64,000 nucleotides of DNA from Cyanophora paradoxa CCMP329 (Eukaryota; Plantae; Glaucophyta). The first letter of the stretch is position 1; each line of letters opens with the position of its first letter. Both the position numbers and the translations under genes were made by a program. Shown piece by piece: positions 1 through 64,000 of this stretch. Location of the stretch: assembly GCA_004431415.1 (NCBI GenBank), contig QPMI01000064.1:310001-374000 (forward strand), written 5' to 3'. The notes under the pieces are model-generated. The model saw nothing but the letters and a program-made list of their open reading frames with translations. It had not been told where the DNA came from and ran no database searches.

Positions 1-175
1 CGGGGCCCGGACCGGACCGTCGGACGGACTCGGACGGGAGTCGGTCGGAGTCCGTCGGACTCCGGGACTCGGTCCTCACTGACTCCTCAGTCGGACCCCA
101 CATGTAGAGCCTCGGAGGGCCCAGACTCCAGAGGCCCCAGACTCTGAGACCGTCGGACTGTATCATATACCGGTA

Positions 176-425
176 CTGTAAACGTAGGAATCTTCGACAG
201 CGTCTTTATTTCGTCTATATTCGTCAGCCCTGCACTTTGACGAATATTTGATACTCTTGAACTGAAATTTTGTATGGAGAGGGGTACTAATTATAATATA
301 ACGGCTGACCCTTCTATGGCGGAGTCGCGGGGCTGACGAAAATTTGATGCCGTCGAACCATATTTTCGTCACGATTTTCGAGTTTTGTCGAAATTAAGTC
401 TCGACGAACATTTCTACGTTTACAG
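176..425. mobile_element. MITE, Tc1/mariner (pogo-like), 250 bp
   Basis: TIR CTGTAAACGTAG (176-187) / CTACGTTTACAG (414-425), extending imperfectly to ~35 bp; TA on both sides (174-175, 426-427); AT-rich interior. Confidence 0.8.
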
Positions 426-677
426 TACTACTAGGCTAGTAGGTAGTACGAGCTTATACTCACTGAGTCAGCAGGCTATGATACGTATACGCCGTCACGA
501 TGGTCACGGCCGCGGTGCACATCTAGATCTACCGGTAGATCTGCGCGCGGCGGACGTCGACTCGGGAGCTCGATCGAGCCTGGCGAGCTGGAGTGCCACC
601 GTGGCACGGTGGAGCGGCAGCACGCCGGCAGTACGCCAGCAACGTGTACGTTCAAACGGTTTACGAACAAAAGTCTC

Positions 678-1577
678 ATGGAGAGCGCCGGCCTTCCCCC
701 GTTTTCGAGCGCGAGCAACAGCGCTAGCCGCTGCGAGACGCCCTCCGCGTCGGACAGTGATCCCGAGCTCTTCCCGTTCGAATTCGGCCGATCACTTCAC
801 AGCAAGCCTACCTCCAGCGCCCCTCCGCTGATGCGCTTGTTCAGGGCGCTGAATGCTGTGGCACAAGACGAGGCGCCGGCCTCGCCCCCGTCGCCGCGGC
901 CGAGTTCGCCGCTGCGCGGGCGCCGGCGCAAGTCTAGATCTGCAGAACCAGCGGCACACTCGGCCACCTCGTCGCCATCGCCAGCCGATGTCGATGCATC
1001 TGTGCGCTGCTTCAATTTGAATATTATTATCAATTTGACACCGATGTATACGTATATATATGCTGACCGTGCGGTCGGATTTGCCACGTGCACAGGGCAC
1101 AGCGCTGGATTTTGCTGTTCACCAGGCGCTGGCTATGGCCTTGAGGGGCGAACAGCACGCGCACGCGAGCCTTGAAAGCCTTGCGAAACGAACTCGAAAT
1201 CTGCCTCGCTTCCCCACATGCCCACATGTTCACCTCCCAACTCCCCATCCCCCTGGCGGGCGCGGCGCGGATCCGCGGCCGGAGCTACAGGCGGTGCCGG
1301 CGCCCGCGCCGTATCTCTCCCTGGCGCCCATGGCCGCGCTGGAGATTGCCCCCCGCGCGCCCTGTGACCGCGACGCCAGGGCCATCTTTTGTGCGTCCGC
1401 TTTTTGAAACCTGTCTGCCAACTGTCTAGATCTTAACATTGCCTTTGGCCTGACATTTTTCTGCGCAGGGACTACAGACCCCAGCTGTTATGCCTTTTCG
1501 CAGCGATACAAGAGGCGACGCGTTCCGCTTCAAATTAATTCTAGACTTGCTGCGGCTGATCATAAGGACTACAGCTA
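678..1577 (+). CDS. Hypothetical Ser/Pro-rich protein, about 3 exons
   Basis: ATG 678 (MESAGLPPF...), GT-AG intron ~1002-1095, then GTALDFAVHQALAMAL...; last exon after the acceptor near 1468. No family recognised; end approximate. Confidence 0.4.
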
Positions 1578-1983
1578 GTATATTTAAATATGAAACTGAC
1601 GCTTTCGATTTCAGTGTACGTGCATGTATACGTACGGTAGGGGCCGAAAGGCAATGGGCTGAAATCTAGTTCTTTTACTCGATCGCGATAAGCTGCATTT
1701 TTTTCGTTTAGACTACTCTGATAGCTAACAAACTTTCGATCTGCCCAACAGGTATTTAACTGCAGTAGTGCAGTTCCTATCACAGTGTCGCATTTTCGCG
1801 ATCGTTATTATTACGTCTTCTTTGCGTGTATCATAATATTGTAAATTATCGCGCATGAGCAGCGTCTGGATGCCGCCCCCCGGGACCGAAAGACCGCCGC
1901 CCCCCACCCAAGGGTCGCTTCGTGCAATCGTTCAGATGTAAACCCTAACGAACAGACCGCTCTCTTGCGGTTGGGCGGCCGGG

Positions 1984-4670
1984 CTAGGTCCCGCCCTTCA
2001 AGACCTCGACAGTCAGGTCCGTCACCGTCGTCCCGAAAGTCTGCGGGGTACCGGAATTACGGGGGAAGGGGGTACGGAGCTCGGCGAGGGAGGTCGGCGG
2101 GGCGGGCCCTGCGGAGGTGGTGGAGCGCGAGGGACTCGGACGCCTCCGGGCCGAGGCGGGCGCAGACGGACCCCACCAGGCGGCCCGGCGACAGGTGCCA
2201 GAAGTGTGCCTGCCCCACGTCCTGTACCCCCGGCACCCGCGCCGCCTGGGAGGGGGGGGAGGGGTGAGAGGAGGGGGGCGGTGTGGGAGAGGGGACGCGC
2301 CTCGTGCATGCAGAGGTCGATGCTGGCGCGGGCCGTGGCGGGGGTGCGCTGGAGAAGGATGTGGCCGGTCCGGGAGAACGGTCCCCAGCCGTGCTGGAGG
2401 GGTACGGGTCGCGGACGCGGGAGAGGGGGGGGGCAAGCGGCGGCGGGGTACCTGGACAATAAGGAGGGCCTCCACGGCCGAGACGACGGGGCGGGAGTAC
2501 ACGTGCAGGTGCCTGTCCGGAGGGGGTACAGGGTACGGAATTAAAAACGCGGGGGTTGTTATAAAAAAAGGGACGCACTCCCAGTGGGGGGTAAGGGCGA
2601 CGAGGATGAAGAAAAAGGCATCGAAGGCGTTGAAGAAGAGGTGGAGGAAGACGACCTGGGGGGGCGGGATGGAGAGGGGTACGGGATCCGACGTCAGGGG
2701 GTACGCGAATCGGATAGGGGCGGGGGGGGGGGGGGGGGGGGGGGCAGGCGCCTGGAGGTTCTCGTCGCGGCCCCTCCTCAGCTCTGCGAGCGCGGGGGGC
2801 GGGGGGCGGGGGGCGGGGGGCGTCAGCTCTGCTCAAGAAAAGGCCGCAGCGCAGGCGTCTGATGGGCGGAGGGGCCAACCAGCAATGCTAAGCTCCCGCT
2901 GGGCTCTCTAAGCTTTCTAAGCCGTCAGTCCTGCTGAGTCTAAGCTTACTAGTCTAATTTAACTATTCCAATCACCAATTTCCACGTCTCCGGTTTAATT
3001 TTCGAGTCTAAGCTCGAGTCTCTAGGCTCCCCGTCTCTAAGCCGGGTCCGCGGCACGCCCTCGGCTCTAGGGAGCTGGCCTCCAAGCCCGGGGCGCCCGC
3101 AGGCTCGTCCGAGCCCTCCAAATCAACCCTTAGAGCGCCTCGAACTAGATGGATAAAGGAGGAGTGGAGAGGGAGTAGTATCTAAGGGGGGGGGCGGGGG
3201 GGCGCACGGGACTCGCCTAGCTTTCTAAGCCGTCAGTCCTGTTGAGTCTAAGCTTACTTGTCTAATTTAACGCTCGCTCGTCTGAGGCCTTCAAATCAAC
3301 CCTTAGAGCGCCTCTAAAGAAGACGTTCCGTTCTAAAGAGGCGGGGGGAGGGGGCGGGGCGGGGGGGGCGGGGGGCGCACGGGTCTCGCGGGAGGCGTGG
3401 GGGTGGAAGGAGAGGAGGCCGTAGCAGTTGACGGCGAGGGAGACCACGGCGATGGAGAAGAGGCGGCCCTCGTTGCTGCCGGCCGGGCGGGCGGGGCGCG
3501 CAGGTCGGCGCGCCGGCGGGGCGGGCGGGGCGGGGCGGGGCGGGGCGGTCAGGGCCGAGCTAAGGGGCCTAACCAAGGGACAGGGCCACGCCAAGGGGGC
3601 AGGCCGGGCGGCGCGGGGCATGGGGCAGGGGCGCGGGAGGGCGCGGGAGGGCGCGGGGGCCCACCTGTGCCCGTGGGCGGACTCGCCGCCGTGGACGTGC
3701 ATGAGCGCCATCTGAACCGTGTGCACCGCCTGCGTGATCCCTGCGGGAAGCGGCGGAGGACGGGGTGAGCGGGAGGGGGGTAGAGGAAGGCGGGGGGGGT
3801 ACGGGTGACGCGCGCGGCGCACCGAAGAAGAGGAGCAGCGCGGCGTTACAGAAGCCCGCGAGGATGTCGAAGCGCTCGTACCCGTACGTGTACACCGGGT
3901 TCGGGCCCCGCCTGGGGGGTACAGGAGGGGTTCCAACGAGGCGGCGGATCGAATCGGGCGGGAGGAGAGGCGCGCCTGGAGGCGATGAGCGCGTAGAGGG
4001 CGAACGCAAACGCGCAGCTGTCGAAGAGCATTGAGGCCCCGTTGCTCACGATGGCTGCGTGGCGGTCACCGCGCCGCTCGGCCGCGCGCTTGCTGGCGCT
4101 CCCGAGGGGCGGGGCGGGCCGCACATTGCTCCCAAGTGGCGATGCCGTGTGCGAGGCTCGCCAGCGCGCACGCCGTGTTGAGCAGCGTCACTGCGGCGCG
4201 CTCGCCGTCCGCGGGGCGCGCGCTGAAGCCCCCGGGATTCGAAAGCGCACCGTTGCAGAGCTTGCGGGCGTCTCGGTCCCTGTAGATAGACAAGATGCCG
4301 TTCTTGAGCGAGCGTATCCTCCGCAGCAGGCCGCCGGATTTGCGGATCGCCTGCAAGCGCAGGATGGCGGCGGCATTCAGCTGGCGGGACAGGCGGCGGG
4401 CGCTCGGGAACAGCGCTCGCCTTCTCGTCTTGGTGCGCGTGCGAGTGGCCGTGGTCGTGCGAGCAGCCCGGCCCGTGCTTATGCCCGTGGTCGTGGTCGC
4501 CGTGGCCGCCCTCCTCGGGGTCGAGGCTCACGGACGACCATCCCGCGTCCGATTTGTTCCGCATGCCGCCCGCGCGCCCTGCCCGCCGCCACTGCGCGGA
4601 GCGAGGACGCTCAGCGGGATGCGGGGAGTTGGGAGGCGACTCTTCCGCACCTCTTTATCTCAATGACTCT
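1984..4670 (-). CDS. Cation diffusion facilitator (CDF/ZnT/MTP) zinc transporter, multi-exon
   Basis: His-rich GHGDHDHGHKHGPGCSHDHGH; signature YTYGYERFDILAGFCNAALLLFF (~3820-3895); GHILLQRTP; C-terminal domain VPGVQDVGQAHFWHLSPGRLVGSV...DLTVEVLK; stop at 1984-1986. 5' end uncertain. Confidence 0.85.
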
Positions 4671-5287
4671 CCGACGCAGGCGGGAGGTCGCCGGCTTCGA
4701 CGTTCCACTCGCTCTTTGGGGTACGCGGTGCGATCGAAAAAAAGTGAGCGCGGCCTGAAGAACACGATCTTGGAGATGGCCGGCCCGGAGCAGACACCTG
4801 CAGGCCAGGCGCATGAATCGCTTACGGAAGGGTTGAGCTGCAAGCGCGCCGTCCAGCAAGCTCGGCGTAGCCGCAGGCAAGCACCGAAGAGAACGCCCCA
4901 GAGGCTTACAACAGCGCCAGCCAGCATCAGGGTGCGGCGCGAGTGGAGACCGTGGCCCCCGAATCTCTACAGCAGCACCTGCGCCGCGCGCTGCGCGCGC
5001 GCCGCGTACGATCTCTATAGCTAGATCTCAGCCCTCGAGCTGCTGTAGCAGATATCGATAATCAGCTTGCGCGGCCTGCGGATGGCGTGGGATTGCCGTC
5101 TCGCGCTCGTGAGCCGGCATGTACGCGAGGCGCTGCAGCTGGCGTCGTGCTTCGGGGGCAGCCCATCGGGCTGTTGCGGTATACTCACCGCGACGCGCCC
5201 AAGGCGGAGCTGCAATCGTGGGCGCAGCGCGTGCAGTCGAGCGCGAGCGCCCTATGGCTCGCGGCTGGGGGCGCGCCGGAGATCGAC

Positions 5288-7450
5288 ATGAGGCGTCCGC
5301 AGCTGCAGGGCGCGCCCCGGTGCGCGTTCCACCCGTCGTCATCTGTTTTAGCACTGCTAAGCACGTGCCGGCGCCCCTGCGTTACAACAGGTGCAGGCCC
5401 TGCCAGTTGGCCCGTTAACGACAGCTGCATCGCTCGCGCCAAGCGGGCGATTTACGGCAGCAATCAGGCTGACAGCGACAGCAGCCAGTCTGAAGAAGAC
5501 AGCATCTAGCAGCCTGGCGACGACATCGACAAGCCTTACGACGACAGCATCGATATCCAGCGCCCGCTCGTTCCGGAACCCGAGGCACCCTTCGGAACGC
5601 CTCCTCTCGTTCGCCTCCTAGATGCAGGGGCTAAGCCGCTTCGTCCCCTGGCGCGGGTGCGGGCGCGGCGCCCGGCCCGCGGCCGGACCGCCCCCGCGCC
5701 GCCGAGCGATCTCCTCTCAGCGATCTCCTCGCAGATTCAGGGGTACGTAATACGTGGCGGCGCTGCTGGAGGCCCTGACCCCGGCCCGGTGGTGGCGGGC
5801 ACCCTCGAGGAGCTCAGCATCCGCCTCCAGATTCCCCCCCTCTGCTACCGCGATCCCCTTCCTCGTGCGCCCGTACCCCTCCGGCGATCCCGTACCCCTG
5901 CCCACTCCCCTTCCGATGGGCAGGAGCGCGAGGCGATCGCGGCGGGGCGGCTGACGGCCCTCCGGAGCCTCGACCTCGCCGACTGCGTCGGCTCCTCCGC
6001 CGAGCTCCTGGAAGAGGTCCGCGGCTCGAATCCCCGCGACGCCCTTCCTCACCGGCGCGGGTGCAGATCGGCGCCGGCACCCGCGGCCGGCGCTCGTTGG
6101 GCTGCGACCGTTGGACTTCTCTCGACTTCGAAGCCTCCGCGCACTCCTTCGCCTCGCCTCGACCATCGAGCGCCTGTACCCCCTCCTCGAGGTCCGCCGC
6201 GCGTCTCTGCCGCCCCCTTCCCCCCTCCCCCCCCACCCCCCCCCCCCCCACCCCCACCCCCACCCACCCCCACCCACCCACCACACCCCCACCTCCCCTC
6301 CTTGACGGGAGGACGGACGGCGCGCAGGAGCTCGAGCTCTGGCCGTGGAACTCGATCCCGGCAGCCACGGCCGCCCCGCTCTGCAGTCGCTGAGGCCGCC
6401 GCGCCTCCGTGCGGACCCCGGCTCCACGAGGCGCGCCCGGCCCCGCCTTCGACCTCGCCGTGCACGTGCGTCCCCTCAAACGTTCTCGCCGCAGTTCGCC
6501 TCGACGCGCCTCGAGAACCTCGAGCCCGCCTCCGAGAGCCACCGTCATCTCCTTGTCCCCGGCCCCCCCACCTCTCAGGCCCGGCTCTGACCCCGTGGAT
6601 GCGCGCAGGAGAGCCTCCGGTCGCCAACTCTCCCCTCCTCGGCCTGCGGTGTACCCCCCTCCCCTCCTCGGCTTGCGGTACAGCTGGGCGGGCCTGGCCC
6701 CGGCCACGAAGGTACGGTGTACCCCCCTGCCTCTCAGCGCCCCGGATCGCGCCTCATTCCCCCCTCCGCTCAGCTCCGCTCCTTGTCTCTTGGCCGGTGC
6801 GCTTCCTGCCTACCCCTTCCGCCCTCCTCCCTCCCTCCCCCCACCTTACAAGCGTACCCCGCAGGCACTCGTCGGCCTTCTGTGATTTGTACCCAAAGGC
6901 GAGAGAGTTCCTGCCGCCGGCCGAGTGCTTCGCCGTCGTACCCCGGCTGCCCGCCCTGGAGCTCCTTTCGATCCGGCTCTCCAGCTCGGACCGGCCCCCC
7001 TAAGCGCCGCCTTCTCCGCCCCTTCGCTCCGCTCCCTCTGCTCGCCGGGTCACCGCGCTGCCCGCACCGAAGCCGCCGCTGCCGCCACTCTCGTCCGGGG
7101 CGCACTGGTGGGCCCCGCTTCCCTCCCCGCCCCTCCCCCGCGCCTCCCAACCTCACTTTTACCGGCGCCCTACCACAGGACCCCCTCGAGGAGTACGATC
7201 GGGAGGCCCTGGCGGCCTGTAAAGGACGTACGCGCGCGACGCTCCCGAGGGCGTCTCCCCGGACCCCGGCCCGGCCCCCCCTGGCCTGCGCGCGGCGCTG
7301 GCGCCCCTCCCGGACATGGCGGCCCTCCCGGCCCCGCCCCGGCCCCGTCCCGCCCCGGCGGCCCCGGGGGACCTCCTGCTCGTCCGGCACTCCGACGTCC
7401 GCCCGCCCCTCGGCGCCCGCTGGCGCTTGGCCTCGGGTAGCTGACCTGTA
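5288..7450 (+). CDS. Leucine-rich-repeat-like protein, multi-exon, possibly degraded
   Basis: LTALRSLDLADCVGS, LDFSRLRSLRALL, LPALELLSIRLS, TLEELSIRL segments separated by C-rich introns; a TAG at 5507 lies in an acidic stretch. Confidence 0.5.
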
Positions 7451-7879
7451 GCTCTCGGAAGCCCTCTAGAAGATCTTCCGCGCTCTAAGAGATTCTCTGC
7501 CTCGAGGAGAAAGGGGCAGGAGATGCACGCAGGGTTGCAGGCCCAGAGTCCACTCCGGAGGAGAAGGGGGCCGGGGCCGGAAGGGGAGGGGGGGAGAGCA
7601 GCCGCCCAGGCCGCGGCTGCTGCATGGAAACCGGACACTTCCAAACGGTTGTCTTGGGTAAACCGGTCCCGAAACCTTGATCATGAACTGCACGTATATA
7701 TGTTGAAATGCATATGGTAGCGATTCCACAGGAACGCAAGCTCGGCAAGAACGAGTTGGTCGGTTCGCTGAGGTCGTCGTTCACGTTCAACGGTTCTCCG
7801 TCTACGGATCACTCGATCGCGGAGACGGGCAAGGGTGGTTCGCGCACTCTTGGCATACATATATATATATACCGCATGG

Positions 7880-8092
7880 CATTCAAGATGCTGTCATTGA
7901 TTCTACCGCCGTTCCGATGGGGCTTTGTGGAAAACAAACCTGCATGAATTCACAATTGACCGGCGCCCGCAGCACTGCGGCACGATTTATGTTGCCACAG
8001 GCATCGTCGACGGCGAGGAGACATCTCTTCAAGTCTCGGCCGTCGAAGGTGATCCCGAGGGCTTCAAATTCGAACTGCAGCCCTCGGAAGCA
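7880..8092 (+). CDS. Upstream exons of a hypothetical host gene interrupted by the element nest
   Basis: GIVDGEETSLQVSAVEGDPEGFKFELQPSEA ends at a phase-0 donor GTGAGG (8093); further exon-like sequence back to ~7520. Confidence 0.5.
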
Positions 8093-8182
8093 GTGAGGTT
8101 CCCGGTGGGGGATCCGAGCGTATTTGCAAGGGGGGAAAAGAAGACCGAAGGTCTCCCCCCCCTTGCTTCCCGTTCCCTCGCT

Positions 8183-8246
8183 TCAGGCGAAGCCTCTTTC
8201 AGGCGAAGCCTCTTTCAGGCGAAGCCTCTTTCAGGCGAAGCCTCTT
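8183..8246 (+). repeat. Four identical 16-bp units TCAGGCGAAGCCTCTT (5' termini of the rolling-circle element)
   Basis: Copies start at 8183, 8199, 8215, 8231; each begins TC and holds the hairpin AGGC-GAA-GCCT; GGCGAAGCCTC is the reverse complement of GAGGCTTCGCC near each body's 3' end. Confidence 0.95.
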
Positions 8247-9947
8247 TCTCAAACCCAAAAACCGACGATCTAAATTCCTTTTTTAACCTTTTTTTCCACT
8301 CAAGATCCCCCCTGCTTAATAATTTCCGTGTCGCACTCCCTCGAGGCAGAATTAATAATTCTGCCTCGACACGGACGCAATTGCTGCTAGTCACTCAGCC
8401 ACACGAACCCCCACAGACCTCTCTAGATCCATTTTTAGCGTCGTAGCTGCCCTAAGACGACCGCTCCCCCGTAGGCATCCCGCGAAAATCGAATTTCCCT
8501 CTGGATCAATTCCGGTACTTAACCTCCGACAAATGCAGTCCGAGTCCGAAGGTGGGACCGGTCCCGCCCGGTCCCGCGACGAAATCGCGCCAGGGACGCC
8601 CCAGAACGATACAGAATGACGCGCGAGGGCGAGCGCATCGCCGCAAGCTCGATTTCGGGCGCCGTCGACGCTCCAGTGCGAAGAGTCGGCCGAAAATTTG
8701 ATCCGGCCGGTTCCGGCCGGTCCCGCGACGCGCGCAATCCATGCGTACTGGCGCGTCCCCCCTGCTTAATAATTTCCGTGTCGCACTCCCTCGAGGCAGA
8801 ATTAATAATTCTGCCTCGACACGGACGCGATTGCTGCTAGTCACTCAGCCACACGAACCCCCACAGACCTCTCTAGATCCATTTTTAGCGTCGTAGCTGC
8901 CCTAAGACGACCGCTCCCCCGTAGGCATCCCGCGAAAATCGAATTTCCCTCTGGATCAATTCCGGTACTTAACCTCCGACAAATGCAGTCCGAGTCCGAA
9001 GGTGGGACCCGGTCCCGCCCGGTCCCGCGACGAAATCGCGCCAGGGACGCCCAGAACGATACAGAATGACGCGCGAGGGCGAGCGCATCGCCGCAAGCTC
9101 GATTTCGGGCGCCGTCGACGCTCCAGTGCGAAGAGTCGGCCGAAAATTTGATCCGGCCGGTTCCGGCCGGTCCCGCGACGCGCGCAATCCATGCGTACTG
9201 GCGCGCATAGACATAGCAGCGCCTGCGCACCCCCGAAATCCGCTTTTCGGAGCCGGAAGAGCGCAGGAAGGTACCCGACGGCAAAAATTCGATCCTAGAC
9301 AGGCCCGGAGATCTTTCCGCGCGCCCACGCCGCGGCGCATGCGCGGAACGATAGCATAAGCATTTGAGATGTAGACAAAGCATTCCGCACGCTTTACAGA
9401 TGCGCCGGACCGCGGGGACCCAGCCGACCCCGAAAATTCGATCCTTCACGGACCTGCACATCTTTCCGCGCGCCCTCGCATCCTCACGCGAGCGCATCGC
9501 TACAGTATTCAGTTGAGATCTTTTTAAAGCTTTTCGCAAGCTCTGCGGGCGCGACAGGGCACGAGAACCCAGCCGACGCAAAAATTCGATCCTGAACGGG
9601 CCTGCACATCTTTCCGCGCGCCCACGCCGCGGCGCATGCTCAGAGCTTTCCGCGCGCCCTCGCATCGTCACGCGAGCGCATCGCTACAATATGCATTTGA
9701 GATCGTTTTAAAGCTTTCCGCGAGCTCTGCGGGCGCGACAGCGCACGACAACCCAGCCGACGCCAAAAATTCGATCCTGGCCACGCCTGCACATCTTTCC
9801 GCGCGCCCTCGCCTCCGCAGCCCCGCACATCGATGCTATATGCATTCGCTGGCCAGTCGCTGAGTGCCCTATAGGCCTACTGTGACAGCCGCGAGGGCGT
9901 CCGCGAGGCTTCGCCGTACTTAGTGCTCCGCAGGAGCACGGATCTTG
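8247..9947 (+). mobile_element. Element body 1 (innermost copy in the nesting model)
   Basis: Starts TCTCAAACCCAAAA; subTIR 9905-9915, hairpin 9923-9939, ends ATCTTG at 9947. Confidence 0.85.
8306..9205 (+). repeat. Near-perfect ~450-bp tandem duplication inside body 1
   Basis: TCCCCCCTGCTTAATAATTTCC...TACTGGCGCG occurs at 8306 and again at 8756. Confidence 0.9.
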
Positions 9948-11661
9948 TCTCAAACCCAAAAACCGCCGATCCAAATTCCTTTTTTAACCTTTTTTTCCAC
10001 TCGAGATCCCCCCTGCCAAATAGTTTCCGTGTCGCACTCCCTCGAGGCAGAATTATTAATTCTGCCTCGACACGGACGCGATTGCTGCTGGTAACACAGC
10101 CACCCGAACCCCCACAAACCTCTCTAGATCCATTTTTAGCGTCCTGGCTCCCCTAAGACGACCGCTCGCCCGTGGGCGTCGCACGAAAATCGAATTTCCC
10201 TCTGGATCAATTCCGGTACTTAACCTCCGACAAATGCAGTCCGGGTCAGAAGGTGGGACCCGGTCCCGCCCGGTCCCGCGACGAAATCGCGCCAGGGACG
10301 CCCCAGAACGATACAGAACGGCGCGCGAGCGCGAGCGCATCGCCGCAAGCTCGATTTCGGGCGCCGTCGACGCTCCAGTGCAGAGAGTCGGCCGGAAATT
10401 TGATCCGGCCGGTTCCGGCCGGTCCCGCGACGCGCGCAATCGATGCGTACTGGCGCGCATAGACATACCAGGGCCTGCGCACCCCCGAAATCCGCTTTTC
10501 GGGGCCGGAACAGCGCAGGAAGGTACCCGACGGCAAAAATTCGATCCTAGACAGGCCCGGAGATCTTTCCGCGCGCCCGCGCCGCGGCGCATGCGCGGAA
10601 CGATAGCATAAGCATTTGAGATGTAGACAAAGCATTCCGCACGCTTTACAGATGCGCCGGACCGCGGGGACCCAGCCGACCCCGAAAATTCGATCCTTCA
10701 CGGACCTGCACATCTTTCCGCGCGCCCTCGCATCCTCACGCGAGCGCATCGCTACAATATTCTTTGACATCTTTTAAATGCTTTCCGGAACCTCTGTGGG
10801 CGCGACAGGGCACGAGAACGCAGTCGACGCAAAAATTCGATCCTGGACAGGCCCGGACAGCTTTCCGCGCGCCCACGCCGCGGCGCATGCACGGAACAAT
10901 AGCATAAGCATTTGAGATGTAGGCAAAGCCTTCCGCATGCTTTCCGTATGCGCCGGGCCGCGAGGACCCAGCCGACCCCGAAAATTCGATCCTGAACGGA
11001 CCTGAACATCTTTCCGCGCGCCGTCGCATCCCCTTGCATGCCCATCGCTACAGTATTCATTTGTGAGCTTTGTAAAGTCTTTCGCAAGCTCTGTGGGCGC
11101 AAAAAAGCACGAGAACCCGGCCGACGCCAAATTTGCGATCCTGCACAGCCCTGCACATATTTCCGTGCGCCCTCGCCTCCGCTGCTTTCCGCGAGCTCTG
11201 CGGGCGCGACAGCGCACGACAACCCAGCCGACGCCAAAAATTCGATCCTGGCCACGCCTGCACATCTTTCCGCGCGCCCTCGCCTCCGCAGCCCCGCACA
11301 TCGATGCTATATGCATTCGAGATTCTGTTTAAGCGATTCGCAAGCTCTGTGCACGCGCCTGGCCGCGAGAACCTCGCCCCTCCCGGGCCTCCTTCCCAAC
11401 AATATTATAAAAATAAACTCCTCTCAATCTAGATCTGCTCCACCCTTTATTTCCTCAGTACATTAATATTCGATCCTCTAGCCGGCCAGCGCTAGCTGGA
11501 CTAGCCGTCATGATCAGCCAGCCAGCTTCCAGCCAGAAAGCTGTTCGCGATCGGCCAGGCCGCTGGCCAGTCGCTGAGTGCCCTATAGGCCTACTGTGAC
11601 AGCCGCGAGGGCGTCCGCGAGGCTTCGCCGTACTTAGTGCTCCGCAGGAGCACGGATCTTG
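9948..11661 (+). mobile_element. Element body 2
   Basis: Same start and same 3' subTIR/hairpin/ATCTTG end as body 1; diverged internal ~140-150 bp repeats (core AAAATTCGATCCT). Confidence 0.85.
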
Positions 11662-13334
11662 TCTCAAACCCAAAAACCAACGAGCCAAATTCCTTTTTTA
11701 ACCTTTTTTTCCACTCGAGATCCCCCCTACTAAATAATTTCCGCGTCGCACTCCCTCGAGGCAGAATTATTAATTCTGCCTCGACACGGAGGCGATTGAT
11801 GCTAATAACACTGCTACCCTAACCCCCACAGACCTCTCTAGATCCATTTTTAGCGTCCTGGCTCCCCTAAGACGACCGCTCTCCCGTGGGCGTCGCGCGA
11901 AAATCGAATTTCCCTCTGGATCAATTCCGGTACTTAACCTCCGACAAACGCAGTCCGAGTCAGAAGGTGGGACCCGGTCCCGCCCGGTCCCGCGACGAAA
12001 TCGCGCCAGGGACGCCCCAGAACGATACAGAATGACGCGCGAGGGCGAGCGCATCGCCGCAAGCTCGATTTCGGGCGCCCTCGACACTCCAGTGCGAAGA
12101 GTCGGCCGAAAATTTGATCCCGTCGGTTCCGGCCGGTCCCGCGACGCGCGCGATCGATGCGTACTGGCGCGCATAGACATAGCAGGGCCTGCGCACGCCC
12201 GAAATCTGCTTTTCGGATGCCGATCAGTGCAGGAAGGTACCGGACATCAAACATTCGATCCTGCACGGGCCCGGACATCTTTCCGCGCGCCCACGCCGCG
12301 GCGCATGCGCGGAACAATAGCATAAGCATTTGAGATGTAGACAAAGCCTTCCGCATGCTTTGCGTATGCGCCGGGCCGCGACGACCCAGCCGACCCCGAA
12401 AATTCGATCCTCTTCAGACGTGAACAACTTTCCACGCGCCCTCGCGTCCTCACGCAGGCCGCATCGCTGGTATATTCATTTGAGATTTTATCAAAGCCTT
12501 TCACAAACTTCGAAGACGCGAAAGAGCACGAGAACCCAACCGTCGGCAAAAATTCGATCCTGCACGGACCCGGAGATCTTTCCGCGCGCCCACGCTGCGG
12601 CGCATGCGCGGAACAATAGCATAAGCATCTGAGATGTAGAGCAAGCGTTCCGCACGCTTTACAGATGTGCCAGGCCGCGAGGACCCAGCCGACCCCGAAA
12701 GTTCGATCCTCTTCAGACCTGAACAACTTTCCGCGCGCCCTAGGCCTCGCGTCCTCGCGCGTGCGCATCGCTACAATAGTAATTTGAGGTCTTTGTTAAG
12801 CTTTTCACGACCCCCGAGGACGCGACAGGGCGCGAGAATCCAACCGACCCTGAAAATTCGATCCTGCATGGACCTGCACGTCTTTCCTCGCGCCCTCGCC
12901 TTCGCAGCCCTGCACATCGGTGCTATATGCGTTCGAGATTCTGTTTAAGCGATTCGCAAGCTCTGCTCATGCGCCTGGCTGCGAGGACCTCGGGCTCGCG
13001 CGCCCCTCCCCGGCCTCCCCCCCAACATTATTATTTATATTAAATTAATCTCCTCTCAATCTGCTCCACCAGTAAAAACCAAGCGTTACCGGTCCAACTC
13101 CTCCCATAATTAATTATATATTCCCTCTCCTCATTACATTGCTCTCTGGCCAACCAGGTCTCCCTAGAGCTGGCTATAGCAGGCCAGCCCATGGCCAAGC
13201 CGGCGAAACCCGGACAGCTGGCCATGGGCGGGGCTGCAGCAGGCCGCCTACTGTGACAGCCCGGCGGCCGTGACTCAGTGAGGGCTTCCGCGAGGCTTCG
13301 CCGTACTTAGTGCTCCGCAGGAGCACGGATCTTG
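11662..13334 (+). mobile_element. Element body 3
   Basis: Same termini; internal ~140-150 bp repeat array. Confidence 0.85.
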
Positions 13335-13877
13335 TCTCAAACCCAAAAACGAACGGGTCCAAATTCCTTTTTTAACCTTTTTTTCCACTCGAGATCCCCC
13401 CTGCTAAATAATTTCCGTATCGACACTCCTCAAGCCAGAATTATTAATTCTCCCTCGACACGGACGCGATTGCCGCAAATAACACAGCTACTCCAACCCC
13501 CACAGACCTCTCTAGATCCATTTTTAGCGTCCTGACTCCCCTAAGACGACCGCTCTCCCGTGGGCGTCGCGCGAATATCGAATCGACGTGCAGAGTGCCC
13601 CTTATCGACGTGCAGAGTGCCCCTATCGCATTGCTTATCGCTTAAACTTCATTATACATGCAAGAGATACGTAAAGGAAGCTTATTACGACGTGTTCTGC
13701 ACGAGAAAAGGGCCCCCCGAATATTTTCTCGAGCAAAATTTTTTGAGCGTCCAGCCGAGACCAAAAAATTTAGTACCCCCCCGCGCTGCGGGAGCGCGTC
13801 TGTTAGCCCAGACGCGTGCACGTCTCTCACGTCAACCATCTGGATCGTAATCTGTGGCTCTAGACGAGCTTGAGCGT

Positions 13878-15032
13878 ATGCCGCGATCAGAGCAGAACCG
13901 GGCGACAGCCAACTTCGACCTTGCCCCGCTGCAGGCGGAGTGGCAGCGGCTGTTTCCGACTAGCGCTGTGCCATTGACAGTGCTCACGCTTGTTACTGTT
14001 GCGACCGTCGCCCAGCTCTATCCGCCAACCTTCAGTTATGCTAGCATCATTCCTCCGACTGCTTGGACCTTCTACACGCAGCCGGCCTTCGATGCGCTAC
14101 AGCAGCTGATCACTGAGCGTGTGAGCGCTCTTACCAGCGAGCCAGCGCATTCGGTCGCGCGCTGGGGTCGCGGTTTTCTTGTGATCTTCAGTAGTACTGC
14201 GCATTGTGAGCGGTTCCTGACATCGGTCGGTGCAGCTGGCCTCCAGTTGGCCGTTCCAGCCCTTGGCATTCTTGCGGCCGCTTGGATTGTCGGCCGTGAG
14301 CCGACGCCGCCGGCGGGCGGTCTGCCTCCTGACCCTGGCCAGCCGCCGCTTCAGCGCCCGCAGGGCCAGGATCACTGGATCTGGCTTGAGAAGTTTCAGC
14401 ATCGGCCCGATGAGGACCCTATCCGCCATTGGCTGGCGCAGCGCGGCCTGAAAGTCCGGCACATTCATTATCAGCAGCGGGGCATGCCAGCCGGGATTAT
14501 GAAGATCTATCTCTCTGAGCTGCCCCCGCTCGATGTGCAAGTTGCTCTTCCTAATACGGTTACCTTTGGCGACGGGCTTGAGCTTCGTGTGGCGGCCAGC
14601 TGGCGGGACTGCCGCCTGTATGGTTGCGGAGGCCGGCCTCACCTTCCTCATCCCCTAGCTGACCATCACCCCTCTCTCTCTGAATTTCATACCTCCAAAC
14701 TCTCCGCCGCGTCCACTCCGTCCTCAGCGTCCCGGCCTCAGAAGGCGGCCCGCAAGGAGACAGCCGCAGCTGGGCCCAGCGCAGCTGCAGATAAGCCTGC
14801 AGCTGATCAGTTTACTTATTCTTACCCAGCAACTGGCCCGCGTTGGACAGAGGCAACTGGTCCTATGGGCCTTGAGCTCTCCGCCCCGCCAGGGCCTGAC
14901 GGACAGCTCTCCAAGCCTGCCCACCGCATTGTCTTCCCCTTCAGGCCATTCTCCAAGCCCGGGCCGGGAAGGCCTCTGCCGCACCTCCCGCCCCCTCTGG
15001 CTCCGCTGGCGGCCCTTCGGACATGGCTATAG
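13878..15032 (+). CDS. LINE ORF1 (nucleic-acid-binding; RRM-like segments and a Cys/His motif)
   Basis: ATG 13878; RWGRGFLVIFSS and IWLEKF...GIMKIYL resemble RRM strands; CRLYGCGGRPHLPH; lies directly upstream of ORF2. Confidence 0.7.
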   Translation: MPRSEQNRATANFDLAPLQAEWQRLFPTSAVPLTVLTLVTVATVAQLYPPTFSYASIIPPTAWTFYTQPAFDALQQLITERVSALTSEPAHSVARWGRGFLVIFSSTAHCERFLTSVGAAGLQLAVPALGILAAAWIVGREPTPPAGGLPPDPGQPPLQRPQGQDHWIWLEKFQHRPDEDPIRHWLAQRGLKVRHIHYQQRGMPAGIMKIYLSELPPLDVQVALPNTVTFGDGLELRVAASWRDCRLYGCGGRPHLPHPLADHHPSLSEFHTSKLSAASTPSSASRPQKAARKETAAAGPSAAADKPAADQFTYSYPATGPRWTEATGPMGLELSAPPGPDGQLSKPAHRIVFPFRPFSKPGPGRPLPHLPPPLAPLAALRTWL

Positions 15033-15508
15033 ACCCGGTGAGCTCTTTCTTTTTGTTCAGATCTAATAGGGGTGTACAGTTGGTGGCCCCCCGGCTGCGC
15101 TGCAGTTGGGGTTGTGGACTGCCAAAGCTGCACTGCAGCTGCGGCATGATGCCAAGGCTGCGCTGCAGCTGCGGCACCTTGAACTTGCAATTGTTCTGAT
15201 CTGGGCTTTAAAACTGGATTACTGTTTAAATACGATGCATAGACATCTCATAAATTGGCACTCTTATTACTTTTTTCAACTCGCCCTCACCTTGTTTCTG
15301 AGCGCAGCCCGCTGGCCTGCCCACGGAGATGACGAACATGCAGATCGCTGCCGCCGGCCGTACAATTCCAACACGCGTTCGGGGTGCCGGTTCTGGCACT
15401 GGTGCCGGTTCTGGCACTGGCAAGTAGGGTCGTCTCGTATTTTGCCCTTCTTCAATTTAAGCTTGTACATAGTTTTCTCTGGATTCTTTAAACCACCGTG
15501 ATCATACT

Positions 15509-18500
15509 ATGGCCATCAATATTGTCTCCCTGAACGTTGCAGGGAAATTAGTAGGAGACACAAGCTTCTGTGCTTCACTTGGTATGCACCACGTTGATTA
15601 TCTCCTTAAGTGTGCTCGTGAACAGTCTCGCAAATCCATAGTTTGTTTACAGGAAACTCACGTATCGAGTAAAGTAGACGCTGCTTTTCTGAAAGGCAAG
15701 TGGGGGCTACCCCTTCGTACTGGGCTTTCAATCCAGAAGTTGCCAGTCAAGGTGTAGCTACTCTCTTCCCTAATAAGCGATTTAGCATTACCTCGCTAGC
15801 TCCTGCACAGAGTTCCCGGCTGCAGCTGTTCCTGTTGCGCTCTGGAACTGTAAATATTTACCTGTGCAACATTTACGCACCTGTTCAGGATGCTGAACGG
15901 TTAGGCTTCTACGAGACATTGTGTCATACTCTGGAGTCGGTCGTTCCTGTGGGGTCCCATTTAATCTTATGTGGTGATTTTAACTTTCACCTTTTGCCTT
16001 CTGACGCGAACAGTACTTCGGGGCGGGTGTCGCCCCCTGCATCCTTTGAAGCGGTTTGCTCGCAATATCAACTCCAGGATGTTGCATCGCTTTGTACGGA
16101 TGAGCGCCGGTCTAATCGATTTAAAACGTTTTATCGGACTAATGCCCAGGCAGCCTCGGGGCCGTCGAATCTCGTCTAGATTATTTCTTTGTCTCTCAAT
16201 CCCTACTCGCATGGAACCCAGTGCTCGTCCCATGGATGAAATACACTTCCAGACATCTTGATAGGCCTCTTTCTGATCACATTGGAATTCAACTCACGCT
16301 GTCCCCTCCAGTTCATCAGCGTGGGCCGGGTCGCTGGAAGATGCGATGGGACCTTTATGGGAAGAACCCAGCGTATCTCGCTGAAATTCGGAAGGTTTTT
16401 CAGATGTGGCGTGCTGAGTGGCCTTCGCCTGCATCCGATTCTATTCTTCGCTTCGAAGCTCTTAAACGGTATCTACAGACTGCTCTCTCTGCGTGGGAGT
16501 CGACTGAGCGGCGCAAGAATAAGTCGGCTTACTGGTCTGCCATGAAACGTCTCGAACGTCTCATCACCGCCTATTCGCAGGGCGAGATCTTACGGGACAG
16601 TTTCTTGAGTGGCCGCTCTGCTCTTTATAGAGAGCTGCGGGAGCGCATGCCTCAAGTGTGTAGGGCTGCCGTTCAAGCTGACTCGCTATTCTCAAGTCAG
16701 AACGAGGCCACATCGAGGCGGGAGTTTTTCACTCATTATTTCGGAACTGCTGAGCAGGAGACCGGATGTGAGAATAAACTCCGGCCGGCCAACACCCGGA
16801 TCCCTCTTATGCTTCTGATAATCCCTTTGTGCTTATGACGTTGTCGGCAGCTCATTTCGCTGATTTATACGATGGTCAGCAAGCTCAAAGTGTGGTGGCG
16901 GCGCATCGTGATGAACGGGCTGAATGTGCGTCACTGTATGCGCCTTATAAACTCATTCCGCGGGAGGCCGTGGATCTCGATACCCCACTGGCCGCCTATG
17001 AATTGTTGCAATCGTTTAAGGATATATCTGGGCTTAGAAAATCCCCTGGACTTGATGGTTTAGTACCTGAATTTTATAGTACTTTCTGGGGCGACATTGG
17101 TCCAGATTTTATGGAATACCTTAAGGCTATGCATAATCGGAAGGCGGCCCCTGGCTCGCTACGAGATATCCTCATTGTCCCAATTCCGAAACCTGGTACG
17201 GATGCGACTTTGGTCACTAACCGTCGGCCTATCTCTCTATCGAATGTAGAGGAGCGAGCAGTCGAGCGGGCATTATCTAACCGCTTGACCCCTATCATGC
17301 CCCGCTTAATATCAAAATATCAGTCGGGTTTTATCACCAAACGTTCTGCGGTGCATCAATTTATGCTCGTATATTTATTGATGTATTATGAGGGGGATAA
17401 TCCCGATCTCGAGGAACTTTGTTTGGGGTTCCTTGATTTCTCCAAAGCCTATGATCGGGTGAATTGGGAGTTTCTTTTCTGGACCTTGAATCAATATGGA
17501 TTTGGGTCATACTTTACTGACTGGGTCCGTCTTTTGTATTCTGATCTGTCGGGATGATCCATATTAATGGCTGGACAACGCCTCGGTTTCCCATCCGGTG
17601 CGGAGTCCGGCAGGGTGGTCCTCTATCGCCATATCTATATAATTTGTGTGCGCATCTATTAATCATGTTAATCGATACTGAACCCCGTATACGCGGGGTG
17701 CAAATTTCTGGGCGGTCCATATGCAAGGTCCTCCAGTTTGCTGATGATACTGTTCCCTTATTGCCTCCTTTGCGGAATTCCCCATTTGGGACGCTCTCAT
17801 TAAGAAATTTCAACGGTTAACAGGGGCGAAAATTAATCTCGAAAAATCGCATATACTACCCATGCACTCACATTTATCTCTTCCACCTGATTGTCCTTTT
17901 GAGCGTATGAAGGTTGATCCTTCTGAGATTTCCGCAGATGCCAAGATCGCCAAATATCTCGGGTTCCCTCTGGAGCTAGTGCATGACCGGTTTTGGAATA
18001 AAAAGACTGCTGCTCTCGTTCTGCGCGCACAGTCAGTTAACCGGAATCGGATGCCTCTACGCTCTGGTGTTTTACTTGCGTGGGCTGCTATTGTGGGATC
18101 ACTACATTATCCGCTGTATATTTTAGAACCGGGAGGTGATCGTTATAAAGCTTGGAGTAATTTAATCCGCAACTTTTCGGGTGTACGCGGCTCCGTATCT
18201 ACATATGTTACGGCGCTTCCGTTTAAAGACGGTGGATTAAATTGCCCAGATATTGTTACGTTTTCGCTGGCTTTAAAATCTAAATGGCTTGCCTTCCTTA
18301 ACGACCCGGCCTGTTCAGCTCCTTGGAAGGAATATATTCAATACCAAATAGACCGTCAGTTGGCTCCATTCTCTTATGCTAATGTCATTTTGGGGCTTGA
18401 TGTGTCTGCCATCTTGCCAAGATTGCATTTGCCACCGCTTTGGCAGATGCTGTTTGAGGCGTGGCGAGATCGTCAAGCCGTTGCATCTCCTACAACCGTG

Positions 18501-19860
18501 CATCAAATTTTGACCCAGCCTATTTTTCTTAATCCTTTATATGTTCTTCCTAGTGACATTGCAGCACAGACACATACTGAGTTTGCGAGAGCCGGTGTAC
18601 AGCGCGTCGCTGACATTTGGGATGTACAGTTGCACCGATTTCGTGCTCCCCTGCAATGCTAGTTGATTATACTGCTGCCTTTGATCAAATTTGTCGTGCC
18701 CTGCCATCCAGTTGGCTTACAACGCTTACTGCTAATGCCGTACCGGAACGTTTCTTATGGTATAAATCGAAAGATGATAAATATGTGTATCTGAGGGGTC
18801 CCTCGGGCTTTTTTGTGGCCTTCCCTCTTTTTGAAGGTGAGATTGTCCCACGGGTGTTGGATTTCGTCCCGTGGCCCCGTGGCCGCCCTCCAGATCCGCT
18901 CTTGTACCCTGGCGTACCAGCTGGCCTCTTGCCGCTTCATGTGCTCTCCTCCCAGTATTTTATTTCTTTGCGCAGAGGTTCGCGTCCAATTCTGGTTTCG
19001 CTTGGCACGGGTTCGACAGCTACGCTTTCCTACAGCAATTTTGCTTTCACATTCGATAAGATGCTCACGCTTCAGGGCTTTTCTGTTCGGCGCTTTTACC
19101 AGCTCGAGGTACAGCGACTGTGGCGGGTGCGGAGTAGGGCTAAGATGCCTTCAGAACACTGGGGTCTGGATCTCCCTCTTAATCGCGTGTCTCAGCTCGT
19201 CGCCCTTCGTGCCTTTCCTATGCTGTGGCTCGATGTCCTCTTCCGTCTCCGATATAAGGCTTTCCCATCTTTACAACGGCCGCCGGTCGCGGCTATTTTC
19301 TGCCGCGCTTGTAATGATGGGCAGCATCGTTCAGTGCGGCACGTTTTCTTTGATTGCCCTGTGGTGCAGGGTTTTTGGCGGGCCATGCATGCTGAGCTCA
19401 CATCCTTAGCAGAGGCTTTGCCCGAGGACGTGCAGCCCTCTTTACCATTGCCTCCTATTACGTTCTCCGCTATTCTAGATCCACAAGTTCCCGGTGTTGC
19501 GGGGACATTGATCACATCTTCTGTGGATGCCGATTTCTGTGTTCGGTATCTCGGTTATATTTTGGCGGGCATTTACGCAATTTTCAGCTGTCCCGTGCAT
19601 ATCTCTCACCCGATAATTTACTTGCTGAGCGGGTACCAGTGTACTCCGTTAATGCTCTGCTAAACCTGTGGAAACGTTTTCTGGATATTCTCGAGATTAC
19701 GTTGCCTCCTGCTGTCGAGCGCATTGAGCTTCTTCGTTTACGGCATTTAGGGGAGGGCTCTGATTACGATGGTTCAAACCCTGAGTCACGTGACCGCCCT
19801 AGCCCCCCTCAATCTATTTTTGATGCGAGCTTCTTTTCTGTGCGCGGAGCTATCCCTCTA
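15509..19860 (+). pseudogene. LINE ORF2: AP endonuclease + reverse transcriptase + CCHC zinc finger, broken by ~7 frameshifts
   Basis: APE motifs SLNVAG, CLQETH, NIYAP, GDFN, SRLDYFF, SDH; RT motifs KSPGLDG, RPISLSN, QSGF, LDFSKAYDRV, GVRQGGPLSP, FADD, KYLG; GGLN; CRACNDGQHRSVRHVFFDC. Confidence 0.95.
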
Positions 19861-21463
19861 CAGCGCTCGGGCCCCCAGCAGTCGCGGTCCCGGGCCCCCT
19901 GCAGTCGCTACCCCTAGGCCTGCTGCTACAGTTAATGGCGTCGGCGTGAATCCTCAAGTTCAGCACATTGCGAGGCCATCTGCTAGCGCTGATACAGCTT
20001 CGGTCCCGGCTCCCTCGAGTTCTCGTTTGAGCTCGTCTGCCGATGCTAGCGCTAGCGCCGCTTCTGCCTCCACATTAATATGCCCTATTTGTGGGAAGAA
20101 CTTTCAGTCTTCTGCTGATCGTGACCGTCATGTTCGGGCTGATAAACATCCTGCTAACGCCCGTGGCGTTCGCCGACCTCGAACCCCCTCTAGTTCAGAG
20201 AATCCTCCAGATCCTGTGCCTCCTGCCCAGCGCCCCCGCCTCCAGTCTCCGGATCCGGCACCCCCAGTGCTTGCTCCAGCTCCTGCAGCTGCGGCTACAT
20301 ATGCCGAGCCCCGTCAGCCTGTTCCGACTTTGCGACGGATTCGCTCCCCTGCACCCTCACCGTCGCCACCTGCTCAGCGGCTCCGTACTTCCCTGCCCCC
20401 CCCTAGTCCTTCTCTGATACCTTCCGTTTCACGAATCCGCCGCCCCCGGTCTCCGTCGAATTCAACCTTGCCTCCCGATGCCGATCCGTCCCCTGTCCAT
20501 GTGTCTCGGCGCCTGCGGCTTTCCTCTCCTGTACCTTCGGCTTCCCCTCTGGCTGTCCCGCCAGATCCACCTCGCCCGCCGGTTCCTGCATGGCCCCCTT
20601 TGATTCATGATAGTCTTGTATCAATCTTCGCTTCACCTCAACTTAGTTTACCCTCAGTTGTTTTGCCGTCACCTCCATCAGATGCTTCATCGATGTTAGT
20701 TAGGAGCACTGGCCCCCTCCACCTTCCAGTTCCTCGTGTATTCCATGCCTTCCCTGTACCTTTGATTCCGTTCCCTTTGTCGTTAGCTCTGCCTCTTCCT
20801 CCTCCATCTCTCACTGTTAGCCCTCAGGCAGTTCCGCCTCTTTATCTTCAGCGACCGTCAGACCGTATAGTTTTTGGCAGCGAGTATTTTGTGTATGGTG
20901 ACGTTCCTCGTGTGTACCCTTCTCTCTCTTCTACTTCGCTATATTTGCCTCTCCCGCCTGGTTCAGCCCCATCGTCTGCCTTCCCTGTCACTACTGGCTT
21001 GCGTTTCGCCCCTCCTCTTATACTGCCGATTCCGAGTCTGCACCCGAGCTCTGCCCCTTTCCTCGTGTCGTCCCCAGTTCCTCAGATTAGTCTTCAGCCG
21101 TCCATTGTTTTACCAACTCTACAATCTCGATTCCGTTTAGACACTCCGCCAGCTTCGACTTTCCCCTCTAGTGGTGTCCTACGTTTCGCCTCTCCTACTG
21201 TTCTACCGCCTTTGCCTCCTGCGACTACGTCTTCTAGTTCTGCTGTTAGCTCTGTCTTGTCGTCTTCGTCTAGATCTTCGTCTTCGACTGTAGTTCCTCG
21301 TGCTCGTTCTCCTTATTTGCTGCGTCCCCGTGCTCCTCGTCGTTCTAGTGTGACTAGTACTTCTGCATCGACGCCCTTGAGCTCTTCTACTCCTTCTCTT
21401 CGTGCTCGTTCTCCTTATCTTTTGCGTTCTTCTGATCGTGTCCCTTCTCGTGATCCCTCTTGA
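19769..21463 (+). CDS. Pro/Ser/Arg-rich ORF with one C2H2 finger (ORF3, or the frameshifted tail of ORF2)
   Basis: 564 open codons inside the LINE; CPICGKNFQSSADRDRHVRADKH; RARSPYLLR twice near the end. Confidence 0.75.
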   Translation: MVQTLSHVTALAPLNLFLMRASFLCAELSLYSARAPSSRGPGPPAVATPRPAATVNGVGVNPQVQHIARPSASADTASVPAPSSSRLSSSADASASAASASTLICPICGKNFQSSADRDRHVRADKHPANARGVRRPRTPSSSENPPDPVPPAQRPRLQSPDPAPPVLAPAPAAAATYAEPRQPVPTLRRIRSPAPSPSPPAQRLRTSLPPPSPSLIPSVSRIRRPRSPSNSTLPPDADPSPVHVSRRLRLSSPVPSASPLAVPPDPPRPPVPAWPPLIHDSLVSIFASPQLSLPSVVLPSPPSDASSMLVRSTGPLHLPVPRVFHAFPVPLIPFPLSLALPLPPPSLTVSPQAVPPLYLQRPSDRIVFGSEYFVYGDVPRVYPSLSSTSLYLPLPPGSAPSSAFPVTTGLRFAPPLILPIPSLHPSSAPFLVSSPVPQISLQPSIVLPTLQSRFRLDTPPASTFPSSGVLRFASPTVLPPLPPATTSSSSAVSSVLSSSSRSSSSTVVPRARSPYLLRPRAPRRSSVTSTSASTPLSSSTPSLRARSPYLLRSSDRVPSRDPS

Positions 21464-21535
21464 TTCTGTATATATTTTGTGCTAGTTTACTGTATCTTTG
21501 ATTTGTGATTGCTTTGTTGTCTTTAATATCACTAC

Positions 21536-21560
21536 CTACGGGGGGTTCGCCCCACCGTAG
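21536..21560 (+). other. LINE 3' UTR stem-loop just before the poly(A)
   Basis: CTACGG-GGGG-TTCG-CCCC-A-CCGTAG: 10-bp stem with one bulge and a UUCG loop. Confidence 0.7.
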
Positions 21561-23164
21561 TCTCTCAAAAAAAAAAATTTTGCAAAAAATTTTACAAAAA
21601 ATTTTGTTTTATTTTTCGAAAAATTTTTCGGCCGGAACCCTGACCCGGTCCCGCCCGGTCCCGCGACGAAATCGCGCCAGGGACGCCCCAGAACGATACA
21701 GAATGATGCGCGAGGGCGAGCGCATCGCTGCAAGCTCGATTTCGGGCGCCCTCGACGCTCCAGTGGGAAGCGTCGGCCGAACATTTGATCCGGCCGGTCC
21801 CGTCCGGTCCCGCGACGCGCGCAATCGATGCGTACTGGCGCGCATAGACATAGCAGGGCCTGCGCACGCCCGAAATCCGCTTTTCGGAGCCGGAACAGCG
21901 CAGGAAGGTACCCGACGGCAAAAATTCGATCCTGCACAGACCCGGGCAACTTTCCGCGCGCCCGCTCCGCGGCGCATGCGCGAAACAATAGCATAAGCAT
22001 CTGAGATGTAGACAAAGCGTTCCCCACGCTTTGCAGATGCGCCGGGCCGCGAGGACCCAGCCGACCCCGAAAATTCGATCCTTCACGGACCTGCACGTCT
22101 TTCCGCGCGCCCTCGCATCCTCACGCGAGCCCATCGCTACTATATTCATTTGGGATTTTATCTAAGCCTTCCACAAGCTTCGAAGACGCGAAAGAGCACG
22201 AGAACCCAGCCGGCGGCAAAAATTCGATCCTGCACGGGCCCGGACATCTTTCCGCGCGCCCACGCCGCGGTGCATGCGCGGAACAATAGCATAAGCATTT
22301 GAGATGTAGAAGAAGCTTTCCGCACGCTTTACAGATGCGCCGGGCCGCGGGGACCCACCCGACCCCGAAAATTCGATCCTTCACGGACCTGCACATCTTT
22401 CCGCGCGCCCTCGCATCCTCACGCGAGCGCATCGCTACTATATTCATTTGACATCTTTTAAATGCTTTCCGCAACCTCTGTGGGCGCGACAGGGCACAAC
22501 AACGCAGCCGACGCAAAAATTCGATCCTGAACGGGCCTGCACAGCTTTCCGAAGTTCCGCGCGCCCTCGCCTCCGCAGCCCTCCACATTGATGCTATATG
22601 CATTCGAGGTTCTGTTTAAGCGATTCGCAAGCTCTGCGCATGCGCCTGGCTGCGAGAACCTCGCCCCTCCCGGGCCTCCCCCCCAACAATATATTAATAT
22701 TAAATTAATCTCCTCTCAATCTGCTCCACCAGATAAAAGCAAGCGTTACCGGTCCAACTCCTCCCCTAATTAATTATATATTCTGTCTCCTCATTACATT
22801 GCTCTCTGGCCAGCCAGCTCTGCCTCGAGCTAGGTATAGCCTATTATAGCGGGCCAGCAATATTATATAATTAATCTCCTCTCAATCTGCCCCACCAGTT
22901 AAAAGCCAGTCCAACCCCTCCCCTAATCATATATTCCCTTTATTTCATCAGTACATTAATATTCCTCCATGGGCCACTGGGCCGGGCCAGTACTAGCGGG
23001 GCTGCCGCAGTGCAGCTGGCCGCCAGCTTCCGGGGCCAGTGCTGTTCACTGAGTCACGATCGGCTCGGCCGCTGGCCCGTGCGCTAGGCCTACTGTGACA
23101 GCCGCGAGGGCGTCCGCGAGGCTTCGCCGTACTTAGTGCTCCGCAGGAGCACGGATCTTGTCAG

Positions 23165-23404
23165 CCAAAATTTTTCTATGAGGCCGTTTTCGAGGTCCAG
23201 TTTGCAACGCGGGAAAAAAAGGGGCTTATTCGCGTTCCGATTGGCTCGGTGGACCGGTCAGCGTTCTCGCGAAAACTGGTTTTCGAGGGGAAAACCAACT
23301 TCGCGCTCATGATCACTCCTCTAGATGTGGGCTCTCGTTCACGCGGCGGTGCGCTGCCGCAGTGCGTCACGCGGCGGTTTTGCATGGCATGCACTTCTCC
23401 CTAG
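23165..23404 (+). CDS. Downstream exon of the interrupted host gene
   Basis: After acceptor TCAG (23161-23164) the frame reads PKFFYEAVFEVQFATREKKGLIRVPIGSVDRSAFSRKLVFEGKTNFAL..., in phase with the exon ending at 8092. Confidence 0.55.
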   Translation, partial: PKFFYEAVFEVQFATREKKGLIRVPIGSVDRSAFSRKLVFEGKTNFALMITPLDVGSRSRGGALPQCVTRRFCMACTSP

Positions 23405-24036
23405 CTGTCTCCTCTAGATTTCGGCTTCCTCGCACTGCGCCGCGTACGCCGCACGGTACGCGTACTGGTTTTCGAGGGGGAAACCGCAAAAACCGCTTGC
23501 GCCGCCCGCTGCCTGCATCTGCGCCTCTGATCGCAGCCGGGCACGTCAGGCCGTCCAGACCGTATACGTAGTCTGTTGCTGCGGTCAGCAAGCCGCCGAC
23601 ATCGAGCTTATACCGCAGAATCGCGCGCGCCACTGCCCGCAGGCGAGCACGCCGGCCGGGCCGGGCGGTCTTGTTGCGCTCGGCACCCGGTCAGCAGACT
23701 AGTTCGCGTGCTGCGCTCTTTTTTTTGCAAAAGTGGACGTCGCATTGATACACCACGGCACATTAGTTCGCGTGCTGCGCTCGACGTGCGGCTTGTGCGC
23801 TCAGTCGGCGGCTCGCGTGCGCCCCGCGCTGCGCCTCGAGCTCGTGCCTGCACCCCCCGCCCGCCGCCTGCCACGTGCACTGGGCCAGCACGCTTGCTGG
23901 ACACGGGCTTCTGTTAGCGTCGTCGCTTCGAGCCTTGCCGGGCCGGCGGCCGCTACGGCCGCTGGCTGCACTGCAGCTTATAAATTAAGCGCTAGCTTTA
24001 ATTTCTTATAAATTAAGCGCTAGCTTTAATTTAGCA

Positions 24037-24800
24037 GTGTCATCGTTTGCAACAGCCGCCCGCCCAGTCACCTTATTCAGCAGCAGCTCATTGGAAGCGC
24101 TTCGAATTCCCTTGGCGGGTTCGGATGAGATGGGACGGACAGCTGCATTGGACCTTGTCGCCGGGCGAGATTTCCTGCCGTCGGACGCCCGATGCATGCT
24201 CTCATCGTCGTGCACGGGCGGCATTTGCTTACATTGTCCGGACGGAGCCCGCCAACACTTCTGCGGGCGCAAACACTTGTTTCGTCATGTCCGGCAGCAC
24301 TTGCACGGTCGCAGCGCTAGAGTTCGTGCAGTTTCGATCGAGCCGCGCGCGCGCTCGCAAAAACGCAGCGGCTAACACACGTATTCAACGCCACGCAGCA
24401 GGGCATTTCCAACCCGGCAATGCGTGCACGTGCCCAGCCTTCAGTTCGCGATCCGCGAAGCGCGCGCTTAAGCTTGTGTGTCCAAGTGAGCTGGTTTTGG
24501 GGCTTCTGCACGCAGCGGCTAACGCACGTATTCACCGCCACGCAGGGCACTCCCAATTCAGCAGTGCGTGCACAGTCTTCAGTTGGCGTTCAGCTTTCTG
24601 AGGTGAGGGAAGCTGCTGAGGCGTATCTCGTCGGGATGTTTGAGGACGCCAACCTCTGCGCCATCCACGCCAAGCGGTGGATTTTGTTTGTGTTGCGTCT
24701 CGTCGCCCGCCGTCTGATCTGAACTGCGCATTCTCGCAGCGTCACGCTGCAAGCAAAGGACATTCAGCTCGCCCGCCGGATCCGCGGCGAGCGAGACTGA
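24037..24800 (+). CDS. Divergent histone H3-like C-terminal fold preceded by a C2H2-like exon; 5' end unresolved
   Basis: [27 protein letters not shown] intron 24677-24739, [22 protein letters not shown] 24798-24800; upstream [10 protein letters not shown] and CLHC...[11 protein letters not shown]. Confidence 0.8.
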
Positions 24801-25289
24801 ACCCTTCCTCTTCAATACGCTCACGTGCACGCACGTGTTCCGATGTAAATAATTCGCGCATGTGCTGTCTGTGTGCACGAAATCGCAGCTGCAGAACCTA
24901 TCTTCGAGCTGCTGCAATTATCGCAAGCACGGGTCATTCAGGGCTGGGCTCGGGAAAACGAGGAATGGGCCTCTATTTTAAGTTCCAGGGATCTCGGCTT
25001 TTAGTCGTGCACTTCAGGCATGCTTGCGGGCTTCCTGTCTTTTCTGTCTATCTTCTTTCTTCCACTCTAGATCTCTGTCTTCAGCGGCCTTTCTTGTAAC
25101 TGTCGTCAGCGCTTTGTCCCCATTCGTGTCCTCTTCTGATATATTCTACGTCACTTAATTCGGATCATGCGAAGGTTGCTGCCGAAAGCTCTCTGCCCTA
25201 AATATACCATGCATTTCAATTTCTTGTTTCAATCAGGAAACAAATGGCCAGCCCCGGCCGCCCCCGCCGCAAAGGCGCCGCAAATTAAA

Positions 25290-26475
25290 TCAGGCTCCCT
25301 CCGCCCGCGGCGCCGAAATGCGGGGAGGCCCGCACCAAGCGAGAGAAGGGCGGCAGCAGCCGGGGCCGCCCCCGCCTCGAGGGCCCCGCGAGTCGGGCTC
25401 CGTGCGCCCGGCCCGTCGCGCGAGGCGCGGAGCCGAAAGGCGGGGAGGCGCGCACCAAGCGAGAGAAGGGCGGCAGCGGCCGGGGCCGCCCCCCCCTCGA
25501 GGGCCCCGCGAGTCGGGCTCCCTGCGCCCGCCCCGTCGCGCGAGGCGCGGCGCCGAAAGGCGGGGAGGCCCGCACCAAGCGGGAGAAGGACGGCAGCGGC
25601 CGGGGCCGCCCTCGCCTCCGAGGCTCGAGGGCACGAAGACTCGGGCACCCTGCGCCCGCCCCGTCGCGCGAGGCGCGGCGCCGAAGGGCGGGGAGGCCCG
25701 TACCAAGCGAGAGAAGGGCGGCAGCGGCCGGGGCCGCCCCGCCTCGAGGGCCCCGCGAGTCGGGCTCCGTGCGCCCGGCCCGTCGCGCGAGGCGCGGAGC
25801 CGAAAGGCGGGAGGCGCGCACCAAGCGAGAGAAGGGCGGCAGCGGCCGGGGCCGCCCCCCCTCGAGGCCCCGCGAGTCGGGCTCCCTGCGCCCGCCCCGT
25901 CGCGCGAGGCGCGGCGCCGAAAGGCGGGGAGGCCCGCACCAAGCGGGAGAAGGACGGCAGCGGCCGGGGCCGCCCTCGCCTCCGAGGCTCGAGGGCACGA
26001 AGACTCGGGCACCCTGCGCCCGCCCCGTCGCGCGAGGCGCGGCGCCGAAGGGCGGGAGGCCCGTACCAAGCGAGAGAAGGGTGGCACCGGCCGGGGCCGC
26101 CCCCGCCTCGAGGGCCCCGCGAGCCGGGCTCCCTGCGTTTCGGCGCCGCGCCTCGGGCGGCAGCGGCCGGGGCCGCCCCCGCCTCGAGGGCCCCCGAGTC
26201 GGGCTCCCCGCGTTTCGGCGCCGCGCCTCGGGCGGCAGCGGCCGGGGCCGCCCCCGCCTCGAGGACGCGAAGAGTCGGGCTCCCTGCGCCCGCCCCGTCG
26301 CGCCAGGCGCGGCGCGGAAAGGCGGGAAGGCCCACACCAAGCGAGAGAAGGGCGGCAGCGGCCAGGGCCGCCCCCGCCTCGAGGGCGCCGCGAGTCCGGC
26401 TCCCTGCGCCCGCCCCGTCGCGCGAGGCGCGTCGCGGAAAGGCGGGGAGGCCCGCACCAAGCGAGAGAAGGGCCT
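25290..26475. repeat. GC-rich ~120-bp tandem repeat, about 10 units, with a ~365-bp higher-order period
   Basis: Recurring CACCAAGCGAGAGAAGGGCGGCAGCGGCCGGGGCCGCCCC; variant GAGGGCACGAAGAC at ~25628 and ~25991. Confidence 0.9.
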
Positions 26476-27452
26476 CACCATGCTCTCGCAGGACGGCTCT
26501 CTTCAGGACCGGCGCCGCTGGCTGCCGCTCACCCCCATGTTCGACTTACGCCCCGACCCCCTCCAGAAGGCCTGGATCGCCTATGTTTACGGCGAGCCCT
26601 CTGCAGACAGCACCATCATCTTTTAGCCAGCTGTTCAGGGTTATAATTAGCAGTAGGCCGTGCGAACACAGTTGATGCGCAGCGTTTTTTCACTCCAGAA
26701 CAATCTTTCATATACAGTGCGCTGAATCTGGCCTTTCATTCAGGCTTTTCTTTATTCGGTTTGATCGCAGCATCTGCTTAATGGGCCTTTTCTATTTTTT
26801 TCAATCACATATACTCTGTGTGTACCTTTACACTTCAACCTGCCGCGCGCGCTGGGCCGGGGTCGATCTAGATCTGCCCCGTGCATGTCCGTGCCACTAC
26901 GACTCTTTCATTAGATCCCGGTTCCCCCCTTGCACCCCCGGCGCGCCAAACGCGGCCGGGCCCCTAGTACGTACCGCAGATCCGAAGCTGGACTGCCGCA
27001 GGCATTCTGATGGGTTGGACTGCTCCAATCGACCCCCCCGGGGGCATTGTCAAGTACACTCTCTCGCTGGTGCGAGCGGTCTTTAATTTGCGGCCCCGCG
27101 GAAAAGATCTAGAGTGGCTTTAAACTGAAGCTCGTCGTGCGTCAGGCGACGTTTGCGAATGGGAACTTCCCTGTCCCGGCAGGAGCGACCAATATTACGG
27201 TAAGGTCCCTCCCGGTCGATAAGTCCTTCTAGATCCGATTTGTGATATCGATGATGAACTCGCCATGCGCATGCGCATGCACATGTACAGGTCGAGTCCA
27301 CGTCTGAGAACAAGCCGGACTCGAACGTCAACTGACCATGATCGATTCCATTTGCAGCTGATCTGGAACGCAGAGGCCTCGCAAGCGCCTGGCCTCAAAC
27401 GAAAGCTGCAGCTTCGAATCCGACGAATTCCTCCAACTCGGCTCTCAAGTCT

Positions 27453-28580
27453 TTAATCCTCAACGCGCTCAAGAGCGTGTCTAACCGTGCGTTCGAAAAT
27501 CTCCGGATGTTCGCGGACCGAAATGGGTTCCCTTAAGCTTGACCTCGGACGCTCGCAGAGCCCTCGATTGCGAAGATCGCTCAGAAGGCGATCGACGTCG
27601 AGGAGGCGGCCGCCCTCGAGGAGGCCCCGGCAAGCCTCACGGCGCGTGTGAACGCAGACGCCACGTCCACCCCGCTTGGAATCATTTCCAAGAACAACTC
27701 GATTGTCTACCAGTGAGCATGTGTCGTAATCGGGTCTACCTGTTCGAAGACCCATGATCGGCGGCAGGGCGACAAGCGAAGGCGAGGTGGACTGCGCCAT
27801 CGCGGAGGACGAGCAAAACCTGCGCGACATTCGAGCCGGCCCGCCCCTGCGCGCGCCATGCGCAAGAAGATTTTTTTATTGGCTGGAAGAATTCCTGGTG
27901 CCTTTCCGGGGAAGCCGGGGCGTCAACGTGTTCTGTGTTCTGCGTCGAGGCGGAGCGTGGTGTGGGGCCGGACTTAAGCGGGTACAAGTCAAGCTTTGAA
28001 GGTAAATCTGCCGGGGTCGCTGAGTGTCGGAGTCGCGTTGTCGACCATGACCATCTTTTGGAGCTCTCGACTTCGATGCTCCGCGAAGAGCGGGCAAGAT
28101 TCTTTATGAATTTTGACCCACTGTCCCCGGATGCGTTTAAACGTTTCAGCCGGATTTGGATGCAAATGGTCCTCGTCGGCGGCCTCAAAAGCATCGTCGG
28201 CGGTCCCAGCATGCGCAGGCCTAGGTTTCGAATTCGATCGCGCAGATGGAAGAGAGCTCGCCGAGTGGGATGCCAAAGGAGGCCATTAATATTCCTCAGA
28301 CATGGTATCGAGAGCTTGATCGTTTCCCCATAGCCCGAATTCGAAGGAGACCTTTGATCTGAAAGCTTTGAATTCGGAGGCCGGCGTCCACTGGGCCACC
28401 GTTGACCGATCGCGAGTTGGCATGTACACAATATATAACTGTATTAATATTGAGTTGGAAGTTTCCGGAGCCCGGAGGTTTGGCATGGACGCCCATTTTC
28501 GGGCTGGACTCGCTAGCGCTGCAGCTGCAGTCCTGGCAGTGTTCCAGAAACGTCCAGCTGCAGAGACTATATATTTCATT
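27453..28580 (-). pseudogene. Possible degraded protein-coding gene of unknown family
   Basis: Protein-like fragments (MKYIVSAAGRFWNTA, FRSKVSFEFGLWGNDQAL, FKRIRGQWVKIHKESC, VAQVLLVLRDGAVHLAF) separated by stops and frame changes. Confidence 0.3.
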
Positions 28581-29019
28581 ACTGGCTCAGATACGATATT
28601 AACTAATTCATGATCATACTGATATCGATAGTGTGGCACGTCTTATTGAAGGAGAGACTACAAATGCCTGTGCCACGCCTCTGTGTATGTGGCAAATCAC
28701 AAGCATAGAACGCGGAAAGCCAAGACAAGGGTTGTGGGCAAATTAATTGCAAGCATACGAATTCAAGCCCTTGCAATTGCGCATGCGATTGATCAAGGTG
28801 GCGCGATGTGGAAAGAAAAATCACACATATAGAAGTATCTACATCTACATTAATTGCTAAACAGCCGAAGCGATCGCGGGAAGCACTTACGATGCAGACT
28901 AATGCAGCGCGCGGTAACGATAGGAGAATTGGAAGAGGCAGTAGATCTAGACTGGCTCGGTCATACAATATCAGCTGAACTAATTACGTGAAATTCGACC
29001 TCTTTGAGGCATCGGCCTT

Positions 29020-32000
29020 TCACGCCTCTTCTAGGTCAAGCGTGGGAATGGACCCGTGGCGACGGTGAATCTCGGCGCCCGACTGGGCCGCCGCCGCCCG
29101 GGACGACGCCACGGCAGCAACCTGGAGGACGTGCACCGGCGTGTGCTCGGGGGCGGGGCTCCGGCCGGCCTCCCGCTCGATCTGCTCGTCCGGGTCGACG
29201 TCCGATAGCGTATACGTACGCGTCTCGCCGACGCCAGAGGCTTCACGCGGGCCCGCGCTTGTCGGGCGAGATCGCGAGCCGGCCGAGCACGATCCGCCCG
29301 TGTCCTTCGGATTCGAAGCGGGGGATACCGTCGCCTCTATGGGCACCACCAGCGGAGCACCCGCGTTGCGCGGCTTCGGCATCGCCAGCTGCAGCTGCAG
29401 AGCTGCCTTCTTCTCCTCCCGCGACGCGGGGCGAGGGCCCGTCCCCATGGCCACCACGGCCGGACGCTCGTCCGCTGGAGAAAGTGGGGCTGAGCGGAGG
29501 GCCTCTGAGGTACGCGTCAAGCACGCGGAAACGTCGCCAGGGACTCGAACACGCGGACCGAGCGAGGCTGCAGCGGATCCGGATCCGTCCGGGCCGCTGA
29601 TCCTGATGCTGCTGTAGCGGAGGAAGCGGTAGATGCGGGGCTTGGAGAGGTGCCGCTCGAGAACCGGGAAGCGCTTCAAGGCCGAGATGAGCGCCGCCCT
29701 GAAGATCACGGCGGCCGCCCCCGCGAAGAAGCAAAAGTTCGCGACTGGGCGTAGGCATGCGCCCCCCGCTCAGACTCGAATTTGCGCAAATAAGAAAGTA
29801 CAGTAGTACACGCACAGGCGACGAATACTGTGACGGATGCTATGGAGATGGAAGACAGCTGCAGCTCAAAGACGAGCCTGCGCGCGGGGCGATCCAGTGA
29901 GCGGCTCAAGGGAGGGGTGGGCTGGGAAGTCGAGCGCGAGAAATGCTAGGAACATTCCGTTTAGATGGAATTGCTCCAGCACCTAGAGCTAGGGGTTCCA
30001 CAAATTTAATTAACTGTTGATGCTAATGCTATTTGTAATGGTGTTTTATGACGTCGAGCGAGGAGAGAGCTCAAGGACCCGCAGAAGACGGTGAAGAGGT
30101 TGATGGCGACGGAGGCGACGTTGAGTCCGTTCACGAGGCGGTCCTCGAAGGGCAGCAGGTACAAATCCATCGCCAGCATCACGCTGCATTAATTAATTAG
30201 GTACAGGCACTAATATAAATATAATCAGGTACAGGTATACAGGTACAGGCATTGATATTAATATCAGAGAGCAGAAGCGGGAGATTTAGATCTAGATCTA
30301 GATCGGGAGGCGATGGATCCGGTCCGGACTCACATGAAGAACGCGAGGACGACAAGGGCGAGGCCGGACGGCTGGTCCGCCATGAACACCGACACGAGGC
30401 TGCGCATGCGGGCCGGGGCGCGCATCGGCCACGCGTAAGCCGCGCGCGATGGCCATGGGAGATCTGGCTCTAGAGGGCGTCTCTGCTTACACGAGAAAGA
30501 GCTTTCGGTAGATCTGCACGATTTCAAAGTAATGCAGTTTTGCACGATAGCCTTCGAAGAGGAAGCTGCGCGCCAGCGCGCAAAATTAATCTATTTATAT
30601 ATGTGCCTGCACACCAAGCAATGACCGCGCGAAAGCGGTTCGGCACCTGTAGCGGAAGCAGTTTCGCGGCTCCGTCAGGCGCTCCCCACGGCAGTGCCAC
30701 AGAATAAGACTCCCCGCCAGGGGGATCCCTGTGTTTGCGTCAGATTATTATAAATTAAGTGCTCACGGTCGCGAGCTTGAATCTTAGTCATGGCGGCAGA
30801 GGATGAACCAATGACTACGAGCGGGATTCCCGGCGCTGCGATTGCGAGGAGCCAAAAACTATGTTCCCTGCTCAGACACTCCGTATCCCTGCCTCCAGAG
30901 TCCGGGAGTGAGGGGTGCGGGCTCGGCGCGGGCGGGCTCGGGTTCGCGGACATGGAGCCGCGGACGAAGGAGCGGGAGACGGCGGTGCGAGCGCCGGAGA
31001 GCGTCTTGCAACGGAAGAGGTCGAGCACCATGGAGGAGACCGACGGCTGAATCAGAAACATGCTCGTCAGGGCGCACACCTGAAGGGAGGCGTTAGATTT
31101 CGGTGATTACACAGAATCGTGACGAAAGAAGGCGGGGCGCGCAATGTAGTAATCGCTCCAAGTGGCGACGTAAGCCATTGCGTCGGCGGTCTTCGGGCGC
31201 AGCCCGGGCCGGTCCCTGCGCATGCGGATGGCTGGTTTAGCTATAATAGGGGATGCGGCGCCGCGGCACGAGTGCGCAGCCCAGTAAAAGGCTTGCGCAC
31301 AGCACTGGCCACAAGGCTCGTGCCACTTTGCGGGCGGTGAGGGCGCCGAACTCTCTGAACGATCTCGACCGCAGCATTTCTTCGGCACGCGCCGTCGCGC
31401 TGCCGCTTCTTGGCCCACGCGCCGTCGCGCTGCCGCTTGGCGGCGCCGGCGCCTGTGCATGTGCCGGCTCCTGCGCAGCGCTCGCCTCCTCCGCTGACGC
31501 ATCGTACACCCGAGAGCTGGAAGGAACGGAATCATGAGGGATCCGCGAGGGGCAGAGGACATTGAGACGGATTCGTGAATTTGAACATTAACTCACCGCT
31601 CGTGCTTTGCGAGGTGTCGCCGGCGGAAATACGTGACCCATGCAATCACCTGGGGTGTCCATATATAAGAGGCGCAAGCAACGTTCGCTATGATAGCTAT
31701 AGTATATCTCCTGCCATATATATAAAATAAACGTACAGACACAACAAAGACCGGAAGAATGATGGAGAGCGCGGGGAGCAGCATGTAACCCGCCGCCTTG
31801 AAGAAGTACACGCGGTGGCGGGGGTACTGCGGAGGAAACGAGGGGCAGTGTGGTGTTAGAAGCTCAAGCTGGAAAGTTCTTGAGGAGCGTGACGGACATT
31901 CGGCGACGAGAGCACGCAGTCGACGTTGAGAATCGCTTGCACCGGGTCCGAAAGCGCCGACGAGAACGACAGGATGGTGATGAGAAGGTTCGGCCACTTC

Positions 32001-35000
32001 AGCGGGATGCTCTGCAGCGATCGCGAGCGTGAGAGCTAGATGGCGACGAGATTTGAAGGGCCCGGGGCAAGATCTAGAAGAGCGAAAGATGGACGCTGTG
32101 ATTAGAAGAGGCGAGCTCGGAAGCGGACCTGCACGAAGCTGTTGAACTGGACGTGGTCAATGAGCATGCGGAAGACGATCGTTATCTGTTCAGGCGAAAA
32201 AGCGAGTTTAATTCACGTTAACGTTGCCCTCGCGATCGACCCGCTTGCCTGGGAGGCGCGGCTGAAGGAGGAGCGAATGGACGAGTAGGAGAGGATACCC
32301 GCCACCGCAATGTAGCCCAGGAGGCCCGCGAGAAGCGTCGCGGCTGACGCGGCGGGGCTCGAGCACCATTGACAGTCGTACTGAGGGGCTTCGATAAGGC
32401 GCGAGATCCGATGTCGCAGAGATCGAAAAAAGTCGAGGCGGCACGCACCGCGCTTGAAGAACCGTATCCGGCGGCGCATGTAGCACAGAAATTGCCCTCG
32501 TATCCGTCGCGGCCTGTAAGGAAGGGATCTCTTCAACAACGGAGAAGCAGCTTCGAATTCAAATTAAAGAAGCAAACACAGCGCGAACAGGCAGAGTCCA
32601 GGCCGCCGAGGCAGCCGCTGTTCTCGCAGCGGACAAGGGTGGAGTAGTCCCATGGTAGGCGCCAGTAGTCCGGAAGGGCAGCCATGAAGGGCCCGCCTTC
32701 GCACGACCCGCCCTCCGGCGCGCAATCATAGCAAACGTTGAAGCGCGCCCCGTCCAGCGTCCCTGCAGCGACCGTAAGCTTAAGGGAAGCAGTTGTTGCG
32801 GACCAGGGACAGCGTCGGGCGATGTGGTAGCACCTTCGCTGTAGTAACCTGACCTTCGCTGTCAGAAAGCGCGGCTGCAGCGGAATTGAATTTCAAGTGA
32901 ACGCAAGAGGCACGAACCCTGTGCGCAGATACAGTCGGAGACATTGTAGCTCCCGATGCGGTTGGTGCGCGAGTTGGCCGGGCACTTTGTCGCCCGCAGC
33001 GAGGCGGGCGCCGGAACGTACTCGTCAACGTCCGATCGCGTGCATTCCACCTGACACGTTAACGTTGCCAAGTTGAGCTCGCTCAGCGGACGCAGCATGC
33101 GCAGGGCTACAGCTAGATCATTTAATTTCCGAGAAATTAATTGCAATCGAATTTTTTCGCACCGAGGCGAAGCGGTTTTCGTATGTTCCGGGAGGGCAGG
33201 GGATGCACGAGACGGCCCCCGCAGAGGCGGCGAAGTAACCGGGACTGCTCCAGGGTCATGATCACGCAAGCCCAGGCCGAGCGACCGGGCCGGAGAGCAT
33301 GCGCACCTGCAGGGCTCGCACGAGGCGGAACCGTTCGTTTGCGCGGCGGTGCCGGGGCTGCTCGTCGCAATCGGGGTCACGCAATGCGAGGCCAAGCAAG
33401 CGATCGCGAGCGGGGATGAAACCTGCATGGGATGCATCGGTCCGACCTGGCTTTGGCGGAGTAGGTTCCGGCGGGGCACTCTCTGCACGTCCGGAAGCCA
33501 ACCTCCGAGTACTGGCCCGCCTTGCAAGGGGTGCACGTGCCGGTCCCGTTCGCCGTCAGCTCGAGGGCCGTCCCGGCGGCGCAGGAGCCTGCGGTCCATT
33601 AATATTAGCACAGCGTCGGCGGACGTCGACGGCGCGGGGGTCTAGATCTGCTGACCGTCGTAGGGCTTGAGGCCGCCGCGCCAGACGAAGGGTGGCTCCG
33701 CCGGTTCTATCGCCCCCGCGATGGTGATGCGCCCGACGCGCCTCCAGGCGTTGCCCTGCCCGGAATATATAAGAATATTAATATTAGTATCTATGGCTTT
33801 CCGCAGGATTTGCGTGAATCGCAGCCGCGCACATCAAACTGGACGAGGGCGAAAGGGGCGATGCGGTCGCCGTTCGCGTCGAGGTTTATTCTGCCCGAGA
33901 GGCCCTCGATAGGGTTGTTAATGATCCAGTTCTTGAGCTGCGTGCCGAAGGGCACGGTGGCCCGCTGACCGATTGGGGCGTACGACCCGTTGAGCTGCAC
34001 GCCCGAGGCGAGGAGGCCGTGAAGAGCGCGGGCCACCATGTAGACGGCGTCTGCTCCGAGTGCCGCATAAGTGTCTGAGGGTGAGGACGTGGGCCCGTCA
34101 GGTCTCAAATCAAAGAAATCAAGCGGTGCGCAGCGCCAGTTGCAAAGCCGCTCGCCGATGGTGGGAGCTCCCGATCCGGGATAATCCGAAGTGGACTGCG
34201 CCGCCCAGCGCGAGAGGAAGGCCGTTGTAAGAGGCGACGTCTGCTCGCATACAGTGCTCAGCATACGGCGCTTTTACGTGTACGGATCGAGAAAGATGGT
34301 GATGCAAAAAGAGGGGCGCGCCGTGCTAATCTCAGGCTGCAGGCCAAGGGACCCGTGCAGCATGCTAGGCTGGATGCCGCGAGGTCGTCCCCCAAGCTCG
34401 CCCACCGCCAGCCCGTCGCCCCTGAAAACGATAGAGGGTTAATGGCGCCGGAGAATTCTAGAAGAAAACGAGGGCGAAAACACACCCCAAGTACACGTAA
34501 TCAGGCCCAAGCATGCCCACCCGCTGAGCGCTCTCGAAGATACTGGACTGGTTGCTTGCACCCGAGAAAATAGCGATGATATACACGGCGTTCTGTTTTA
34601 GGGCCAGAAGCTGCTGCGTCTTGTCGGGATTTGCTGCGGTCGACTCGGCGCGAGACAGGGGCAGTTTGATATCCTCCGGCATACCGTCGGAGAAGGTTGC
34701 GAAAGCAGCCACCCGGAGGCCGATGTTCTGCGCTTCCGCGATGAACGCCTGCCCAAAACCGTTAGGAAACGACGAATTAGGCACAGCACGCAGCGGCGGA
34801 GCGCTAGCGGGCCTTGGCGATGCCCTGGCCGTAAGCCTGCCCGAAGGCGTTAGGAAATATACATATATAGGCGAAGGGTAAAAGGGGCTCAAAGCCTACA
34901 TCATTCGCGTACAGAACGCCGCAGGAGCGCCAGCCGATATTGTAAATCGTGCGGGCCAGCGCCGGACCCTGGAACACGTCTGAAGGGAAACTTTCGAATT

Positions 35001-36009
35001 CAGCCCTCGACCGTGGCCTGCAGCGGCCTAGGCACTGATCATGAGCTCGAGGGGGTTTCCCGAACCGCTCGGAATGTTTCTCAGGAAGCTGTCGTACTGT
35101 CGACATCGGAGGCGTCAACATTTGGAAGGCGCTGGCCACGGCTCGCTACAATTTAATAGGCAGAGGGCGAGAGAGCGAATGCGCACCATGGATTTTTGAC
35201 TGAGATCGGGGTCCGTAGCTGCCGGGCTGATTTGCACGAGCCGGTAGGGCCGCAGGAGGTAGGCCACGGGTTTTGCCACGCTGCTTATCGTCATGCCTGC
35301 ATGGCAGATCTAGATCAGGCTGTGAAGGGTGTGGCGTGGCGGACGTGGCGGGCGCAAAGACCGACGACGGCGGTGAGGGAGTTTTCTAAGAGCGCGACCG
35401 ACTGCTGTGGGGTATTCACGGAACCGACTCCCACGTTGAATGTTCTGCCCCGGCCACGCAAACCCGGTCAGTGGCAGTGGGGCAGCGAAATTAAAGAGAT
35501 CTAGAGGGCGGGATTCTAAGAATAGATGGCAAAAAGGATGCGGACATACATAGGCTCGATAAGGTGGTTGGGAAGGATGCTTGTGTCGTTGTTGACCAGG
35601 TCGCAGGCGAAAATAATTCCAGCGCTGCGCGCACGTGTACATGTGCATGCGGTAGTTCCTACATCAGCGCATACGCGTATACACGCAGAATACAGAGCTC
35701 GAGAGCGAAATGCAGCACAAAATCTCCCACGCACCCAATGATCCTTCCGCCATTGCTATCTGGGATGAACACGCCCAGCCGGAACTTCCCCTGCGTCTTT
35801 CCGACCGCCGGCAGGGGCCGGTTCGGTCCAACGCGCGCTGCTGATGGCACGCCCTGGGACTCGGCGCGCTGAAGCAGACCCGCTATGGCCAGGAGAACGA
35901 TGAGGAGAAAGGCGTTGCAAGGGGCCAGCTGCAGGCCCGAGCGAAAGGCGCGTGCGCAGCCCGGCGCCGCTCGGGCTGGGCCGAGGCCGCTCGCCGGAGT
36001 CCGGCGCAT
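29020..36009 (-). CDS. Receptor-like membrane protein: signal peptide + ANF-receptor/Venus-flytrap domain + Cys-rich repeats + multi-pass TM region
   Basis: FLLIVLLAIAGLL signal; FRLGVFIP, ACDLVNNDTSILPN, QISPAATDPDLS, IGWRSCGVLY, GMLGPDYVYLG, GADAVYMVARALH, GLSGRINLDANGDR; CTPCKAGQYS, CRECPAGTYS, CICAQG; TM exons LLAGLLGYIAVAGIL, MFLIQPSVSSMVLDLFRC, LLPFEDRLVNGLN; stop at 29020. Confidence 0.8.
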
Positions 36010-36847
36010 GCTGCCGCAGTGCAGCTGCAGTTGGAATGATGAGCTGACCGTCGACGTCGGACGCTGCTGTTCAACGGTTTGTGCCGCAGTGCAGCGCGGT
36101 TGCAATTGCTGCTGCTGCTCAGCCTGATTTAAATCTGCTGGCGAAATTGCTGCAACGTAAAAACGTGCAGCGTGCAGCCGCTGAGCTGCAGGCCAGCTGC
36201 ACAGCCTGCACTGCTGCTGCAGCTGCCGCGGTGCGGCAGCCGGCGCCTGCAGGCATCAGGCTTATAATTACTAAGTTAGCGACCGTCCGACGGTCGGACG
36301 TAGCGATAGTTATAGCTATTGCATCAGACTTTGAGCGCAACGTAGTTATAGCCTGCAGGTTCAACGGTCACCGGCCCTGACACCGGGTTGCAGCAACTTG
36401 CAGGCTACTTGCAGCTTGCAGCTGAGCTCGACGGCTGCTCGAGCCTCGAGCGCCGTCCCGAGTCCGCGACGTTCTGAAGTTATCAGATTTATATATTCTA
36501 GCTCATGTATAGCGATAGATCGATATCTCGCGATTCCGATCTAATTATATAAATCATTGAATATCACAGTATACCAAGTATCACCTGAGGAGTCAGTGAC
36601 TCAGTGCCACGTGCACGCACTGCACGGTGCACGCCGCAGTGCGGCCGCACGGTGAGGATCCGGAGTCTGAGGTCCAGACTGAGGACGTCGACGTCGACCA
36701 GCTCTTCAGTCTGTCGATCGGACGCGCGGCCACGCGCCGGCGCCGGATCCGGATCGGATCGACCGCCCGGACCGGCCCGGGAAAGGCCTCGGATTAGACT
36801 AATAATTATAAAGTATACTGCCATAGTACAGACTATCATAGTATATA

Positions 36848-37076
36848 CTGTAAAACATGCAATATCCAGCGTCACTTTATTTCGTCAAAACCCGAAAAAT
36901 GCGCCGAAATTGTGGTTCGTCGGCATCATGTTTTCGGCAACACAGCCAGTCCGCCTAGGCGGCGGGTACATTGATCCTTTTTCTGCCATACATCTGCACA
37001 ATTCTGGCAGTTTCAAATATTCGGCATCGCAATAGCGCCGAATATTAAGTGCCGCCGGAGATTTCATGTTTTACAG
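36848..37076. mobile_element. MITE related to 176-425
   Basis: TIR CTGTAAAACATG / CATGTTTTACAG, TA flanks at 36846-36847 and 37077-37078; shares a CAGCGTC..TTTATTTCGTC subterminal motif with the first MITE. Confidence 0.8.
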
Positions 37077-38441
37077 TATGAGTCGGACGCCTGATCGGCG
37101 GTGATCACCGACTCGACGCCGAGTCGGCGACTCCGATGAGTCCGATCGCGATCGTGACTCGCGAGTAGGGCTGGGTTCAGTCACTGTCAGTCAAAGTCAG
37201 AGGGTCTGACTGACCCGACTGAGTCACCAAATTGGCCGACTGAGATTCTCTCAGTCCCATATAGGGCTGCGCACAGTCCACCTCAACCCCCACCCGGTCG
37301 GTGGGCCCGCTGACTGTTACCCGCCGGTGGCGGTCGGTACTACTCGGTAGAGGTGGGGTACTTGCTGCAGTGCGTGAAAATTGACAGGAAATACGCTTAA
37401 TTCTGCACAGCTTCAAGGCGCTACGCGCCTACTCTGTTCCCAACTGTCTAAAGCAAGTGCTTTGCAATTGGGGCGAGTTCAAGCCAGTTGTGGGGGAAGC
37501 CGGGGTGGTTGATGCTCAGGAGGGGTACGGGATATCGCGATCGATGGCGTCAGCTCCCTTGGGCTCCGTCGGATTGAAGAGCGCAGGAGCGCAGGAGAGC
37601 AGGAAGATGAACTAAGCAGAACTTTCCTGGCCTGGGTGCACGGAATATGTAACTTTCGCGCGCGAGAATATGAAATTTTCGCGAGCCTACCCCCCTAGAA
37701 TTTTTATTTGTATGGTACCGGGCGTTGTATGGCGGTGGGCCAGACTTTCCACCCGGTCGGTCGGTGGCAGGCTGCCACTGCCACCGGCCGCCACCGGCCC
37801 AGCCCTAGTCCCATACAAAACCCTGCTGGGAGCGTGCCCCCCTGTGGGCTTTTTCCATCTGAAGCTCGACGTGGATCGACCTAACAAGGATCTTCTGTCA
37901 TCTTACCTCCAGAAAAACAACGAATTCGAAATCTGAACGAAACCGCCCGCGCTACATATAACGAGGCTGACGGGGGCCGAATTCCTTTCACCAGTGTTCT
38001 TAAGCTTTGCTCGCCTAACTTAATAGTAATCACTCCCTACTGCCCGCGCATTGTGCTTGGCAATTTCGATGGATCGCATCTGGGTCATTTCCGGGTCATT
38101 TTCCTCAGTTTTTGCACGGTAGCCTGACTGAACCTCAGGTTGACTGATTCAGTCACAGTCAGGGGGGCTGAGCGACTGGGTCAGGGGTGGAGCCTGACTG
38201 AACCCAGCACTACTCGCGAGGCTCGGCGACTCGGCGACTCGACGGCGAGTTGCCAATTGCAAGTTGATCGGACTCGATCCCGGATCCGAATTCGAATTGA
38301 TAGCATGCAAATCTGCGATCGATCGATCGCCGAGTCGACGCCGACGTCCGACGGACCGGCGACGGTCGACTCGACGCCGAGCTCGAGTCGGCAGCCGCGC
38401 CGGCGGTTCCGATCAGATCATTATGGCATGTTCAGTTACTA

Positions 38442-39550
38442 CCATATAACAAAATATTAATGCGCTCGATATTAATGCGTTTTTGGACCCGGACCCCGGA
38501 ATTACTTAATGCGTTTTGAAGCTTTTTGGCGCGATAGGGGGCCGGGTACATGCATATGTACATACAACCTTCTTAATTGGCGAACCCGGGAAGGGCGCGC
38601 AACGTAGGTCGGCGGGGCGGGAGAAGCGCCCGCCGGGCGCGCGCCCGGAGGGCACAGGTCGCCTCAGTAAGGTCTAGAAGCGCTTCTAGCCGCTTAGCCG
38701 CAGTGTCCGTTAGGCGATTCGTTCGTCGGCGGGCGCGGTTGGGCGTGCGGCCCCCAGGTCAGATCAGCGGTCTCAGCAGTGCTCATTGCCTCTAGTTCGG
38801 GCTTCTCTGCGTCGGCGCCGCTCTGCGCAACAGCGCCCGCGCGTTCCAGCATGTCTAGGCGCAAATCTAGCGAGGGCGGACCAAGCTGGCCGCGGCAGTA
38901 GGAGGAGCGACGCAGAGAAGGGCGCGGTGCTCGGGCTCTGGAGGAGATGGCGTGCTGCTCGGCTCCCGCCGACCAGCCTGGGTTCCCGCCGGGCATTGGC
39001 GATGCCGCGCCCAGCTGCAGCTGCCCGCGATGTTGACGCGCGGCTCGCTGCGCGGCGCTGCAGCTCGGCGGCTGGCGGCGACTCTGGACTCAGCGCTCGC
39101 CGTGGAGGCGGCTGAGGAGCGCGGCTCTTGCTGCGCGACCACCAGTTTTTCATCCGGGCCCTAACTAACGGGGCTCCGGTTTTCTGGGCCTACATCTTTC
39201 TGCCGCGCTCACTGCTAGAGGACCGGCGCATATTATGTTCTGGAGACGACTCGGTAGACTACAGCTAAGGCACTAGCTCGACACGACTACTAGCTGTAGC
39301 ACTCTTGTTATCTATCTCCTCTTGCAGTCAGCATCTCAGTATCCGGTAGGCGTGGAGCCGCCGGAGCGGGAGACTGTTGTCAAGTGTGTACGAATGCAGC
39401 AGACTTTCAAAAAAAAAAACAACCTTCTTAATTGGCGTTTTGTTATTAATATTAACGCGCCCCCAAATTAATGCGTTTGAGGCAGAAAAGTTGAGAAAAC
39501 GCATTAAATTGGGACGCATTAATTAATATTATTCTGTTATAATTATGCGG
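38442..39550. mobile_element. Degenerate non-autonomous TIR element, ~1.1 kb
   Basis: Left TATAACAAAATATTAATGCG vs right CGCATTAATTAATATTATTCTGTTATA; several subterminal TTAATGCG copies at both ends; GC-rich interior. Confidence 0.5.
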
Positions 39551-40928
39551 TGCTACCCAAACTTACCCCCCCCAAATGTTTTGTTTTTGAATCTTATAAA
39601 AAACAAAAACAAATCACAAAAACTCTCAGTTATCATGAGTCAGTGAATCGACAGTGATCATGAATGCATATCATATGTATGTCGGACTCACAGAGTCACA
39701 ATGCACGTGTCTGATCAGAACCGCCGGCCGCCAGACTCTGAGACTAGTACTGGTGCCACTGGGGCGCCACTGGGCCAGTGGCCCAGTGCCCGCCACTGGC
39801 TCGCGCGCCACTGGGCCAGGGCCCAGGGGGCGCCACTAGTCACTGAGTACTGCCGCGCCAATTGCAACCGAGGCCCAACTTCCGCCCAAGGGCCGACCCG
39901 GCCGAGGCCCGAGGCTCGAGCCTCGGAGGCCCCTGACTCAACTTGAGGCCCGCAGGCTCCGCAGCCTGCGGCCGCTCGACTCCCGCTGCGACTCGGCGAG
40001 TCCCGCAGCACTGCGGCTACCGTAGTACCGGTATCATAGTATTGCCACTGTTTTCTTGCAACTCCCGGCCGAGTTGCCACAAGTTGCCCCCATCTTGCAA
40101 CTGCCGCAGTGCGGCCGCCAACTTGCGGCGCCCAGTCACTTCATGATCAACTCACTTGATCATGAAGTTGGGCGCCAATTGCAACTCTCAGACTAATTGA
40201 ATTCGAACTCGCCGAGTCGGCTGCGACTCCGAGGCTCGGCGGCGACTCGAGCTCGCCGGCAAGTCGCGATCGGCGCCCGGCAGGCCGCGGCGGCGGCCAG
40301 GTACGTCGGCTGTTGGCGCTAAGTTCGCCGCCAATTGCAAGCGCTAGCGGCGCCCGGCGGCCAAGTTGCGCCGCCAACATTACTAAATTATATATAAAGT
40401 TAACAGCGGCCAACTCGAGCTCAGTGACTTGTGGGCCAAGTAAGTCGTGGCAACTTCCCCCGGGCCCGGGCCCGCCAACTTGGCAACTTGCCAAGTTGCT
40501 CCAACATGTACAGCCTCCAAGTCGCCGCCAGTGGCCCGGCGGCCGGGCCCGCCAACTCGGCGCCAAGAGGTCCGCGCCCCAACGGACCTGGCAACGGTGC
40601 GGTGTCGGCCCGGCGGTGCCACGTTACACTGCCAACACTGCCAAGTACTAGTCGGTGGCACTCGGTGCTCCAGCGCCGGTGCATGGCGGCTTTGAATTCA
40701 AAGTAAGCGGTAATATCGGCCTTGGGGAAAGGAGAGGCCCTTAGGTCTGTTGGTCACTTGTCACAAAATTTTAGAAAGCGAAATTCGTATTTTTGAAGAC
40801 ACCTGCTACCCCATTTTAGACCCTGGGGAGCACGATGGTCCGGCCCGTTTTCCTATGAGAGGCCTCTAATGGGCAGTAACAGCACGTCGAAAAGCATCGA
40901 AAAGCATTTTCACGAAAAGCGCAAATAA

Positions 40929-41239
40929 CATTGGTCGTCCGAGTCGAAATTTGAAAATTATTAATTTCAAGAGACCGCACCCCATTCGCTAGGAAATAGT
41001 TTCCAAATTAACGGAGCGCCACGGGGCCGGCCAGCAAATTTGTATGAGACAGAGTCGATGTGTGCCACGAGGTGGGTTTTAAATATACTTGATGCGTTAG
41101 TTGAAAGATTATCAAAATAAACAATTTAGACAGAGCCTTATTACTGCGAATTACATTCAAATGATTCATAGATTATTATTAACCACCTCCAAAAAGCGCC
41201 GAAAGTCGTTTTCAAAAATATAAGCTGAGACGACCAATG
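40929..41239. mobile_element. MITE-like TIR element
   Basis: CATTGGTCGTC...TTTGAAAA / TTTTCAAA...GACGACCAATG; AT-rich; no clear TSD. Confidence 0.5.
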
Positions 41240-41559
41240 GGCCCCTCGGGGCCTGTACTCGGTACAATTGCGGCCGATTGGGCCCCGCATCGATATCTGT
41301 ACCCTTGCGACATAATTTTGTACCCTCTCACTTGAGTGTGTACCCTTGCCGAGTGGACCCCCTTCTCCTCCCCCTCCCCCGTAACCGCGCGCGGTTGCGG
41401 GCCCCCGTTTTAAAACAAAGAGCTGCCACCCTCACGCCTTGAAGCCCCAAGACCCAAGGCCACTCCTGCTCCGCAGGGACTCGCTTGTCAATAAACCGTG
41501 CGCGACGCTGCGGCGACAGAGCTAGAGGCTAGAGCAGGTGAAATCAGCGCTAGCAGCCA

Positions 41560-42150
41560 TAAATTTCAAAACGGCGAATCAAAGCAAATCAGCAACTAAG
41601 CTATAAGATCTACACCGCATCGGCACTCGAGCTCGCTACTACTACTGAGTCGCTAGCTGTGCTCGCTGTACGTCACTCGCTGTCAGGCTCGGGGTCCTTG
41701 CGGGGCCATCCCCTCCTCCTGGCGCCCTTCAGGGGAAGCGGCGGCGTCTGCGGCGAAGCGGGGCGGGGCGGAGCGGGGTGCGGGGGTGAGCAAGTCAACG
41801 AAGTGAGGTGGCTCTGGTCCGGCGCCAGCGCCAGCTCACCAGCATCAAGGGGGGTAGAGACTCGGGCTCGGGGGCCTCCCCACCCAGGCCCAGCTCCTCC
41901 AGGGGTACGGGCGGCTCCTCGCAGGGCTGCGGGGGTACGCGATGAGACTCTTAGGAGAAACCTGAGAAGGCAGGGGGGGGTACGGCACCCTGAGGAGGGA
42001 GCGGAAGTTGGAGTACTCGTCGACGGAGGTGCGGGCGACTCGTTCGGCGAAGGCCGAATCGGAGGGGGAGAGGGCCGACGACAGGGAGACGCGGGGGGTA
42101 CGGGGTTTCGAAGAATCCGGGTCGGAAGGGGAGGAGGAGTCCGGGGGCTC
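41560..42150 (-). pseudogene. Displaced partial copy of the mTERF 3' end and its 3' flank
   Basis: Closely matches ~49018-49581 (GGCTCGGGGTCCTTGCGGGGCC...GAAGAATCCGG); upstream exons absent. Confidence 0.85.
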
Positions 42151-42490
42151 GGGATCCGGGCTCTCATATCTAGAGTTTCCCTCTGGACAAATGATCGAGC
42201 TCTAGATCTCGATTTCGATCATGTCTGAGGGGTGGCCTCCTAGGCCTTAGGCATCCGAGCTCTCACCACGTGCACGCCCCGCCCCGCCGCAGACTGCGGC
42301 AAAAGTCGAAGCCCCCGCTTCTCCTGAAAGGCACCGCAAGTTCCTCCTGCCTTCCTGCCAAATTTAAAACGTGCATGTGGTAGCTAGAGGAATGTGCGAT
42401 ATATACATCTTTTGCTTCGGCGGCGAATTAATTGAAATCTACGACAAATTAAAACAAATTATATGTAAACAGTAACCAAAGGAGTGAACG

Positions 42491-45190
42491 CTAAGCCCTC
42501 CCTGAAGCGTCCCTGCACTCCCGCTTGTGCGTCTTCCAGGCGGCCCCCTGCGGCACGCGTACGGCGCAGTCGGCCGCGAATGAATTCGAAGCGCCACCGG
42601 TTATGGTTCGGGACTGGAGAGCGCACATGGCAGGCCTGGTCGCAGTAGGCGACGGAAAGGCAGCGGCCGCACTTGCGCAGCCCGTCCTTCGCGAGCTGCT
42701 TCCCACAGGCCCCGCAGCGCCACGCCTCCAGCTTCGCGATGTCGCCCCGGAAATCCTTCATTTTCGCCGACTCCGCCTCCATGTGCGCTTCCGGGCGGAC
42801 AAAGTTTCAGATGCAGCGACAAAGTTTCAGATGCAGCGAAACGCAGCAGGTCTCTCCACGCACCCATCTTCTCGTCCTTGAGCTTGAACGTATCTCGCAG
42901 CAGCGAGTTCATCATTTCGGAGACCTTGATCATTCCCTCGACGGGCCTGTCCTGGCGCCCGCCTAGGAAATCCCCTATCAAGGCGTCGTGCTCCGTGATG
43001 CCCCGAAGGTGCAGCTTGTTAAGCGTGTCAAACCACGGCTGCAAGGCGAGCGTGTCAAACCACGGCTGCAAGGCTTAAGCGTGTGGGCATGCTCACGCAC
43101 CAGGTACTTGATCGGAGGCTTGGCCGGCTCCGAGGCGGCGGGCCTCGCCCCCCGGAGCGGGGGCGACCGGGCGGCGCTCGGGTGCGCTGCCAGCTCGAGG
43201 AGCGACGCGGCGGCGGCGGGGAGGCCGGAGGCCCAGTCGTCAAGGCGCGCGGACGGGGGCGGCGGCGGAATGTCCGTCAGCCAACCTTCGAGGTCGAACC
43301 TGCGCTCTTGTTAGCATGCTCAGCAAATTGGGGAGCGGTGAAGACTGAGCGATCACCAGAAATCGGGGAAGCGCGCGACGGGCTCGGACGGCGCGGGGGC
43401 CCACGACCCCGCGGCCCACTCGCGCAGGGCCGCGAGCCGCCTCGCGCTCGCCCTGAGCCAGGCGCCGAAGGGCGCCGCGAGGGCCGGCTGCGTCCCAGGG
43501 TGGCCCGGAGCAACGTCAAGAGAACGTAGGCGACCTCGCCGACGGCGCGGGGCCCCTCCTCAAGGGCGGCCTCGGCGGCGGCGGCGAGCGCGCCGCTCTC
43601 CGCGAGGCTGCGGGCGACGGCGGGGCCGTGCCGCGGGTGCCGAACGAGGGCCCGCAGGAGCAGAAGGGCGTGCCATCTATGGAAAATCTCGTCAGCCGCC
43701 TGTGCCACCGCCAAGCGGCAGCGGCAGAGTGCGCACCGCGTCTCGAAGTCCGCGTCGACGGCGAGGCGGGCGGCGGCATCCGCGAGGGCAGCCGCGTCGA
43801 AGGGGCCCGCCGCGGCGACCGCGAGCGGGTCCTGCGTCGGGACGCCCCGCGCCGCGAGGGCCTCCAACTGCGGACGCGGGGTCAGGCTAAGGAAAGGCGG
43901 AAAAGAGCAGACGCGCCTGGACGGTCGTCAGGCCGGCGGGGTTCGGCGTGGGCGGCGGGAGCGGGACGGTGGCCTTCTCGGCCCTCTCCGAGGCGGGGTA
44001 ATGCTCCGCGGAGAGGGCGGCCGACATTGCGATGCGCGACGCCGCAACGACCGCCGCCCGTCGGATCGCGGCCACCGTCTCAGGCAGGCGGCTCAGGTAC
44101 GTCTGAGCGGACCCCAAGCCAAGGTCAAGCTTAAGCAGAACTGCGGACGGGAAATCTGAACGGAGCGCACCTTCCCGTCCACGCGGCCGCGCGTCACGAT
44201 CTCGACCGAGTGGCGGCTGTAGCGGCCGGCCTGCATCGCGTCCACCGCCTCCCGCCGCAGCCGGTCGGCCGCCAACCCCAACAGCGCTGCCACGGCGGGC
44301 CCCGCGCGGCACAGGATCTCGTCGGCGAGGTCGGGCGCGGCGGAGGCGAAGGCGGCGAGGGAGCGGAGCGCCTGCATGCGCTCGATGGCGAGGCCCTGGC
44401 ACGCGACGCGGGCCAGCGCTGGCGCGGCCGGCCGCAGCAGCCGCAGGCCCTCGTCGGCGGGAACAAGCGCTCTGCGCGAGGCAGCGTGGTGAACGGCTGG
44501 ATTCGCAAGGGGTCCGCAATCACCAGCCACGAAGGGACGCACTCGGCGAGATAGGCTGCCTGCCCATTCAATCAGAACATGCAACGGGCGATGCGAGAAG
44601 AAGAGAATGAGAGCTTTAAATTCGAGGCCGAAGTTATAATCATAGTAATATAATGAAGTATACGTATACGTATAGACGTAGACCGGTTTTATTCCTGAAA
44701 GCTTCCACGTACGGTAATGTAGCTATAGTTTAATTTAGAGAGAAATGATCATGAAGTGCACGCACGTAGAAAGTGACGTAAACGTGGCGGGAGAGGAGGA
44801 TGTGGGGCAGGGCGCCGGCGAGCCCCAAATCGAGGTACACCCTCGCCAATGCGTCATTCGCCCGCTTCGGCGGACGCCGCAGGGTACTGACGAAAATGCA
44901 GAGGAACTCCTCGTGGTCCTCATGCTGGTGGTGAGACCGGAGGTGGCGGCGTCGTCAGGGGCGGAGGTGGCGGCGGTGCAAGAAATAATCAAATTCACGG
45001 CGCACGGGCCGTTGTACCAACGATGCGATGAAGCGCCGCATGGGCCCCGGGTCCCACCTCGGGCCCGTCAGAAAGTGCATAGCGCAGTGTGGGCAATCGT
45101 CACGGGGCTTGGGATGCGCGGCCTTCAATTCCCCAAATTTGAAGTGCTGCGCCCGAGCGCGAGGGTCAAAGGTCGAGGTTCGAAAGGTAT
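42491..45190 (-). CDS. C-terminal MYND zinc finger protein, multi-exon; in-frame TGA near 44955
   Basis: CGACGKQLAKDGLRKCGRCLSVAYCDQACH, intron, GAAWKTHKREC; stop at 42491; Ala/Leu-rich helical exons upstream; start unresolved. Confidence 0.8.
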
Positions 45191-45193
45191 TCT

Positions 45194-48100
45194 TCAAGAG
45201 AGAATTAGATGCGAGAGCGTCACCTCGCGTTTATGCTCGCCACGACCCGAGTCGTCGTCCGGCGTCTCGTCGGGGCCGCGGGGGTCCCAGGCCGGCAGCT
45301 CTGCCCAGAGCCAGCGGCTCGGACGCGCCCCGGGCTGCTCCGGATCCGCACACGGCGAGGGCGGGGAAGCGGCGGGCACGTGTGCACGTGCGGGCGCCCC
45401 CGGGGCGGCCGCGCCACAGGAAGGCGGGGAAGCGGGGGGCACGCGTGCGGGCGCCCCCGGGGCGGCTCGGGGGCGGCGGCGCCGGCGGAGCTGGAGGGAG
45501 GAGAGGGCGGCCGCGGGCGCCGGCCGCAGGGGTCTCCTGAGAAGAATTCGAAGAGGGGGCCGGTTTATTCGGGCCCTTTTTCTTCTTCTTCTTCTTTTTG
45601 CCTTCACCTGCGGCCGCGGTCGCCGCGGCGGCCGCGGCCGTGCCCGTGCCCACGGGCGGCGCGGACGCCGGCGCCGGCGCCGGCGCCTGCCCCGCGGCGC
45701 GGAGGAGCTCGTCGGCGGCGGCGTGCACGCGCCGCAGCGCCGCGTCGACGTCCCGCGGCGCCCCCGCGACGAGGGCCGCCTCCATGTCGACCTCCGCCCG
45801 CTCCAGCTCCGCCCTCGCCCTGCCCGCCGCCTTGCTCTGCGCGTCCCGCCGCCCCGCCCCGCGTCGGCCGCGAGCGCGAGCGAATTGAAGGCGGAACTGG
45901 AGCTACCTGTAGCTGCAGCCCGTCAGCGACAGCCCGGGCGCCCGTCGCCGCCTCCCGCGCCTTCGACACGCGTTGGTCTGCCACAGGCGCCGGGGCGGCT
46001 TTCGCGGCCGCGGGCGACGCCGCTTGCGCCAAATTCGAATTCGAAGTCTGCTGCTCCCTCGAGAGGAGAATAGTTCCTCGCCGGATCACGTCCACCGCCA
46101 GGCTCGCCCCCTTCTCAAGCACGCCCCGCAGCGTCTGAAGCGCCGACTCCCGCTCATTCTGCGGTGACATCAGCGTGCGCGTGGCGCTGCCGTGCTGGCA
46201 GGGCGAGCGGTATGTGATCATGCTCATGAGCCGGCGCGCTGTCGATTCTGAAGCGCACCGGCTGGGCCAACCGCGCGACGAGAGACTGCACGTGCGCCAT
46301 CAACTTCTCGCCGAGCACGTAATCAATAGTCATCGCCAGCTCTTTTGGGTCCTGCGAGGCGTCGGTTCAGCACAAAGCGTGATCAATGGCATTTGTTGAA
46401 ATTAAAGTGCGCGGTGCCGTACCATCTCGCGGGCCGCGGCGAGGGTCTTCGGAAGCTGGCCGGCAGAAATCGCCCCCGCAAGGGCGAGGAACGCAGGGGG
46501 GAGCAGCGGAGGAGAGGGTCCCGGCCCGCCGGCGCCGGCACCGGCCCGGAGGGCCGCCTCGAAGCCTGCGAGGAAGGGCGGGGGCGGGGCCCGCTCCGCG
46601 GCCCACTGGCTCGCGAAGCGCTCGAACGCCGGATTCAGCTTGAGCCGCTTCGTCCTGAGTACCCACTGGCTCGCCTCCTTGATGGCCTGGACGTACTCGC
46701 TTCCGGCGGGGTCGGCCCCGCCGGCGTCCAGCGCCGCCAGCCGGGCGACCGCGCCGGCCGCGTCGCGGCGCAGCGACTCGCAGACCCTCTCCAAGCCGCG
46801 CTGCTTTTCCTCCCCGAGCTCCGCGAACGCGGCGGTGGCCTTGAAATCGGCCTGCGGCGAGTCGACGGGCAATTAGGTCAAATCAGAAGGGTCTGGCGGA
46901 AGCTTTAGGTTCGGCATGAAATTCGACGGGTTTGGCATTAACATTCAGTTCGATGGCCATCTATTAAGATAAATCCTATTGCATGCGCGCAATTGACCTG
47001 GCGATCGCGAGTCTTACGGCACTAAATTGACAGGCGCACCAGGCTGGAGAATCGCAGTTTAAGGGTGGCCACGTCAACAGACAAGGAATCTTTCAAGCGC
47101 TTATTGATGGTCGCAATCGTCTTTGCCTGACTCTGCGCGGCTTCGTCAGCATTATAAGCGGCAGGGCCTGTGAATCCGCGTTCCTGTGGGCGCACGGAAT
47201 CATTCGCGGCTGAAGATCCGAGTGCCATTCTTTGAAGCCCCGAGAAGCTGCGCGCGAGCTCCTCAGCGTCGTCGCCGGCCTTGCACTCAGCCGTCGCTCC
47301 GAAGCCATTCAGGGCCGCCCGCGCGGCCTCTACGGCCGCTGCGGCCTTCTCCGCGTCCCTCTTCTGCAGCGCCCGCTCCAGCTCCGCTTCAGCCGCGTCC
47401 TGCGCTCCGCCATGCATGATCAGCCGCGGGCACTGCGAATTTAATCTGCAACTGGAGAGTACTAGTGTCGCGCACAAGTCCAAAATTAAACTCACCAGCC
47501 GACGGTACGCATCCTTCAAACATTTGCCAGCCTTTTCGCCCAGTGCCGTGCCGAGGCTTGAAGCCATCACGATCTGACAGCTGTGTCAGTCGTGCACGTG
47601 GATAATCCTTTGCTGCAATTGCAATCGCAACAGCGGACGCGCCATTCCTTCCTGTGCGCTCTTGTAATTTCTTTCCTGGATCCTCCGCAAAACAGCAAGC
47701 GCCCGCTTGAGGGGCGGCGACCCGCTCGTGTCCTCCAGCACCTCCTCGAAGAGGTACCATTCGGCGAACGCTTGGAGCGGGACGACGAGAGTTTCGACGC
47801 CTACGTGAAGGAGCCTCATCTCCGACTCGCGGACCTCCTTCAATTGCAAGAGCCGGGCGGACGTGCCCGGCTTGGCCGCCCGCAGCCGCCGCCTCGCGTC
47901 GCGAATCTCGTCCTCTATGCTCGCCTGCAGGGCCGAGGCTGCACGCTCCAGTTCGCTCATCGCCGACAGCACGCTGCTGACGCCGGGGGCGAAGGGCGGC
48001 ATCTTGAGGGCCCCAGCCGGCGCTGGCGAGTCGCTGGGGCCGCCGTGGTCGCGGAATTGCGAGACGAACAGGACACTGGAAAAGGACCGGCGCACGCCCT

Positions 48101-48710
48101 GCTCCAGCGCGCGCTGCAGGCGAGTCACGTAAACAAAGCGAGTACTTGTATATGAACGGGCCCCCGCGCGCAGCGCTAGGGCGCACCAGCTTCTCAATAG
48201 CGTTCTTGCAATCGCCCACGACGCCGCTCGAGCTCGCCAGCCGCTCCCAGAACGCGACGCAGCCGTCGAGCGCGTCCGCTGCCGCGTGATGGGCCGAATG
48301 AATCTCTGGCGCCGTCGGGGACCGGGAGGAAAGCTTCTGGATTCCAGAAGCCTGGCATGGAGCGCGCGCGTTTGCGTATTCATGATCAGCCGGCGCCGCG
48401 CACGGATGACGCTGTACATGTACATGTGCGCGCGTCGGCGCGCGCGCGGCCGCGCACCACGCCCTTGTCCAGATCGGCGACGGCTCGCTTCGCTTGATCG
48501 CAAGAGCTTGCTGCATCTGCTGGCGCCTTGAACGTAGCCTGCGCATCGCGAATGAGCGACCGTCGGACGCGTACGACTATACGGCGCCGGCGCCAGGAGC
48601 AGAGCTTCGCGCACGATCTCGTCGCAGGCGGATCGCACGTCCTCCAAGTGTTTCAAGAGCTCCGACAAAGCCTGCTGCGCGTGGACGTGGCCCCCCATGG
48701 CCACGAACAC
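45194..48710 (-). CDS. Hypothetical helical/coiled-coil protein, multi-exon; may be continuous with the MYND gene
   Basis: Exon-like frames ELLKHLEDVRSACDEIVRE, MSELERAASALQASIEDEIRD, AFAELGEEKQRGLERVCESLRRD, and a poly-K tract. Confidence 0.45.
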
Positions 48711-49095
48711 GCCGCGCGCCCGCGCGCGCGCGCCGAGATCGGCCGGCGCCGCAGCCGATGCTCAAACGCTAGCTGCTGAGCTTATGATCTGCCTGCCGAT
48801 CCTCGATCGCGAGCGATCCTCTAAAGCTCCAGCAGTAGGTTCGGCGACCCTATAGCTCTTGCAATTGCAAGCCTAGCGCCTGTACCCCCGACCACGGGCC
48901 CGGCGCCGCGCCGCGCGCGGCTCGCGATCGCGGCGTGCTGCGGGCAAGCCTTGATCATGAAGGCTTGTCGCTGTCGTCAGTGTGCGTGAGCTCCAGCGCC
49001 CGGGCCGGCGGCGGCTTCAAAATTTCAAGAGATTCAGCATCTAAGCTATAATTATATAAGATCTACTCGCTAGCTATAGCTATGCTTGCTGTTTG

Positions 49096-51832
49096 TCACT
49101 CGCCGTCAGGCTCGGGGTCCTTGCGGGGCCACCCCCTCCTCCTGGCGCCCTTGAGGGGAAGCGGGGGCGTCTGCCGCGAAGCGGGGCGGGGCCGAGAGGG
49201 GTGCGGGGGTGACTCAGTGAGCGGGGACAAGGTGACTCAGTGGGGTGGCTCTAGATCTGGCCCGGCGCCAGCTCACCAGCATCAAGGGGGGTAGAGACTC
49301 GGGCTCGGAAGCCTCCCCACCCAGGCCCAGCTCCTCCAGGGGTACGGGCGGCTCCTCGCAGGGCTGCGGGGGTACGCGATGAGACTCTTAGGAGAAACCT
49401 GAGAAGGCAGGGGGGGGTACGGCACCCTGAGGAGGGAGCGGAAGTTGGAGTACTCGTCGACGGAGGTGCGGGCTACACGCTCGGCGAAGGCCGAATCGGA
49501 GGGGGAGAGGGCCGACGACAGGGAGACGCGGGGGGTACGGGGTTTCGAAGAATCCGGATCGGAAGGGGGGGAGGAGTCCGGGTGCTCAGGGGCCGGGCTC
49601 AAGTTCGGGTCCCGGCCGAGGGCCCTAAGGTACTCCAGGCGGGGGCGGATGCGGGAGGGGAGGGAGTACGCCAGCGTGGGGGGGAAGCGGACGATCTGGG
49701 GGTACGGGTTACCCAGGGTCGGAAGAAGGGACGAAGGGGGGGTACGGGGTGCGCGGACCTCCTGGGGCCCGTACCCGTGGGAGCGGAGGAGCCGAATCTT
49801 CGGCTCGAGGTTCGCGGCGGGATCCAGGACGAGGATCTGAGGGGAGGGGGAGGGGGGCGGTCGCCTAAGCGGGGATTGGGGGATGAAGGGGGGGGGGAAT
49901 AAGCAGGGGTAGAGTGACCTGCGGCGAGGCGCGGACGAGGGCGGAGAGGTCGGGCCCGAGGAAGCCACGCGATTTGAGGTACCGCAGGCTGGGGGTACGC
50001 GAGTGAGAAGCGGGAAGGAAAAAGGGGGGGTGGGGGTGAAGGGGGTACCTTCGTTCGAGGCCGACTCGGGAGCGGGCGAGAAGCGGGGGGAACTTGACAA
50101 TCACCTGAGGGGCGGGCCGTGCGATTAGGAAGAGAAGTGAAAATGACTCCGGGCGGATTCGAACCTGAGCAAGGTCGTGCCGGGAGAGGGCGGCGTGGTA
50201 CGCAAGAGCGGCGATGGAGGGCCGTACCCCCGTCTCGAGGGGGCGGAGGAACGCCATGGGGGCCCGGCTGAGAATCTGAAGAAAGCGGCGGGCAGGGGGT
50301 ACGGATTAAAAGGGCGGGGGCGGTGGGGCGGGGGGTACGCGGCGCGCCTTGGCGATCGCGGGGCCCTGGAGCCCCAGGCCCTCGAAGAACGTGACCTGGG
50401 GTACGCCGTTCAGCTTCTGGGGAGTTGGAGGGGGGGTACGCCTGAACCTTGAGGAGGAAGGTCCGCTCAAGGGAGCGGCAGAGCAGCTCGGGGTACCGCC
50501 TCACCACGCGGGCGGCCTCGGATCGGCTCAGCCCGAGGGCCTTCATGTACGTGATCTGGGGATGGCAAGGGCAGCAAGGGGGTACACGGTGTGATTATTC
50601 AGGAGGGGACGAACGGGAGGGGGGTACGACGCACCCGCTCGCTTAGCCCCTCGGTACGCATACCGAGTATAAGGGGCTGCCGCTGGATCATGCGGAGGAC
50701 GCAAGGGCTGAGGAAGGGCGATCAGGGGGTACGACGAAGAGGAAAGAAGGGGGTACGGCGCACGGGTCGAGGGAGAGCTCCGATTGGAGGAGGGATGACA
50801 GGGCCTGGAGGCGCCCGCTGGAGGCTAGGGAGAGCAGCTTCGGCTGCGAAAGAAGCGAGGGGCAATCAGCGAGGGGGAGGGAGGGGTGGCGCTGCAAGAA
50901 AGGAGGGGGGGGGAAGGAGGGGGGGGGGTGGAGGTTCGGCGCACGTGGCGGGCGATGAGGCGGCGCGCGGCGTCGGGGGCGAGGCCGGCGCGCTCGAGGG
51001 CGGCCGCCGACTCGGACATGGCGCCCTCGCTGAGGCCGACGGTGCGCGTGGAGAGCAGGAGCCGCGCGGGTTCGACTCCGAAGCGCTCCCGCGCGAAGCG
51101 GAGCCGGTCGTGGAGCGTCTCCTCGCGTACCCAGAGCACGTGCAGGTCGGCGCGGAGGAGGCCGGCGGTCTCGGGCCCCGTCAGCCCGGCGCCGCGCAGC
51201 AGCTCGATCTTGCGGCGGAGGCGGGCGGGCCCCATGGCGAGGACGCGCGGGGAGGCGGGGAGCGCCGCCGCCAGCTCGGGGGCGCTGAGACCGGCGGAGG
51301 CGAGGGCGTCGGCCGAGGGGCGGAGCTCGGCGTCGACGCTGAGGCGGGCGAGGCCAGGGAAGGCGGCGAGGCAGCGATCGACGTCCGCGCGGCTCATGCC
51401 GAGCTCCCGCGTGAGGAACAGCTCTGCCTCCGAGGCCGGGGCGCGCTTGCTCCGCGGCCTTCCGCGCTTCCGCGGCGCGGCGGGCTGCTCCGCGGGCACG
51501 GCCGAGGCGCCGCGCGGGCCCGCGTGCGGGGGCACGCGCAGCTGCAGTGCTCCGCCGACGAAGAAGCGGGGAGGCCGCTCGACCGGCGCCCGCACAGATC
51601 GCCCGTGGAGGAAGATTGGCGAGCGCAGCGGGGAGGCCAGCGACTCGGGGCGCAGCAGCGGGGAGCGGAGGGAGAAGGCTGCCGGCGAGGAAGGGGCCGG
51701 AGTGGCGCGCGGCGGGCCGGGTGCGCCTCCGATGAAGCCGGCCACCCGCGTTCGCGAGGGCGGGCCCAGCGCGCGCGCCGATGGCAAGGTGGCCGCCGGC
51801 GGCGGCGGTGGGAGCGCCGCTGCCGGGGACAT
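49096..51832 (-). CDS. mTERF family protein with organelle transit peptide
   Basis: mTERF repeats ELGMSRADVDRCLAAFPGLARLSV, ALGLSRSEAARVVRRYPELLCRSLE, NLEPKIRLLRSHG, IVRFPPTLAYSLPSRIRPRLEYL; Pro/Ala/Arg-rich N-terminus with FIGG, FLHG, FFVGG. Confidence 0.88.
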
Positions 51833-52162
51833 GCCCGCCGTATACTGCGCGTAACCGCGTTACGATCGCGCGACGCTGCAGCTGATCGCCGGGATGACTC
51901 GGATGATCCTCGTCGGGGTACAGGCGAAGTCTTGCTGGGTACCGGGCACGCAAGGAGAGGGTCTAGGAGCCACCTGCAAACGACCGCAGCGCATCAAGCC
52001 GCTGCTTCCAGCGGTCCGGCTGCGAACGGCTCCAGCCCGGGAACATCTTTGTTCGCAGCAGGGAGCAGTCGCTCGGCCTAGGAGCCGGTCTACGTTCGGG
52101 AAAAAAGACTGCCACGGCAAGCTAGTGCCTCGGGTGGCTTTGCCGGCAGTCGGTAATCGAAG

Positions 52163-55100
52163 ATGTCGGGCGAAACGGTGGTGATGGATCCCCAGGATCC
52201 GAAGACGATTGTCAGCCGCGATGTCACCGACGCGGACCTCGATGCGGTGCCCACCTACGCGACGTTCCACAGGAACCGCGCAGGTGAGGCTCTCAGGGGC
52301 CGCTCGGCACCATCGCCGGCCGCTCGCCGCCGGCTGCGGCCACTCGGAGCCCCGAAGGATCGCCGTGGCGGTGTCTGACAGAGAGGCGGCGCAGATGCGG
52401 AGGACGATGTGGAGGAGCCGGTTCCGGAGAACTGGCAGGAGCTTCCCGACGTGCGATTCCCGCGCCGCCTAGCGCCGAGTCACCGCGACTCGGCCTTCGG
52501 CCGCCGGCCCGCGAGCGCATCGCTGATCCCGCCCGTCCCGCGCAGCGCGAGATCGCTTGGACGAAGGAAGGGAACCTCGGTCTCAAGGGCGACAAGTGCG
52601 AGGACCCGGCCGGCGACCGCGGCACTCTCGTGAAGACCACGACCTACACCAAGGTCGCCGCCGCCGCCGCCGCAGCCTCCGCCGCGCCGTTCCTGGCTGG
52701 ACGACCTTCTGACGAAGTCCCCGGCAGCCCTTCACAATCCTCGGAGAGGTGCTGGAGGAGGGCGGCCAGACCCTCGAGGGCGATGCCGTTTACAGTGCGA
52801 CGGCGACGCGCACCATCGATCAAGAGTGCGTCACGCGCCGCGTTCTATGCCGCCCGCGTCTCTGATCGGACGGCAGCTACTACGAGAAGCGCGTGAAGAC
52901 GTTCCAGGAGGAGAAGGAGACGTTCTACGCGCAGCAGGGTGCGGCCGCGCCGCCGCCGTCGCCCCGCCTCCTCCTCCGCCACGCACGCCGCTCCGCGCCG
53001 CGCTGACCGCCGGCGCCGCCCGCGCGCAGGCAAGCTCATCACGCAGCAGCAGGTCATCGCGGACAAAATGTTCCTGGACGACCGGACGCTCATCAACGTC
53101 ACCGAGGCGACGGTCAAGCCGTCGGACATCAAGCCCGTGTTCCCCGAGGCGCCAGAAATCGAGCAGGACGACTGGGAGTTCTCGGGGCGGTCGAAGGCGC
53201 AGAGTGGGCCGACGGTGGAGGACCGCAGGACCGCGCCGCGGCAGACGAGCACGGGCGACGTCTGCGAGCGGACCAAAATCGAAGGCACCGACTTGGATTT
53301 CAGCGACGTCACGATCCACAAGCCCGCGGACAAGTGCGCGTGCCGCCCGCGGGTGACGCGCTCGCGCGCCGAGCCGAGCCGACCGCTCGCGCCCGCAGGA
53401 TCTCGCTCCACTACGACCACATGATCAACCCCCAAATCCTGACCATGGTGCGCGGCTCTGGTCAATCGCGCCCTGGGACGCGATCGCGTCGCGGGGGGCG
53501 CAAGCAAGGGGCGCGACGGCGCGACGGGGCGGGCGGGCGGGCCTGACGCGCGTTTGGGGCGGGGCGGGGGCAGTGCGAGGAGGAGCTGAGCAAGGACGAC
53601 GCGTTCGGGAAGGGCTTCATGGCGGCGATGGCGAAGCACAACATCGACATGGCGGAGCTGTTGGACCCGGACTGCGACTTCGACGAGCCGGCCAAGGTCG
53701 TCAACATCCACGACAACTGCGCCGTCAACCGTAAGCTATTTATTTACTTAGAAGGTTGCACTGCTGCTCCTCGATTTGATACTAATCAATTACGTGCTGC
53801 TGCGGTTGCAGTCGTCGCCGAGCAGGACTTCACCCTGAAGTGGACAGAGGTCGAGCACTCCGACTGGGAGGAGGAGGTCTACTACAAGGGCCTCAAGACC
53901 TACACCGAGACGGCCACGTACTCCAAGAACGACGAGTACACCAAGGCCGCCACCGCCACCCGCAAGGCCTACTTCTTCCAGAAGGGCCAGGAGACCGGCA
54001 AGATCCACAGTGCGTCGGCCCCTTCCCCCCCCTCCCCGCCCCGCCCCGTCGTCAGCGACGCCGACCCTTGACGCCGCGCCCTTCCGCAGCGTACATCAAG
54101 CAGACGGGCGAGGGCGCGAAGTCATGGGTCACAGACACGCGGAGGGTGAATGAGAAGGTCTCGGACGAGTCCGAGATCATCGACGGGAAGTGGCACGAGC
54201 CGAGCGCGTGGACGATGGACCGAGGCTCCTGGGACGTCGACGGCGACGGCAACGAGCGCAAGGTCGGCGAGTTCAAGCCCAAGACGATCCGCTACGTCGA
54301 GCAGTCCATCGTGGAGGGCGACGCGTGCTACAGGACGCAGTTCAACAAGTGCCCCATCTCCAAGATAGACATCGACGTCTCGTGCCCGGACAACGAGGAG
54401 GCGATGGCGGCCAAGGTCAGCCTCAAGGGCCACTGCGTGGACGAGTCGCCGGAGCTCTTCGACAACGAGCACCGCTGCGGGGAGGGTGCGACGACGGGCT
54501 TCGGGCTCGACAACTGCACGGAGGTCATCCGCACGGGCGAGGCGTTCGACGAGTCCTCGCTGGCGCCGTACAACCGGAGCTCGACCTCGACCTCGACGTC
54601 CACCTCGGGCACGACCAGCGGCGGCACGACGTCGTCGAGCAGCACCAGCGGCACGACGTCCTCTACCAGCGGCACGACTTCCTCGACCAGCGGCACGACC
54701 AGCTCTGGCACGACCAGCTCTGGCACGACGGGCACGGCCGCGGTCGACCCGAACGACGGCATCCCGCCCGAGGATCTGGACGAGTACACGCCGACCGCGT
54801 CGGAGAGGGCGAGCTGCATGAAGGTCGTCAACACGAGCGAGTACCAGTCGCTCGACAGCGCCGCGTGCGCTCCTCTCCCGTCGCCTCCGCTCCCATCTCC
54901 GTTGACGTTGGCGGCGCCGTCGCAGCGACAAGCTGGCGCTGACGCTGAAGAAGGCGTACGCGGACGACTACGACTACTCGGGCCAAGGGGCGGTCTGGGA
55001 CGAGCTCTTCCCCGGCAAGAAGTACGTCACGATGCCGGAGATCATCGAGGCCACGAAGGACTCGCAGTACCCCGTGCTGCAGCACATGGGCGGCCGCATC

Positions 55101-56385
55101 ACGGGCCTGTACGGCGGCACCTTCCCTCGCGGCGACGGCACGTTCGCCATCGGCGACGGCGACGGTGAGCGCGCGCGGGCGCACCTGTCCGCGCGACGCC
55201 GGCCACGGCCCCACGCTAACACACGCACGCGCGCGCGCGCAGCCAATCTTGACCGGTGGGAGTTCGTCGACTGCAGCACGAACAAGGACGAGGACGTCAC
55301 CACCTCGGAGCCGTCGACCAGCACCGCGCCAACGACAAACACGTCCGAGCCAACGAACAGCACCGAGCCGACAAGCACGACCGAGCCAACGAACAGCACC
55401 GAGCCGACAAACACGACCGAGCCAACGAACAGCACCGAGCCGACAAACACGACCGAGCCAACGAACAGCACCGAGCCAACGACAAACACGACCGAGCCAA
55501 CGAACAGCACCGAGCCGACAAACACGTCCGAGCCAACGAACAGCTCCGAGCCGACGACCAACACCGAGCCGGCGACCACCGAGCCGACGACCACCGAGCC
55601 GGCGACCACCGAGCCGACAACCACCGAGCCGGCGACCACCGAGCCGACAACCACCGAGCCGGCGACCACCGAGCCGACGACCACCGAGCCGACGACCACC
55701 GAGCCGACGACCACCGAGCCGACGACCACCGAGCCGGCGGGTCCGACGGCGGAGGAGCTGGCGGCGGCGGCGGCGGAGCTGGCCAAGGCGCGCACGTACC
55801 TGGACAATTCGACGTACAAGGCCCTCACGACCCCCGCGGACAAGCTCGCGTACATCCTCATGTACGCCTACCGCGAGCGGCACGACTACGTGGGCGAGGA
55901 GGACGTCTGGGACGCCCTCTTCCCGGGCAAAACCGAGGTGAGCGGCACCCCGCATCCGCTTTTGGCTCCGTTCCCGTTCCGCGGATCGTGCTGACGGGCG
56001 GGCGGCGCCCGACGAACAACAGGTCACGCTGGCGGAGGTCATTACCGCGCTCAGCTCGGCGGCGTACCCGATCGTGACGCGCATGGGCACGCGCCTGCCC
56101 GGCGTCTACGACGGCTCCGTGGCGCGCGCGGACGGCACCTTCGCCGTGGGAGACTCGGACGGGCTCCTCGACAAGGCGGAGTTCCTGAGCGTGGCGACCA
56201 AGGTTGCGGCGGCGCGCCTGGATGAGGAGGCGCAGACGGTGTCCGACTCGGCCCTCAACGTCGTCGCCGGCGACGCGTACGTCGACACGGCCGACGTCGT
56301 CGTTGACAGCGACGAGATCGACCTCGTCGAGGCCGCCGGCGGCGCGCCCGCCGACGGCGGTCCCGCCGCCGAGGCGTCCGCGTAG
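52163..56385 (+). CDS. Large acidic protein: beta-rich N-half, Ser/Thr and Thr-Glu-Pro repeats, two ~95-aa EF-hand-like modules
   Basis: Clear GT-AG exon chain with strong GC3 bias; duplicated module DKLA...DY.G...VWD.LFPGK..VT..E.I...YP....MG.R..G.Y.G...R.DGTFA.GD.D..LD..EF; TAG 56383-56385. Confidence 0.75.
55300..55735 (+). repeat. Coding minisatellite (TEPTNS/TEPTNT 18 bp; TEPTT/TEPAT 15 bp)
   Basis: Tandem ACCGAGCC(A/G)AC units, in frame. Confidence 0.9.
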
Positions 56386-56972
56386 ACGGCTCGACTCGCC
56401 CCCCTGAACCTTCTTCGCCGCGTTTCCTTCGCTTTTATTGGCCCTGCTTTGATCGTCTATCACGCTCAGCCGTTCTTTATTGGACCCTTGCGTATGCGGC
56501 TGTATTTGTCTAGGCACTCGTATCCCCGTAGGGTATTGCAGATCCGTATTATTCGGGTATGTAGGACGGGTACTCGCTCCCCTCGAGTCAGTTTTTTTTA
56601 CAGATTCGTACGATGCGACATGTAGGCTGATGTAGCCCGCGACTGATTTGGTCGTGACCCTTCAAGCTACATAGATCCTTTTTTAAATTCTCATTTGAAG
56701 AATTCTGGTCTAGATCTGTTTTGATTTGATCAGGATTCCGTGACCGTGAGCCGCTGAGGACACCCAGCCCCGAGCCCAACCTCGCGCTCGGAACGCACTG
56801 CAGTTGCAGCTGCGGCGAGACTTCAAGTGCCCCGGGCGTTGGCTTCACGGAGTCAATTAGCGTCGAAGACACTGAAATGCAATATAACATGATAGCGCTA
56901 TAGCTATAGCTGTACAAGAGCGCGGCGCAGGCCGCCCGGCCCCGGCAGCACAAGTATCTACCCGATCCGGGG

Positions 56973-59090
56973 CTAGTCGCCGTCGCCGTCGCCGTCGCCG
57001 ACGTCGACGTCGTCGTAGTCTCCGGACACGAGGGACATGCGGGGCCCGCCGCCCCCGCCTGCGCCGCCCCCGCCTGCGCTGCCGCCGCTGCCGGCGCCGC
57101 GGTCTCGGAGGCCCGCGATGCCGGAGCTGACCGGCGAGGCGGTGCCTGACGAGAGCGACGGCGGCGCCGATCTCCTCTGCCTCGCGCTGCCGCGGCCGCT
57201 GCCGCCGGCGCTGCTGCTCGCCGCGCCGCCGCCGCGGCTCCCCACGCCGCCGCTGCTGCCCGCGCCGCTGCTGCCGGCCGCGCTGCTCGCGCCGTCCGCT
57301 CCCGCGTCCCCGTCCTCCTCCTCCTCCTCATCCTCCTCCTCTTCGTGCCCGGAGCCCGCCCGCCCCCCCCGGCTCGCGATAGAGGGGCCCCCGGGGGCCG
57401 CCCCGACGAGCAGCCGGCTGAGCGATGCCCCCTTGTCCGCCTTGACGCACGAGGTCAGCCTAGCCGAGGCGCCCGGGGGAAGGGAGGGGGGTACAAAGCG
57501 AACCACGAGGGCGGATGGGTCGGCGCTCCTTCTGCGCGACTTGGCGAGCGCCTGCAGCCGCCGCTCGGCATCGGGGGCCAGCCCGCCCCCGAAGATCGAC
57601 CCCGCCTTGATCTGAAAGAGGGGGGAGGGGCGGCTCAGGTGCGCTCAGATCGGTCTGGTCTGAGGGAGATGCCCCGACCTTCAGCCGCTTCGATACGAGG
57701 CTCTCGTCGAAGCCCGAGGCTCGTTTGAAGACCGCCTGGAGGGGTACATAGTTAGAGAAAACCAGGGGGTACGGGGGAGGGCAGGGTGAAGCGGGTAGAG
57801 GTACCCACCTCCTTCGCCGCCCGTTTGTCCGCGTCGTTCGCTTCCAGGAGGGGTATGGCGACCTGCAGAGCGGCTCGTTCGCTGGACGGGGAACGGAAGA
57901 GGAAGAGGGGCCGGGCGCAGACCTTCCAGCCCCCGTGCAGCAGCTTCGTCTCCTCCACCTCCTTCTTCTTCAGCTCTTTCTTCTCGGTCTGCGAGGGTGC
58001 GGCTCGCGCTCGGCTTGTTCGCGGTACCCCTCCAGCCCGCGAACCGCGTACCCTGAACTTCTTCCGCATCGCGCTCGACATCGCGAAGTCGTCCTCGTGC
58101 GTCCTGTCCACGGCAGATTTGATCTGCTCTAAGCGCGGCATCGCCTGCGTCCTCCCTGCGTGAGCAAGCGGGCGGGCGGGCGGCTGGCGGCTGGCGGCTG
58201 GCGAGCCGCGCGCGCGTATGTGAGAGGCGCGGGCCGCACCTCCTTTGCCTTGACTTCGCTCGCGGTGGCGTGCTCGAGCCGGTAGAAAGCATTCTCGGCG
58301 CGCTTCGCGACCTCCTTCGCATCCTCGAGCTTCTCGACCTGCGCGCGCTCGCTCACTCAAAGGGCGCCTGGCCTCAGGCGCGCGGCGCCGTCGCAGCTCG
58401 CCTCCCCCTCGTCAGGCTCGTAGGTCTCTGTTTTCCGCTTCGCTCCGGACGCCACGACGTAGTCGCACGCCTGCGGGGCGGCGTCAGCGGGCAGACGCGG
58501 AGCGGCACTGGATCCGGGCGTGGACGGGGCGGGCCTTCGGGTCGGTGTGGATCTCGATGTAGTAGCTACATGAAGGGCACTTCATGCGGAAGCTCCAGAT
58601 CTTGGTCGACAGGTACTTGCCGATGCACTTCTTCTCCGCATTGAAGCGCACGCCTGCACGTCTGCGGGCTCAGCGGGCGCGGGCGGGGCTCGGCGGCAGC
58701 GATCGGCGCTCGGATACCCTTTGCGATGTGCCGCCCGCAGCCATCGCACCACACGTCGTAGGGGAGCTCAAATCTGCAAGGAGAAGTACGTCAGCGCATC
58801 AGCGGCGCTGAAGACGGCGATACGGGGCTCGCCGGATGACGAGGATGCCCAGGTGAAGTTTCTTCGCCCGCTCCCGGAGCGCATGCTGCCCGTGGAACTT
58901 GTTGAGGCCGCCCTGCTCGGGCGTCCACTCTGCTCGGCGGAACCGGCGTGCGTGAGCGCGGGGCGGCAGGCGCTGCGGGCGGTCGGCGCAGCCGGCGCAC
59001 CCGGCGGGTAGTACTTGTTGACGGCTTTTCGTTCCGCCTGCGCGAAGGAGTGAGCAGGGCGCGGATCCAGCCAGAAGCCCGCCGCACCAT
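56973..59090 (-). CDS. CCDC130: CCDC130/YJU2B (Cwf16/Saf4-Yju2 family) splicing factor
   Basis: Spliced [114 protein letters not shown]; NAFYRLEH; [14 protein letters not shown]; ends LVSGDYDD... Confidence 0.92.
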
Positions 59091-59144
59091 TTCGCTGTGT
59101 ACCCAGACTGAAAAAAAGTTGCTTGCGTCTTGCTCAACGCTGCG

Positions 59145-61850
59145 ATGGCGAGCCCCGTGGCGCAGCGGCTGAAAGGTGAACGCGCGTGGCTCCTTCGTGC
59201 CGCGTCCTGACGCGCTCTCCCGTCGGCGCAGCCGCCCGCGCGGGCCGCGGCGTGTGCCTCATCGTCTGCCAGGACGAGGAGAAGGACAGGAGCCTGCGTG
59301 ACGCGATCATACAGCAGAACCGCGCGGAGAAGCGCAGCCGGAACAGGTCCGACGCGATGAACCCGAAGCGAGCGAGCAAGCGGCTGGCCGAGGCGCGTCT
59401 CTCGAGACAGGGTGCGACGCGCTTCGACGCGCGCCTGCCGTCGAAGGACGCCCGAGCGCTTCCCCGCAGCGATGCGGGGCGCGGCGGCGGAGGCGGAGCT
59501 CACTTCGGTGGCGCTCGCCGAGTGGCGGCGGCTGCAACCGGAGGAGCGGCGGCGCCTGTGCGAGGAAGCGGGGCGCATGTCGAAGGAGGAGGCGCTCGCG
59601 GCCCTGGGCCAGGGCGTTGAGCAGATAGCGCCGCTCCCGCCCGCCGCGCTGGAGGAGATCTACTCGGCGGCAGCGGACTTCGCCGGCGCGACCGGCGAGT
59701 GCGCGTCCGACGAGGGCCCCAGCGCGCCGAACCCGGCGCTGGCGTACCCGCTCCTCCCGCCCGTGCGGCTCGTCCGGACGGTCGCCGACATCTGCGGGCG
59801 CGAGGGCGCCTGCGCGGCGTCGGCGGCCGACGAGCCGGTGACGCTGGACGACGTCGGGTTCGACGGGACCGTCTACGCGGACGAGGCGGAGCAGAACTGC
59901 CGGCCCGCGTACACCCTCCAGTGGCCTGAGCGCCCCGAGGAGGTCCGCGTACCCCCCCCTGGATCGAGGGGCGCGCCCCCGCTCCGCTCCGCCCCGCCTG
60001 ACGCTATCGCAGCTGTCGGAATCGCTGAGGGCGTCGATCCGTGTGGCGCCGGGCGAGCTTCCGGACATTCAGGCGACCCACTGCTTCGTCCTGCGCGCCG
60101 AGGAGGTCGTGTTCAGCGTACCCGCCGAGCCCGAGCACCCCCCCGCCCCCTGCGCCTACCACGGGGCCGCCGCACCCTCTTCCCCCTCCCTCCCCGCATC
60201 CCCCGGCTCCTCTACCCCCCCCTCCTCAGCCTCCGCGGGCCCGCCGGCCCCCGGCTGCCGGCTCGGCCAGCCCGGAGCCCAGCACGAGCTCCGGCTCCGC
60301 GCGATCGTGTACCCCTTCCCGGACGCCTGCCCCCGCCACGCGGCCGCGATCGACCTACCCCCCGCCGGCCGCGTCTTCGTCGAGTGGTCGATGACCGACG
60401 CCGACCTACGCGAAGTGCGTACCCCCCGGGGTGCTTCTTCCCCCATTCGCTCAGACTTTTTCGTAGGCGCTTACCGTTCGGAACCTCGCGGCGGCGGCCG
60501 CCGCGGAGAGCAACCCGCCCGCCACGTCCCCTGTACCCGGGGCGCCCCCGCCGCCCCCTCCGGGGGTATCCTACCGGAACAGCGCCTACATCACCGCCGA
60601 GGCGCGCGCGCCGTACCCCGCGCCGCCTTTTTTCCTTTCCTCTCCGAACCCGTACCCCCCGCAGATCACCAAGTCGCTCGCCCACTCCGTCCACTGCAGC
60701 GGCGCCCTCGACGCTTTCTACGGGTACCCCTCTTCCGCATGTGTCTTTTTGTATCCAGTTTCGTGACGCAGTACCCCGCAGGGCGTCCTGCGTGATGCCG
60801 ACCTGCCGCGCCAACGCGACCCTCGAGCGCCTGAAGGACGTGCGCGTACCCCCGGCGCCTGTCCCCTTTCCTTCCCCGACCCCCCTTTCGCCGCAGCGGA
60901 TCGTGCTCTCGAACGTGAAGCTCGCCATATCCGCCGAGCTGATCGTGAACATGATCGGTGTACCCGTGGACCCCGGCCCCTGCCTCCGGCCCGACCCCGA
61001 GGCACGCCGCACACACGTACCTCCCCTTTCCCCGCTCATTTCCCCCCCTCAGCCCTGCTCCGCGTGCCGCTTCTTCGCGAGGACCGCGCGGAAGGACCCC
61101 GAGCCCCGGTACCCCCCTCCCTGCACCTTCTGTACCCCTCAGATCTGACCTCAGATCAGATCTGACCTGGCGCGGCTCGCGGTGGCGCCCGGGGGCGTCT
61201 CGCTGCACCCCTCCGTGGACCCCTCCGCCGCCATCCCCGAGGTCCTCCTCAGGTGAGCGGCCGTCCTCCCCTCCCCTTCCCCCCCCCCTCCCCTTCCTTC
61301 TGACGCGGGGGCAGCACGGAGGCTCTCCGGCAGCTCTCCACCGCCTGGCAGGCGCGCCCGCCGCCCCGCCCCACACGCCCCGCCCCGCCTCGCCCTCGGC
61401 CCCGCCGAGCCTCCTCCTAACCTCCTACCCCCCCTCAGATCGCGGTGTCGTTCGTGCCGTCGGAGGCGGACCGGGCTCTCCCCGCCGCCGACGAGCGCCG
61501 CCTCCTCGCCTCCGTCCTCGTCCGCCCCGCCCCGCCCCGCCCCTCCGGCCTAGCCCCAGCTCGCTCTAGGCTCGATGGCTTCCCACCCAACCGTGCTCCC
61601 CTTCCACCCCGTCCCGCCCCGCCCCGCCATAGACTCGACGGCTTCCCACCCTTGCTCCCCTTGTCCCCCGTCCGATCCGGCGGCGGCGCAGGGGGACTAC
61701 GGGGACGAGCTGGGGCAGCTGGCGGCGGTGCGCGGGCGCGCCGCCGCCCTCGAGGCCGCCCTCCTCGCCCTCCAGGTCCGCCCTGCCCCGGCCGCGGCCC
61801 TCGCCGCCCCTTTTTAGAGGATCTGAGAGCGCTTCTGAGAGAAGTCCCCT
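59145..61850 (+). CDS. Hypothetical multi-exon protein with an HMG-box-like helix
   Basis: ATG 59145 MASPVAQRLK then a GT donor; LAEWRRLQPEERRRLCEEA resembles HMG helix 3; long coding-like exons to ~60420 and short exons after. Confidence 0.45.
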
Positions 61851-62139
61851 AGCGCCGGCCCCCGCCCCGGCCGCGGCCCTCGCCGCCCCTGCTTAGAGCA
61901 TCTCGATGGGAAACCGAAAGCGTGGTCTAGGTCTGATATGGAAGCTGAGAGCGCTCCTTAGCGCCCGCACCCGCCCCGAGGGAAGCCGAGGGTGCGATCT
62001 AGGGAGAGAAGCCGAGGGTGCTATCTAGATTTGAAGGGCCTTTCCTTCGTCTTCTTCGCGCTCTTAGAAGACCCCCGAGAGCCGGCCGCGCCCTCGGCGC
62101 CCAGCCCTACCCGCCCGACCCCTGACCTCGGCACCCCGC

Positions 62140-64000
62140 CCCGCAGGCGCAGCCGACGCCCGACGCCGGGCCACCGCCCGCCGCGCCCCCTGGACCCATA
62201 TCCTTGCGCCGCGCCGCTTCCCTCATCTTTGCCTGTACCCCCTCGCCCCCCTCCTTGACCCCGCCTCCCCCACGCCTGCCGCCTGGAATCGGCGTACCCC
62301 TTCGGCTTCGACGTCCGCAACGGCATCGCCGTCTGGGCAGGTACCCCTCCCCCTCCCTCCCCTCCCCGTACCCCCCTCCTCCTCCTTCTCCCCCTGAAAA
62401 CCGATGTTCAGGTGGCTACCGGGCGGACTTGCCCCCTTCGGGCCCCGGAGACCAGCAGGTACCCCCTGATTTCTAGGGCGCGGGCTTATACCGCTTATCC
62501 TCTCCTCTCTGCCGCCCCGCTCGTGGATAGCGAGAGCCGAGAGCCGAGAGCCGCCCCTCTGGACCCGCCGGTGTGGTACCCCGGGCCGCCCCCTCACCCT
62601 CCCTCCCTGCCCTGCAGGTCCTCGCCCTCCACGCGATGCGGGCTCTCGCCCACGTCGCCTCCACCCGCCGCCACCTCTACGAGCAGGTGACCCTCAGCCT
62701 TGCGGTCGCCTGCTGTTCTGGTTGATCGTTCGTTCGTCTGAGCTTCTCTTCTTCCTCCGCCCCGCCAGGCGCAGTACCGGGGCGTGCAGAACCCGGCCGG
62801 CGGCGGCGGCGGCGGCGTCTCGGGCGGGGAGGAAGGGGAGCGGCGGGGCGGGGGCGGGGGCGGGCGGCCGCGGGCGTCGAGCGCGGCTCAGGAGGCCGCC
62901 ATGGCGCGCATCCGCCGCCTCATCACCACCCAGGTGCCCCGCCCCCCGCCTAAGCTCCCCCAGATAGCGCGCCGAATCCGCGTGGGTCGTTTCCCTTCGA
63001 GCGGCGCCCTCCCCTTCCCTCCTGTGCCCGCCGCCTGGGCTCCAGACAGCGCGCCGCATCATCTGCGTGGGTCGTTTCCCTCCGAGCGGCTCACCGGCGG
63101 GGGCCTCGCGCGCGCAGCAAATCGGGTGCCCGGAGGGCTCCGTCTTCTGGTTCCACCCCAACCAGGCCTTCCTCAAGGTCCGATAAGAGGCAGATTCTTA
63201 CGGGCTCTCCTAGTTTCTTGTAGTTTCTTGTGGGTCCTCAAGCGGCCGGCCCCCGTGGGATCCTCCGTGGGATAAGAGGCAGATTCGTATCGGTTCTTAG
63301 TTCTTATAGGCCCCTGAGGGTTCCTGCAAGCCGTCTGCTAGCCGTCCCCCGATCGATTCCCTCTCCGTCTGACGCGCCCCCTCCCGGCCTCTCGCCTCGA
63401 GCAGAAGGCGGGGGAGGCGCTGCGGCGGCTGCTGGAGCGGCTGCTGGCCCTCTGGGAGGAGAGCGACCACTGGGAGGCCCGCCCCGCCCCGCCCCGCCCC
63501 GCCCCGCCCCGCCCCGCCCCGGCCCGGCCCCTCAGAGAAGCGCATCTAGTTCACGGAGAAGCCCGCCCGGCCCGGCCCCGCCCCGCCTCCGCCCTTCCTC
63601 AGATAGCAGAGAAGCTCCTAGAGGCGCCTCGCCTCGCTCCGCCCTGCGCCCTCCTCCTCCTCGGATCGATTGCCTGGCCGCTGCTGACGGGGGCGACGCG
63701 CGGGGCGCAGGGGTGGGACGGCCCCAAGCCGGCGGCCGCGGACCCCGCCCTCCACTGGACCCAGGCCCGCCCCGCCCCGCCCCGCTTAGACTTAGACTTC
63801 GACTTAGACTTAAGACTCAGAAGAGTTTAGCTTGTAGCTCGGCTGGGGAAGAGGCCTCTGACTTCTCCCCCCGCAAGCGACGCCCCCCCCTCTCCCCTTC
63901 CTCGGCCGGCGCCGCCTTCCTTTCTCCCTCCCTCCCTGATAACGATCTGAGGCGCTCACCCCTCGCGCAGCGGGCGATGGACGCGGTGGCGCGGGCGGCG
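62140..64000 (+). CDS. Hypothetical multi-exon gene, or continuation of the previous one, running off the window
   Basis: Exon-like LESAYPFGFDVRNGIAVWA, VLALHAMRALAHVASTRRHLYEQ, AAMARIRRLITTQ, LRRLLERLLALWEESDHW flanked by GT/AG. Confidence 0.4.

Follow-up and report, generated by a model that had tools for sequence, protein, structure and literature searches.

Helitron2 elements share a recognizable plan, with asymmetric inverted repeats, hairpins at both ends, a T start and insertion at T|T/C, where the bar marks the point of insertion (PMC3627910; PMC11417382). Beyond the dinucleotide, how Helitrons choose and join their targets is poorly known. In fungi, Helitron2 copies have been described in which the first 31, 65, 73 or 85 nt are repeated, a pattern that was explained by self-insertion (PMC5148889, Fig. 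7). In Metarhizium acridum, three tandem copies lack their 5′ termini and their 3′ ends run into the same sequence (PMC5148889, Table S9), and up to five 5′ termini have been found on one copy of a Fusarium Helitron2 (PMC13342296).

Here we describe an array of related elements in the glaucophyte alga Cyanophora paradoxa CCMP329, located within a 64,000-nt stretch of contig QPMI01000064.1 (positions 310,001 to 374,000, forward strand; hereafter the window). A preliminary description did not recognize the architecture of this array, in which all 5′ termini precede all bodies, from described families, but stacked 5′ ends attributed to self-insertion have been published (PMC5148889, PMC13342296). 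The array is an unusually clean apparent example of the self-insertion already described in fungi, with a strong insertion hot spot.

Layout of the array and ends of the element

The 16-nt 5′ terminus of the element, or head, is matched exactly four times in the window, at 8183, 8199, 8215 and 8231; the fifth match carries 3 mismatches, a level at which about 0.9 matches are expected by chance. The four identical heads are followed by exactly four diverged bodies, each beginning at element base 17, and in this respect the coordinates of the preliminary description were confirmed exactly (Table 1). Bodies 2 to 4 directly adjoin the complete 3′ end of the preceding body, with no head between bodies. 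Peeling off one head and one body at a time from the inside outwards gave an intact element at every step (1717, 1730, 1689 and 9842 bp), and the sites reconstructed in this way read CTT|TCTC three times and lastly CGCT|TCAG(CC), which reproduces the empty site that had been proposed. There is no target-site duplication around the nest.

Table 1 Features of the array and its surroundings (positions within the window)
Feature	Position	Strand	Remarks
Left flank of the outer insertion	8175–8182	+	joins 23161 as T|T, without target duplication
Four identical 16-nt heads (5′ termini)	8183–8246	+	T start, hairpin at nt 3–13, inverted repeat at nt 4–14
Body 1, innermost, inferred newest	8247–9947	+	149-bp repeats, tandem duplication, deletion near 3′ end
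3′ terminus	9905–9947	+	identical at 11619–11661, 13292–13334 and 23118–23160
Body 2, sister of body 1	9948–11661	+	149-bp central repeats
T run about 44 nt into body	9990–9996	+	elsewhere in the genome, candidate for a second and rarer point of self-insertion
Body 3, internally most divergent	11662–13334	+	
Body 4, outermost, inferred oldest	13335–23160	+	interrupted at 13584–21641
Insert in body 4, 8.06 kb	13584–21641	+	foreign sequence of about 250 bp, interrupted by a non-LTR retrotransposon, in place of 61 bp of the body
Non-LTR retrotransposon (LINE), 7.8 kb	13772–21571	+	AP endonuclease, RVT_1, weak zf-RVT, A tail

The unit of head and body measures ~1.7 kb and is non-coding; body 4 reaches 9.8 kb because its insert stands in place of 61 bp. 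The LINE within that insert is flanked by a candidate 9-bp target duplication and its frames are broken in several places, which could partly reflect assembly errors. In a protein search that sees only proteins of similar length, its first ORF had no match and the piece carrying the reverse transcriptase had two distant ones, at about 30%; a host exon from the window likewise had none.

The ends of the element are well defined. An 11-bp, perfect and asymmetric pair of inverted repeats links the head to a segment lying 43 to 33 nt before the 3′ end. The hairpin of the head (4-bp stem, GAA loop) is built on the 5′ repeat and is weak when taken alone (z −0.06), and it is on this hairpin that the claimed cut, 3 nt downstream, was confirmed. 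All four bodies share the same 3′ terminus, in agreement with the inverted repeat and hairpin originally noticed there: the 11-bp repeat is followed by a 7-nt spacer, a hairpin with a 7-bp stem and a GCA loop (z −2.0) and an 8-nt tail ending in CTTG. As in other Helentron-type elements, the element boundary is ambiguous by one T. Central tandem repeats of 149 bp were found in all four bodies (2.4–3.6 copies per match).

Judged by these ends, the element has the ends of a ~1.7-kb non-autonomous Helitron2/HLE2 element of HINE-like type. The inverted repeats form the 11-bp perfect pair expected of Helitron2/HLE2, a 3′ hairpin lies just downstream of the 3′ repeat, and a 5′ hairpin is present, with the repeat starting at nt 4, one base beyond the range of 0–2 bp stated for the group. 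Insertion at T|T/C without target duplication was recovered at all four reconstructed sites, each of them T|T; no actual empty site at a paralogous locus was seen. The central tandem repeats between conserved flanks are typical of HINE/DINE-1 elements, whose autonomous partners carry an AP endonuclease fused to RepHel; no microsatellite follows the 5′ inverted repeat in the 5′ part of any body. The CTRR 3′ end and A/T insertion of Helitron1 are not seen, the end being CTTG and the sites T|T. We also considered the body alone, with its TC start and CTTG end, as a Helitron1-like unit, and rejected this reading because the sequence that exactly matches the 3′ inverted repeat lies in the 16-mer. 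No Helitron domain was detected among the 86 plus 10 ORFs of the window that were scanned, and no transposase in the window; family membership is therefore assigned by the DNA ends alone.

Around the array, the sequence upstream in the left flank is itself a multi-copy repeat. We also asked whether the left flank might be the head of a different family built on this geometry, but its hairpin lies 28 nt off and this candidate was unsupported. A search of Rfam gave no match between positions 7000 and 25000.

Divergence and copy number of the bodies

Pairwise identity of the bodies is 87–93% over the first 250 columns and 91–96% over the next conserved block. About 16% of the internal columns vary, as against none of the first 16 and none of the last 48 body columns, and the heads are identical as well. 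Such invariant termini on diverged bodies would have a probability of about 1e-6 under decay in place, and we therefore conclude that selection preserved the ends as the lineages transposed.

Bodies 1 and 2 are sisters, sharing 31 informative sites as opposed to 3 and 2 for the other pairings, and are identical over about 230 nt on the 3′ side; successive insertions from one young lineage and local conversion or duplication both explain this relationship. Body 1 additionally carries a 450-bp tandem duplication (8306–9205), whose two copies agree at 448 of 449 aligned bases, and close to its 3′ end some 240 bp are missing.

The family as a whole is abundant, being present in contigs of four independent runs, in every bin, at depths of thousands compared to roughly 125 for the shallowest contigs of run X1. 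For the body types, we relied on contig depth. In three runs, the matches listed for a segment specific to body 1 (9646–9712), single in the window, were contigs without differences, at a depth of 1251, 215 and 362. This amounts to about 7–11 times a rough single-copy estimate in the three runs (among the matches listed), and the body-1 alleles at 8445 behave similarly. Roughly, then, contig depth among the matches listed corresponds to about 10 identical copies of the innermost body type; such copy numbers are rough because the single-copy depth was taken from the shallowest contigs, and the depths sum overlapping contigs. The multi-copy depth of the body-1 type could also come from collapsed tandem copies. 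The body-2 allele at 10023 was absent from the contigs among the matches listed. Taken together, the copy depth of body 1, the missing body-2 allele and the LINE in body 4 fit, weakly, an array with its newest member inside and its oldest outside. Elsewhere, a metagenome scan for the head followed by TC returned 22 matches, none of them with the body start, the inverted repeat or the hairpin, which is the chance level, and the 3′ end had no match in viral contigs.

Probable repeated insertion between bases 16 and 17

From the one locus examined, we consider it likely that the array is a four-deep nest built by repeated insertion at T|T between element bases 16 and 17. This reading is favoured because heads and bodies are exactly complementary, the joins are T|T without duplication, the termini are invariant and the innermost body type is multi-copy. 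In such a scenario, a first ~1.7-kb copy would have landed at an ordinary T|T site. Judging from Helitron biology in general, a RepHel HUH transposase whose gene lies elsewhere would act on the element in trans, release a single-stranded or circular copy and join it into a nick at T|T. Three more copies, from other subfamilies, would then each have split the T|T formed by bases 16 and 17 of the innermost resident, again without target duplication. Every event would part the resident, with its 16-nt head ending up on the left of the newcomer and its body on the right, leaving four heads followed by four bodies with, presumably, the oldest outside.

The cut falls at a T|T that lies 3 nt past the head hairpin. 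One unit contains 102 TT and 17 TTTC on its top strand; if T preference were the sole guide, three insertions would hit a single TT|TC site with a probability of about 6e-4 given the first insertion, with the rest of the genome uncounted. The order of four heads and then four bodies would itself arise with a probability of 1/6 if any site after a head were equally usable, so that a requirement for the downstream body sequence is no more than a possibility. The body–body junctions share downstream sequence with the used site, but a G replaces the T there, and these junctions were unused.

Repeated use of this position was part of the preliminary description and stands on the complementarity, the T|T joins and the invariant ends. 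Among the matches listed, contig joints connect a complete 3′ end (9947) to position 9992, at depths of 329 in run X1 and 110 in run X17, and position 9992 to a head (8182 side) at a depth of 151 in run X4, although the letters between the joined pieces are not known. These joints suggest that a small number of copies have gone into the T run that lies about 44 nt from the body start. Base 16/17 would accordingly be preferred rather than exclusive, because the contigs suggest a second, rarer site at about +44.

With the hot spot 3 nt beyond the origin hairpin, the simplest cause would be a transposase sitting at the resident's origin and using the nearest T|T. Most likely, the transposase would occupy the head hairpin and inverted repeat of the resident, its normal origin, and target the T|T that comes first in the 3′ direction. 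Alternatively, the incoming 3′ repeat might guide insertion by base-pairing with the resident 5′ repeat. In a model fold these repeats form a stable pair, but the geometry would place the incoming 3′ end near base 1, not base 16. A stronger proposal, in which the transposase actively homes to the resident 5′ hairpin, by binding or repeat pairing, and integrates at a fixed 3 nt beyond it, strikes us as possible but doubtful.

Other histories of the array have to be weighed against serial insertion. Self-insertion at base 16/17 might be combined with movement of whole nests or multi-head units, which would run from the first head to either the first 3′ end or one further on, part of the array having been assembled elsewhere or on extrachromosomal circles; fewer than three events would then be local and the heads would miscount local insertions. 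Multi-head composites have demonstrably transposed in Fusarium (PMC5148889, Fig. S11), but they are unneeded here, where head and body counts are equal, and the copy number seems to differ between bodies 1 and 2, which fits separate arrivals. We hold a composite origin to be unlikely. The same considerations bear on the proposal that the 16-mer counts insertion events: the count matches at this locus, but the 16-mer is an unreliable general counter given that composites transpose in Fusarium and that a second site is suggested.

Likewise unlikely, in our judgement, is an array made by local amplification, in which one or two insertions were followed by slippage that multiplied the 16-mer and by unequal crossing-over or rolling-circle replication that multiplied the body, the equality of four heads and four bodies being a coincidence. 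Local duplication does happen in this family, as seen in the 450-bp duplication of body 1 and the 149-bp repeats, and body 1 has body 2 as its sister, the two agreeing fully in their 3′ parts. Yet two independent processes would have to hit the same number, bodies of 87–96% identity with invariant termini are not produced by decay in place, and body-1-type sequence is multi-copy. A rolling-circle concatemer inserted once would moreover put heads between the bodies. We rejected a head-to-tail concatemer on this ground and because the bodies are only 87–96% alike rather than near-identical, and a crossover between a circle and a resident at base 16/17 was likewise rejected, as it would yield head-to-tail units. 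That the assembly itself duplicated heads or bodies seems to us very improbable. Contigs cannot resolve a 16-bp array, but the exposure to such an error is limited to the head count, since the bodies can be told apart by their sequences, indels and inserts, and the usual assembly error is collapse, not diversification. Serial insertion between bases 16 and 17 thus remains our preferred reading.

Implications and relation to described elements

If insertion strongly favours a point at a set distance from the hairpin that marks the element's own origin, target choice would be linked to origin binding. If the transposase does home to residents, a eukaryotic HUH transposase would be using a DNA tag of 16–20 nt as its landing pad, and the order in which subfamilies were active would be recorded in the nests. 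Targeting itself would give the element a harmless place to land, and self-insertion would offer a route from transposon to satellite-like array. The intact nest might also represent the preserved intermediate that explains stacked 5′ ends in fungi.

In its structure, the element resembles Helitron2/HLE2 in the T start, the 11-bp asymmetric repeats, the hairpins at two ends and insertion at T|T/C (PMC3627910; PMC11417382). It differs in that the 5′ repeat starts after 3 nt, or after 2 nt when the first T is assigned to the target, and in that the outer site is not TTTT|T. With HINE/DINE-1 elements, as far as the available text of two papers goes, it shares a non-coding body, subterminal inverted repeats, a 3′ stem-loop, central repeats of ~150 bp and a TT target (PMC4067079; PMC7492417), whereas it lacks a microsatellite behind the 5′ repeat. 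For HINE/DINE-1, the available text of these papers gave no instance of fixed-site nesting (PMC4067079; PMC7492417).

Rolling-circle Helitron arrays and dimers formed by double insertion of transposable elements are likewise tandem copies of one family at one locus (PMC12628747). Those structures consist of several long 5′ parts with one 3′ end, or of full head-to-tail copies (PMC12628747), whereas in Cyanophora all 3′ ends are kept, the heads are stacked apart and the copies come from different subfamilies. In the open-access literature we found no report of such a structure in Cyanophora, no other fixed-site case and no intact nest with matched heads and bodies of different subfamilies at a 16-nt offset.

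The closest parallels are FoHeli1 and FoHeli2 of Fusarium oxysporum, which have asymmetric inverted repeats, a 3′ hairpin and stacked 5′ termini; FoHeli1 further resembles the head of the Cyanophora element in its TCAG start and GAA-loop hairpin (PMC5148889). The repeated heads in Fusarium measure 31–85 nt, mostly several on one body, in contrast to an offset of 16 nt used three times in Cyanophora. Unlike FoHeli1 and FoHeli2, the present one is a non-coding element of a glaucophyte alga, and it forms an intact nest from which no body has been lost. Even the repeated insertion site has a precedent, because the M. acridum triple shows the same pattern of headless bodies. Since self-insertion near the 5′ end had already been published, the Cyanophora array provides a sharper case of a known process rather than a new class of element.

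A rearranged copy of the family and the left flank of the nest

A contig from sequencing run X4 joins body position about 195 of the Helitron2-type element (window 8442) back to head base 4 (8186), with 3 nt of microhomology at the joint. The joint comes from a family member at another place in the genome whose 5' part is rearranged. To the left of the nest, the flank at 8080-8182 is a multi-copy repeat in its own right, and contig depth over it in run X1 was about 9,600-17,800, where the shallowest contigs have a depth of roughly 125. Nearly all copies of this repeat in the contigs carry T at 8155, and positions 8126-8166 fold into a long, GAA-looped hairpin.

The insert in body 4

In the outermost body of the nest, 61 bp are replaced by an A/T-run-rich sequence that hosts a LINE (Table); it begins with a 22-bp tandem pair at 13584, and no second copy was found elsewhere in the window. 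The reading frames of the LINE are interrupted at several points. Its 393-codon first ORF had no homologue in a protein search that sees only proteins of similar length, and its last frame, of 570 codons, is low-complexity with a weak C2H2 finger. A strong hairpin directly precedes the A tail.

Table. Inserted, repeated and coding-repeat features of the window
Feature	Position	Description
A/T-run-rich sequence hosting the LINE	13584-13771 + 21572-21641	~250 bp; within body 4
Non-LTR retrotransposon (LINE)	13772-21571	AP endonuclease, RT and weak zf-RVT domains
GC-rich tandem array	25306-26473	period about 120 bp, higher-order period 364 bp
Dispersed 510-bp repeat, two copies	41654-42163 and 49077-49600	91% identical
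Thr/Glu/Pro/Asn-rich coding repeat	55308-55736	period 15-18 and 75 bp

Other repeats and host genes

All six frames are open across the GC-rich tandem array. The exon upstream of the coding repeat had no homologue in a protein search with the same length restriction; the repeat itself is part of a protein that is probably mucin-like. Some of the window ORFs scanned for protein domains belong to host genes and encode ANF_receptor, histone-fold and zf-MYND domains.
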